From a virus (lineage: Duplodnaviria > Caudoviricetes): 53,290 bases of DNA. How positions within the stretch are numbered: the first letter of the stretch is position 1; every line of letters begins with the position of its first letter. The DNA lies in the IMG/VR virus record IMGVR_UViG_3300033143_003883, positions 1-53,290 of that record; one strand, 5' to 3'. The notes beneath the pieces were generated by a model. It did not search any database, was not told where the DNA came from, and was given only the letters and a program-made list of their open reading frames with translations. Made by a program: the position numbers and the translations under genes. Shown here in pieces: positions 1 to 53,290 of this stretch.

Positions 1-693
1 TGCTTTGCTATCTCTTTGTTTTCTTTGAATTTTCTCTATATATTTTTCTAGTTCTTTTCCATACTGATTTCCATCTGAATCTACTATCAACTTTTTGATT
101 CCTATATCTAAACCAAGGAATTTTTGAGATCTGATAGGCTTTATTTCTCTTTCAAAGAAAATATTTATGTAAAGATTTCCATTATATTCAGATAATCTAA
201 CTGATTGTTTTTGTTTCCATTTTTTACAAGTTTTATATTTCAAGAAATGTTTATGAAACTTAACAGGACATAAAATTTTTAATTTGTTTCCTAAAGAACT
301 AAATTTTATAAAAGCATCAAATTCTAAGCTATTTGTTTGAATAAATTGAGCAAATCTTGAATTTGTTAATTCTATAGAAATATTTTTAAATTCTGGCATC
401 GTTTTTTTCTTTCTTTTTCTCTGAGATTTGACTATCTGAAATGCTTGTTTTCCGGCGCATCCTCGAATACTTGCAGAGGTCCAGATCCATTTTTTTGCTT
501 GAATTCTAATATCTTTGGGAATAAAAGCTCCTGTAAATATTTGCTTTTTCCAAAGTTTTTCTATATAAAAATTTATAAGTTTTTTATATTCTTCCATAAA
601 AATTTTAAGATCATACAGCTTTTCAGTATTAGAATCTTTTAAAATTAACTTAGATGTTCTTATAATATTATTATTTTTATTTAGCTTTTTCAT
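1..693 (-). CDS. tnpB: TnpB-like RNA-guided nuclease (IS200/IS605/IS607 accessory family), 5' part; runs off the window edge
   Basis: Not in the ORF track. Manual translation of the minus strand from ATG at 693 is open to base 1: MKKLNKNNNIIRTSKLILK...LYINIFFE...FLGLDIGIKKLIVDSDGNQYG...KIQRKQRDSKA. This has a RuvC-I motif (GLDIG) followed by a basic bridge helix. Confidence 0.8.
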   Translation of the reverse strand, partial: MKKLNKNNNIIRTSKLILKDSNTEKLYDLKIFMEEYKKLINFYIEKLWKKQIFTGAFIPKDIRIQAKKWIWTSASIRGCAGKQAFQIVKSQRKRKKKTMPEFKNISIELTNSRFAQFIQTNSLEFDAFIKFSSLGNKLKILCPVKFHKHFLKYKTCKKWKQKQSVRLSEYNGNLYINIFFEREIKPIRSQKFLGLDIGIKKLIVDSDGNQYGKELEKYIEKIQRKQRDSKA

Positions 694-735
694 TTTTTAA
701 ATTTTAACATAATCTGAAAGTTTTATCTTAATAAG

Positions 736-769
736 AATAAAATATTAATTGAATATTAACATTTTTATA
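736..769 (-). promoter_or_regulatory. Copy of conserved motif AAAAATGTTAA-N1-2-ATTYAATTAATATTTTATT upstream of tnpB
   Basis: Reverse complement reads TATAAAAATGTTAATATTCAATTAATATTTTATT, near-identical to the copies at 1228-1269 and 53211-53251. Confidence 0.55.
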
Positions 770-786
770 AAAGGAAGAATATTTTT

Positions 787-1176
787 ATGCCAAAATATAG
801 TAAAGATTCATTGTCTAAATTACAAACATGCAACAAAGATATTCAAAAGATTATGACTGAAGTAATTAAATATTTTGATGTTAAAATTATTTATGGATAT
901 AGAGGAAAAGAAATTCAGAATAAATTATATCCCAAATATAGTAAAGTACAATTTCCTAATTCAAAACATAATAAAAAGCCATCTTTGGCAATAGATGTAG
1001 CTCCTTATCCAATAGACTGGAATGACACAAAAAGATTTATATATCTTGCAGGATTTATTATGGGCGTCGCAAAAATAATGAAAATCAATTTAAGATGGGG
1101 TGGAGATTGGGATAAAGATACTGAATTAAAAAATAATAAATTTAATGATTTAGGTCATTTTGAACTTTTAATATAA
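787..1176 (+). CDS. Peptidase M15 family endolysin (L-Ala-D-Glu peptidase, T5-lysin-like)
   Basis: GYR..Q, SKH......AID (Zn ligands), RWGGDW and D.GHFEL motifs. Confidence 0.85.
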   Translation: MPKYSKDSLSKLQTCNKDIQKIMTEVIKYFDVKIIYGYRGKEIQNKLYPKYSKVQFPNSKHNKKPSLAIDVAPYPIDWNDTKRFIYLAGFIMGVAKIMKINLRWGGDWDKDTELKNNKFNDLGHFELLI

Positions 1177-1227
1177 GAGATGAATTATTAAAAATAATGA
1201 GATAATAGAACGAAAAAATAAAATTGA

Positions 1228-1269
1228 TCTAGAAAAATGTTAACTATTTAATTAATATTTTATTTAAAT
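1228..1269 (+). promoter_or_regulatory. Conserved ~41-bp intergenic motif, candidate phage-specific (late) promoter
   Basis: TCTAGAAAAATGTTAACTATTTAATTAATATTTTATTTAAAT differs from 53211-53251 by one substitution and one indel. Confidence 0.55.
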
Positions 1270-1317
1270 CAAAGATTAAATTAATTGGACAAATTTTAAG
1301 AAAGGAGATTAGCTATT

Positions 1318-1521
1318 ATGGATAAAATCGAAATAAAATTAGAGAATGGCAAGCAATATGTTTTATCAGAAGTTTTAGAAAAATTGGCTAATAAAAAACG
1401 CTGGGATTATCATTCTAAATTAATTGAACAAGTAATGTTATATGCAGTAACTAAAAAAGATGAAGCATTAGGATGTTTGCAAAATATTTTAAATGATTTA
1501 TCTTCACAAAATCTTATCTAG
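1318..1521 (+). CDS. Hypothetical protein
   Basis: ORF with AAGGAG RBS. The internal LSEVLEKLANK weakly resembles the MLS-KIA leader. Confidence 0.7.
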   Translation: MDKIEIKLENGKQYVLSEVLEKLANKKRWDYHSKLIEQVMLYAVTKKDEALGCLQNILNDLSSQNLI

Positions 1522-1539
1522 AAAAAGGAGTAAATTTTT

Positions 1540-1965
1540 ATGTCTGCGCAAAATATAATTTTAAATTTTGATCAAGAATCTGTTCAATCTGTACAAAATT
1601 TTTTGCAATTTTTAAAATCATATTATAATATTAATGATGCTGGTGAATTAGCTGATTTTATGCGAGATAACGGAATCAATGGTAAAAGAATAATAAATAA
1701 AATTAAACAAAAATATAATCTATATAATTTTAGCGAATTATGGAAATTTAAAAAAGAATTTAAAGAAAAATATACATCGACATATATAAAAATGGCAGAA
1801 GATATTGGATATAATAAAATTGATGAATTAAAACAGCATCTTCCATATTTTTTTGATAATTTTGTATATGATCTAATATTACCATATATTGATTGTGCTG
1901 ATGCTGGTTGGGCAAATATGAATTACGATCCAATTTATCAAAAAGAAGAATTTGCTTGGAATTAA
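1540..1965 (+). CDS. Hypothetical protein
   Basis: ORF with AAGGAG RBS; no recognisable motif. Confidence 0.75.
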   Translation: MSAQNIILNFDQESVQSVQNFLQFLKSYYNINDAGELADFMRDNGINGKRIINKIKQKYNLYNFSELWKFKKEFKEKYTSTYIKMAEDIGYNKIDELKQHLPYFFDNFVYDLILPYIDCADAGWANMNYDPIYQKEEFAWN

Positions 1966-2007
1966 AAAATATAATTTTTAATTAAATAAATATATATTCA
2001 ACAAGTT

Positions 2008-2046
2008 AAGCCTTTGTGATTAATTTCATAAAGGCTTTTTTATTTT
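2008..2046 (+). terminator. Rho-independent terminator
   Basis: AAGCCTTTGTGA / TCATAAAGGCTT stem followed by a T-tract. Confidence 0.75.
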
Positions 2047-2166
2047 TAAATAGTTAATTAATTTTTTTTAGGATTAAAGACACATTTATATTCTTGAGGT
2101 TTGTCTATTGACATCACTTCTAAATTAAAAAAACATAATGTTAATAATTAGATAGGAGGTATTAAA

Positions 2167-4917
2167 ATGCCAGGACCTTTCACAAGTTATGCTCAACCAG
2201 GAGTATATACCAGAACTCTTCTTGGTGCCGAAACTGCTTCTTTGCCAGGTGGTGTTCGATTTCCTGTATTTATTGGTGTAGGCTCTGAAACTATACCAGA
2301 AGAAATTGAAATGATAAGAGGATCTTCAGCCACAGTTGATAATAAAAAAGATAAAGAAGATGTTTCTTCTCAATTTACTGGAACTGAACGTTTTTGTATG
2401 GTTTCAACATTTCCTATGGTTACTGGAAATGGAACAGGAACAACTACTAATAATCCTAGAGACGTAATAGTAGAAATTAATAATAAATCTATTGGTGCTG
2501 CTCTTGTACAAGGAGATATTGGAAAAATAACTTTGGATGTTATTCCATTAGCAACTGATGATGTTAAAGTTACTTATTATTATAATAAGACTGATACTTT
2601 AACAACTGATGATGTTTCGGATCAAGCTGATGGAACAAATAAAGAATTTATAATATTTAACAGACCAATAGTTGATGGAACAAATGGTGGAATAATTACC
2701 ACTAATATTGCTAAAGTTACTGCAAAAGTAGATAGTGTAGAAGTTACTATAACTGACGTTAATGGAACAAATGGTGCTGTTACATTAGATTCTGCTCCTG
2801 CTGGTGGAACTACTGTTGAAATTACTTATTATTATAATCAGTATCCTAATACTTCAGATGAACTACCAGTACAAGATGTCGCAACTATTCAAACTTGCGG
2901 TTATGTAGCTGGAAAACCTAATTATATTGAAGGTACAGATTTTGTATTGAAAGATGATTCAATACATTGGGGTGCCACATTTATTACACAAGCTGGTGAC
3001 ATTCATACACCTGGAGTTGAATATTTTGATGATACTCAAATAACTCCATTGCTTGTTGATAATAAAATATATTCTGAAGAAGCTCAAGGTACTATTGATG
3101 GAACAAATGATGAATTTACAGTACAATATAATATGACTGATGGAAGCGGAAGAGATAAAGAAACTGGAGATATTAGTAAAATAAAAGTTTATGTTGGAAC
3201 AAGTCTGACAGCTGCCAGAACTGCTGGAGAAGTAGAAGTTAAAACAGTATACGGAAATGATAAAAAAATAATTCTTAAATCTGCTCCTGCTATTGGAAGA
3301 AAAGTTTATGTTGACTATTATCATAATATGCTTGGTGATGATTTATTTACTTTAAGTGTATTAGTTGCTGGAGTTGCTGGAGTTGGAACTTATGGAGTTG
3401 TAAGTAGAGATAATGGAACATTATCAAATGCTATTGAAGGAACTCACAATGTTGCCGATCCAGATTTTGCCACTGAGGGAATTACATGGCCAAATAGTTT
3501 TTCAGATCTTCAAACTATTCCAGGATATTCAATTAGTGAAACTATTACAATAACTTTTACAAGTGCAACTGAATATACTGTAACATCTGATCAAGTAGCT
3601 GGCAGTAGTGGTTCTGGAGAATTAGACAAAACATACATTGATGCTGTAACTGGAGTTAGATTCACAATAATGACTGGCTCTGCTGTTATTTATGCTATTG
3701 CTGATGAATTAAAATTTGTAGTAACTCAAGGTGCTACATTCACAACTGGAACAAGTCCTGTTATAGATGTTCCTGGATTAAGAGTAACAGTTGCTAATAC
3801 TGCAAGTATAGGCATTGGAGATACTGCTTATATTTATACTTATGATAAAGCTGGACAAGAACCAGATATTGGTGATTTCTATTATGTAAATTTAGAAAGA
3901 AATAAACAAGCTGAAGATTACGAAACTAAACTTTACACTAATATGAAAGAACTTATTGAAAATCATGGTGAACTCAATACAAGTAATAAAGTTGTTTTAG
4001 CTGCACATTTAGCATTTTTAAATGGTGCTGTTTTAGTAGCCATTAAACAATTAGTAAGAGAAGCTGATGAAGTTGATGCTGCTAGTCAAACTTATATGGA
4101 TGCTATTAAAACTTTAGAAAAACCAATTGCAGGAACATTTAAACCAAGTTATTTAGAGCCTGTTACAACTGATGAAACAGTTCTTGAAGTTGCGAAGAAA
4201 CATTGTGAAGTTATGAGTTCTATTAGATATAGAGGCGAAAGACAATGTATTTTTGGATTTCCAATTGGAACTGAACCAGAAGAAATGAAACGTAAAGCAC
4301 AAACATATAATTCTGAAAATATGGTATGCATATATCCTGATAGTGCTATAATTGGTTTGGTAGATGAATATGGTGATGAAGTTGAATATGTAGTAGATGG
4401 TTCAATAGTAGCTGCTGCTTATGTAGGATTAAATGTTAGTTTAGCATATGATGTTGCAACACCTATGACAAGAAAATATATAGTTGGATTTAAGAGACTT
4501 GGAAGATATGAAGATGAAATAACTCTTAATGAAATTACAACTGGTGGTGTTACAATAATTGAAGATTTTGATCCAAATATGAGAATTAGACATGCTGTAA
4601 CAACAAATATGAGTAATGTATTAACAAGAGAAGATAATGTTACTAAAATAAGACATTATGTACAAATAGCAACCAGAGGTGCTTTAGATAGATTTATTGG
4701 AGAAAAATATCTTGATCAATTAAATGGACAAGTTGAAGATGCTCTAGCTGCTTTATTTAATGCATTAAAAGAAGCTGAAATAATTAGTCAAGTTGGTAGT
4801 ATTAGTACTAGCACTGATGAAAGTGATCCTACTATAATGAGAGTTGAAGCTACATATAGACCGGTATTTGGTTTGAATTGGATAGTTGTTACATATACTT
4901 TAAGATCAAAATTATAA
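2167..4917 (+). CDS. Contractile tail sheath protein with inserted Ig-like repeat domains
   Basis: N-terminal Y..PGVY motif; C-terminal DPT.MRVEATYRPVFGLNWIVVTY sheath-like end; GGAGG RBS; precedes the tube gene. Confidence 0.88.
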   Translation: MPGPFTSYAQPGVYTRTLLGAETASLPGGVRFPVFIGVGSETIPEEIEMIRGSSATVDNKKDKEDVSSQFTGTERFCMVSTFPMVTGNGTGTTTNNPRDVIVEINNKSIGAALVQGDIGKITLDVIPLATDDVKVTYYYNKTDTLTTDDVSDQADGTNKEFIIFNRPIVDGTNGGIITTNIAKVTAKVDSVEVTITDVNGTNGAVTLDSAPAGGTTVEITYYYNQYPNTSDELPVQDVATIQTCGYVAGKPNYIEGTDFVLKDDSIHWGATFITQAGDIHTPGVEYFDDTQITPLLVDNKIYSEEAQGTIDGTNDEFTVQYNMTDGSGRDKETGDISKIKVYVGTSLTAARTAGEVEVKTVYGNDKKIILKSAPAIGRKVYVDYYHNMLGDDLFTLSVLVAGVAGVGTYGVVSRDNGTLSNAIEGTHNVADPDFATEGITWPNSFSDLQTIPGYSISETITITFTSATEYTVTSDQVAGSSGSGELDKTYIDAVTGVRFTIMTGSAVIYAIADELKFVVTQGATFTTGTSPVIDVPGLRVTVANTASIGIGDTAYIYTYDKAGQEPDIGDFYYVNLERNKQAEDYETKLYTNMKELIENHGELNTSNKVVLAAHLAFLNGAVLVAIKQLVREADEVDAASQTYMDAIKTLEKPIAGTFKPSYLEPVTTDETVLEVAKKHCEVMSSIRYRGERQCIFGFPIGTEPEEMKRKAQTYNSENMVCIYPDSAIIGLVDEYGDEVEYVVDGSIVAAAYVGLNVSLAYDVATPMTRKYIVGFKRLGRYEDEITLNEITTGGVTIIEDFDPNMRIRHAVTTNMSNVLTREDNVTKIRHYVQIATRGALDRFIGEKYLDQLNGQVEDALAALFNALKEAEIISQVGSISTSTDESDPTIMRVEATYRPVFGLNWIVVTYTLRSKL

Positions 4918-4930
4918 AATTTAAAAATTA

Positions 4931-4964
4931 ATCCTGCCTTTCAAATTAGTGTGAAAGGCAGGAT
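4931..4964 (+). promoter_or_regulatory. 13-bp perfect stem-loop between sheath and tube genes (mRNA stability/processing or weak terminator)
   Basis: ATCCTGCCTTTCA ... TGAAAGGCAGGAT; no downstream U-tract. Confidence 0.6.
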
Positions 4965-5003
4965 AATGTTATAAAAAATAATTTCTTAAAAGGAGGGAAT
5001 TAA

Positions 5004-5687
5004 ATGCCAGAAAAAAGTTATATATATAGAGAAGGCGTTTCTCCTAACACTCAATCTGTTGTATCAAGTAAAAATAGAATTTTTGCAAGATCATCTGGTA
5101 GTGGAAACACTATGCAACAAGTTGGTGTTATTTCAACGTTTGATCCTTCTCAAAGTAGAGCTGTTGAGGCTGTACGTGGTATAGGTTTTGGCGATCAAAT
5201 CGCAGAACTTGTTCCAGGTGTTATGGATGTTCCTACATTAAGCGTAACACGAACAGCAATGTATTTATCTAATATATTTCAAGCATTCGGATATAATGCT
5301 GGTGTTGACGGTGTTATAAGAAGCTTAAAAGATCATACTTGGCCATTTGATGTCAGACAGGAATTAGTTGTGTCTGGTGTTGTTAAAAATGATGGTCCTG
5401 GATTAAGTGTATCTTTTGGAAAGGCTTTAAATCTTAATGTTGGTGGCGGTAGTGCTGGTGGAAAAGCTATCGTAACTTATTATGAAGCATGTTGGATAAC
5501 AGACTATAGTACAAGTTATGCTGCCGATGCTGCATTAGTAGCAGAAACAGTTACTATTTCTGTAAGTGATATATTAGGCGATCTTAAGAGTGAAGCTGCG
5601 AGTGGTTTTGATTTTAAACTTGGATTGGGCGGTAATATATCTGCATCAGTAAGATTTGGAAACCTTTCTATTAGTGGTTCCGTATAA
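5004..5687 (+). CDS. Tail tube protein
   Basis: Directly after the sheath; beta-rich, with the VRGIG, L.D..WPFD and YEACWITDYS...VAETVTI pattern typical of tube proteins. Confidence 0.8.
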   Translation: MPEKSYIYREGVSPNTQSVVSSKNRIFARSSGSGNTMQQVGVISTFDPSQSRAVEAVRGIGFGDQIAELVPGVMDVPTLSVTRTAMYLSNIFQAFGYNAGVDGVIRSLKDHTWPFDVRQELVVSGVVKNDGPGLSVSFGKALNLNVGGGSAGGKAIVTYYEACWITDYSTSYAADAALVAETVTISVSDILGDLKSEAASGFDFKLGLGGNISASVRFGNLSISGSV

Positions 5688-5751
5688 CATGGAATTTAAT
5701 TCCTAAATTAATTTAAATATTTTGTACAAAGTATTTGCATTCGATATATTA

Positions 5752-5786
5752 AAGGCCCTGTAATATAATTATAGGGTCTTTTTTTT
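5752..5786 (+). terminator. Rho-independent terminator
   Basis: AAGGCCCTGTAAT / ATTATAGGGTCTT stem followed by a T-tract. Confidence 0.8.
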
Positions 5787-5815
5787 ATTACATTTTTAAT
5801 TTTTTCTGATATAAT
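5787..5815 (+). promoter_or_regulatory. Sigma70-type promoter (extended -10)
   Basis: ATTACA-17 nt-TATAAT, with TG at the extended -10 position. Confidence 0.55.
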
Positions 5816-5859
5816 ATATATGTATAAATATTTTTAAATTTTAAAAAGGAGGCATATTA

Positions 5860-6306
5860 ATGTCAGATATTAATATTATCAAAGAATTAGAAAGTTTAAA
5901 GGAATTAGGTATAATAGAAACTAAAGTTTTTAAACTTGGAAAATTAAAAATTAAATTAAAAAGTGTAGACGCAGAAAGTGAAATTATAATTCATCAAAAA
6001 GCAGCAATTAAAGGTACGACTGATTTTGGCTTTGTACAAGAGGCTAAATTTTGGACAATTGCATATTCAATGTGTGAAATAAATAAAAAAAATATTGATC
6101 CAAAACAAGAAATAACCTATGATGATGGAAATAAAAGTGTATTAGCAGAAGAATTATATAGAATGGTTAAAACATGGGATGCAAACATTGTGGATTATTG
6201 TTTTGTTAAATATGGGGATTTGGTCAATAAATCTAAAAAAGAATTAGAAGAAAAAATAAAAGACTATAATGAAGAAATAAATAAAAATTCTAATGATACT
6301 AAATAA
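5860..6306 (+). CDS. Probable tail assembly chaperone
   Basis: Synteny between tube and tape measure; size; strong RBS. Confidence 0.55.
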   Translation: MSDINIIKELESLKELGIIETKVFKLGKLKIKLKSVDAESEIIIHQKAAIKGTTDFGFVQEAKFWTIAYSMCEINKKNIDPKQEITYDDGNKSVLAEELYRMVKTWDANIVDYCFVKYGDLVNKSKKELEEKIKDYNEEINKNSNDTK

Positions 6307-7282
6307 AGATCAAATAGTTTTAAAAGAAATTGATATTAATAATATTGAACAACTTTTAACTGTTGGATTTTTAACACTTCCAATTGATATTGATGGTATA
6401 TCTTTTATTTTTAAAACTATTAGTCCGTCAGAATTATTTTTAATAAAAAATAATAGTTTATTACAGGGGAAATTAAATAATATTAAATTTATAATTAATT
6501 ATATAATTTATAGTATTTTTCTCGTAGAAGGATTTAATATTTTATTATATAGAGAGCAGTGTTTTGCTAATACTTTTAATATTATTAAAACATGGAATGG
6601 TAGATCAATTATTTTATTATATGACAAATTAATAAAATTAGGTAATAAAGTTAGTAATCTACAAAAAAAGGTTCCAGAATTTAATAAATCTGATAAATCT
6701 AAATATTATTGGAGTTTTTATAAAAATTCAAATAATTGTTTAAATGATTCAAAAAATACTGGAATAGAAGGTACTGATAAATTAGGATTAAATTATATAC
6801 AAAAATCTTGGATTGTTTTAAATTCCTTTGATGATAAAATTCGATCAAGAAAATTTAAAAATGAAGAATTAGGAGTTATTTGGTCTTATGCTAAATTTAT
6901 AGCAGCTTGCTTTAATCCAAAAGCAGTGCGCAATGTTGAAGCACAAGAAAAAGTACAAAAACAGATTCAAAAACAAGAAGAACAAACAAAATCAGGCAAA
7001 ACTGGATTTATTAATAACAATCCAAATTTTGCTAGACCTCAAAATACTACTGAAAATTTAGTAGATGAACTTAAAGCATTGTCAAAAGGAAACAAAGATA
7101 AACATGATAATTTAATTAATGCATTATATAAAAGAAAACAATATATAAAAAAACATAAAAAACAAGAACTTGAAGAAAAACGCAAAAAATTAAATTTAGA
7201 TTTAGAGCAAGGAATAGATGGAGAAACTTCAATTATTGATTATAATCAAATTCAAAAACGTTTTCTTAAAGGTAAAAAATAA
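6293..7282 (+). CDS. Probable second tail assembly chaperone
   Basis: Synteny immediately before the tape measure; helical, charged C-terminus. Confidence 0.45.
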   Translation: MILNKDQIVLKEIDINNIEQLLTVGFLTLPIDIDGISFIFKTISPSELFLIKNNSLLQGKLNNIKFIINYIIYSIFLVEGFNILLYREQCFANTFNIIKTWNGRSIILLYDKLIKLGNKVSNLQKKVPEFNKSDKSKYYWSFYKNSNNCLNDSKNTGIEGTDKLGLNYIQKSWIVLNSFDDKIRSRKFKNEELGVIWSYAKFIAACFNPKAVRNVEAQEKVQKQIQKQEEQTKSGKTGFINNNPNFARPQNTTENLVDELKALSKGNKDKHDNLINALYKRKQYIKKHKKQELEEKRKKLNLDLEQGIDGETSIIDYNQIQKRFLKGKK

Positions 7283-9646
7283 ATGGCAACAGAAAAATTT
7301 GAACAAGAAATAGGTTATAAAATAACTGGCGCAGAAACTACCAAAAAACAAGCTGGAGAAATTAAACAAGCTGTAGAAGATTTACATAAAATTGCAGGAG
7401 AAAGTGCTGGAGAATTAATCGGCAAAGAACAAGTTGAACATGTTAATGAAATTAAAGAAATATATGAAGATATTATTAAAGAAAAAAATAAATCTTTAAA
7501 AAAAGAATCTAAACAAATTAAAAAAAATGTCAAAGTAAGAATGACTGCTGCAAGAGTAGCAAACAAACAACTTGGCAAACCGATAAGAGGTGGTGCAGCA
7601 GGATTTTTGGAAACAGGAAAAGCAAAAGCTGGTGGTGTAAAAGGTGCATTTAAAGGAATTGGTGGATCGCTTAAAGGAATGGCCAAAATGGGTGGAAAAA
7701 TGACCAAAGTTATGGGATCTTTAAGCGGAGTCATGAGCGCAATAGGCATTTCTTTAGGTGCATTATCAAGCATCGGAGCATTTGTTGCTTTATTAGTTGC
7801 TGCTGATAAACATGTTAAAGAAATGAATACATCTATATTAAATACTGTTGCCAATACTGGTGAATTAAATGCTGTATTTGGTGATGTTCCTGATATTGAA
7901 CCAGAATTTAATATTAAAAATATAAGACATTCAATGAATAATTTATTTGAAGATTATAGAGTTGGTCAGCAAGATGCTCTTGATTCTTTAAAAGCTTTTG
8001 GAGATCAGGGCATTGAAGTTAAATCTATATTAGGAAATACAATAAAAGAAACAAAACGTTTTAAAAGAGAAGGAGAATATACTTTAGAAGGAATACAAAC
8101 TGCCACAGTATTTGCTCATCAATTAGGAAAAGATACTGCCACTACTGCTGGAATGATGGCTGAATGGTCTGCCACATTAGGTATATCAGTCTCAAGTTTA
8201 AAAGGAGATTTTACTAAATTAACTAAAGATGCTAAAACTTCTGGTTTGGGCGTTAATAGATTTTTTGCTGCTGTTCAAAATGCAAGTTCTGGTTTAGAAA
8301 TGTATGGTATTAGAACTACTGAAGTTTCGGATACATTAAATAAATTAGGACAAGTTGGAACTGGAAGTATGGAAGGTACAACTGAAGCTACAAAAAGTTT
8401 AATTGGTGCGATGAGTAAAGTAACAAAAGAAACTGCTGCTTATTTTGCTAGTAGTTCTAGAGGAAGAAAACAAATAACAGGTGCAATACAAAATGAACTT
8501 AAAACATCAGATAAAAGATTAAAAGGTTTAACTGGCAATATTAGCTTGCAAAAAGTTATGACAATGACCGCAGAAGAACAAAATGAAGCTTTTAAAGGTA
8601 ATGCTAAGGAAGTTAGAATGATTGCTTTTAGAATGAAAGAATTACAAAGCAGCATGAAAGGAATCGAAGCTGGAAAAGTTTTAGAGGTTCAAAGAGCAAT
8701 GAAAAGATTAGGGCCTGGTGAATTAATGAAAATATATGTTGAACAATCTGCAAAAGCATTAGGTAAATCACCTGCTACTTTTAAATTTACAGATTTAACC
8801 AGTGAAGAATTATTAATTTTAGAACAAACTTTAGGACTTTCAACTGAAAATTTAGAAGAAATGAAAAGAGTAGCATTTGGAATCGAAAGTGGTAATTCTA
8901 GTACTTTAGAAGGATTAAATAAATTAGATGATACTAATAAAGAAAATTTAAAAAACATGTATGATACAATGGACAAGCAGGCTAAAAAAGCTGCTAAAGC
9001 CAAAACACCTATGACAGCTATTATTGGAGAAATAACAAATTCTATTTTAACTAATTTGTTTGATTTAAGTAGTTGGGCATTTAATAAATTAGTTAGAGGA
9101 TTTGGTCATTTATTAATTGGTATAGGTAAAATTCCAGGAATTTCTAACTCAATATCAGATTTTGGCCAAACATTACTTGATTTCTCAACTCAGCAAGAAA
9201 AAGAAGAATTGGGTGATAAAATGGATAATATTGCTGATGGATTAGATGATTTAGGACCAGAGACAACTGATCAAACTAAAGAATTATCTAATCAATTAAA
9301 ACGTTTGCAAGATAATTTAAAAGCTGGTATTGATGTTGAGCAAACAAAAAAAGAAATAGGAACTGCTTTGCAGCGAACAGGTGGTTTGTCAGAAGATGTA
9401 TTTGAACAGATGCCAGAATTAAAAGCAATGTTTAAAAAGCATAATATAAGTACAAGTGGAATTACTTCACCAGCTGCAAGTGCTACCAGTAATGTAAGCA
9501 ATAATCCACAAAATACTAATAATATTGGTGGTAGTACTACTAATAATTATAATACTACTGTTAAAGTGAATGGTGGAGATCCAAAAAAACTAGAAGAAGT
9601 AGTTGAAAAAGTAATATATAAAAAAGAATTAAGAGATAAGGTATAA
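7283..9646 (+). CDS. Tape measure protein
   Basis: Long helical Ala/Gly/Lys-rich protein with a hydrophobic segment (MSAIGISLGALSSIGAFVALLVAA); N/T-rich C-terminus; synteny. Confidence 0.8.
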   Translation: MATEKFEQEIGYKITGAETTKKQAGEIKQAVEDLHKIAGESAGELIGKEQVEHVNEIKEIYEDIIKEKNKSLKKESKQIKKNVKVRMTAARVANKQLGKPIRGGAAGFLETGKAKAGGVKGAFKGIGGSLKGMAKMGGKMTKVMGSLSGVMSAIGISLGALSSIGAFVALLVAADKHVKEMNTSILNTVANTGELNAVFGDVPDIEPEFNIKNIRHSMNNLFEDYRVGQQDALDSLKAFGDQGIEVKSILGNTIKETKRFKREGEYTLEGIQTATVFAHQLGKDTATTAGMMAEWSATLGISVSSLKGDFTKLTKDAKTSGLGVNRFFAAVQNASSGLEMYGIRTTEVSDTLNKLGQVGTGSMEGTTEATKSLIGAMSKVTKETAAYFASSSRGRKQITGAIQNELKTSDKRLKGLTGNISLQKVMTMTAEEQNEAFKGNAKEVRMIAFRMKELQSSMKGIEAGKVLEVQRAMKRLGPGELMKIYVEQSAKALGKSPATFKFTDLTSEELLILEQTLGLSTENLEEMKRVAFGIESGNSSTLEGLNKLDDTNKENLKNMYDTMDKQAKKAAKAKTPMTAIIGEITNSILTNLFDLSSWAFNKLVRGFGHLLIGIGKIPGISNSISDFGQTLLDFSTQQEKEELGDKMDNIADGLDDLGPETTDQTKELSNQLKRLQDNLKAGIDVEQTKKEIGTALQRTGGLSEDVFEQMPELKAMFKKHNISTSGITSPAASATSNVSNNPQNTNNIGGSTTNNYNTTVKVNGGDPKKLEEVVEKVIYKKELRDKV

Positions 9647-9651
9647 AATAA

Positions 9652-10371
9652 ATGCCAAAAGAATTTAAAAAAGACAATCTTATCATATTTGCTATAGATA
9701 CGACAAATATAAATAGTGCAATAACACTTCCACCACTTAAAGTTAATTGTAATCCAAAAGCTATGGCAACTGCTTTTGCAAAAATAGTTAATGAAACACA
9801 AACTAAAGCTGGCTGGGTTGAAGAACATTGGGGAGAAGAATTAGGATCAATTTCTGCAAGTAATACTACTGGAGGATTTTTTGATACAGATGTTTTTCCT
9901 AGTAAAGGTGAAGAAGCAAAAAAAATGCAAGGTAACAAAGGTTTTTTTGCCGGAGTTAAAACAGGAATACAAAAAGTTAGTGAATTTGCTGAAATTGCTG
10001 CCCAGGCTGCTGAAGGAAATATATCTATTGGTCTAAAATCATTAGGCATTGGAAATTTAGGAACACCAAAAACTAAAGAAAAACCAAGACTTGTATCAAA
10101 TGATATTTTAAGTTTACAAACTTTTGAAACTAGACGATTTTCTCCAGCTTATTTAAGATTTCAACAATATATAGAATTATTCATGAATAATGCATGTTTT
10201 TATGGAGAAGATGGCGTTCCATATGAAATAGGTACTATTTTAGTGTATTATGCAAATATATTATACGAAGGACACTTTGAAAATTTTATAATTAATGAAG
10301 AAGATGAAATGCCATATAATTTTAATTTTGATTGGACTTTTAAAATAGATAAAACTATTATACAATTATAA
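9652..10371 (+). CDS. Tube-initiator / baseplate tube-fold protein (paralog 1)
   Basis: NP..M.....K......T..GW....G.E and G.F..F...E.E..P..F.F.W.F motifs, shared with the next ORF; position after the tape measure. Confidence 0.6.
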   Translation: MPKEFKKDNLIIFAIDTTNINSAITLPPLKVNCNPKAMATAFAKIVNETQTKAGWVEEHWGEELGSISASNTTGGFFDTDVFPSKGEEAKKMQGNKGFFAGVKTGIQKVSEFAEIAAQAAEGNISIGLKSLGIGNLGTPKTKEKPRLVSNDILSLQTFETRRFSPAYLRFQQYIELFMNNACFYGEDGVPYEIGTILVYYANILYEGHFENFIINEEDEMPYNFNFDWTFKIDKTIIQL

Positions 10372-11033
10372 TGTATTTTACACACACACCAAAAATTGAA
10401 ACATATATAAAGCAACCAGATATACCGAATTTATATGCAGATATAGATATAGAATTTGGTATACATGAAAATCCTGATAAAAATCCAGTTTATATGGCAG
10501 AAAAACATTTTGAACCAATGATCATAGATCTTAAAATAAAAGATCCACCGCCAACATTAGAATTTATTATTAATCCAAAAACTATGACAACTACATTGAA
10601 TAAAATGTTAAGGCCACAATTCACTAGATCTGGATGGATAACACAATATCCAGGAGATGAAATGCCATCAATAGATATGACTGGTACTATATGTGGATTT
10701 TATAATGAACGAGATGGATTATCTGGATCTCCATTTCAATATACTAAATTAAATAATTATGAAGATAAATCTAAAGAAAGAGTTTTAGAAGTTAGTAGAA
10801 TTTCATCTGTTGGATATCAATGGTTAATAAAATTATTAAGTTTTTATAAAAATAATGGATGTAATATTAATGCTGATGATAGAAGAAGAATAGATTCAGT
10901 TGGATCTGTAGAAATTTATTATGAAAACACTACTCTTATAGGAAGTTTTAGAAGTTTTGAATTTTCAGAAGATGAAAATAGACCACATACTATGGATTAT
11001 TCTTTTAATTTTAGAGTGAGGCAAATTGTCTAA
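10371..11033 (+). CDS. Tube-initiator / baseplate tube-fold protein (paralog 2)
   Basis: INPKTM...TRSGWI...GDE and GSFRSFEFSEDENRP..MDYSFNF; paralogous to 9652-10371; translationally coupled. Confidence 0.6.
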   Translation: MYFTHTPKIETYIKQPDIPNLYADIDIEFGIHENPDKNPVYMAEKHFEPMIIDLKIKDPPPTLEFIINPKTMTTTLNKMLRPQFTRSGWITQYPGDEMPSIDMTGTICGFYNERDGLSGSPFQYTKLNNYEDKSKERVLEVSRISSVGYQWLIKLLSFYKNNGCNINADDRRRIDSVGSVEIYYENTTLIGSFRSFEFSEDENRPHTMDYSFNFRVRQIV

Positions 11034-13153
11034 TGTATTTCCCGACTACAATTAATTATGGTTCAGTTTCAGAATATAAACAAAAAAAAGTTCTTGCTTT
11101 AGCTCCTGATGCATTAGTATTTTTAAATGGAAATTCTGACATACCTATTTGTTTAAAATGTAATGCTAAAGAAGATTTAAAAAATGATATTACTAATATT
11201 AGTACCAGCCTTGGAATAGAGGGTGCACCAGGAAGTGCAAGTTTTACAATAGTTGCTCCAACTAAAACTTTTGAAACCAAATATATTAAAGATGGAAAAC
11301 TTGCTATTACTGAAATGATGGAAGTTAAAATTTTTATAAAGGGAAGATTTGCAGATAATGATGGATATTTTAATTATTATCCAGTTTTTTGGGGATTAGT
11401 ATCTAGTGTAACAGATAGTTTTAGTGCTGGAGAATATACTATTAATGTAGAATGTAAAGATATATTGCGCTGGTGGCAAATTATGAAAGTTAATATTCAC
11501 CCATCTGTCATAACAGCAAAATTTAGTGGACAACAACCAAATGCACTTGGAAGTCGTTATGCTAATATGAATCCATTTCAAATTATTTTATCATTGGCAG
11601 AATATGGAGCACAAAATTTAATGTCTCCTGCTAGTTATATACAAACAGCAGGTGCTCAAGATTCAATTAAATATTGGCGCAATGCTAATGAAAAAATGAT
11701 TGAATATTGGGCAAATAGATTTAGACAAGTTGGAAAAAATATAAAAATATATGGATATTTAGGATCAGTGCAAGGAAATCTAACAGTTGAAGAGGCTTAT
11801 ATTAAAGGAACAAGAAAATTAGAGCTTCAAGGTAAAAAAACACCATCTCCAAGAGTTAAAATGATACAGAATAATGATTTTCTTCCTTTTTATGAATTTA
11901 AACAATTTGATTTAACTGAAAGTGAATATATGTCTAAATTAGATATGGCATTAGAAGTTAAAAATTATATTAATTATGAATTTTTTATGGATGTAGATGG
12001 TCATATAGTATTTAAACCACCATTTTATAATTTAGATGTTCGCCCAAATAATCCATATTCTATTATTGAAGATATTGATCTTGTTTCGTGGGATTTTACT
12101 GGTTCAGAAGAAGAAGTAATAACTAGATTAGATGTCAGCGGATATATTTCTCCACAATTTAAAACAGAAGTTAGAGGTTCTATATATGGATATTATTGCG
12201 ATTATAATTTAGCAAAAAAATTTGGATTAAGACAGCAATCTATTACTGTTAGACAATTAAAAACTAAAAAATCATGTACATTATATGCTATTAATGAATT
12301 AGCTAAAATTAATTCAAAAAGATTTTCAGGTAGTTTAACTATTATGGGAAGACCAGAATTAAAATTAGGATTTCCAATTTATATACCATCAAGAGATTGT
12401 TTTTATTATGTAACTTCTATAACTCATTCATTTACGTTTGGATCAACATTCACAACAACATTAGGATTAGAAGCAAGACGTGTAAAAAGAGTTGATCATG
12501 AAGTTTCTACAGAAGAAGATGGTGTTGTAAAAAATGGAGCTATGGTTTTTGTTAAAGAAGAATTACCAGAAAATGAAACTAATTTTCAACCATCACCACA
12601 ACAAGAAGTAGAAGAACAATTAGAACAGCAACAAAAACAAGCTGAACCAATACAACATATAGGTTTATATAAATTAGTAGCAAATAAAAAAGTAGATATT
12701 GTTAATTTAGAAAAAAATGAAATACCAGTGTCAGATAAAGATGGATATGAATTAATTGGTGGGTTTACTTATGGAAAAAATTTACAAATTGATTCAGAAG
12801 GAAATATAGTTGCTGGAGATAATAAAACAAATGTCGCTAAATATTTAGTCATGGCAAATCCGGTAAAAGAAAAAGATATTGGAAAAGATAAAAATAAATC
12901 ACATCTTAATGACAATAAAGAACCAGAAGGACAAGTTAGCATTGCAAACAAGGGTCAAGCATTGTCAGAAGTTGTCCCAAGTGGATCAAAATCACGATGT
13001 TCTTGTATAACAAATAATATTAAAATAAAATTAGGTATTATGACAAAAGCAGAAAATGAAGCAGAACAGGTTAAAAATCAAAAAGAACAAGATCAAGTTA
13101 ATTCACAAACAAATAATATCAATCAAAAGAGAAGAATTAATCAAACAGAATAG
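11033..13153 (+). CDS. Baseplate hub protein (gp27/Mu gp44-like)
   Basis: EFFMDVDGHIVFKPP, GSLTIMGRPELKLG and YYVTSITHSF...FTTTLGL hub-fold motifs. Confidence 0.75.
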   Translation: MYFPTTINYGSVSEYKQKKVLALAPDALVFLNGNSDIPICLKCNAKEDLKNDITNISTSLGIEGAPGSASFTIVAPTKTFETKYIKDGKLAITEMMEVKIFIKGRFADNDGYFNYYPVFWGLVSSVTDSFSAGEYTINVECKDILRWWQIMKVNIHPSVITAKFSGQQPNALGSRYANMNPFQIILSLAEYGAQNLMSPASYIQTAGAQDSIKYWRNANEKMIEYWANRFRQVGKNIKIYGYLGSVQGNLTVEEAYIKGTRKLELQGKKTPSPRVKMIQNNDFLPFYEFKQFDLTESEYMSKLDMALEVKNYINYEFFMDVDGHIVFKPPFYNLDVRPNNPYSIIEDIDLVSWDFTGSEEEVITRLDVSGYISPQFKTEVRGSIYGYYCDYNLAKKFGLRQQSITVRQLKTKKSCTLYAINELAKINSKRFSGSLTIMGRPELKLGFPIYIPSRDCFYYVTSITHSFTFGSTFTTTLGLEARRVKRVDHEVSTEEDGVVKNGAMVFVKEELPENETNFQPSPQQEVEEQLEQQQKQAEPIQHIGLYKLVANKKVDIVNLEKNEIPVSDKDGYELIGGFTYGKNLQIDSEGNIVAGDNKTNVAKYLVMANPVKEKDIGKDKNKSHLNDNKEPEGQVSIANKGQALSEVVPSGSKSRCSCITNNIKIKLGIMTKAENEAEQVKNQKEQDQVNSQTNNINQKRRINQTE

Positions 13154-13162
13154 GAGAATTAA

Positions 13163-14854
13163 ATGCGTTCAATAAGGTCAGGAGAAAAACCTTATCAACA
13201 AGCAACAGATAAAAAATTTCAATATATGTTTTTAAAAATAGGTGAAATTGTACGTGTTGATGAAGAAACTTTAATGTGTGATGTTCAATGGTTAGATTCT
13301 CCAGGTGGTAGAACTAATATTCCAATTAGTTTTGCATTTGCTAATCCAAGATCATATATAGGAGGTATGCCAACTGAAGGTAGCATAGCATTATTTGGAT
13401 TTATACAGCATAGTGGTTTTATTGGTGATCCAATGATTGTAGCATATTTACCTCGTGTTCCATTACTTGGACTTCGTGGGCATGAAATAGAAGATAAAGC
13501 ATTTGAAACTTCTACACGTTATAAATATAGAAAATTAAGAAAAGGAGAAACAATACAATCCTCTGATCAAGGTTCTGAAGTATTTTTAAATGAAGATATT
13601 CAAATAATAAATTCTAGACTTTGTGAAATTCTTTTAAGATCTGATGATCAAAATATAATATTTTCAAGTTTAAATAATACAGTAATTACCGAAGCTGGTA
13701 GAATATATACTGGCAATATTATACGAAATGATCGTAAAAGTTCTATAGCTTCTTATGATGCTAATGGAAATCCCTTATTGGTAAATGGATTTTTAAAACC
13801 AATAGTTACTCCAAGTGGAGAAAGATTATTTATAGTAACAAAAGAATTAAGTGCTAATACTATTGATGAGGGTGGAATTCCTTGGAATGAAAATAGAATT
13901 GAAGTTGTAGAAACTGGTGAAAAAAGACAAAGAGTATTAGATGAAAATATTAAAGAGGATATAGATACTATTGTTCCAATAGTTTCAAGAGTATTGGGTA
14001 CTACTGTGGGTAATGATTTAAGCAATAGCAACTACGGGAAAGTATATCGTCCTCAGATATTTACTGGATTTGACAGTGCTTCTGCTTCTGTTGCAGATAT
14101 TCCATGTGCAAGTGCTAATGAAGAAAATAAATTAGCTGGTTGTTATGAATTGAAGTTTAGTAATGGTACACAAATTCATATTGATAAGGAAGGAAAATTT
14201 TTTGCTCATTTTGCAAAAAGTAGTAATTCAGATCCATTAGGAGCAGATCGTTCAATAGAATTTGATGCTTCCGGTGGCATTAAAATTACCATAGGACGAA
14301 ATAAAGATCAAGAAGAAAGTATAAGAGAAAATCGTACTGGTAAAACAGTAGAAATATTTGGACGTGATGATTCATTTGATCAGGTTAGTTTAGATCAAAA
14401 TTTTAGCGGGAAAGTTAAAAAAGTTATAGGCTATAATGATACAGATAAAGTTTCATATGATATATCGGCAGCCGGACAAATTAAATGTTCGGTTGGCGCA
14501 GATTCAGTTAATCAGCGTTCTATAGATTTAGATACAAGTAATGGTATCAAAATAAATATCAATAATCCTGACATAGATGGAAATGCTATAAATATAACTG
14601 CTAATGGAAAATCAGTTGCCACTATAACAGGTGATGTTATAGAAAATTATCAAGATAATCAAACCAGTAATATTGCAAACACAAAAACTGTCAATGCAAA
14701 AGAAATAGTGCTAGATGGGGAAAGCGGAGCAAGTTCTTCAATCGGGGGCGTGATTCAATCTAAATGCATTTGCCCTCTTTCTGGAATTTCAAGAGAGTCA
14801 ATGGGAACTCCAGGTAGTGGATTTTCAGCAACCGTAAAAAGTTCAAAGGATTAA
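13163..14854 (+). CDS. Baseplate central spike (gp5/gpV-like; OB fold plus beta-helix)
   Basis: N-terminal GEIVRVD..CDV...GMP..GS OB-like region; about six ~23-aa beta repeats; CICP near the C-terminus; follows the hub. Confidence 0.7.
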   Translation: MRSIRSGEKPYQQATDKKFQYMFLKIGEIVRVDEETLMCDVQWLDSPGGRTNIPISFAFANPRSYIGGMPTEGSIALFGFIQHSGFIGDPMIVAYLPRVPLLGLRGHEIEDKAFETSTRYKYRKLRKGETIQSSDQGSEVFLNEDIQIINSRLCEILLRSDDQNIIFSSLNNTVITEAGRIYTGNIIRNDRKSSIASYDANGNPLLVNGFLKPIVTPSGERLFIVTKELSANTIDEGGIPWNENRIEVVETGEKRQRVLDENIKEDIDTIVPIVSRVLGTTVGNDLSNSNYGKVYRPQIFTGFDSASASVADIPCASANEENKLAGCYELKFSNGTQIHIDKEGKFFAHFAKSSNSDPLGADRSIEFDASGGIKITIGRNKDQEESIRENRTGKTVEIFGRDDSFDQVSLDQNFSGKVKKVIGYNDTDKVSYDISAAGQIKCSVGADSVNQRSIDLDTSNGIKININNPDIDGNAINITANGKSVATITGDVIENYQDNQTSNIANTKTVNAKEIVLDGESGASSSIGGVIQSKCICPLSGISRESMGTPGSGFSATVKSSKD

Positions 14855-14855
14855 A

Positions 14856-16601
14856 ATGAATAAAAAATGGTTAGATTATGAAATTCAATTACTTAAAAAA
14901 CCTGAATTGACTATAAAAAAATTAATTACCATTTTAAAAAGAACAGAATCCAGTATTAGCAATAAATGTTGTAAATTAAAAATAAAAAAAGATAATAGAA
15001 TATTTTTTTCATCAAAAGAAATTAAAATTTTAAAAAATTCAAAATTAAGTTTTCAAAAATTAAATTGTATTCTAAAAAAAGATATAGAAAGCATTAAAAG
15101 AAAATGCTGGCAATTAAAAATAAAAAGAGAAAAAGAAAGTACTTGGACAAATGATGAAATAAAATTAATTAAAAATGAATTACAGAAAAATAATATATTA
15201 GATTATGACAAGCTTATGATGTTAACTGGAAGAAGCAAATCAAGCCTTAAACATAAATTATCAAGATTAAATTTAACTAATAAATATCCCAATAAAGATG
15301 CATGGAAATCTGAAGAAATTAAACTACTTAAAAATACCAATCTAAGTTTTAAAGATATATCTAAAATAACTGGGAGAACTGTCAAAGCTATTGGAACACG
15401 TTGTGAAAAATTAAGTATTATTAGAAATCCTCGCTGGACTAAAGAAGAAGAAAAAATATTATATAATTTAAATCTTAGTTGCAAAAATTTATCAAAAATA
15501 TTAGGAAAACGGCATGAAACAATTCAAGCTAAAAGACAGCAATTAAACATCAAAAGAGGGCAATATGTTAAATATCCATATAATGATTTTTTTAAATCAG
15601 CCACAAAAACTTCAATGTACGCATTAGGCTTGTGGTGGGCAGATGGGTATATAGATAAACATAGATTTGCTATATCATCATCAAACTATGAACATCTATT
15701 TCAAGTTAAAAATATTATAGGCGTAAAAAGTCCTATTCCAAAAACTTCTTCTAATGGATTTCAATATATAATAGGTCAAAAAGAAATTGTCAAAGATATA
15801 CAAGAAATTTGGGGAGGTAAACCAAATAAAAGTTTAACAGCAACACCACCTAAAAATTTTTCAGAAATATTTTTTTATGATTTTCTTACAGGATTTATAG
15901 ATGGAGATGGCTGGCTTATGATTAGTGGAGCAAGACATTATCCAGATATTGGATGGATTGGCACTAAAGAAATGATGAATTGGATTATAACATTTTTAGG
16001 AAAGCCTACTTATATCAGACAGCATAAAAATGGTCATAATACTTGGTATGTTCATTATCGTGGAGAAAAAGCACAAGAAATAGCAAAAAAATTATATCTT
16101 GATAATCCTCAGCCATATCATATGCAAAGAAAATATAAAATGGCTAAAAAATTAATGCAATGGAAAAGAAAAAGACTACCAAGAAAAAATTACACTTCTA
16201 AAGAAATTTCTTTATTGTATGACACATCATTATCATACAAAATTTTATCTAAAAAATTGAATAGATCTATAAAATCAATAGGCTATAAATGTCAACAATT
16301 AAATATAAAAAGAGATAATCATTGGTCTTTTGAAGAGATTCAATTTATTTCTGACGTTACATTATCCTACAAACAATTATCTCAAAAACTTAATAGATCT
16401 ATTAATTCATTAAGAACAAAATGTTATGCTTTAGATATAAAAAGAAACTTAAGACGTCGTTGGTCTTCTGAAGAGATTCAATTATTATACGATATATCGA
16501 TTTCATATTATCAATTATCTCAAAAACTTAATAGATCTATTAATTCATTAAAAACAAAATGTAGCAAACTTAAAATTAAACGATTAATTCTTAATCAATA
16601 A
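14856..16601 (+). mobile_element. Free-standing LAGLIDADG homing endonuclease with 8 Myb/HTH-like repeats
   Basis: Two LAGLIDADG motifs (YALGLWWADG, FLTGFIDGDG); 5 N-terminal and 3 C-terminal W(T/S)xxE...L..R(S/T)..SI repeats; very Lys-rich. Confidence 0.8.
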
Positions 16602-16611
16602 GGAGAATTAA

Positions 16612-16827
16612 ATGTCAATTGATCCATTAGATACAATAGTAACAAATGTTCAAACACATTTAGCAGATCCAACATTAGACGCAAGTCCTCCTTGGGCATC
16701 TACTGATCATAATAGACGCTTAATTAAAGCTCTTGCTAAAGAATTTTTAAAAGTTCAAATTGAAACCAAAGCGCAGATAGCAGCTGATACAAATGGCGAT
16801 ACAAATCCTCCAGGATCAATCTCATAA
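16612..16827 (+). CDS. Small hypothetical protein, likely baseplate-associated
   Basis: AAGGAG RBS; would directly follow the spike if the endonuclease were absent. Confidence 0.6.
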   Translation: MSIDPLDTIVTNVQTHLADPTLDASPPWASTDHNRRLIKALAKEFLKVQIETKAQIAADTNGDTNPPGSIS

Positions 16828-17540
16828 TGAAAATTACAAAAAATAATTTATCATTTAATGTAATAGATAATTATGCTAATTGTTTCTGGCAGACTTTACA
16901 AGATAATAAATGGGAACCGAATACATTTAAAATATTTGATCAATTTGTTAAATCAGATAAAAATATAATAGATCTTGGTAGTTGGATCGGTCCTACTATT
17001 TTATATAATTCACAATTAGCAAAACATTGTTATGCTATTGAACCAGATCCCATAGCTTTTGAAGTTTTAAGAAATAATGTTAATTTAAATCCATCTTTTA
17101 GAAATAAAATTACTTTATTTAATGGTTGCATAAGTAATCAATGTGGTGTTGTAAATCTTTTTAATAACATATTTGGTAATAGCATGTCTAGCATGATTGA
17201 TAATTGTAAAAAATCTTGCATAGAAGTTCCAAGTTTAACATTGCAAAAATTCATAGAAGTTAATAACATTACTGATTGTAATTTTATAAAAATGGACATA
17301 GAGGGTGGAGAAGTTGTAGTTTTACCAACTATTAAAGATTATTTAACTATTGAAAAAATTACATTGCATTTATCTCTACATTCTCAACTTTTTAATAAAC
17401 AAGATATAGATATTATTATCGAATCATTAATTAACTATGATAATATTTATGATAATAATGGTAGTTCATTGAAGCTAAAAGATTTATCTAATAGATTATA
17501 TAGAGGTGAGCAACCAGATATAGTTTGTGTAATGAATTGA
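16827..17540 (+). CDS. FkbM-family SAM-dependent methyltransferase
   Basis: IIDLGSWIG, YAIEPDP and FIKMDIEGGE motifs. Confidence 0.85.
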   Translation: MKITKNNLSFNVIDNYANCFWQTLQDNKWEPNTFKIFDQFVKSDKNIIDLGSWIGPTILYNSQLAKHCYAIEPDPIAFEVLRNNVNLNPSFRNKITLFNGCISNQCGVVNLFNNIFGNSMSSMIDNCKKSCIEVPSLTLQKFIEVNNITDCNFIKMDIEGGEVVVLPTIKDYLTIEKITLHLSLHSQLFNKQDIDIIIESLINYDNIYDNNGSSLKLKDLSNRLYRGEQPDIVCVMN

Positions 17541-17596
17541 ATATTTAATTAATTTTTCTTAATGTTAAGGGAAGGTTTGCTTTCAAGGATAATTTT

Positions 17597-17992
17597 ATGA
17601 ATATTGAATTGTTAACATTAATTATAAAAATATTATCTCCTATTATAATTGCTTTTACTGGATATATTGGAGCAAAAATAATACAATTATCAAGAAAAAA
17701 AGTAGAAAGACAAGATATTGAAAATACTATATTTATTTTATTTGATATAGCACATAAAACTGTTAAACAAGTATATCAAATAGTCGGAGAAAAAACAAAA
17801 CATGATCATCATGGTCTAAATGAAAATGATATCTTATCACTTAAGCATACCGCAATGGTGAGAATAAAAGAATCTCTACCTAAAAATGTTGTAAAACACA
17901 TACCTAAAATTACAAAAGATTTAGATATATATCTTGATAATTTAATAGAATCAATTATTTACGATTTAAAAAGAATAAAAAATAACGCATAG
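17597..17992 (+). CDS. Probable holin (LL-H-like, single N-terminal TM)
   Basis: Hydrophobic N-terminal helix, then A...V..V.Q and L..LIES.I..LK pattern. Confidence 0.5.
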   Translation: MNIELLTLIIKILSPIIIAFTGYIGAKIIQLSRKKVERQDIENTIFILFDIAHKTVKQVYQIVGEKTKHDHHGLNENDILSLKHTAMVRIKESLPKNVVKHIPKITKDLDIYLDNLIESIIYDLKRIKNNA

Positions 17993-18060
17993 AATGTTGC
18001 ATGGAAAATAATTCTATGCTTAAAAAATAAAAATATTAGAATAATAAAGGAGAATAAATT

Positions 18061-18314
18061 ATGTTATCAAATGATTTAGAAAAAATAGCTGAAAAAATAT
18101 TAAATAAAATAAGTGCAACCAAATTAAAATTTATTGATGTATCTTATGCCGACATGAAAGAAATAGAAAAAATTTTACTTGATAAAAAAACAAATTTTAT
18201 CAATCTAAAATTAATAAAGAAAAATATACGGTGACTATGATAAATGAGTTTGAGGCCAAAAAATTAAAAAATATTTTAAAATCTAAATTTCCTTGGATGA
18301 AAATAAAAAAATAG
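18061..18314 (+). pseudogene. MLS-KIA leader family member, frameshifted at an A7 run
   Basis: Not in the ORF track. AAGGAG RBS, MLSNDLEKIAEKILNKISA..., stop at 18234. One extra A in the run at 18184-18190 extends it as KFYQSKINKEKYTVTMINEFEAKK...PWMKIKK to TAG at about 18314. Confidence 0.6.
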
Positions 18315-18325
18315 GATAAATTATT

Positions 18326-18916
18326 ATGTTTGATTTTAACGGAACTTTTTCACGAGAAGAATTTAATAAGTTTATTGAGTATTTAGATAAACTCAATGAG
18401 GATACAATGTTAAGAATTATTCATTTAACAGCTGAAATATCTAGAGTAGATATTCTTATATTTAAAATATCTGAAGCAGAAAAGAATTTTAATCTAGATA
18501 CAAAAATATCTGAACCATATAATTATTATATGCTTGATTCAAAAGGGAATTGGACAGAAACATTAAATGATTTTGATAGTGGAACTAATAAAATAAATAA
18601 TGATTTATTTCAAATACACAGAAGTGTACAAGACGATGCTGATGTTCAAGTGTTAATGGATGAAATAAAAATTCCATTTAAGAAAAATATTAAAAGACTT
18701 GAACGTGTAGAATATAAATTAAAGAAAGCATTAGATTTAAAAGATCAATTAGAAAAAGAAAAAGAATCTCTAGAAAATTTACAGTCAGGATATAGTGAAA
18801 AGAAAAATGAATTAATACAAGCAGTTAATAATCCAAATCACGAATATCATATAACTAATGATTTAGATTATTTAAGAAATTTAACCCGCTTACCAGCACA
18901 TATGGAGTATGAATAA
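18326..18916 (+). CDS. Hypothetical coiled-coil protein in the baseplate region
   Basis: Open 196-aa ORF with a heptad-like C-terminal half. Confidence 0.7.
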   Translation: MFDFNGTFSREEFNKFIEYLDKLNEDTMLRIIHLTAEISRVDILIFKISEAEKNFNLDTKISEPYNYYMLDSKGNWTETLNDFDSGTNKINNDLFQIHRSVQDDADVQVLMDEIKIPFKKNIKRLERVEYKLKKALDLKDQLEKEKESLENLQSGYSEKKNELIQAVNNPNHEYHITNDLDYLRNLTRLPAHMEYE

Positions 18917-18920
18917 AATT

Positions 18921-19277
18921 ATGTTATCAAAAGAATTAGAAAAAATAGCTAAAAAAATTAATGCTAAAGAAGTAGATAAAGAATGGTTAAAAATGATTAA
19001 TAGTTATATAAAGGGTTTATCAAAAATAAGTGATCATTTGTATAAAAAGGATAATGAAATAAGAAAAATATGGAAAGAACTTGAAGAATATGGTAGTAAA
19101 TTAAATAAAGCAGAAAAAATTCCTTCTCCGGCAGCAACTTATATGCATGAATCAATAGAAAAAATTATTGACATTGCTTGGGAATTAAAAGTAGCAAATG
19201 GCGATATAAATGTTCAAGCTGTTACCTTAAGAAATTCAATAAAAGAATTTGAAAAGGTAATTAAAAAAAATAATTAA
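18921..19277 (+). CDS. MLS-KIA leader family protein
   Basis: MLSKELEKIAKKINA leader; the ORF track start at 18909 is an alternative. Confidence 0.7.
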   Translation: MLSKELEKIAKKINAKEVDKEWLKMINSYIKGLSKISDHLYKKDNEIRKIWKELEEYGSKLNKAEKIPSPAATYMHESIEKIIDIAWELKVANGDINVQAVTLRNSIKEFEKVIKKNN

Positions 19278-19361
19278 TATTACTTCGTCTGCCATGTGTA
19301 GAATGAAATCTTTCATCGTTTTCTCTGAAGATGATGATTGCAATTTTTATTAAGGATTTAA

Positions 19362-20117
19362 ATGTCATACGACTTTCGTTTAAAAGGTAAATGTGATCAT
19401 CATATAGTAAAAGAATATCATACAGTAAATGATGATAGAAAAACTGTACGTTTGGATAGATCTATAACAAATGCTGTAGGCATTAAGTTATATAAAAATG
19501 GATATGAAATTGATAGAAATTCTCAATATTTTCCATGGATATTAGAAAAAGATGAATTATCTGTAGATCCAAATAAAAGAAAAATAGTATTTGTTGATGA
19601 ATTACCATCTGATAATGATTGGGTAGAGGTATCATATTATACATCTCCACAAAATTGTAGAAAATGTCACGGATTAAAAATATTATATGATTTATATTTT
19701 AGCAATACTGGAAAACTTTTAACTGTTAAAAATGAAGAAAAACTTTTACAAGATGTTGAAAAAGCAGTATTTACTATTTTAAATAGTAATCAATATCATT
19801 CATGGTATGGCACTGAAATATATAAATTAATTGGACAAATCAGAAATGATGGATATTTAAAGGCAAGAATAGCAAAAGAAATTAATACTACACTTGAACA
19901 TATTAGAAAATTACAAATTGATCAAAAAATAAAAATTGGTCAAAAGGTTACAAATCGTGAGGCAATAGATAGAATTAGTTCTGTTAATGTAAAGCGAAGT
20001 GATATTGATCCAACTGTATTAAATATAGCAATTGAATTAATTTCAAAAGCTGGTGAATTTGTAGGAATTAGTAATATCGTAAAAACAAGTGATTTTAATC
20101 TATATAAGGGAGTTTAA
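19362..20117 (+). CDS. Baseplate wedge / sheath initiator (gp25-like C-terminal domain)
   Basis: EKLLQDVEK...H.WYGT.I...I.SV.V....DPTVL.I.I gp25/gpW-like pattern; CxxC; upstream of the baseplate J-like gene. Confidence 0.65.
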   Translation: MSYDFRLKGKCDHHIVKEYHTVNDDRKTVRLDRSITNAVGIKLYKNGYEIDRNSQYFPWILEKDELSVDPNKRKIVFVDELPSDNDWVEVSYYTSPQNCRKCHGLKILYDLYFSNTGKLLTVKNEEKLLQDVEKAVFTILNSNQYHSWYGTEIYKLIGQIRNDGYLKARIAKEINTTLEHIRKLQIDQKIKIGQKVTNREAIDRISSVNVKRSDIDPTVLNIAIELISKAGEFVGISNIVKTSDFNLYKGV

Positions 20118-20120
20118 ATA

Positions 20121-20666
20121 ATGTTATCAGATGAAATTATTAAGATAGCAAATAAAATTCAAATATCAAAATTTCCTAATTTTAAACCTGGTGATAAAGT
20201 TAAGATTGATATAAAAATTATTAAAAAAATGAGATTCGCCACAAATAAACCATATTTTATCATGCTTAATCATATTATTAAAGGTTCTGGTGGAACACCT
20301 ACTATTATAAATGTTAACAATATAAAAGGTGAAGCAACTATTACAGAGCATAAACAATCGACAAATAAAATTAACGTACCTTTTGAATCAATTAAAATAG
20401 CTAAAAAAATAATTAAAAGTCGAAATCCAATAAATCTTATTGATAATAATAAAATATATATTGACAAAAAAGATTATGATAAAATTATGAAACACGATTT
20501 TAAAAATGGTAAAAATCCAATGGAATTTGGGCCACTTATGATTGTTTTAAAAAAGAAAAATCCTAAAGGAACTATGATAACAATAATACCTACAAAATAT
20601 TGGAAAGATAATCCATTAAGTCCTAAAAGAGAAGATTTAATTTTAACAATTGGTGATGGAAAATAA
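20121..20666 (+). CDS. MLS-KIA leader family protein; two modules (SH3/KOW-like, then an internal leader)
   Basis: MLSDEIIKIANKI; FKPGDKVKI domain; internal IKIAKKIIKS at 20391. Confidence 0.75.
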   Translation: MLSDEIIKIANKIQISKFPNFKPGDKVKIDIKIIKKMRFATNKPYFIMLNHIIKGSGGTPTIINVNNIKGEATITEHKQSTNKINVPFESIKIAKKIIKSRNPINLIDNNKIYIDKKDYDKIMKHDFKNGKNPMEFGPLMIVLKKKNPKGTMITIIPTKYWKDNPLSPKREDLILTIGDGK

Positions 20667-20679
20667 GGAGAAAAATTTT

Positions 20680-21075
20680 ATGTTATCAGATGAAATTATT
20701 AAAATAGCAAATAAATTATCAAGCAATTCATATATAGATTATTTTAAGAAAGAACAAAAAGAATTTTTTAAAGATTTCAAACAATTTCCTTCAATGGAAA
20801 GCCAATTTAAAATAATAATAAAGATATATGATGAAATTATATATATAGTTGCTAATCCTCTTAAAATAGATAAAAATGATATCAAAAAAATTAAATCAAA
20901 AATAGATAATATACAAGAAAGATTATCAAGTCTTTATTCTGAATATAAAGAATCAATTGGTCCAGTAGATAAAAAAATACTTACTTATCTATATTCTTGG
21001 ATTAAAAGAAATAAAAAACAGCATAAATTCATAGATTTAATAATGAAAAAAGAATTAAATATAAAGGAGAAGTAA
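20680..21075 (+). CDS. MLS-KIA leader family protein
   Basis: MLSDEIIKIANKLSS; AAGGAG at 20665-20670 favours ATG 20680 over the track start at 20650. Confidence 0.75.
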   Translation: MLSDEIIKIANKLSSNSYIDYFKKEQKEFFKDFKQFPSMESQFKIIIKIYDEIIYIVANPLKIDKNDIKKIKSKIDNIQERLSSLYSEYKESIGPVDKKILTYLYSWIKRNKKQHKFIDLIMKKELNIKEK

Positions 21076-21081
21076 TAAATT

Positions 21082-21375
21082 ATGTTATCAGATGAAATAA
21101 AAAAAATAGCTAAAAAAATAAAACAAAGTGCTGTCATTGCTGATTTAACAGATGTAATCCATAATTATGGTGATGCTACTATACATGTTAAAATCGATAA
21201 TGAACAAATGAAAAAAATGAAAAATAAAACATATAATAGAGATGACGCATTTAAAGCTTATGTAAATTTTATTAAATCAGAAAATTTTGGTGATGCTACT
21301 GAAGAAGCAATTGCTAAATCTGCTTTAGATTTAATAGATCTAATAGAACAAAAATTTTTAGAAAATAATCAATAA
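21082..21375 (+). CDS. MLS-KIA leader family protein
   Basis: MLSDEIKKIAKKIKQSA leader; AAGGAG upstream. Confidence 0.75.
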   Translation: MLSDEIKKIAKKIKQSAVIADLTDVIHNYGDATIHVKIDNEQMKKMKNKTYNRDDAFKAYVNFIKSENFGDATEEAIAKSALDLIDLIEQKFLENNQ

Positions 21376-21388
21376 GGAGAAATAATCC

Positions 21389-24241
21389 ATGGCTGCACCT
21401 TCACAACCAATAATTACTACGAATGGAGGAAATAATTATTCAACTAATATTGCAGATTTATTTTTAGAAGGAACTTGCGATATAACTACACATGAAATAT
21501 TAGTTAATAATTCTACAACTGGAGTAACATACACACCAGGCAATACTTCTTGGAACTTTTCTGGTACATTATCCAGAGGAGATAATAATTTTCAAGTAGT
21601 AGCAAAAAATATTTTTGGCGATCCTAGCACTGCTACACTTATTATAATTAAATATGTAGATAAAGCTGATTTAGAAGCTGAAGTATCTGCACCAACTGGA
21701 CTTAGAATGAGAACATTCTCAGATAAAGTCAGATTAAGTTGGGCAGAAAATCCAGAGACAGATATTAAAGGTTATAATGTTTATGGCTCAACATATGCTG
21801 CTGGTGGATTAGAAGGATATAAAAAATTAAATACAAGTCTCATTTCAACTATTGCATTTTTTGAAGAAAAAACTACATTGTTATCTGAAAATATTAATAC
21901 AATAGGTGATATACGAACAACAACTACAGAGGAAAGTATTGAAACTATAAATTATTATAATTATGATCATACAGAATATGAAGGAGAGCCAATTACTGCT
22001 GGAACAAGATATTACTATACTATAACAGCAGTAATTTTTGATTCTATTAGAAATGAAGAAGTAGAATCAGTATATTCAAATGAACTTTTCGCTTATCCTT
22101 TGGCATTATCTACAAATATAGTTGACTTACCTAAAAGAACAATGTTTGAGATTCAAGTTGATATAATTAATAAAATATTAGAATCTAAACCAGATATTGA
22201 TTTGAAACCTGGTGAATCAATGAGAGATATAATGATTGATCCAGTTTCAGATGAATTAGAAAATGCATATTTTATAATAGATTTTTTAAGTAAATCACAA
22301 TCATTTGCGACATTATTACAAATTGATGACGAAAATAATGATGGCGAAACAGATCTAGTTGAAGATTCTGCATATAAGCAATCATTAAAAGAAGCAACAC
22401 ACTTAGAAGAGGATTCAGATGTACAACAATTAGTAGATGATGCATTTGACAAACAATCTCAAAATTATAATACTGTTAGACAAGAAGCAGAAAAATCATA
22501 TGGAGAAATAACTTTTTATTCTATTCAAAGTTCTATTAATCAAAATATTGAATTTGGACCTGCTCAAAACACAAGAATTTCTACATTAGGAGATTCAAGT
22601 GTTGGTGAAAGAGCAATACAATTTGATGTTGTATCGTCTTTAGTTATAACTCCAGCTAATTATCAATCATATTATAACACATTAACTAGCAGATATGAAG
22701 TTACATTACCAATAAGAGCAGCAGAAGCAGGAATAGATGGAAATGTTGAGGCTGGCAAAATAACTCAAAGTATTTCTGGTGTTCCAGCAAATTTTGGTGT
22801 AACAAATCTTGAAAGTACACAATTTGGAACAGATAAAGAAAGTAATCGATCATTAGCAGAAAGAGCACTACTGGTATTAACTTCTCTTGATATAGGAACA
22901 AAAGGTGGATATAGAGGCACAGCATTAAGGATTGTTGGAGTTAATAAAGTAAAAATAGTTGGTGCTCAAGAAGAATTAATGATGAGAGATTATGATCCTA
23001 TTAGACAAAAACATATAGGTGGAAAAGTTGATGTTTATATGCAAGGACAAAGATTAGTAGAAAAAACAGAAACATTTAGTTTTGAATTTAAAGGTGAAAC
23101 AGATGCACAATTTGATGTTTTATCTGCAATCAACATGACAGTACAAACTAGAAATACAGAAGTTATATCAGATTATCCCATATATGAAGTTACACAAATT
23201 AGAAATGTAACAAAAGGATCAGATTATGATTTAACCAATTTAATAATAACTATTGATACATTAGATATTGATGAAACAATTCCTGCTAATTTAGCAATTG
23301 GAATGGCAAGTGGAGATAGAATAGAAGTAGATTATAAATATAGAAAATCAGAAAATTTTATATTTGCGCATCAGCCAGTTATAACATTAAATGATGTACA
23401 AGGTTCTGTAACTGGCAATTTAAATAATAACATTGAATTTTTTCAAACAGAAGATCCATTATTAAATGGAAAAAGTACTGCTGCACAAGATTATTTTATA
23501 ATAAAATATACAGGTGGTATTCCTTCAGGAAATGCAGAAACTTTAACAGTAAAATATACAATCAATGAATTACTTGATGAAGTGCAAGAAGAAGTAAATG
23601 AAAAAAGACATATTACTGCTGATGTTTTAGTAAAAGAAGCAACTGAAATAGGCATAGATGTAGACATGACTGTTTATTTAAAAGAAGCAACAAATAGAAG
23701 TCTTGCAGATTCAAAAATAAGAACGGCAGTTTCTAATCTATTAAATCAAAAAGCAATTGGTCAATCAGTTTATCAATCTGATGTTATAAGAGTGGTTGAA
23801 GAAGTTGAAGAAGTAGATCATGTAGATATACCTTTTACAAAAATGGTTAGAGCTGATGGTGCTATTAGAATAAGAGAAGAAATATCTGCTTCTTGGTCTG
23901 TTTATGACATTGGAATCAAAACATCATTTACTACTGGAGCCGGAGCATTAGAATTTGCTACAATTCTTGGTGGTGGAACAAAATATGAACATAAAGGTGT
24001 ATTCCTTGATGAAATAGAAACCACATTAGTCGATGATCCTAATCTGGTAAAATATTTACCTGGAAGATCATATATAGGTACAAATGGAGAAGTTATAATT
24101 TCAACACCGGATAATACAATGGACAATCATACAGTTATGGTTAGTTATGTTGTATATGGCGAAAGTGGCAGTAAAGATATAGAACTTCAAGGAATGGAAT
24201 TTTTATCATTAAATAATTTAAACATAACTTATGGAATTTAA
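21389..24241 (+). CDS. Baseplate J/gp6-like wedge protein with N-terminal Ig and FN3 domains
   Basis: SAPTGL...LSW..N....I.GYNVY...YYY.ITAV (FN3); D.KPG...RD, G..GNV.AG.I, GTDKESN..L..R and GGKVDVY (baseplate J motifs). Confidence 0.8.
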   Translation: MAAPSQPIITTNGGNNYSTNIADLFLEGTCDITTHEILVNNSTTGVTYTPGNTSWNFSGTLSRGDNNFQVVAKNIFGDPSTATLIIIKYVDKADLEAEVSAPTGLRMRTFSDKVRLSWAENPETDIKGYNVYGSTYAAGGLEGYKKLNTSLISTIAFFEEKTTLLSENINTIGDIRTTTTEESIETINYYNYDHTEYEGEPITAGTRYYYTITAVIFDSIRNEEVESVYSNELFAYPLALSTNIVDLPKRTMFEIQVDIINKILESKPDIDLKPGESMRDIMIDPVSDELENAYFIIDFLSKSQSFATLLQIDDENNDGETDLVEDSAYKQSLKEATHLEEDSDVQQLVDDAFDKQSQNYNTVRQEAEKSYGEITFYSIQSSINQNIEFGPAQNTRISTLGDSSVGERAIQFDVVSSLVITPANYQSYYNTLTSRYEVTLPIRAAEAGIDGNVEAGKITQSISGVPANFGVTNLESTQFGTDKESNRSLAERALLVLTSLDIGTKGGYRGTALRIVGVNKVKIVGAQEELMMRDYDPIRQKHIGGKVDVYMQGQRLVEKTETFSFEFKGETDAQFDVLSAINMTVQTRNTEVISDYPIYEVTQIRNVTKGSDYDLTNLIITIDTLDIDETIPANLAIGMASGDRIEVDYKYRKSENFIFAHQPVITLNDVQGSVTGNLNNNIEFFQTEDPLLNGKSTAAQDYFIIKYTGGIPSGNAETLTVKYTINELLDEVQEEVNEKRHITADVLVKEATEIGIDVDMTVYLKEATNRSLADSKIRTAVSNLLNQKAIGQSVYQSDVIRVVEEVEEVDHVDIPFTKMVRADGAIRIREEISASWSVYDIGIKTSFTTGAGALEFATILGGGTKYEHKGVFLDEIETTLVDDPNLVKYLPGRSYIGTNGEVIISTPDNTMDNHTVMVSYVVYGESGSKDIELQGMEFLSLNNLNITYGI

Positions 24242-24250
24242 GGAGATAAC

Positions 24251-24433
24251 ATGTTATCAGATCAAATTGTTAAAATAGCAGAAGAAATAAAAAATTCAGA
24301 TTTAGAAGATTTTTTATGGGAAGCATACGAGGCAACAGTGGGTTTGAAAATTGCAATTAATAATTCTATAAAATTAAATAAAGATAAAAAAATACAAAAA
24401 ATTTTGAAAAATAATTTGGAATTATTAAAATAG
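24251..24433 (+). CDS. MLS-KIA leader family protein, probably truncated
   Basis: MLSDQIVKIAEEIKNS; its stop codon lies inside an out-of-frame second leader sequence. Confidence 0.65.
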   Translation: MLSDQIVKIAEEIKNSDLEDFLWEAYEATVGLKIAINNSIKLNKDKKIQKILKNNLELLK

Positions 24434-24705
24434 CTGAAGAAATAAAAACAAGTAAAAATAAAACTAGATTAAATTTTTTATATAATACAAAAAATAATAA
24501 ATATTATTTTGATGTTATAGATGGATTTTATGGTCAATTATCACGAGATGCTAAAACTTATGGACCTTATGATACAAAAGAAAAAGCGGAAAAAGCTTTG
24601 ATTCGCATTGTAGGTAAGGATTATAATAAGAATAATGTTGATGATTCAGGCACAATATCGGTTCCAAAAAAAAGTCCTAATGGTACGCCTATTGGAAAGC
24701 CATAA
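24421..24705 (+). pseudogene. Decapitated MLS-KIA leader family gene (no ATG or RBS)
   Basis: Open frame IIKIAEEIKTSKNKTRLNFLYN...YGPYDTKEKAEKAL...PIGKP*, beginning mid-leader; in-frame TAA at 24412. Confidence 0.7.
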
Positions 24706-24742
24706 AAATCAATAATAAAATTATAACATAAAAGGAGATATT

Positions 24743-25240
24743 ATGCAATTATCAGATGAAATTATTAAAATAGCTGAAATAATTAAATCTAAAAAATTTC
24801 CAAAAGAATTAAATCAATTTATAGAAATAATACAAAAATCAAAATCATTCGATGATGCTTTTAAAAAAATACATCAAATTAAAAATGTGCCATTTGTAAC
24901 AAGTCAATTATTTTTTACACTATATAATAAATCTGGAAATTTAACAATAAAACAAGCTTTTAAATTATTTTATGATGATGTTAAAACACAAAAAATAGCT
25001 GAAGAAATTAAAAGTTATAAAGAACCTACTAAAAAAGAAATAGATAAGGTTGTTAAAAAAGTAGAAGATACATTAAAAGATTTTCAAAAAGACTTTAAAC
25101 AAATCCCTAAACTTCCTAAAAATTCTACTAAAGATGAAATAGAAGGATTTAAAATGGTTAAAAAATTTTATAATGATAAAATAAAATTATTAACAAATGA
25201 TTTAGACTATTGGAAATCTTTACAAAAAAATTATAAATAA
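24743..25240 (+). CDS. MLS-KIA leader family protein; two modules
   Basis: MQLSDEIIKIAEIIKS; internal QKIAEEIKS at about 24991. Confidence 0.75.
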   Translation: MQLSDEIIKIAEIIKSKKFPKELNQFIEIIQKSKSFDDAFKKIHQIKNVPFVTSQLFFTLYNKSGNLTIKQAFKLFYDDVKTQKIAEEIKSYKEPTKKEIDKVVKKVEDTLKDFQKDFKQIPKLPKNSTKDEIEGFKMVKKFYNDKIKLLTNDLDYWKSLQKNYK

Positions 25241-25279
25241 AAACAAAATATCAACTAAATAAATAATTGAATAATAATT

Positions 25280-26797
25280 ATGACAACTAATAATTCAAAT
25301 CTATTAAATTTTCAGAAATTTTTAGATTCTAAAGAAATTAAACAAAAAATACAAGAATATAAAAATAAATACTATGAAGTATTATTTAATACTTTGCCAT
25401 CTCCATATAGTATTAATCATCCAAGCTCTAATTATGCTATTTATTTGTCTGAAATAGCAGAAGAATTGGCAAGACTAAGATGTTTAACTGATAGAATTCA
25501 ATTAGATAATTATTTTCAAACAGTTCAACCAATTCTTTTAAGACAAAATCTTGCAACTGTTTTAAATTATGATCAAAAAATACCTTTTGATTGGTCTCAT
25601 GAAAAATATAGAAATTTTTTATTAGCTGTTTTAGAAGTTTTATTAAATGGCTCAACTAAAGAAAATATTAGACGTGCCATACAAATTTTTACATCTTTAG
25701 ATGCTAAAATATCAGAATTTTTAGATTTCATACCATCATTTTTACAAACTAATCTTGGTAGTTATTTTAATAATTTAACATCTCCATTAAATGGTGATGG
25801 TAGAGTTGGTTTTAAAGAATTCACATTTAATGACTCATCTTATCAGAGATTTGTATATAGCGCAGTTGATATATTTGGATTTAGAATAGATTTAAATTTT
25901 GGCACTGGAGATGCAGAAGAATATTTTAGAAGTTGGGCAGATCATTTTCGAGATATTTATTGGCTGCTTGAAATAATTAAACCAGCTCATACATATTATT
26001 TGATTAGAAATATTTTTCAAGAAGATATTAAAATATTAAATAGATTAACTGATAAATTTTTAGTTGGAGTTCGTTGGCATGATGAATTTAGTCAAGGAAT
26101 ATTTAAATTTAATGATCCAGAATCACTTTTTAATAGCACGTTAAAATTATTAAATAAAGCTATATTGTTTGATAAATTAGTAAATGTTAATATACAAATT
26201 AACAACAGTGAAGCTTATAGTAATTCTAATGATCCAAATTCTGGAACTGAAATATTTGCAAATAGCTTTCAATATAATTCTGTTTTAAATAAAGCAATAT
26301 TAAATTATCCTTTAATAAGCAATGAAATAGCAGAAAATGGAGCTGGAACTTGGAATTTAGGTATTTTAACAGATGGGACAGCTAATTGGAAAATAAATTC
26401 ATTGACCGGACTTTGGTTAATAGATAAGGCAAATATAGCAAAATATCACATAACTTCTAATACAAATAATACAATAACTACAACAGGTGGTCCAAATTCT
26501 GGAAGTATTAATTATATAATTTCTCCTAAAGCATTAAATTTAGGTCTTTGGAGTGGTGGAACGATAACAGTTGATAATAATCCCTGGACAAATTATACAA
26601 ATGCATTAAAAGGAGCTATGTTAACTGATATAACTAATACAAATAATTATAGTATAACATCAAACACAAATAATACAATTACTGTAAGTGGTGGACCTGC
26701 AACTGGCCAATCATTTTTTTATATAACTAGAGGATTTATTTTTAATCAAAAAGAAAATACTTCATCTCAATTATGTAAATATTTGATTTTAAAGTAA
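25280..26797 (+). CDS. Baseplate wedge protein (gpI/gp7-like) with C-terminal repeats
   Basis: YR..L....L.GST...I and LEIIKPAHT motifs; two ~60-aa ITSNTNNTIT..GGP repeats. Confidence 0.7.
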   Translation: MTTNNSNLLNFQKFLDSKEIKQKIQEYKNKYYEVLFNTLPSPYSINHPSSNYAIYLSEIAEELARLRCLTDRIQLDNYFQTVQPILLRQNLATVLNYDQKIPFDWSHEKYRNFLLAVLEVLLNGSTKENIRRAIQIFTSLDAKISEFLDFIPSFLQTNLGSYFNNLTSPLNGDGRVGFKEFTFNDSSYQRFVYSAVDIFGFRIDLNFGTGDAEEYFRSWADHFRDIYWLLEIIKPAHTYYLIRNIFQEDIKILNRLTDKFLVGVRWHDEFSQGIFKFNDPESLFNSTLKLLNKAILFDKLVNVNIQINNSEAYSNSNDPNSGTEIFANSFQYNSVLNKAILNYPLISNEIAENGAGTWNLGILTDGTANWKINSLTGLWLIDKANIAKYHITSNTNNTITTTGGPNSGSINYIISPKALNLGLWSGGTITVDNNPWTNYTNALKGAMLTDITNTNNYSITSNTNNTITVSGGPATGQSFFYITRGFIFNQKENTSSQLCKYLILK

Positions 26798-26883
26798 TTA
26801 ATTTAAAAATTGAACAATGAATAATTAATTAATAAAATTTTATAGATAAGACTAGATATATTCTTATCTATAAGGAGAAAAAA

Positions 26884-27399
26884 ATGCTTATCGAAGATAG
26901 AATTAAACAACCATCTTTTCACTTTTTTGCTACAATAACTGATAATAAAACTGGAAAAAAAGAAATTAAAGATTTGGGTCATAATATTATAGTTGATCAA
27001 GTAAGTTTATTAATTGCTCAATTATTAAAAAATGAATCTCCTAATGGCATAACGCATATGGCTATTGGCTCTGGTGATGGTGCTTGGGATATAACTGCTC
27101 CTCCTGCTCCTATAGCTACAGCAACTACATTAGAAAATGAAATTAACAGAAAAGCAATTGCAACTTATGAATATATTGATAGTTCTGGAAATCCAACACC
27201 TACAAGAACAAATATTGTTGATTATACAGCTACTTGGGCAAGCGGTGAAGGAAATGGAACATGGTTAGAAGTAGGATTATTTGGTGGCACTGGTGCTTCT
27301 GCTCCTGATGGTGGAGATATGATCAATTGGCATACATTTCCTGCATTGATTAAAGCTGGAGATATTACTATAAGCTTAACTTGGAGAATAACAACTTAA
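26884..27399 (+). CDS. Tail-collar/fibre-attachment-like protein
   Basis: HNIIV, ITHMAIGSG, T.LENEI.R, E.NG...EVGLF and K......ITW.I pattern. Confidence 0.65.
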   Translation: MLIEDRIKQPSFHFFATITDNKTGKKEIKDLGHNIIVDQVSLLIAQLLKNESPNGITHMAIGSGDGAWDITAPPAPIATATTLENEINRKAIATYEYIDSSGNPTPTRTNIVDYTATWASGEGNGTWLEVGLFGGTGASAPDGGDMINWHTFPALIKAGDITISLTWRITT

Positions 27400-27409
27400 A
27401 TTTTTAAAT

Positions 27410-28912
27410 ATGAAACAATTAATTAAAACATATAATATAAAATTATATAATAATTTACCATTTAAACAAACAATGGAATTGATTAAAAAAGAAGAAAATC
27501 AATTACTTAAATTTTGTTTTAATGATGAAACATTAAAATTATTTAATGATATGGGAATAAAACAATCAAGTAGAATTTTAGCCAATCATATTGTAAGAAA
27601 TACTTTTTTTCCTTCTAGAATATGGAGAGGAATATTAGATACAATTGGCGAAGTTCTTATTTCATTAAATAATAAAAATAATTTATATAAATTTTTAATA
27701 AATCTTAATGATAATCCAGAAAATTGGAATTACAAATTATGTAAAGATAATGGGAAACAATTTATTAAATTAAATTATATTATTATGTTAAAAGAACAAG
27801 CAATGAATTATTTAAAAAATAATAATTCACTTCCTGAATCTTATTTAAAAATGATTAAAATTCCACAATTTAAAAATGCAAAATTATCTTATGCGCCTGA
27901 TGATAATAATGCTATTCGATATGAAATAGCAGAAAATAAGTTAACTGGAGGAATTAAATTATATGATGGAAAAAAATGGAAGTGGTATAATTTAAATTTA
28001 AAATTACCTGTAAAATTAATTAATAAAAAATTTAGAAAACCTAATTTAAGACAAACAAATAATTCTTTTTATTTAGATATTAAATTTGAAGAAATTATAC
28101 AAGAATATAAAGAAACTAACAATATAATTTCTATAGATTGGGGCATCAGAAAGCTATTAACTATTGGAATCTTTGATAGAAATTTAAATCTTTTAACAGT
28201 TCCTAAATTTGTTAAATTTCAAGACATTCATAATAAACTTTATAGAATAAGACTTGACATAGATCACATAAAATCTAAAATAGATAGATTAAAAAATAAG
28301 AAAATAATAAATCATAAAAAAATATATTTTTTAAAAGTTTTAAATAAACAAAGATGGAACAAATTTAATAATCTGCAAAAAGAATTGTCTCATCTTGCCT
28401 CTAATATTATAATAAATTTGTCTAAGATATATGGAGTTTCAGATATTTATATAGAAGATTTATCTAATTTAAAATCACAAACTTATAATAAAAAATGTAA
28501 CTGGAAAATTAATTCAACTGTTAGATCTCAAATTTTTGATAAATTAAAATATAAATGTAAGGAATTTGGTTTTAAATTACATAAAATTAAACCCTATTTT
28601 ACCTCTCAAACATGTCCTAAATCTGGAGCTAAAGGATTAAGATATAAGGATTCAACATGTAAAAAACAAATTAAAGGAGGAGGATTTTTTAAATCTTCTC
28701 ATTATAAAGGAGATAGCGATTTTATTGCTATCCAGAATATAGCAAGAAGAAGTTTAGATTCTTTTAATTTGAATTCTTCAAAACCAACCAAGTATATCTT
28801 GAACGGTATTCCTACTAAACTATTAGAGCAGGGAAGAATTCATTTCAATAGAATTCAGAAACATCTTTTTTCATGGAACTTTCAAGTGAAAGTTAATCCA
28901 TTAAAGTGTTAA
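27410..28912 (+). mobile_element. tnpB: TnpB-like RNA-guided nuclease, 500 aa, no adjacent transposase
   Basis: RuvC-I SIDWG, RuvC-II IEDL, YFTSQTCP and RuvC-III DSD..A..NIA; long tail after RuvC-III that could overlap an omegaRNA. Confidence 0.85.
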
Positions 28913-28967
28913 CTGAATTTTTAAACTAATGGTAATTACTACCTAAAAAATTTTAAAGGAATAAATT

Positions 28968-29237
28968 ATGATGTTATCAGATAAAATTATTAAAATAGCT
29001 GGAAAGATATCTGCAATTATTAATAAAGGTGACGAAGTTAAAATTGATATGAATATTGTTAAAAAACATGATAATTCTCCAGCATATCTAAAATTATTAA
29101 ATAAGGTAATCAAAAAATCCAAGGGAAAACCTGTTGTTATAAATATAGATAATAAATTTGCCGAAATAGCAGCTGATAAATATGATGCTTTATTGGGAAC
29201 TGTTAGAGTACCAATTAAGGCTTTGAATAAAATATAA
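28968..29237 (+). CDS. MLS-KIA leader family protein with SH3/KOW-like domain
   Basis: MMLSDKIIKIAGKISA; body paralogous to the first module of 20121-20666. Confidence 0.75.
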   Translation: MMLSDKIIKIAGKISAIINKGDEVKIDMNIVKKHDNSPAYLKLLNKVIKKSKGKPVVINIDNKFAEIAADKYDALLGTVRVPIKALNKI

Positions 29238-29276
29238 AAAATTATATATAAAAAATTTTAATAGGGAGAATACATA

Positions 29277-30557
29277 ATGGGTGATTTTAGTAGAGATACT
29301 TTTGATCCAACTAAAAATTATAATAAAGTTCTTGCGCAGCAAAATCATGCTTTATTAGATGCTGAATATAATGAATTGCAAGATATAATTAAGCATAGAA
29401 ATAAAAATATTACAAAATCTATATTCGGAACTGGCGCAATCGGTGATGGATATCTTGTTAAATCAACTGGAGTTAATAATACTATAAGAATTAAATCTGG
29501 TATGTTTATTAATCAAGGTGACTATGTACATTTATTAGAAGATTATACTTTATCTGGTTTAACCACTCCAGCAATAGGCGGAGTTAGAATAGATGTTGTT
29601 TATGCAGATTATTATAATGAAGAAATTGATAGTTCAGCAGATACTAATTTAAAAGATCCAGTATTAAATGTTGAAACTTGTATAAGATATAAAACTAAAA
29701 TAGAAATAAAAATTCAAGAAGGCACAGTAGTAGGCGTTACTCCAGCATTGCCAGCAGTTTTAACTGGGCATAATGTATTTATAATTGCTTATCTTGCTAG
29801 ATTAGACGCAGATCCAACAATTACCGATATAATGATACAAGATATGAGAAATGCTCAAGCTGCATGTTTTGTTGAATATGGATTAGAAGTTACTAAGGAT
29901 ACAGGATTTGTATATGATTGGACAGCTGGTGCTGCATATGTGGGCGGTTCTCGATATATAATAACTTCTGGTTCGGGAAATGTTCCGTCATCTAATACAT
30001 CTTATGTTTATATTGATCAAGTAGGTGTCGTACAAGATGCTTTAGCTTTACCTCCAGAATTTCATGTTCCCTTGGCCAAAATAGTTGCTGATGCTACTGA
30101 GATTATTTCAATTGAAGATTTAAGAACTTTTATGCCTGCTATGATGGCTCCTCCAATTGGTTCTTTAGTGCCAGTTATAGCAACTGCATTGCAAGAAATT
30201 AAACCAGTTGCATCAGGAGTAAATAAATTTGATGTAGTTTATGTAAGTGGAGATAATGTATTTGATCAAGCAAATGCTACAATCATATCAACCGCCCTTG
30301 CTAAAGCAATTTTAGTAACAGATCGTGATGTTCATGGCAATGCAACTTTATTATTTAAAGGAACTGTTTTTAATGCTGCCTGGGCTGGTTCATGGAATGC
30401 TAACGATACTTTATATCTAGACACGGCAAATGGTGATATTACTGATGATATTAGTGCTTTTGTAAATAATAATGTTGTACAAAGAATAGGAACTGTGTTA
30501 GATGGCACAGTTGGTGTGATAATTTTCAACCCAAGTGAAGAATTAATCGTTTTATAG
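29277..30557 (+). CDS. Tail fibre/baseplate protein with DUF6519-like N-terminus
   Basis: MGDFSRDTFDP.KNY..V..QQ...LLDAE.NE motif; beta-rich C-terminal domains. Confidence 0.65.
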   Translation: MGDFSRDTFDPTKNYNKVLAQQNHALLDAEYNELQDIIKHRNKNITKSIFGTGAIGDGYLVKSTGVNNTIRIKSGMFINQGDYVHLLEDYTLSGLTTPAIGGVRIDVVYADYYNEEIDSSADTNLKDPVLNVETCIRYKTKIEIKIQEGTVVGVTPALPAVLTGHNVFIIAYLARLDADPTITDIMIQDMRNAQAACFVEYGLEVTKDTGFVYDWTAGAAYVGGSRYIITSGSGNVPSSNTSYVYIDQVGVVQDALALPPEFHVPLAKIVADATEIISIEDLRTFMPAMMAPPIGSLVPVIATALQEIKPVASGVNKFDVVYVSGDNVFDQANATIISTALAKAILVTDRDVHGNATLLFKGTVFNAAWAGSWNANDTLYLDTANGDITDDISAFVNNNVVQRIGTVLDGTVGVIIFNPSEELIVL

Positions 30558-30725
30558 TATCTAACTTATTGAAAAATAAGATATTTTATATATTCTTTCC
30601 TCTATATATGCTATTTCTGCATATTTTTTCAAATTCTATTAACATTTTACTATTTTTATCGTATAATATAATAGAAGAAAGGAAAAATTATGCTAAATAT
30701 CTATCTAACTTATTGTAAAATAAGA
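30558..30725 (+). repeat. 24-bp direct repeat pair (30558-30581 and 30702-30725) flanking a promoter
   Basis: TATCTAACTTATTG(A/T)AAAATAAGA with one mismatch; internal dyad CTTATT-N4-AATAAG. Confidence 0.7.
30639..30667 (+). promoter_or_regulatory. Sigma70-type promoter
   Basis: TTAACA-17 nt-TATAAT. Confidence 0.7.
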
Positions 30726-31064
30726 AATTACATTAAATACCTTATAAATCAAATATATACATTCTTATATTGTTATATCTTTATATTTGTCTTTTATCCG
30801 TGGTTTCGTGCTTATTTTATTTCTATATGGAACAAATATTTAGATCATCCTGTATATAAATATAGACAAAAAGAACTTGGAAGACAATTAGCAAAAGAGT
30901 GGTTTTATAATGATCCTGCCGATTTATATAATGATTATAAATCTAGAGTGTGGAAAGATAAAAAATTATTAATCAAAATACTTACAATTCCATATTCTAT
31001 TCAACCAACCGAAAATTTAGATGATAATAATATTATAACAGCAAAAAATTTGTGGCGAAATTAA
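30690..31064 (+). CDS. Hypothetical membrane-anchored protein
   Basis: Aromatic/hydrophobic stretch IYTFLYCYIFIFVFYPWF; AAGGA RBS. Confidence 0.6.
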   Translation: MLNIYLTYCKIRNYIKYLINQIYTFLYCYIFIFVFYPWFRAYFISIWNKYLDHPVYKYRQKELGRQLAKEWFYNDPADLYNDYKSRVWKDKKLLIKILTIPYSIQPTENLDDNNIITAKNLWRN

Positions 31065-31091
31065 AAAATAATTTTATATTTATAATTTTTT

Positions 31092-31100
31092 TGATATAAT
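31092..31100 (+). promoter_or_regulatory. Extended -10 promoter element before the helicase
   Basis: TGATATAAT 9 nt upstream of the ATG; no RBS visible (near-leaderless mRNA possible). Confidence 0.5.
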
Positions 31101-31109
31101 ATATACGTA

Positions 31110-33374
31110 ATGATACATAAAATTATTGTAGATCATATATATTCACGAATTGAAGGTGAACTTGACGCAAGTTTATCTCGAAAATTATATAAACTATGTG
31201 CCTTTCATCCTAAAGGATATCAATTTATGCCTTCATATAGACAGATGATATATGAACATGATAAAGAAGGTAACATTATTAGAGAATATAGAGCCTGGGA
31301 CGGATATATATCATTTTTTAGAAAAGATTCACAAGTTTTTCACACCGGATTTTTAAAACATGCCTTAACATTATTCAAAGACGAAAAAATCAAATATAAG
31401 GTTATAGACAATAGAAAATTCCCCTCTGTAAGCTCCAAAATTAGCCTTAGATTGAACGATAATGAAAAAGGGCACATACAACTACGTGATTATCAAATAA
31501 AGGCTTTAAAACGAGCTTTAAAGCAACATAGGGGTATTATAAAAGCAGCGACTGGATGTTTAGCAGGAGATACTGAAATACGATATAATAGAAATAAAGT
31601 AGGAAGAGCAGTAACTATAAAAAGATTTTATGAAGCATTTAATCAAATAAAACGAGGATATGATTTAAGTAAACCAACTTATGTACGTTCATATAATGGA
31701 AAAACTGTTAATTTATATGAAATGCAGAATGTAATTTATAGCGGAATACAAGATGTTTATCAACTTATATTAGAAGATAATCATTCTATTAAAACAACAA
31801 AAAATCATCAATTTTTAACAAATCAAGGCTGGAAAGAATTACAAGATTTAACACAAGATGATTATATATTATGTGATACACTAAAACCACAAAAAAAAGT
31901 TAATAAATATAAAAAAAGAAAAAAGAAACAAGTATGGAATTTATGGTATCATCCTTATGCGATTAAAATAAAAATGAGCCATAAAAAATCAAAACCATAT
32001 ACAAAACGAATAGAATTACATAGAGCCATATATGAAGCGCATATTAATAATATAACACTTGATCAATATAAATATATATTAAGAACTGATGAACAAAAAA
32101 GTAAAACATTAAAATTTATTAATCCTAAATTATATGATATACATCATAAAGATGGCAACCATAATAATAATTTGATTCAAAATTTAATTGCTTTAGATAA
32201 AATTAAACATCAAAGAATTCATTCAAAAACAAATAAATTTAATTTTCATCAAGGTGTAATTAAAAAAGTAAAAATTAGATCAATTCAATATATTGGAAAA
32301 GAAGACACTTATGATATTCAATGTAAATATTTTCCTAATTTTATAGCTAATAATATGATAGTTCATAATTCTGGAAAAACGGAGATAGCTGCAAGTATTA
32401 TAAAAAATCTTGATCAACCAACATTATACTTTGTTCATCAACAAACTTTAGCCTTACAAACAAAAGAAAGATTTGAAGAAAGATTAGGATGTAAAATTGG
32501 ATTAATAGGTATTGGCAAATTTCAGCCAGAAAAAATAAGCATAGCAATGATTGAAACATTTTGGGCGCAAAAACATACTGCTAGAATAAAAAAATTAATG
32601 AAAGAAGCTAAAATATTAATGGTCGACGAATGTCATCATCTCAGAGCACAAACTTGGAGTAAATTAGCTAATAAAATAAAAGCACCTTATAGATATGGAT
32701 TAAGTGCAACACCAAATATAAAAGGAGAGGGTAAAAAATTAATTGCTGTTACTGGAGATTTATTAATAGATATTAGTAGTAATAAATTAATTAAAAAAGG
32801 CTATTTAGCAAAACCATTGATTAAAATATATAAATTTAAATGTGATGAAATTGATGGGGATTATCAAACAGTGCGTCAAGAAGGAATAGTTTATAATTAT
32901 ACAAGAAATGAAGGATTAATAAATGCTCTTGATAGATATATTAAGAAAAAAAAGAGTATATTAATATTAATTACCGAAATAGAACATGGACAAATCTTAT
33001 CCGATATGATTATAGAAAAATATGAAGATATTAAAATTGAATACTTGTATGGTAAAGATTCTGCTAATAAAAGAAAAAAAATTATAGAAAAATTTAAAAA
33101 AAAGGAAATAGATATATTAATAGGCTCAGTAATTTTTGATGAAGGAGTGGATATACCATCATTAGAAATTTTAGAATTAGCAAATGGATATAAATCTCGA
33201 AGAATGAATACACAAAGAGTTGGGAGAAGTTTAAGACGCACAAAAGATAAAGACAAAGTTATCATAATTGATGTTTATGACGATCATAATAAATATTTAT
33301 TAAAACATTCTAAAGAAAGAATTAAAAATTATAAGAAAAATAAATTTAAAATAAAAATGATTAAAAGGAAATAA
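31110..33374 (+). CDS. SF2 DNA helicase (UvsW-like) with intein
   Basis: LRDYQ Q-motif, split Walker A AATG|SGKT, DECH, SATP, EGVDIP and QRVGRSLR. Confidence 0.9.
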   Translation: MIHKIIVDHIYSRIEGELDASLSRKLYKLCAFHPKGYQFMPSYRQMIYEHDKEGNIIREYRAWDGYISFFRKDSQVFHTGFLKHALTLFKDEKIKYKVIDNRKFPSVSSKISLRLNDNEKGHIQLRDYQIKALKRALKQHRGIIKAATGCLAGDTEIRYNRNKVGRAVTIKRFYEAFNQIKRGYDLSKPTYVRSYNGKTVNLYEMQNVIYSGIQDVYQLILEDNHSIKTTKNHQFLTNQGWKELQDLTQDDYILCDTLKPQKKVNKYKKRKKKQVWNLWYHPYAIKIKMSHKKSKPYTKRIELHRAIYEAHINNITLDQYKYILRTDEQKSKTLKFINPKLYDIHHKDGNHNNNLIQNLIALDKIKHQRIHSKTNKFNFHQGVIKKVKIRSIQYIGKEDTYDIQCKYFPNFIANNMIVHNSGKTEIAASIIKNLDQPTLYFVHQQTLALQTKERFEERLGCKIGLIGIGKFQPEKISIAMIETFWAQKHTARIKKLMKEAKILMVDECHHLRAQTWSKLANKIKAPYRYGLSATPNIKGEGKKLIAVTGDLLIDISSNKLIKKGYLAKPLIKIYKFKCDEIDGDYQTVRQEGIVYNYTRNEGLINALDRYIKKKKSILILITEIEHGQILSDMIIEKYEDIKIEYLYGKDSANKRKKIIEKFKKKEIDILIGSVIFDEGVDIPSLEILELANGYKSRRMNTQRVGRSLRRTKDKDKVIIIDVYDDHNKYLLKHSKERIKNYKKNKFKIKMIKRK
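31557..32369 (+). mobile_element. Intein (271 aa) with HNH endonuclease, in the helicase Walker A motif
   Basis: Starts CLAGDT; block B TTKNHQFLT; HHKDGNHNNN...NL...H HNH motif; ends TYDI...NFIANNMIVHN followed by Ser. Confidence 0.92.
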
Positions 33375-33378
33375 TATT

Positions 33379-33801
33379 ATGTCAATATCATTATTAAAAG
33401 ATTTTATAAATGAAAAATATAATATTGAATCAGATCTATTATCACAAGAAGAATTAAATAATATTTTAAAACAAGAATGTAAATCATTAAAAAATCCTTT
33501 TGGTACAATAGAGGGAGAATATATAAAAGTTGTATCAAAAGTATCACAAGATGATGCTAATGGAATTAAAGCTTATGATAAATTAAAAAGAAAATTATTA
33601 GAAGATATACCAATAGAATTATTTGAAAGTTTTCATATATATACACCAGAAGAAATAGTTGATTCATTTATTAAACAATTTATTGAAAAAAAACAATATG
33701 GTAATTATGCTCAATGTCTTAATAAATATTGTTATGTCTTAATCTCCATTATTGGATCATGGCAAGTTTCAAAAACAAATGATATATTTAAAAAAGCATA
33801 A
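33379..33801 (+). CDS. Hypothetical protein
   Basis: Open ORF, tightly packed in the operon. Confidence 0.65.
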   Translation: MSISLLKDFINEKYNIESDLLSQEELNNILKQECKSLKNPFGTIEGEYIKVVSKVSQDDANGIKAYDKLKRKLLEDIPIELFESFHIYTPEEIVDSFIKQFIEKKQYGNYAQCLNKYCYVLISIIGSWQVSKTNDIFKKA

Positions 33802-33804
33802 ATT

Positions 33805-35070
33805 ATGAAACGAAAAAACAAAAGAATTAAAAAAATTAAAGTAAAACAAACATCAGATGAATATATAAAATATCCACATTGTTTAAATAGTCATCCTTTG
33901 GATAAAGATTGTTCATGTGATTTTAATGGTGCTTGTAGAGGCAACACTATACAAGAAGAAATTGAATTTGGAAATAAAAAAATTCAAAAAAAAGATGATA
34001 ATTGTTTTGGAAATTATATAAAATCAGAACTACAATATCAAAAAATTAATTGTAAAAAATGCAAAGAAAAAGAAAGCTGTATATCACAATCTGTATTAAA
34101 TGAAAACTTTAAAAGTCAAGAACGTAAAAAAAATTTTTTTTGTGGAAAAAATGTATTTATCGAAAATAATATTGCCAGAATTCCATGGGTGGATAGTAAT
34201 ATAATTAGATTTAGTCAAAACAAAGTATTAAATAAATTACTTTATACATGTATTCATATAGAAGATCAAATAAAAATAAAAGTATATGAACTTATTGAAA
34301 ATACTTTATATATACAAAAAATACCAAATTGTAGATTACCATTGACAAAAGATATTTTATTGCTTTCTTATATATTTGAAGAAATGTATAAAAATAATAA
34401 TAATACTTTTTCAATTAATGAATTAGCTTCTATTTATCAAAATAAAAAAAAATTAGCAGGTAAATCTTATAAAACAATTAAAAAAACATTAAAATGGGCA
34501 TGTAAAACAAAATTTATTGCTAAAAAATCTTTTTTTATAAATAATAAACCAAGCAATAATACAAATAATAAACCAAGCAATAATACAAATAATAAACAAT
34601 TAATATGTTTCAGCTTATTAAATAAATTCAAAATATATAAATATTTATCTAAAACAATTATTAAAATATATCCAAATAAAGACTGGATAAATAGCATAAT
34701 ATTAGAAAATATTAAAAATACAGCTAATGGAAATTATATACCAGTATCATATTTTAAAAATAATATAAAAAGTAATTTTGCTTATACTGTAAAATTTATT
34801 AATTCTTATTATTGGGGGCTTGAAAATTTAAAAAAAAGAATATTTCCATTAAAATATGTAGAATTAAAAAAATTAAATAAAATAAAAAATGATATTACTT
34901 TATCAATATCAGCAAAAAATAAAATCGTAAAAAAAATTTATAAACGGCAAGATCAAATGAACAAAAAAATTTTATATTTAATTAATCAATATGAAAATAT
35001 TTATTACGAATTAGATAAAGAATCATTAATTAAAAATAATTTTCATATGACAAAATTATTAATTAAATGA
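33805..35070 (+). CDS. Putative replication initiator (Rep-like winged helix) with Cys-rich N-terminal repeats
   Basis: FSINELA...G..Y..IKK.L resembles plasmid Rep wHTH; two C-x-C clusters; NNKPSNNT tandem duplication; lies directly upstream of iteron-like repeats. Confidence 0.5.
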   Translation: MKRKNKRIKKIKVKQTSDEYIKYPHCLNSHPLDKDCSCDFNGACRGNTIQEEIEFGNKKIQKKDDNCFGNYIKSELQYQKINCKKCKEKESCISQSVLNENFKSQERKKNFFCGKNVFIENNIARIPWVDSNIIRFSQNKVLNKLLYTCIHIEDQIKIKVYELIENTLYIQKIPNCRLPLTKDILLLSYIFEEMYKNNNNTFSINELASIYQNKKKLAGKSYKTIKKTLKWACKTKFIAKKSFFINNKPSNNTNNKPSNNTNNKQLICFSLLNKFKIYKYLSKTIIKIYPNKDWINSIILENIKNTANGNYIPVSYFKNNIKSNFAYTVKFINSYYWGLENLKKRIFPLKYVELKKLNKIKNDITLSISAKNKIVKKIYKRQDQMNKKILYLINQYENIYYELDKESLIKNNFHMTKLLIK

Positions 35071-35110
35071 AAATTTATAACTTTTATTATAAAATATATT
35101 AATAATTTTT

Positions 35111-35218
35111 GCGTACCACTAGGCGTGATTTGGCGTACCACAAGGAGTAGTTGCGTACCACTAGGCGTGATTTGGCGTACCGCTAGGAGTGATTTGGCGT
35201 ACCGCTAGGAGTGATCTG
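35111..35218 (+). repeat. Five tandem iteron-like repeats (22, 20, 22, 22, 22 bp); putative replication origin
   Basis: Consensus GCGTACCRCTAGGMGTGATTTG at 35111, 35133, 35153, 35175 and 35197; GC-rich island in AT-rich non-coding DNA. Confidence 0.85.
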
Positions 35219-35279
35219 TCTTGTAGCTTCTTGAATATAAAAGACTTATTTTTCTAAAGGATTTAAAGGATTTAAATAC

Positions 35280-35377
35280 ATTAAATAGAAATAATTTCTA
35301 TATTTAATATCTCAACTCTCTCAGCAAAAAAAATTTTGCTTCGAGAGTTTCTTCCTCAAAAAAAACTTGAGGAAGAA
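35280..35377. other. AT-rich region with three inverted repeats next to the iterons
   Basis: TAGAAAT/ATTTCTA; CTCTC..AGCAAAA/TTTTGCT..GAGAG; TTCTTCCTCAA/TTGAGGAAGAA. Preceded by TAAAGGATT x2. Confidence 0.6.
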
Positions 35378-35432
35378 AATTAAGTTTGAATTTTAACATT
35401 TGTAAGATTTTCATTAAAGTAAAAATAAATTT

Positions 35433-35978
35433 ATGAAATCAGAAAACATGAAACCAAAACCAGAATTTAGAAAAATAGAAAAGAAATATAGACAACAAAG
35501 ACTTTTTTTTACTTCTACTGAAAATCAAGCTTTTCTTTTAGGTTTAAGATATAATAGATATAGAATTACTTCTTCTCATCATCGAGATTATACAGTTTTT
35601 AAACATGAAATTTTAAAAGATGATCCTAATTTTAAAAGTTTAGTTTCTGTTGTCAAAAAATTAAATCAGAATCATATTTATATTACCTATAAACATTGTT
35701 TTTGGGAAAGTTATTTACAATTTTGTTTTCAATATGCTCAAAAATATTTTTCAGGTAAAACTAAATATCCACCAATATTAATACTTAAATCTGATAAATT
35801 ATTAAAAGCATTTGAGAAATATCGTGCTAAATTTGCAGTCGACGACCTTGAAGAAGTTGATTTAAAAAATGATAAAGAATTTGAAGAATTTAATAAAAAA
35901 TATTATGATAATTTAAGAAAGAATTTATCTAGTGCTGGTTTTTCTAAAGAAGAAATAAAACAAATGTTAAATGACTAA
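35433..35978 (+). CDS. Hypothetical protein between origin and helicase (possible loader)
   Basis: ORF; function inferred from position only. Confidence 0.6.
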   Translation: MKSENMKPKPEFRKIEKKYRQQRLFFTSTENQAFLLGLRYNRYRITSSHHRDYTVFKHEILKDDPNFKSLVSVVKKLNQNHIYITYKHCFWESYLQFCFQYAQKYFSGKTKYPPILILKSDKLLKAFEKYRAKFAVDDLEEVDLKNDKEFEEFNKKYYDNLRKNLSSAGFSKEEIKQMLND

Positions 35979-36000
35979 AAAGGCAAAAAATAAAAAATAA

Positions 36001-36030
36001 TTGACAAATAAATTATTTTTCTGATATAAT
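36001..36030 (+). promoter_or_regulatory. Sigma70-type promoter
   Basis: TTGACA-18 nt-TATAAT with extended -10 TG. Confidence 0.75.
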
Positions 36031-36049
36031 ACTTATCAAGAGGATTTAA

Positions 36050-37348
36050 ATGGATAAATTAAAATGTGATTTTAATCGTGATTTTCAAGAAGGAATTCTG
36101 CATTTTTTTCTAATAGATAAAAAGTTTGCTGATTTTTTTGTTTATAAATTAACTCCAGATTATTTTAGCGCAGACCTTGCATCATTATCTTTTAGATTTA
36201 TTAAAAAATTTTATGATATTTATCATAAAATAGAATATAAAAATATTCTAAATGAAGTTGGTATTGATAAAAGATTATCTAATGATAAAAAGAAAGAATT
36301 AAAAAAATATTTAAAAAAGACGTATAAAAAAAGTACTAATTATAAATATATATTAGATAATACTACTCAATTTATTAAATCTCGTGTCTATTTTGAAACT
36401 TTAGATGAATGTTATGAATCAGTAGAAGATGGAAATTTTGTTAATGTAATAAATAAAATTAATAATTTAAGTCGAATGGAATTTCAAATAGATGAAGGCT
36501 TGGAAACTTCTGCTAAAACATATAAGAATACTTTATTAGAAATTAATGATAGAGAAAGAAATAATGTTAATTATTTATCAACTGGTATTACTCCTTTAGA
36601 TCATTATATAAAAGGTTTACGTAATGGTGAACTTGGAGTAATAGCAGCACCACCGTCAGGTGGTAAATCATTTTTCTTACTTCATATTGCTAAATATGCT
36701 TTATATTTTAATTTAAATGTTTTATATTACACATTAGAGCAAAATCAAGATTTGATAACTAGAAGAATAATGATGAGTATAAGCAATATGACTTCTAAAG
36801 ATACTATTGAAAAAGAAAAATTAGCATTAAAAAACTTAAAGAGATTAAAAAAAAATGGAGGAAGATTTATAGTAAAACATTTTCCAAAGAAAAAAACTGT
36901 AGCTGATTTAAGACTTTATACAAATTATTTAATAAATAAAGGTTTCGTGCCAGATGTTGTATTAGTAGATTATGCTGATTATTTAAAAAGTGTTGAACGT
37001 ATTAAAGAGAAGAGACATGAACTGACAGATATATTTTATGATTTATATTCTTATGCTGAAGATTATGATGTTCCTTTATGGACTGCATCAGGAACTACCA
37101 AAGAAGCTTCAAAAAAACAAGTAGTAGCAATGGAAGATATGAAAGAAACATATGAAAAAGCTTATATCGCTGATATAGTTTTAGGTATATGTCAGACAGT
37201 AGATGAATGTAAAGAAGATAATGATGGCTATACTAGGGCAAGAATATATATTGCAAAAAATAGGAATAGAGGTAATAAAGGAAAAATAATAGAGATAGTA
37301 CAAGATGAAAAAAGAATGCAATTTTATAAGCCAAATGTGAAATATTAA
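36050..37348 (+). CDS. dnaB: DnaB-like replicative helicase
   Basis: STG...LD...GL..GEL, Walker A APPSGGKS, YYTLE, VDYAD and AKNR. Confidence 0.9.
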   Translation: MDKLKCDFNRDFQEGILHFFLIDKKFADFFVYKLTPDYFSADLASLSFRFIKKFYDIYHKIEYKNILNEVGIDKRLSNDKKKELKKYLKKTYKKSTNYKYILDNTTQFIKSRVYFETLDECYESVEDGNFVNVINKINNLSRMEFQIDEGLETSAKTYKNTLLEINDRERNNVNYLSTGITPLDHYIKGLRNGELGVIAAPPSGGKSFFLLHIAKYALYFNLNVLYYTLEQNQDLITRRIMMSISNMTSKDTIEKEKLALKNLKRLKKNGGRFIVKHFPKKKTVADLRLYTNYLINKGFVPDVVLVDYADYLKSVERIKEKRHELTDIFYDLYSYAEDYDVPLWTASGTTKEASKKQVVAMEDMKETYEKAYIADIVLGICQTVDECKEDNDGYTRARIYIAKNRNRGNKGKIIEIVQDEKRMQFYKPNVKY

Positions 37349-37366
37349 GAAAAGGAACAATAAATT

Positions 37367-38050
37367 ATGTCAGAACATTTAAATATCGGCAAAAGAATGA
37401 AAACATATGAAAGATGTGCAGAATTTATCTTGCCAAAAAGAATACCTGTTATCGTTAGAATTGATGGTCGAGCATTTCACACAATAACAAGAAAAAGATT
37501 TGGAAAAAATTGGAATATTGAATTTGTAGAACAAATGATAGAAGTAGCAAAAACAGTAGCTAAAGATATGTCTTGTAAATTTTGTTATTCACAATCTGAT
37601 GAAATTAGTTTTCTTTTAACAGATTATCGAACCATACATTCTCAAGGATTTTTTAATTATGATATTAGAAAGATAATATCAATATCTGCTTCTCTTGCTT
37701 CTTCAGTGTTTACCAGATTACATGGACGTAATGTTTGCTTTGATAGTAGATGTTTTTCGCTTCCTCAAGATGAAGTCTGTAATTATTTTCTTTGGAGACA
37801 ATTAGATGCAACTAGAAATGCAATTCAAATGGCAGGAAGAGAATATTTTTCTCATAAGCAATTGCATAAGAAAACTTGTAATGATATACAAGAAATATTA
37901 TTTCAAGAATATGGAATTAATTTTAATGATTATCCTGTTATTCGTAAAAGAGGATTTTGTATAGTTAATGGAGAATTAGATAAAGAAATACCTTTATTTA
38001 ATAAAGATAGAGAATATATTAAAAAGCATGTTTATATAAGAGAAGATTAA
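37367..38050 (+). CDS. thg1: tRNA-His guanylyltransferase Thg1-like protein
   Basis: RMK.YE, VRIDGRAFH, QSDEIS, FDSR and YF.WRQ.DA.RN motifs. Confidence 0.92.
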   Translation: MSEHLNIGKRMKTYERCAEFILPKRIPVIVRIDGRAFHTITRKRFGKNWNIEFVEQMIEVAKTVAKDMSCKFCYSQSDEISFLLTDYRTIHSQGFFNYDIRKIISISASLASSVFTRLHGRNVCFDSRCFSLPQDEVCNYFLWRQLDATRNAIQMAGREYFSHKQLHKKTCNDIQEILFQEYGINFNDYPVIRKRGFCIVNGELDKEIPLFNKDREYIKKHVYIRED

Positions 38051-38051
38051 T

Positions 38052-39008
38052 ATGAAAAATAAATTAAAAAAGATTATAGATAAATTTGATATTATTAATT
38101 ATTTAAGTTCTAAATTTGATACTAAGCCTGGCAAACATGATCAAATAAGAGTATTATGCCCGCTATGTGCTGAAATTATTGGAGAACCTGATACAAATTA
38201 TCATCTTGAATTTAATATTAGTACAAAAGTATGGCATTGCTTTAGATGTAATTCTTCTGGAACTCTTTTTGATTTTATAAAATTATCAGAAAAAGTTTCT
38301 TTTGTAGAAGCTGTTAATATAGTTAAATATAGTGAAAATTATCACTTATCAAAAGAAGATGCTAAAAATAAAGTTATAGAAAAACTTGAGAAAAAAATTA
38401 AATTTATAGGATTACCAAAAGTATATATGCCGATAAATTATGATAAAAATCTTCCCAATATGGTAAAAAAATATTTACAAAAAAGAAAATTAGATATTGA
38501 TACATGCATAGAATATAAAATAGGTTATTGCCAATATGGTGATTATATGCATAGATTAATAGTGCCAATTATATTTAATAATAAAATTGCAACTTTTATA
38601 GCAAGAGCAATGATAAAGTCAAAGAAAAAGAAGTTATATCCTGTAGGTTCAACTACTGGTAAAATTTTATTTAATTGGGATGTTGCAAAACAAAAAAAAG
38701 ATTTAGTTATTTGTGAAGGAGTTTTTGACGCTATTAGAATTGGAGAAAGTGCTGTGGCATTGCTTGGATCTTCGATGTCTGAAGATCAATTAAAATTAAT
38801 AAGAAATGAACAATTTAATAATGTTTATGTTTGTTTAGATAAAGATGCTATTAAAAAAACAAAATCAATATTTTCTAAATTAGCAAGTTATTTTGATACT
38901 TATATAGTACGTATGCCTACTATTAAAAAAGATCCTGCTGATTACACAAGACAACAAATTTGGGATATAATTTATACAAGATCAAAAAATTTTTTTAGTA
39001 ATCATTAA
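38052..39008 (+). CDS. dnaG: DNA primase (Zn-binding domain plus TOPRIM)
   Basis: CPLC...HCFRC; ICEGVFD; LDKD; KDP. Confidence 0.88.
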   Translation: MKNKLKKIIDKFDIINYLSSKFDTKPGKHDQIRVLCPLCAEIIGEPDTNYHLEFNISTKVWHCFRCNSSGTLFDFIKLSEKVSFVEAVNIVKYSENYHLSKEDAKNKVIEKLEKKIKFIGLPKVYMPINYDKNLPNMVKKYLQKRKLDIDTCIEYKIGYCQYGDYMHRLIVPIIFNNKIATFIARAMIKSKKKKLYPVGSTTGKILFNWDVAKQKKDLVICEGVFDAIRIGESAVALLGSSMSEDQLKLIRNEQFNNVYVCLDKDAIKKTKSIFSKLASYFDTYIVRMPTIKKDPADYTRQQIWDIIYTRSKNFFSNH

Positions 39009-39033
39009 CATTTCTTAAATTTTATCGTATAAT
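39005..39033 (+). promoter_or_regulatory. Sigma70-type promoter
   Basis: TTAACA-17 nt-TATAAT. Confidence 0.7.
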
Positions 39034-39056
39034 ATAATAAGGAGAAATAATTTTAA

Positions 39057-39953
39057 ATGTTAAAAAAGAAGAAAGCAATGCTTGAAGAAAAAGTTGATGT
39101 GAAAAAGAAGAGAAAGAAGAAAAAAAATAAGAAAGAAAAGATTGAGCCATTAGTTTCTAAGACTAAGAAAAAACGAAAAAAGAGAAAAAAGAAATCATTA
39201 ACATCTAAACAAATATCTAAATTAAAGAGAAAAGAACTTAGAGAAAAAACAAAAAAACTTAAGATATTAAAAAAATATTTTGAACAGCATAGAAAAGTAT
39301 TAAATAAATTAGATTATACAATTTGGTGCAATAAATGTTCATTTCGTCTTATAATGGGCGTTTGTTTATATAGAAAATTAAATATATCAGATATTATTAA
39401 TTATAGATATTGTAATAAATGTACCGTATATATTAGTAATTATATAAAAGTTTTAGACTTTATAGATAAAAATGAAAAATCATTTATGGATTTATGTATT
39501 AATAATAAAGTTGAATTAACAGATATTAATATATATGTCGAAAGATGGCATAATAGTTATGAAGGAATTCAATCTTTATCATCTTATTTGGGCATGACTT
39601 GGAAAGAATATGATGTGTGGATTAAGAAACCAAAATTATTAGAATTCATTATTAATTTAAGAAAAGAAGGTAAATCAGATCAAATATTAAGTATATTGAG
39701 AAAAGAGAAAGAACAACGAAAGCAAAAGAGATTGATGAAAAAGAAAAAAAAGAAGAAAACTAAGAAAAAAGTTATATTAGAAGAAAAAGTTGATGTGAAG
39801 AAAAAAAAGAAGAAAACTAAGAAAAAGAAAAAAAAGAAGAAAACTAAGAAAAAAGTTATATTAGAAGAAAAAGTTGATGTGAAGAAAAAAAAGAAGAAAA
39901 CTAAGAAAAAGAAAAAAAGAAGAAGAAAAAATGATAAAAGTTGTTCATTGTAA
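39057..39953 (+). CDS. Extremely Lys-rich protein with central Cys cluster
   Basis: Poly-Lys N- and C-terminal arms; LEEKVDVKKK three times; 84-nt tandem repeat; CNKC twice. Confidence 0.7.
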   Translation: MLKKKKAMLEEKVDVKKKRKKKKNKKEKIEPLVSKTKKKRKKRKKKSLTSKQISKLKRKELREKTKKLKILKKYFEQHRKVLNKLDYTIWCNKCSFRLIMGVCLYRKLNISDIINYRYCNKCTVYISNYIKVLDFIDKNEKSFMDLCINNKVELTDINIYVERWHNSYEGIQSLSSYLGMTWKEYDVWIKKPKLLEFIINLRKEGKSDQILSILRKEKEQRKQKRLMKKKKKKKTKKKVILEEKVDVKKKKKKTKKKKKKKKTKKKVILEEKVDVKKKKKKTKKKKKRRRKNDKSCSL

Positions 39954-41097
39954 AAAATCTAAATATGATGTTTACATTGGTCGTCCTTCTAAGTGGGCAA
40001 ATCCATTTTTCATTGGAAAAGATGGCACGAGAAAAGAAGTAATAGAAAAATATAAAAAATGGATATTATCTCAACCAAAATTAATTAAACAAGCTAAGAA
40101 AGAACTTAAAAATAAAATTCTCGGTTGCTGGTGTTCTCCAAAACCGTGTCATGGAGATATTTTAATGAAAATTGCTAATGAAAAAAATAAAATGAAAAGA
40201 CTTGTATTAATAGATGGAAATAATTTAGCATATCGTTCTTTTTTTACTCATATTAAATTTTTTAATTCAAAAGGAAAGCATACTGGTGTAATATTTGGTA
40301 TTATGCAATCACTATTATTTTTACGAAACAAGATTAATATTTTTTCTGAACAAATGGTAATAGTTTGGGATCATGGCAAATGTACTTATAGAAAGAATCC
40401 ATATGCCAAATATAAAGGTGGCAGAACTAATTATGCTGAAACTGTAGAAGAATTTAAGTATTTTTATCCTGAAATTGAAGAAACACAATCTATTATAAAT
40501 AAAATGGGCATACAACAAATTAAAGTTAAAGGTGTTGAAGCTGATGATTTGATAGGAATTATATCTTCTAAGTTTAGAAAAATATTTGATGAAATAATTA
40601 TTATTACTTGTGATAAAGATTTTTGGCAATTAATAAGAGATAATGTAAAAGTTTATGATCCAATGAAAAAAGTTTTTATAGATGATAAATATATTAAGAA
40701 AGTTTTAGGTATTTCAAGAAAATTTTATAAAGATTATAAAGCATTAGTCGGTGATAAATCTGATAATATTAGTGGAATTAATGGAATAGGTCCCAAACGA
40801 GCAATGGCATTGATTAATGAACATGGAAACATTAAAGCTATGATTAAAGCAGGTAAGATTCAAAAAGATGATATTAAAAAGCTTAAACTTTTTAAAAAAT
40901 TAGTTACTATCATTAAAAAATTTGACAATAGTTTATTTGACGATGCTCAAAAAATAAAAACAAAGAAAAGAATAAAAAAAATAAAACATAAGATTCAAAA
41001 TCAATTATTAACAAATATTAAGGAGACAAGAAAGAAATTTATTGAACTTGAATTTAAAAGTTTAATGAATTCACTTAATAAATTTTATGGATATTAA
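39931..41097 (+). CDS. DUF4326-like domain fused to a 5'-3' exonuclease (FEN/RNase H, PolA N-terminal type)
   Basis: VYIGRPSKW.NPF...LGCWC.P.PCHGD; then LIDGNN, YKGGR, EADD, DKD and GDKSDNI.G..GIGPK.A. Confidence 0.88.
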   Translation: MIKVVHCKKSKYDVYIGRPSKWANPFFIGKDGTRKEVIEKYKKWILSQPKLIKQAKKELKNKILGCWCSPKPCHGDILMKIANEKNKMKRLVLIDGNNLAYRSFFTHIKFFNSKGKHTGVIFGIMQSLLFLRNKINIFSEQMVIVWDHGKCTYRKNPYAKYKGGRTNYAETVEEFKYFYPEIEETQSIINKMGIQQIKVKGVEADDLIGIISSKFRKIFDEIIIITCDKDFWQLIRDNVKVYDPMKKVFIDDKYIKKVLGISRKFYKDYKALVGDKSDNISGINGIGPKRAMALINEHGNIKAMIKAGKIQKDDIKKLKLFKKLVTIIKKFDNSLFDDAQKIKTKKRIKKIKHKIQNQLLTNIKETRKKFIELEFKSLMNSLNKFYGY

Positions 41098-41878
41098 AAT
41101 TACAAAACATACTTTGAAGAATATTGGCATTGATTGTAAATTTATGAGTGCAATTGATATTAATAATAATCAAGTTATGAATATGGTTTATAAAAAATTA
41201 AGCAATCAGCATAAATCTTTTTTAACACAATTATCAATTATAAAATTTAAAAGAAAAAAGAAAAAATATATATACAAACCAAAATTTAACAATATTGTTT
41301 TAGATATAATTAAATTTTTTGCTGAAGCTGTCGATCAAATTATTGAAAAAAATAATAATAAATATAAAAAATTTATAAATTGTCATGCTATTAGAGCATC
41401 TATATCTATACCAAATCACATATATGCAGTCGACGATTTAATTAATTATGGATATGAAGAATTATTTCGTGCAAAAAAGATTTATAGAAGAAAATCACTT
41501 GCTTCTTTTGATACTTTTTTTACATCATGTTTAATTCAACGTTATAAAAATTTATCACGAAATTTATATTTATATAAATATGGTAATGTTGCCAAGACTT
41601 TATCTATAGAAGAATTGGAACAAAGAGGCCGTGAATCTGGTTCTAATTTTACTCCAGCAATTTTTAATGATGATAGATTTATTGAGAAAATAGATAGAGC
41701 TGTATTATTTAATAAGATTTACAAACGTTTACCAAAGAGATGTAATCAAAAAAAGATATTTGCCATGTTAATATCTGGTCATACTTTATTTGAAATTAGA
41801 AAAACATTTTCTAGAGATCATGTTAGAAAATTTATTATAAAAATTAATACAATATCAAAAAGAATGAAAATTTCATAG
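41087..41878 (+). CDS. Putative phage sigma-factor-like protein
   Basis: DDLI..G..EL..A...Y.....SF.TF resembles region 2; C-terminal LP....IF.M..SG.T..EI resembles region 4 HTH. Confidence 0.55.
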   Translation: MDIKITKHTLKNIGIDCKFMSAIDINNNQVMNMVYKKLSNQHKSFLTQLSIIKFKRKKKKYIYKPKFNNIVLDIIKFFAEAVDQIIEKNNNKYKKFINCHAIRASISIPNHIYAVDDLINYGYEELFRAKKIYRRKSLASFDTFFTSCLIQRYKNLSRNLYLYKYGNVAKTLSIEELEQRGRESGSNFTPAIFNDDRFIEKIDRAVLFNKIYKRLPKRCNQKKIFAMLISGHTLFEIRKTFSRDHVRKFIIKINTISKRMKIS

Positions 41879-41892
41879 AAAGGAAAATTTAA

Positions 41893-43110
41893 ATGATTCA
41901 TTTACATAATCATTCTGTATTTAGTTTTTTAGATAGTATTGTTAAAATTGATGATTATATTGAAAAGACCAAGGAGTTAGGAGTAAAATATTTATCATTA
42001 ACAGATCATGGTAATTTATGTGGAATATTTGAATTATATAAAAAGTGTAAAAAAAATAACATTACTCCTATAATTGGATGTGAGTTTTATTACAGTGAAG
42101 GTGAAAAGGTTAGAGCTAAAGATCATCTTGTTGTAATTGCAAAAAATAATGAAGGTCTTAGAAATTTATTTGAATTATCTTCTAAATCATATTTAACAGG
42201 ATTTTATTATAGACCTACAATTCATTTTAAAGATTTATTAACATATAGAAAAGGATTAATAATATCAACAGCATGTATTGGAGGAACTATTCCAAAATTT
42301 TTATTAAATAATCAATTTGATGATGCTTATAATCATGCTAAAAAATTTATGGAAAATTTTGAAGATTTTTATTTAGAGATGCAGTTGCATAATGTTCAAA
42401 AACAAGTTATCGTTAATAATGGCATTGCTAGAATTAGTCACAAATTAGGAATTCCATTAGTTATGACTAATGATGTACATTATATTGATAAACGTGATAA
42501 TGCTATACAAGATTTTGTTTCTATGATAAGAATGAACAGAACTATAAAAAATCATGTTTATAATGATTTTCGTGATTTATATTTTAAAACTGATGATGAT
42601 TTATATAATAATTTTAAAAATATGAAAAAAGCAATGAATGGTGTTGGCAAAATTGATTTTTCACAATCTATGGAGAATACATATAAAATAGCAGAAATGA
42701 TTAAAAAAGGAAATATTAAAATTGATCAATCTTTGAAATTACCTAAAATAGATATTAAAAATAGCAAAAAAGAATTAAAATCTATAGTTGAAACTAATTT
42801 TAAAAATAAAATTGACAATAATATTATTGGTAAAGATCAGATTATACAATATCGTGAGCGAATTGAAACAGAATATGATGTAATATTTTCAAAAAGTTTT
42901 CAAGATTATTTTTTAGTCATAGAAGATATAATTAAATATTGTAACAATAATGATATTTATGTTGGAATTGGTAGAGGTAGTGCTGGTGGAAGTTTAGTGG
43001 CATATTTGCTTGGAATAACACAGCTTGACCCTATTAAATATGGTTTAAAATTTGAAAGATTCATAACTAAGAAAAGAAGTAAATTACAAATGATTTTAGA
43101 TATGGAGTAG
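41893..43110 (+). CDS. dnaE: DNA polymerase III alpha, N-terminal part (PHP domain plus start of palm)
   Basis: HLHNHS.FS.LD, TDHG, TAC..G, TNDVHY and GRGSAGGSLVAYLLGIT..DP...GL.FERF. Confidence 0.93.
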   Translation: MIHLHNHSVFSFLDSIVKIDDYIEKTKELGVKYLSLTDHGNLCGIFELYKKCKKNNITPIIGCEFYYSEGEKVRAKDHLVVIAKNNEGLRNLFELSSKSYLTGFYYRPTIHFKDLLTYRKGLIISTACIGGTIPKFLLNNQFDDAYNHAKKFMENFEDFYLEMQLHNVQKQVIVNNGIARISHKLGIPLVMTNDVHYIDKRDNAIQDFVSMIRMNRTIKNHVYNDFRDLYFKTDDDLYNNFKNMKKAMNGVGKIDFSQSMENTYKIAEMIKKGNIKIDQSLKLPKIDIKNSKKELKSIVETNFKNKIDNNIIGKDQIIQYRERIETEYDVIFSKSFQDYFLVIEDIIKYCNNNDIYVGIGRGSAGGSLVAYLLGITQLDPIKYGLKFERFITKKRSKLQMILDME

Positions 43111-43113
43111 TTT

Positions 43114-45723
43114 ATGTTAACTAAAAAATCATTAAAAAATATTTGTATTAAAAGATTGAAAAAAAGAAACTTATATAATAAAGTTTACATTAATATTTTA
43201 AAAAAAGAGCTAAAAGCTATTCATAAGCAAGATTATTATAAATATTTTAATAAATTAATAAAAAATAAAATAAAATTTGATCAAAATAAAAATGGTTTAT
43301 TGATAGCATATTTATTAAATTTAACTAAAGTTAATCCTATTGAAGATAAAATTAAACATAAATTTTTATTGCATGGTGATTATCCAGATATCGATCAAGA
43401 TATAGAAGATATTAGACGTGATGATGTTAAACAATATCTTGCTAATAAATATGGAAAAAATAATATTAGCAATATTATATCTTTTACTAGATTGAGAGTT
43501 AAATCATTATTGCATGATTTGGCAAGAATTTATGGAATATCTAATGAAGTAATTCCAATATCTAAAATTATTAAAACTAATGAAACATATGAACAAGCGT
43601 GTGAAAAATATAAAGAATTACAAGATTTTAAAAATAAAATGCAGAATGGGAGTAAACAAGATAAATTATTTTTTAGAGCATTGGAAAAATTAGATGGAGC
43701 ATATAGACACTATGCAACACATGCTTCTGGTTTTGTAATATCACCTATAAGATTGTCCAGCGTTTTGCCGTTAATGAAACGTGCTGGTCAAGATATTATA
43801 TTAACAGGATGGTGTGAAGGTCAAGATGCTGAAGAAAAACGTGAATTAACAGATATAGGATTAATTAAATTTGATTTATTAGGTTTATCATCATTAACTA
43901 TTGTACATCAAGCTGTTAGATTTATTAAAGAAATAAATCATGATTTTAAATTAGTTTTTGAACAATTAGATTTAACAGATAAAAAAGTTTTAGATGCATT
44001 TAAAAAGGCAAGATCTATAGCAACATTTCAATTTGAATCTCCAGGAATTAGAAAATTTCTTAAAAAAATGCAGCCAGATCGTTTTGAAGATTTAATAGCA
44101 GCAAATGCTTTATATCGTCCAGGTCCTATTGAGTCTGGAATGTTAGATATATTTATAGAAAATAAAAAAAATCCTGATAAAATACAATATATAGATAATA
44201 GACTTGAGCCAATTTTACATGAGACTTATGGGTGTCTAGTTTATCAAGAACAAATAATGGAAATTTGTGCAGTTTTAGGAAATTATAGCCCAGAAGAAAC
44301 TAATGATATACGTAAATTATTAACTAAATTTATACAAAAAGGATCAGATCTACCAAAAAATATTATAAAAAAATTAGCAATACAGAAGAAAAAATTGATA
44401 AAACGTTTTATTGACAATGGTATTGAATCATCTAAGGCTGAGATTATACTTAAACAATTAATGGAATTTAATAAATATTCATTTAATAAATCTCATAGTG
44501 CTGTATATGCATCATTAGCATTCATATGTCAATATTTAAAAGTTTATTATCCACTTGAATATATGACTGCTTCTTTAATTTATGTGTCTAATGATTCTTA
44601 TTTAGAATCATATATTAAAGAATCTGTGCGATTAAAATTAAAATTTGCCGGTATAGATATTAATAAATCTAAATTTAATTTTTATACTGATCATGAGAAA
44701 ATATATATGGGATTTAATAAGATTTTTGGATGTGCAATAAAATCTGCAACAGTTTTACAAGATAATCAACCATATGATAATATTGATGATTTTATGCGAA
44801 AGATTAAGGGAAAACGTATTAATAAAACTATATTAAAAAGTTTATTTCAAGTTGGTGCTTTTAATCGTTTTTTTAATGATAGAATAAATAATGCCAAAGA
44901 TAAAAATGAAGAACAGATTATCAAACAGCAAATTAAGATTGAAATTATTAAAAAATTAAAAATTGAAGAAGAAAATATTTATGTATATGGTTTAGATAAT
45001 TATATAGATTTAAATATTTTACAAGATATTTTAAGAACTGATGAAAATTGTTTAAGACATATATATGGTGATAGTTATAAAAAATTTAATGATTTAGTTA
45101 GATTAAATGTTCATAAAGCTCAGTGTCAAAAATGTGATTTAAGTCAATTAAAGGAAAATATTAATAAAATTTCTATAGGAGATCGTCTTGAAAAGAAAAA
45201 ATCTATTGATATTATGATTATCAATGATACTCCTTATTGTAGGCGTATGGGAAATCGAGCTTCTTATGATTTACAGATATCTAAAATGATTAAAAAATTA
45301 GCGACCAAACATAATAAAAACGTATATTTCGTTAATGCGATTAGTTGTTCTGACAGATATTCTAAAAATTTTGAACCGCAAACGATGAATGGCTGTAAAG
45401 AATGGTTATTTAATGAGATTCTTATATTAAAACCTAAATTAATTATTACTATAGGAAAATTAACACGAGAATTATTTGGTGGAAATTATAATGATTTTCA
45501 TAAGTTGTTTTTGGGCAATAAAAATTGGAAAGTATATTGCACATATAATCCATATTATATATTACTTGATAATAAAAGAAAGCTGAAAGAAGATGAAGAA
45601 TATATTAAATCACTAAAAACAGAAGATAAGAAAGAGATTGATGCTTTAGTTTCAGAAGAAGCGGAGAAAAGAAAAAATACTTTTTTTAGAAAAAAAATAT
45701 TAAAATTATTAAAAAAAATTTAA
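43114..45723 (+). CDS. dnaE: DNA polymerase III alpha, catalytic C-terminal part, fused to a degenerate UDG family-4-like domain
   Basis: PDIDQD, HASG, KFDLLGL, FQFES, ALYRPGP, YQEQIM and YSFNKSH; C-terminal CQKCDL...NAISC...C..WL..EI..LKPK.I...GK...TYNP. Confidence 0.9.
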   Translation: MLTKKSLKNICIKRLKKRNLYNKVYINILKKELKAIHKQDYYKYFNKLIKNKIKFDQNKNGLLIAYLLNLTKVNPIEDKIKHKFLLHGDYPDIDQDIEDIRRDDVKQYLANKYGKNNISNIISFTRLRVKSLLHDLARIYGISNEVIPISKIIKTNETYEQACEKYKELQDFKNKMQNGSKQDKLFFRALEKLDGAYRHYATHASGFVISPIRLSSVLPLMKRAGQDIILTGWCEGQDAEEKRELTDIGLIKFDLLGLSSLTIVHQAVRFIKEINHDFKLVFEQLDLTDKKVLDAFKKARSIATFQFESPGIRKFLKKMQPDRFEDLIAANALYRPGPIESGMLDIFIENKKNPDKIQYIDNRLEPILHETYGCLVYQEQIMEICAVLGNYSPEETNDIRKLLTKFIQKGSDLPKNIIKKLAIQKKKLIKRFIDNGIESSKAEIILKQLMEFNKYSFNKSHSAVYASLAFICQYLKVYYPLEYMTASLIYVSNDSYLESYIKESVRLKLKFAGIDINKSKFNFYTDHEKIYMGFNKIFGCAIKSATVLQDNQPYDNIDDFMRKIKGKRINKTILKSLFQVGAFNRFFNDRINNAKDKNEEQIIKQQIKIEIIKKLKIEEENIYVYGLDNYIDLNILQDILRTDENCLRHIYGDSYKKFNDLVRLNVHKAQCQKCDLSQLKENINKISIGDRLEKKKSIDIMIINDTPYCRRMGNRASYDLQISKMIKKLATKHNKNVYFVNAISCSDRYSKNFEPQTMNGCKEWLFNEILILKPKLIITIGKLTRELFGGNYNDFHKLFLGNKNWKVYCTYNPYYILLDNKRKLKEDEEYIKSLKTEDKKEIDALVSEEAEKRKNTFFRKKILKLLKKI

Positions 45724-45748
45724 CATTTTAAAATATTTCTGATATAAT
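45720..45748 (+). promoter_or_regulatory. Sigma70-type promoter
   Basis: TTAACA-17 nt-TATAAT with extended -10 TG; 6 nt before the next ATG. Confidence 0.7.
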
Positions 45749-45754
45749 GTAATT

Positions 45755-46198
45755 ATGAAAAAAGAAAAAAAGAAAAATAAATATGAAAAAGATTTAGAAA
45801 TAGATAGACGATTTTTAGATGAAGAGCTTGCCAAACAACCTATATTATATCATAAATATGGAAAGTTAGCAGAAAGAGCACTTGAAAAATTTAAATCAGA
45901 AGAAATTGAGCTAGATAGAATACAGAGTAAGCTTCATTTAAGATTTAAGAAATTAAAAATATCAGAAACTAAATATAAAATGACCGATAAGACAATTGAT
46001 GCCATGATTAAAAAACATAAAAAATATAGAAAACAAGCAAAAATTATGCTTCATGCTCAACGTATATATGGCTATTTTAAATCTGCTGTTAAATCATTTG
46101 AACAAAGAAATCAAATGTTGATACAGATAAGTTCTAATAAGAGAAAAGAAAAAGAAATGATTAATAGTCTTAAAAAAAGAAAAAATGAAGACGAATAG
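45755..46198 (+). CDS. Probable recombination mediator (UvsY-like helical protein)
   Basis: L.ID...LDEE...QP, TDK.I and FEQR..ML..IS...R pattern; adjacent to SSB and RecA. Confidence 0.5.
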   Translation: MKKEKKKNKYEKDLEIDRRFLDEELAKQPILYHKYGKLAERALEKFKSEEIELDRIQSKLHLRFKKLKISETKYKMTDKTIDAMIKKHKKYRKQAKIMLHAQRIYGYFKSAVKSFEQRNQMLIQISSNKRKEKEMINSLKKRKNEDE

Positions 46199-46265
46199 GA
46201 GGTGATGTTTAAAAAATAAAATAATTAAATATGTAAATAATTAAATTAAACCAAGGAGGTTTAAA

Positions 46266-47306
<1,041 letters not shown>

Positions 47307-47325
47307 TAAGATATTGATGATAATC

Positions 47326-47353
47326 AGCCGAGGGTAGCAAATTGCCCTCGGCT
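47326..47353 (+). promoter_or_regulatory. GC-rich stem-loop between ssb and recA
   Basis: AGCCGAGGGTA / TGCCCTCGGCT; no U-tract; ends just before the GAGG RBS. Confidence 0.6.
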
Positions 47354-47371
47354 ATCAATGAGGTACTTAGA

Positions 47372-48547
47372 ATGCCAAAGAAAAGCAAGGATAATTTTGA
47401 CAATATGTTTAATGATATTGTAAAATCATTAGGAAAAAAAATGGGAAAAAAATCAGTTGCTTATGTAAAGTCTATTACTGACTGGATTCCTACAAATATA
47501 AAAGCAATTGATAAATCATTAGGATTTGGTTTTCCTTGCGGTGCATTAGCTGAAGTTTATGGAGAATTTAAAACTGGTAAGACTTTATTAGCTACATATA
47601 TACTTGCAGAAACTATAAGGCAAGGTGGTATTGCTGTTTTAATCGATACAGAATATAAATATAATCCTAAACTTGCAAAGATTGCAGGTCTTGATCCTAG
47701 CAAAATTATTTCTATAAAGGCAAAGTATACCGAAGATGTGATAATAAAAATTGGACAAGTAATAGATACTATTAGAGAAAAACAAAAAGATAAAAGTAAA
47801 AAACAAAAATTAACAATAGTTTGGGATTCTGTTGCTGCTACTCCTTCAAAAAAAGAATATAAATTAGGTGTTGAAAAAGCAGAAATGGCAGAGAGAGCAC
47901 GTATTAATTCAAAAGGATTAAGAATTTTAACTGAAAAAATAGCTGAAAATAATACTTGCGTTATTTTTGTAAATCAAATACGATCTAAAATTGGAGTTAT
48001 GTTTGGTCAAAATTGGGATACTGTAGGTGGTAAAGCAATTAAATATCATGCTTCTTTGCGAGTTCATATGAAGGGTGCTAAAAAAATTAGAAATAAAAAG
48101 AAAAAAGTTATTGGTATTATTGGTGGTTTAGAAGTTACAAAAAATGATACTGGAGCAATTCCTTGGCAACAAGTTTCTTTTGAATTATATTTTAATAAAG
48201 GAATCAAACCTTATTCTGGATATATTGAATGGTTAGAATTTAATGATTTAGTAGTTAAAGTCAAAGCTAAATTAACAGATGAAGAAAAAGAATTAAGAAA
48301 AAGAATGTCTAAAGAAGAGAAGAAAAAACTTAAAGAAGAAGAAAAGAAGAAGGGAAAAAGCAGAGCACGTTATTATTTTGTTGATGATCCAAATAAAGAA
48401 CAATTTTCTATCAAAGAATTAGACAAGATGTTAGAAAAATTTCCTATATTAGATAAAATAAATTTAATTGATGATGAATATGAGAAATATTTTATATACA
48501 GCGAAGATGATGATGAAAATAATAATTTAGAAGAAAAATTAAATTAA
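47372..48547 (+). CDS. recA: RecA/UvsX-like recombinase
   Basis: EVYGEFKTGKT, IDTE, WDSVAA, NQIR.KIG..FG, GG.A.KY.AS.R and KN; ATG 47372 preferred because of the GAGG RBS. Confidence 0.92.
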   Translation: MPKKSKDNFDNMFNDIVKSLGKKMGKKSVAYVKSITDWIPTNIKAIDKSLGFGFPCGALAEVYGEFKTGKTLLATYILAETIRQGGIAVLIDTEYKYNPKLAKIAGLDPSKIISIKAKYTEDVIIKIGQVIDTIREKQKDKSKKQKLTIVWDSVAATPSKKEYKLGVEKAEMAERARINSKGLRILTEKIAENNTCVIFVNQIRSKIGVMFGQNWDTVGGKAIKYHASLRVHMKGAKKIRNKKKKVIGIIGGLEVTKNDTGAIPWQQVSFELYFNKGIKPYSGYIEWLEFNDLVVKVKAKLTDEEKELRKRMSKEEKKKLKEEEKKKGKSRARYYFVDDPNKEQFSIKELDKMLEKFPILDKINLIDDEYEKYFIYSEDDDENNNLEEKLN

Positions 48548-48552
48548 TAAAA

Positions 48553-49374
48553 ATGAAAATTTTATTTTCTACTGACTTACATGGTAATTCTTTTAAATAT
48601 CAAAAATTAATTCAGCTAAGTAATGATTATGATATTCTCATAATTGGTGCTGATATATTGCCTAAAAATTCTTTAGATGTACATCAAGCACAATATTATT
48701 TTGTACAAAATTTTCTTCCAATATTTTTTTCTAAAATTAAAATTCCTATAATAATTGATTTTGGCAATGATGATCATAAATATTTTTATAAAGATTTTCA
48801 AAAAATGATTAAACGATTTAATCATGTATTTATTTCACATTTAAATGAAGTTATTATTAATGATATTAGTTTTATAGGAATGCATTATGTGCCTGATTAT
48901 CCATTTGGTTTAAAAGATTGGTGTCGTAAAGATAATGAAGATTATGTAGTTGATCCTATTCAATATGGTACTCCTTGTATATCGTCTAATAATGGTTATC
49001 AAACCATATTTAATTTATATACTTATTTCAATGAGAGATTTAGCATAGAGGAAAATTTAAAAAGACTATCTGAATCTAGTAAACAAAAAGTCATATATTT
49101 ATTTCATAGTCCTCCAAGAACTTTGGGCTTAGATATATGTGCAGATGGTAGAGCAGTTGGTTCAAGAGCAACAACTAAATTTATTGAAAAAGAACAACCA
49201 TATGCATGTTTATCTGGTCATATTCATGAATCTTTTGATATGACAGATATATTTTATAATACGATAAATAAAACTATTTGTGTTCAGCCAGGACAGTCTC
49301 AAGATAACGATTTAGTTTATTGTTCATTTAATACAGACAATATTGAAGAAACTATAGAAAGGAAAGTTATATGA
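48553..49374 (+). CDS. Calcineurin-like metallophosphoesterase
   Basis: DLHG, GAD, GNDD, HSPP and GHIHE. Confidence 0.88.
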   Translation: MKILFSTDLHGNSFKYQKLIQLSNDYDILIIGADILPKNSLDVHQAQYYFVQNFLPIFFSKIKIPIIIDFGNDDHKYFYKDFQKMIKRFNHVFISHLNEVIINDISFIGMHYVPDYPFGLKDWCRKDNEDYVVDPIQYGTPCISSNNGYQTIFNLYTYFNERFSIEENLKRLSESSKQKVIYLFHSPPRTLGLDICADGRAVGSRATTKFIEKEQPYACLSGHIHESFDMTDIFYNTINKTICVQPGQSQDNDLVYCSFNTDNIEETIERKVI

Positions 49375-50408
49375 AATTTTTAATTTTTTCTGATATGCAT
49401 TTTAATAATTGGCCACAATTTTCTAAGATTTTAGATAGTGGTATTAATAGTAGATTGGCTAATCAAATAAATGTTACAAAACAAATTATTAAATATTGTA
49501 TTAAACATAATATTAAAACTGTATTTCATTTAGGAGATATGGTTGATTCTAAAAGATCTATTCATACAGATACACTTCATTTTATATTTAAAGTTTTACC
49601 ATTATTTAAGAAGAATGGCATAAAATTATATCATATAAATGGTAATCATGATTATTATGAAGAGTCTGGACGTATCTATTCTTCTAAAATTTTATCACGT
49701 ATAGCCAAAGTTATTGCAAAATATAAGAAAATAGTTATCGGAGATATTGCTTTTCATTGTTTACCCTACATTTCTTCAATAGATAAAATTCGTAGTGTAA
49801 TGTCTAATATTGAAATTGATAAACATAAAATTAATATTTTATTATCTCATATGGGTTTGCAAGAAGCAAAAGTTGGTCCAGAAGAATTAGTTATACATGA
49901 AGGATTATCAGTAAATGATATTGAAAATCGTTTCGATTATATATTCTTGGGACATTATCATAAACATCAGATAATAAATAATAATGTTTATTATGTTGGA
50001 TCTCCACTTATGCATAATTTTGGAGAACGAAATGATACAAAAGGTTTTATAGTTGTTGATCAGGATAGTAAAAAATTTAAGATAGATTTTATTGAAACAA
50101 AAGCACCTAAATTTATAGAAAAGCATATTGATAAAATTGATGAAATAGCAGATATAAAAGCAAAGCATTCTAATGATTTTGTTAAAATTATTGCTGATAA
50201 TAAAATTAATTTAAATACTATTGATATAGATGATAATATTGTTATTGAAAATAATTATACTAATGAAGATGATATTGAAAATCGTTTAGATATTGATTCT
50301 GGAACAAGTATTAATGAGATAATAAATAAATTTATTGATAAGATTGATATAGAATTTTTAAATAAAGATAAATTAAAAAAAATAGGAAAGGAGATTATAA
50401 ATGGCTAA
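49371..50408 (+). CDS. sbcD: SbcD/Mre11/gp47-like nuclease
   Basis: SDMH, LGD, GNHD, GHYH and Y.GSP...NFGE. Confidence 0.9.
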   Translation: MKFLIFSDMHFNNWPQFSKILDSGINSRLANQINVTKQIIKYCIKHNIKTVFHLGDMVDSKRSIHTDTLHFIFKVLPLFKKNGIKLYHINGNHDYYEESGRIYSSKILSRIAKVIAKYKKIVIGDIAFHCLPYISSIDKIRSVMSNIEIDKHKINILLSHMGLQEAKVGPEELVIHEGLSVNDIENRFDYIFLGHYHKHQIINNNVYYVGSPLMHNFGERNDTKGFIVVDQDSKKFKIDFIETKAPKFIEKHIDKIDEIADIKAKHSNDFVKIIADNKINLNTIDIDDNIVIENNYTNEDDIENRLDIDSGTSINEIINKFIDKIDIEFLNKDKLKKIGKEIING

Positions 50409-50592
50409 AGAAAACTTAAGACAATATAAAAATAATTTGCATATAGTTAAAAAGGCTTTAAGATTAGTTAACAGATATCGTAATCCCAATATTGCAATAT
50501 CAAAAGAAGATGATGAATTTTTAGACAAAGCATTTCAAATAGTAGATGGTGAAATTGAAAATGTTATAACTTTATTAGAGGTGACGGAATAA
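50401..50592 (+). CDS. Small hypothetical protein
   Basis: AAGGAG RBS; overlaps the sbcD stop. Confidence 0.6.
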   Translation: MAKENLRQYKNNLHIVKKALRLVNRYRNPNIAISKEDDEFLDKAFQIVDGEIENVITLLEVTE

Positions 50593-50595
50593 TTT

Positions 50596-52560
50596 ATGAA
50601 ATTTCAAAAATTAATTTTACATAATTTTGAATCTTACAAAGATTTAATTTTTCTATTTGATCAAAAAGGATTGGTGCTGATTGAAGGAAAGAATGGATCA
50701 GGCAAATCTACGATTCTTGAAGGAATTCTTTGGTGCTTGTGGGGTGTAACTTTAAAATATGGTGAAAAGGGTTATGCAGATAAAGTTGTTAATAGAAAAG
50801 CTAAAAATAATTGTTATACCAAATTATATTTTAAAGATGATAAGAATCAATATATTGTTGAGAGATATAGAAAGCATAAAGAATATAAAAATTGTGTAAT
50901 TTTAAAAATAAATGATAATGTTTATAAAGGAGTAAATACTCAAGATCAAATCAATCATATTTTAGGAATAGATTTTAACACATTTGTAAGTTCAATTCTT
51001 TTTGGTCAAGAAATTGCTAAAAATTTTGCTTCTGCAACTGATCTAGAACGTAAAAAAATATTAGAAAAAATATTGAATTTAGAAGATTTCGTTAAATATT
51101 TTAATAATGCTAAAGAGAAATTAAATATTTTAAATTCTAAGTTATCTAAAATAGATTTACAATTATCTTCATACGAAGATAAAATTGATGACATTGATGA
51201 TGAAGTAATTGAATTAAAAAAACAAGATAATAATTTTGTAGCAGATAGAGAAAATACTATAGTTAAAATTAAATTAGATATAAAAAACATAAAATCTAAA
51301 TCATATGATTTATCTAAGCAAAAATTTAATATATTAATTGAATCGTGCAATGATACTATTAAACAAATGCAAGATAATATTGAAGAGTATGAAGTTGATA
51401 TGTCTGAATATGATAATTTAGTTAATAAGAATGCAGATACAAAATCTAAAATCGCACAGTTAAAAGATAAATTAGATGAATCAAAAGAAAGTATTGATCA
51501 TATAAAGCAAGGCAAAGATTTTTTAGCTGGTAAATTATGTCCTGTATGTGAACGCATCGTTAAGAATTCTAATGAATTAACACAATTAGCTAAGAAAAGA
51601 TTAACCAAACAATTAGATATCAAAGATGATACTAAAGAAAAAGAAAAAATAATTAAAGAATTATCTAATAACATTAAAGAACTCTCTAATAAATTAAATA
51701 AATTATCTGTTAAAAAATCAGAAATTAAGAAAGAAATTAATACTATAAAATCTAATAGAGATAAAGTTAGTAATCTTAACAAATCAATCAATAAATATAA
51801 GCTTCAGATTAATGATGCTGAGAATGGATTGAAAAATTTAAATAAAGAGAAAGAATATGATCAAAAGAAAATCAAAGAATTAAAATTAAAAATTAAAGAA
51901 TTAAATGATCAAAAATCTCCGTATAATAAAATGGTAAAAGATAAACTTAATAAATTAAAATTATTAAATGATAAATCTAATCAATTACAATCAGACAAGA
52001 AAAAAATAAGTAAAAAAATATTATATTATGAATTTTGGAAAATAGCATTTTCTGATAAGGGACATAAATTACAAAATCAATATATAATTCCATTAAAGGG
52101 TTATATATTAGATTCTATAATTCCAACATTGAATAAAAAGGTAAATCAATATTCTAATATTATTACTAATGGTAAAATTGATATACGTTTTTCAACAACT
52201 AAGACTTTAAAATCTGGAGAAACAAGAGATGAATTTTGTTTTGATGTAGATAATATAGATGGTTCTGATAATTATAAAGGTAATTCAAGCGGTGAGAAAA
52301 GAACAATTGATATACCCATACAATTTGCTTTAGGTTATTTAGTTTCTATGAGAGCCAAAAATCCATTTAATATATTATTTTTAGATGAACCATTTGAGAA
52401 TTTAGATGCAAAAAATTCTAGTAATGTTGTTAATTTGTTAAAATATATATCTAAACAATATAAGACTGTATATGTTATAAGCCATCAGGATGAATTTAAA
52501 GAAAATTTTAATAAAATTATTAAAGTTAAGAAGAAAAAAGGATTTAGTAAGGTGATATAA
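50596..52560 (+). CDS. sbcC: SbcC/Rad50/gp46-like ATPase
   Basis: GKNGSGKS, CPVC zinc hook within a coiled coil, SSGEK signature, LDEPFENLD and ISH. Confidence 0.92.
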   Translation: MKFQKLILHNFESYKDLIFLFDQKGLVLIEGKNGSGKSTILEGILWCLWGVTLKYGEKGYADKVVNRKAKNNCYTKLYFKDDKNQYIVERYRKHKEYKNCVILKINDNVYKGVNTQDQINHILGIDFNTFVSSILFGQEIAKNFASATDLERKKILEKILNLEDFVKYFNNAKEKLNILNSKLSKIDLQLSSYEDKIDDIDDEVIELKKQDNNFVADRENTIVKIKLDIKNIKSKSYDLSKQKFNILIESCNDTIKQMQDNIEEYEVDMSEYDNLVNKNADTKSKIAQLKDKLDESKESIDHIKQGKDFLAGKLCPVCERIVKNSNELTQLAKKRLTKQLDIKDDTKEKEKIIKELSNNIKELSNKLNKLSVKKSEIKKEINTIKSNRDKVSNLNKSINKYKLQINDAENGLKNLNKEKEYDQKKIKELKLKIKELNDQKSPYNKMVKDKLNKLKLLNDKSNQLQSDKKKISKKILYYEFWKIAFSDKGHKLQNQYIIPLKGYILDSIIPTLNKKVNQYSNIITNGKIDIRFSTTKTLKSGETRDEFCFDVDNIDGSDNYKGNSSGEKRTIDIPIQFALGYLVSMRAKNPFNILFLDEPFENLDAKNSSNVVNLLKYISKQYKTVYVISHQDEFKENFNKIIKVKKKKGFSKVI

Positions 52561-52690
52561 TGAATAACAAAATAATTAATATTGCAAAAGATTTTACATT
52601 AGAACCATCAGGCTTTGAACACGGAAAATATTTTAAAAGAAGCAATATTGATTCCATTACTTAAAAATAATTATATTGATGTTGAATTGG
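52560..52690 (+). pseudogene. STAS-like (DUF4325-like) gene remnant, frameshifted and interrupted by the IscB element
   Basis: MNNKIINIAKDFTLEPSG..HGKYFK; removing one A near 52645 gives EAILIPLLKNNYIDVELD, which runs into the omegaRNA-like sequence. Confidence 0.45.
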
Positions 52691-52945
52691 ATCAATCATC
52701 CATATTTAAAAATATGGATCTAAATCGTGAGATTTAGAGGCAACTGGTTGACTAGGGAGCTTTTATGAAAAAGCAGAAGTTACAAGCAAAGTTAAAGAAC
52801 ACACCAAGGAATACTTCTCTAGTTCCTTGCTCTGTAAATTCTGGATTAAACAGAGATCAAAGTCTCAGTGTTCAGAATAAAGTACGGACTTGTAACAATC
52901 CCGAAGAGAATCAATTTCAGCATACAGAGAGGCCATTAAAGCCAT
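52691..52945 (+). ncRNA. Putative IscB omegaRNA (HEARO-like) / element end
   Basis: Begins ATCAATCA, able to pair with TGGTTGA; nested hairpins ATCCATATTT/AAATATGGAT and CTAAATC/GATTTAG; GC elevated; directly upstream of a PLMP ORF. Confidence 0.7.
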
Positions 52946-52947
52946 TG

Positions 52948-53184
52948 GTGTATGTACTATCAAAAAGAGGAAAACCATTAATGCCTTGTTCTTGTGCCAA
53001 GGCAAATAGAATGCTGAAAAAAGGAGCAGCAAAAGTAATTAAAAGATTTCCATTTACTATTCAATTAAATTTTACTTGCAAAAATAGGATTCAAAAGATC
53101 ACACTAGGAATAGATCCAGGATATGAAAATGTAGGTATCAGTTGTATTACTAAAACAAAAGAATTATTTAGTGCTAGTATATAA
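52948..53184 (+). pseudogene. iscB: Truncated IscB/IsrB (PLMP domain plus RuvC-I only)
   Basis: VYVLSKRGKPLMPC..AKA..ML..G.AKV....PFTIQL...LGIDPG; stops before the Arg-rich bridge helix. Confidence 0.85.
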
Positions 53185-53210
53185 TACATTCACTGAAAAC
53201 TATTAACAAA

Positions 53211-53251
53211 TCTATAAAAATGTTAACATTTAATTAATATTTTATTTAAAT
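53211..53251 (+). promoter_or_regulatory. Conserved ~41-bp intergenic motif, candidate phage-specific promoter
   Basis: Near-identical to 1228-1269. Confidence 0.55.
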
Positions 53252-53290
53252 TAAAAAATGAAAAAACAAAACATGAAAAATAAAACTATT

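Follow-up and report, generated by a model that had tools for sequence, protein, structure and literature searches.

Why a series of small and mostly unrelated genes lying among the baseplate genes of an uncultured giant phage should all open with the same short peptide is the question raised by this locus. When the window (the whole stretch of DNA that was analysed, 53,290 nt) was read, 8 intact genes were seen to begin with M-LSxx(I/L)xKIAxx(I/L). A preliminary description had listed eight such starts and all of them were confirmed to carry the common leader; the family is larger than was noted there, with 11 leader copies made up of the 8 intact genes, one ORF without a start and two internal relics. 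The 11 copies fall in four clusters within 18061-29237, and the family genes are:

18061..18234, plus strand, family member 1, 57 aa, leader MLSNDLEKIAEKI, HMM 28.8 bits
18921..19277, plus strand, family member 2, 118 aa counted from the leader ATG, HMM 24.5 bits
20121..20666, plus strand, family member 3, composite, 181 aa
20680..21075, plus strand, family member 4, 131 aa
21082..21375, plus strand, family member 5, 97 aa, mildly acidic (pI 5.65)
24251..24433, plus strand, family member 6, 60 aa
24415..24705, plus strand, decapitated family member, 96 open codons, HMM 12.9 bits
24743..25240, plus strand, family member 8, composite, 165 aa, start MQLS, HMM 24.6 and 7.7 bits
28968..29237, plus strand, family member 9, 89 aa, start MMLS, leader plus SH3-like small barrel

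A 16-column leader HMM applied to the six-frame translation of the whole window scored the 8 members at 24.5-31.7 bits, compared with 4.6 bits for the best non-family segment, and found no copies outside 18061-29237 and none in the replication module. An IUPAC leader pattern (up to 2 mismatches) detected 7 sites versus a mean of 0.00 in 100 dinucleotide-preserving shuffles; the 24743 start, which reads MQLS, lies outside this pattern. The 18921 gene has an alternative in-frame ATG at 18909. By GC3 (0.111 in the family, 0.105 in structural core genes) the family genes are resident genes.

The leader block runs from the ATG to about codon 13-16. Mean pairwise nt identity is 78.8% over +1..+39 and falls to 36.5% over +40..+78 (background 33%), while the -15..-1 region shows 47% identity versus a background of 38%, a similarity that reflects Shine-Dalgarno-type likeness only. 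L2, S3, K8, I9, and A10 are invariant across the alignment. The leader is an amphipathic helix of 13-16 residues from Met1 with hydrophobic residues at positions 2, 6, 9, 10, and 13, and Ser3 is likely its helix cap. The 8 intact leaders have hydrophobic moments of 0.54-0.74, whereas the N-termini of 43 other genes give 0.30 +/- 0.14. According to the preliminary description, purely nucleotide-level conservation would point to a DNA or RNA element in place of a peptide. The core codons behave otherwise: over 12 codons in 8 non-independent sequences, pN is 0.057 and pS 0.325 (5.7 times higher) at codons 2, 3, 6, 8, 9, 10, and 13, whereas the solvent-side codons 4, 5, 7, 11, and 12 give pN 0.345 and pS 0.257. 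The hydrophobic-face codons of the leader are constrained at the protein level.

Past the leader the bodies are mostly unrelated, as had been described. Only 1 of 36 body pairs, that of 20121 and 28968, is homologous in a shuffle test (z = 12.2), and the remaining 35 pairs give z <= 3.0. The leader is thus borne out as a discrete portable unit by its boundary, its protein-level constraint and the unrelated bodies behind it. The bodies differ in fold, with a confidently modelled SH3-like barrel (AF2) and helical bundles (ESM Atlas) among them. In the AF2 model of the 28968 member (p28971; overall pLDDT 87.5) the body reaches 93-96 and the leader about 50, and the leader stays off the SH3-like domain without packing on it. 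ESM Atlas predicts a helical bundle for p20680 (pTM 0.69) and a helical fold for 24743. The SH3-like domain (~70 residues) was found in 20121 and 28968 alone; the 20121 gene is laid out as leader, SH3-like small barrel (~residues 20-96, homologous to 28968), leader relic and a further C-terminal body. A profile built from this pair matched 35 other proteins at E <= 1e-3, four of them at E <= 1e-10, among 1.84 billion representatives. The 28968 body and the first domain of 20121 fall in an unnamed small SH3-like family (P0125-P0159); none of the 10 members scanned matched a Pfam family, and the SH3-like model had no solved structure at Foldseek E <= 1e-3. The only further member of this family with the leader is P0128, from another uncultured phage, and the others have no helix or a dissimilar N-terminal helix. 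No body matched an anti-defence or takeover family, and the effector identity suggested in the preliminary description found no backing.

The surroundings of the family were compared with 80 related baseplate loci (1.42 Mb in total) fetched with the baseplate J gene. Three conserved frame genes of the locus are:

19362..20117, plus strand, gp25-like sheath initiator, with a homologue in 77 of the 80 related loci
21389..24241, plus strand, baseplate J-like wedge protein, the query for fetching relatives
25280..26797, plus strand, gene that follows J in relatives, with a homologue in 64 of the 80 loci

The 18921 gene is placed between a conserved gene at 18326 and the gp25-like gene, the 21082 gene ends 14 nt ahead of baseplate J and the 24251 gene starts 10 nt past it. 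Clusters 20121-21375 and 24251-25240 do lie, as was claimed for all members, in gaps that separate conserved late structural genes; this is not so for 18061, which comes after non-conserved genes, or 28968, which follows a TnpB-like gene. The spacing from gp25 to J is 1272 nt here compared with a median of 220 nt and a maximum of 988 nt between HSPs in 75 loci; that from J to the next gene is 1039 nt compared with a median of 74.5 nt and a maximum of 883 nt in 64 loci. The leader is absent from all 80 related loci, in which the 8 family genes gave no tblastn match, and both leader and family genes are absent from five whole related contigs. By this comparison the family genes are lineage-specific insertions, placed where the closest relatives have tight junctions. 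A family profile matched the window's own proteins only, among 5.8 billion, and scans of three collections with the leader DNA pattern returned nothing or chance matches. P0128 is the sole outside leader carrier found, with 9 of 10 identities at residues 1-10 and 54% overall identity to p28971. In the Pfam and PHROG annotation of the 50 ORFs, P-loop proteins were confined to the replication module.

Leader copies are also found where no gene starts. Two in-frame relics sit within the two longest family members, at residues ~89-104 of p20121 (about nt 20385-20432) and at residues ~81-95 of p24743 (about nt 24983-25027), where the relic separates a first from a second body. The 24415-24705 ORF keeps leader residues ~6-16 and lacks the ribosome-binding site, the ATG and the first five codons; the TAG stop of the 24251 ORF falls within this truncated leader. 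Off-frame open runs in long genes (n = 1703) extend to 53 codons at the longest, none reaching 96, and 24415-24705 can be explained as the product of a recent deletion or as an orphan ORF. The cassette fusions demonstrate recombination at the family loci. The most similar leaders belong to neighbouring genes: 18061 is nearest to 18921 (35/39 nt), and 20680 and 20121 share 36/39 nt in front of unrelated bodies. Leader pS (0.305, versus 0.506 between unrelated gene starts) is below saturation, and since only one body pair is related the leader would seem to be a portable module that is young or has been homogenised. Its near-identical 39-45 nt of DNA seem also to serve as the unit of duplication and recombination, with new cassettes arising beside old ones, leaders kept alike in front of differing bodies, and deletions fusing or decapitating adjoining cassettes.

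We put at about an even chance the explanation that the leader acts at the protein level as a portable docking or address helix, probably virion-directed, on late proteins encoded by a family of recombining cassettes. Through the helix, bodies with no relation to one another would dock at a single shared site. This site would most likely lie on a virion part under assembly, with the prohead core (as for the T4 capsid targeting sequence, CTS) or the baseplate as the candidate target. The family genes are tightly packed in the late baseplate operon and are therefore probably made together with virion parts.

The strict T4-type reading is a specific sub-case of this docking-helix explanation: a CTS would bind the prohead scaffolding core, the prohead protease would cut after Ser/Ala, and the bodies would be ejected effectors. 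We regard it as possible but doubtful. The T4 CTS is a proven address tag whose properties are described in section 2.6 of PMC9026906; the named carriers are IPI, IPII, IPIII, and also Alt. In both systems a short Met1 peptide is common to small, otherwise unrelated proteins, and the 10-19-residue N-terminal peptide of the T4 type has its counterpart here in residues 1 to 13-16 of 8 genes. A sharp nt boundary is likewise seen in both: T4 ipII and ipIII are identical at 30/30 positions over nt 1-30 and at 19/60 over the next 60, and here the best leader pairs match at 35-36/39 while pairwise identity over the next 39 nt is at background (mean 36.5%). PMC3012670 describes T-even internal proteins as diverse with the CTS alone conserved, and PMC9026906 and PMC3012670 indicate that the set of CTS-tagged genes differs among related phages. 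The family proteins (57-181 aa, pI >9 in 7 of 9 units) resemble T4 internal proteins, which are 8-20 kDa and basic (PMC9026906), although a basic pI does not set them apart here (proteome median 8.95; 21 of 43 other genes >9). T4 ipI itself adjoins the tail and baseplate genes 57A, 3, 53, and 5, so that a baseplate-operon location is no argument against a head destination.

On the other side, the leader has no homology to the T4 CTS: the leader HMM scored at best -3.0 bits against IPI, IPII, and IPIII (NC_000866). The phage of this window belongs to a clade of ~400-kb phages outside the T4 group, and its 9-11 leader copies, with fused and decapitated cassettes, lie between baseplate genes. Head, scaffold, and prohead protease genes were not found among the 50 ORFs of the 53,290-bp contig (Pfam, PHROG); a related contig with a length of 192,712 bp has a completeness rating of 44%. 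The statement that similarity ends at a Ser/Ala stands only loosely. All 8 members have a Ser or Ala at some point within residues 14-19, as do 18 of 41 other genes (chance ~0.003, in a test defined only after the data had been seen), but its place shifts between 14 and 19, and the 8 members share no protease-type site after the leader. The T4 prohead-protease site is L/I-X-E according to PMC9026906, whereas no conserved Glu is present here (E11 in 3/8 and E5 in 5/8 members); the protease of this phage may differ in specificity. Proteolytic removal of the leader finds no support.

Other systems resemble the family in one respect each. PMC9024508 reports that the first 30 residues of phage P1 DarB carry a reporter into the capsid, so there too an N-terminal segment suffices for directing a protein into the phage head, but the signal is on one 250-kDa protein and not on a family of small genes. 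In the Photorhabdus virulence cassette (eCIS), payloads unrelated to one another carry N-terminal peptides that direct them to a contractile-tail machine, and are loaded by the Pvc15 AAA ATPase (PMC11495950, PMC10097599). The present case differs in being a replicating phage with a tape-measure-type tail, and a Pvc15-like AAA ATPase was not found in the tail/baseplate module (Pfam and PHROG, 50 ORFs). The eCIS payload signals are also far longer than the 13-16-residue leader. In phage receptor-binding proteins a conserved N-terminal anchor domain is followed by a large fibre or spike body, and an anchor of this kind was rejected for bodies of 40-165 residues, SH3-like barrel or helical bundles, with a common part of 13-16 residues.

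It is unlikely that there is no common address at all and that the leader is instead native to tandem-duplicated paralogues, as their first helix or as a helix for self-association, their bodies having diverged fast or been replaced while gene conversion kept the leaders alike. The greater likeness of neighbouring leaders would fit this, as would the 4-3-4 hydrophobic spacing read from the sequence, which suits helix-helix packing. Several standalone SH3-like homologues bear their own N-terminal amphipathic helix (judged by eye), so the leader may be native and not grafted for that body; the leader HMM gives these helices no score. The best structural neighbour of the p20680 ESM Atlas model aligns from residue 1, so that the leader may there be a mere part of helix 1 of the bundle, and residues 4-92 of p20121, leader included, align weakly to the C-terminus of the PADLOC RT-Protease_XI model (E = 3.4e-5). 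However, the body folds differ (barrel versus helical), the leader is unpacked on the barrel in the AF2 model, and identity drops from ~79% to background in a few codons, which indicates recombination or grafting and not gradual divergence. The invariant Ser3, Lys8, and Ala10 also suggest specific recognition over generic amphipathicity.

Still less probable is a nucleic-acid element, either an initiation or operator region under a common regulator or a recombination handle only, with the peptide incidental. T4 RegA is an example of a common regulator bound at the translation-initiation region. Codons 2, 3, and 9 are fixed as TTA, TCA, and ATA despite synonymous options, with TCA for Ser3 and ATA for Ile9 in 8/8 members (genome shares 0.29 and 0.45, respectively), and same-codon pairs number 188 of 233 where 128.8 are expected from codon usage. 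Together with the unsaturated pS and the recombination seen in the cassette fusions these figures would favour such an element, and the invariant synonymous sites of Leu2, Ser3, and Ile9 do indicate that a degree of nucleotide-level constraint, or else gene conversion, is at work as well. Yet the ATG is the precise start of the block, which keeps the frame in every case, core pS exceeds pN while codon 7 varies (ATT, GAA, AAA, GTT), upstream similarity is no higher than that of ordinary ribosome-binding sites, P0128 retains the peptide despite its divergence, and no Rfam family matched the leader region. Equally improbable is a target in the cell and not in the virion, the helix binding one host protein or, as an amphipathic anchor, the membrane and gathering varied bodies there late in infection: host-interaction genes are often accessory, lineage-specific, and fast-evolving as these genes are, and the hydrophobic moment is high, but leader mean hydrophobicity is about zero with aromatics absent, the invariant polar residues favour protein recognition, and the tight packing in the structural operon would be left unexplained.

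Under the docking-helix explanation, the family consists of fast-turnover small accessory proteins headed by the leader. Set at the start of about nine small and mostly unrelated genes, the leader looks like a portable address label of the T4 head-loading kind.

All eight gene starts that a preliminary description of this DNA had listed as sharing an N-terminal leader do exist (18061, 18921, 20121, 20680, 21082, 24251, 24743, and 28968; genes are named by their start and proteins by p plus that number, p28971 being the product of gene 28968 read from its second Met). In the leader, M-LSxx(I/L)xKIAxx(I/L), residues L2, S3, K8, I9, and A10 never vary, and Ile or Leu occupies positions 6 and 13. 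A degenerate leader DNA pattern with up to two mismatches matches 7 sites in the window compared to a mean of 0.00 in 100 shuffles. With a 16-column leader HMM the eight members score 24.5-31.7 bits and the best unrelated six-frame segment 4.6 bits, and no copy emerges outside 18061-29237 in the six-frame translation of the whole window. The leader copies total 11 in four clusters, three more than first claimed. Mean pairwise nt identity among the eight genes is 78.8% from +1 to +39 (39% in the background of other gene starts), 47% from -15 to -1 (background 38%), and 36.5% from +40 to +78 (background 33%); thus the conserved block runs in frame from the ATG to a few codons past residue 13. 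The most similar leaders belong to adjacent genes (35/39 nt for 18061/18921 and 36/39 nt for 20121/20680).

The block does not show purely nucleotide-level conservation, which the preliminary description had named beforehand as the outcome that would point away from a peptide. The core codons (invariant and hydrophobic-face positions 2, 3, 6, 8, 9, 10, and 13) have a pN of 0.057 and a pS of 0.325, and the solvent-side codons (4, 5, 7, 11, and 12) have a pN of 0.345 and a pS of 0.257, figures that rest on 12 codons of 8 related sequences and represent a trend, not proof. Codon 7, for example, is ATT, GAA, AAA, or GTT. The hydrophobic moment is 0.54-0.74 in the eight intact leaders and 0.30 +/- 0.14 in other N-termini. 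The 4-3-4 hydrophobic spacing, with Ser3 followed by acidic residues and then by basic residues, fits a capped amphipathic helix. Codon-level pN/pS, hydrophobic moment, and helix pattern together argue that the constraint acts on the peptide.

The leader genes are located in the late structural operon, in most cases with gaps of 3-14 nt to their neighbours. The record assembly is a single contig of 53,290 bp with a GC content of ~25%, and all 54 ORFs of a greedy non-overlapping set from the window are on the + strand. PHROG and Pfam scans of 50 ORFs gave the gene layout, including this contractile-tail module:

2167-4917, + strand, sheath
19362-20117, + strand, gp25-like sheath initiator
21389-24241, + strand, baseplate J
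26884-27399, + strand, tail-fibre-network component
29277-30557, + strand, fibre-like gene

The same scans detected a replication module (helicases, primase, split Pol III alpha, a UvsY-like protein, SSB, RecA/UvsX, and SbcCD) and no head genes on the contig. The baseplate J-like protein (J) has hundreds of relatives with 30-45% identity on contigs up to several hundred kb; its matches among deposited phages are only four records, representing three phages: an uncultured 485-kb phage, Tunturiibacter phage Tunturi_5 (309 kb), and Bacillus phage G (498 kb). Since the phages with J relatives are large and the completeness rating of a related 192,712-bp contig is 44%, the window is probably about one eighth of a roughly 400-kb genome. 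A blastn search of window 18000-25300 against 50,697 phage records gave no match, and a search for sequencing runs covering 19300-29290 found none.

Other genes in the tail module include a block at 14856-17992 without tblastn match in 80 related loci, which encodes a 581-aa HTH/endonuclease/D5-like protein, a 71-aa ORF, an FkbM-type methyltransferase, and a holin-like membrane protein. A TnpB-like gene (27410-28912; Cas12f1-like TNB domain, PHROG transposase) follows the tail-fibre-network gene and precedes leader gene 28968; its start is just 10 nt past the upstream stop, leaving little space for a normal insertion-sequence left end. An intein splits the helicase gene at 31110-33374 (Intein_splicing domain at residues 169-420, PHROG HNH endonuclease match). 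A Thg1-like tRNA-His guanylyltransferase gene is found in the replication module at 37367-38050, and the window contains no tRNA gene according to ARAGORN. DNA polymerase III alpha is encoded by two adjoining ORFs of 405 and 869 aa (41893-45723), the second with a uracil-DNA-glycosylase-superfamily match at its C-terminus. At 52691-53184 a HEARO RNA (Rfam RF02033, 107.9 bits) overlaps an ORF that has an RRXRR domain, matches HNH endonucleases among the PHROGs, and is interrupted by the contig end. We take this combination to be the mark of an IscB-type RNA-guided nuclease element, here within a phage.

Damaged and fused leader units were also found. At 24415-24705 (frame 3), 96 open codons begin within a leader; the ribosome-binding site, ATG, and first five codons are lost, and the TAG ending ORF 24251 falls within the truncated leader. 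Of 1703 open runs read off-frame within long genes, the longest is 53 codons and none reaches 96. The unit is either a recently decapitated coding remnant, i.e., a deletion product, or an orphan ORF. A programmed -1 frameshift joining it to 24251 was considered; the sequence has no canonical slippery heptamer, and the unit was taken as a deletion product. Relics of the leader's second half are present inside the two longest members, near residue 92 of p20121 and near residue 84 of p24743, both with the Lys-Ile-Ala codons AAR-ATA-GCW of all other leader copies. Both proteins have the look of two cassettes fused in frame.

The 20121 and 28968 bodies are the only homologous pair (shuffle z = 12.2; E = 1.5e-11 in a small database), and the remaining 35 of the 36 body pairs have z <= 3.0. 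Searched against 1.84 billion representatives, a profile of the homologous pair found 35 other proteins at E <= 1e-3. Their common domain of ~70 residues either makes up a standalone protein of 72-109 residues or forms a C-terminal domain, and no Pfam family was assigned to it in any of the 10 members scanned. An AF2 model of p28971 (30 alignment rows) has a pLDDT of 87.5 overall and 93-96 in the body, with leader residues 1-15 at ~50 and unpacked against the domain; the p20121 model from a 2-row alignment (pLDDT 36) was unusable. Foldseek found no match to the p28971 model in PDB or BFVD at E <= 1e-3, and the best rows, NdhO- and KOW-like small barrels, would place the domain among the SH3/KOW-like small barrels. 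ESM Atlas models of p20680 (pTM 0.69) and p24743 (pTM 0.46) are helical, and the Atlas feature search gave no usable match for either. With an SH3-like barrel on one side and helical models on the other, the same leader heads at least two different folds. PHROG, Pfam, and PADLOC assigned no named family to the nine bodies at E <= 1e-3 with one weak exception: p20121 residues 4-92 (leader plus SH3-like domain) give a weak match to two PADLOC RT-Protease_XI models over the last 90 residues of the models (E = 3.4e-5 and 5.7e-5), and the small barrel may also form the C-terminal part of a defence-associated reverse transcriptase. The pI is above 9 in 7 of 9 leader units, a basic charge that is not distinctive because 21 of 43 other proteins of this Lys-rich proteome also exceed that value.

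For comparison with relatives, 80 loci around J homologues (1.42 Mb total) were fetched from IMG/VR with an 18-sequence J alignment; the single J protein as query gave no match in viral contigs. Neither the leader motif nor tblastn matches to the eight leader genes were found in these loci, and tblastn matched J in 80 of them, the gp25-like gene in 77, the gene after J in 64, and the 18326 gene in 43. Measured between HSP ends, and thus as upper bounds on the true gaps, the gp25-like-to-J distance is 1272 nt in the window compared to a median of 220 nt in 75 loci, where the longest is 988 nt, and the distance from J to the next conserved gene is 1039 nt compared to a median of 74.5 nt in 64 loci, where the longest is 883 nt. 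Because the leader genes are absent from the relatives and the spacing is larger here, we consider them lineage-specific insertions into junctions that the closest relatives keep tight. The leader was also absent from five whole related records (374 kb total). GC3 is 0.111 in the leader family and 0.105 in the structural core genes, and the leader genes are long-resident or home-grown, not recent imports. A profile of the eight leader proteins recovered only four of the window's own from 5.8 billion proteins at E <= 0.01 (7418 candidates), and p28971 alone returned one candidate, itself. The leader DNA pattern had 0 matches in viral contigs; six loci in metagenome contigs and five in genome contigs were rejected as chance by reading frame and context (GC 31-47%). 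For the SH3-like family the viral scan yielded 0 loci (one of two pattern matches encoded a relative) and the genome contigs none. A generic shared-N-terminus scan of the 80 baseplate loci gave matches in 8, which by the printed rows were similar-length pairs of long ORFs or minus-strand frames in repeats. In the related 192,712-bp contig (L097:5418-16173, G002), four minus-strand genes of 112-254 aa share the N-terminus MK(T/I)RxG(F/Y/H)VSNSSSSSF. By blastp only residues 1-20 align, in 3 of 6 pairs (three genes each with the fourth), and none align beyond residue 20; Pfam had no match for the four genes. This peptide defines a second shared-leader family in the same phage clade, unrelated to the window's leader.

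PMC9026906 describes the capsid targeting sequence (CTS) of phage T4 as an N-terminal propeptide of 10-19 residues that binds the prohead core and is cut off by gp21 after L/I-X-E, on internal proteins that are 8-20 kDa, basic, and little conserved among relatives. T4-type internal proteins are presented as a diverse defence-protein set in which the CTS alone is conserved (PMC3012670). T4 ipII and ipIII (NC_000866) are identical in the first 30 nt and then share 19/60 nt, the same sharp-edged signature as in the window leader. However, the HMM comparison of the leader with T4 ipI, ipII, and ipIII gave a best score of -3 bits, no homology signal, and a conserved Glu as at the T4 L/I-X-E site is absent (E11 in 3/8, E5 in 5/8). 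The proposed leader end at a Ser/Ala stood only in part: such a residue occurs among residues 14-19 in 8/8 leader proteins (18/41 other genes) by a boundary test defined after inspection of the data, but its position shifts between 14 and 19. Since T4 ipI also adjoins the tail/baseplate genes 57A, 3, 53, and 5 (NC_000866), a location among baseplate genes is no argument against a head destination. Another known N-terminal loading signal is that of phage P1 DarB (PMC9024508), and PVC payload signals need the Pvc15 ATPase (PMC11495950); no Pvc15-like ATPase was found in the window tail module (PHROG and Pfam, 50 ORFs). A literature search aimed at T4 and eCIS loading signals gave no account of this leader.

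The observations show a self-contained module, acting as peptide, that heads small proteins unrelated to each other and spreads and decays as cassettes. The packaging tag proposed earlier is supported in part: it retains that module on late-operon proteins and loses the fixed Ser/Ala site. We suggest that the leader helix docks all the unrelated bodies to one partner. This would most likely be a component of the assembling virion, because of the presumed co-expression with virion parts and the T4 precedent. We give this docking model an even chance of being correct; its strict version, in which the proteins are capsid cargo, takes about half of that share and is on its own doubtful.

One outside sequence, P0128, a 284-residue JGI protein of another uncultured phage, is the sole one keeping the leader. 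It consists of ankyrin repeats, a stretch reading like a translated ribosome-binding site, Met plus the leader, and the SH3-like domain, is on contigs up to 62 kb absent from IMG/VR, and is 54% identical to p28971 overall (9/10 in leader residues 1-10). P0128 is probably two genes read as one. Distant standalone SH3-like homologues often start with their own short amphipathic helix, a few of them leader-like by eye, and the leader HMM gave no score on them. Given these starts, the helix may be an old companion of the domain for the SH3-like body only. Such companionship would agree with a leader that is simply the native helix, or a self-association helix, in a family expanding by duplication; for a leader heading mostly dissimilar bodies we regard this reading as unlikely. 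A predicted complex of three p28971 copies scored 0.01, which is evidence neither for nor against such a complex.

Synonymous divergence is 0.305 among the leaders versus 0.506 between unrelated gene starts, and Ser3 is TCA (genome share 0.29) and Ile9 is ATA (share 0.45) in 8/8. Because this divergence is low while 35/36 body pairs show no similarity, the leader copies tend to look more recent than the bodies, or else homogenised by gene conversion. A nucleic-acid element could also account for such uniform codons, and next to the peptide-level constraint it seems improbable. The counts between 16500 and 30700 of promoter-like sites (126 versus 117.8 +/- 9.6 in shuffles) and terminator-like sites (3 versus 2.8) are uninformative. 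A helix directed to a non-virion target or serving as membrane anchor is equally improbable beside the docking model.

It is conceivable, at rather long reach, that the leader works at two levels, the peptide as a virion-loading ticket and the ~40 nt of near-identical DNA as a homology handle for cassette recombination. If so, this giant phage would be able to take up cargo genes at any late-operon junction, and to duplicate, shuffle, fuse, or drop them there, an integron-like self-renewing arsenal of injected proteins without a dedicated recombinase; the leader family of the 192,712-bp contig would then suggest that such systems are common in the clade, each with its own tag. The leader represents a device of a familiar kind in a new form, not homologous to the known examples, and is documented in one uncultured phage and one outside protein, with a destination that is predicted only. 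To our knowledge, how the many proteins in giant-phage particles are chosen for loading is known for few model phages only. The short leader helix is a candidate compact packaging or docking tag, and its cassettes offer a view of how an accessory set is renewed within otherwise frozen structural operons. If the leader docks proteins on the baseplate, it would represent a new mode of tail decoration; if it loads cargo into particles, the leader genes would provide a ready list of candidate injected proteins from an uncultured lineage.
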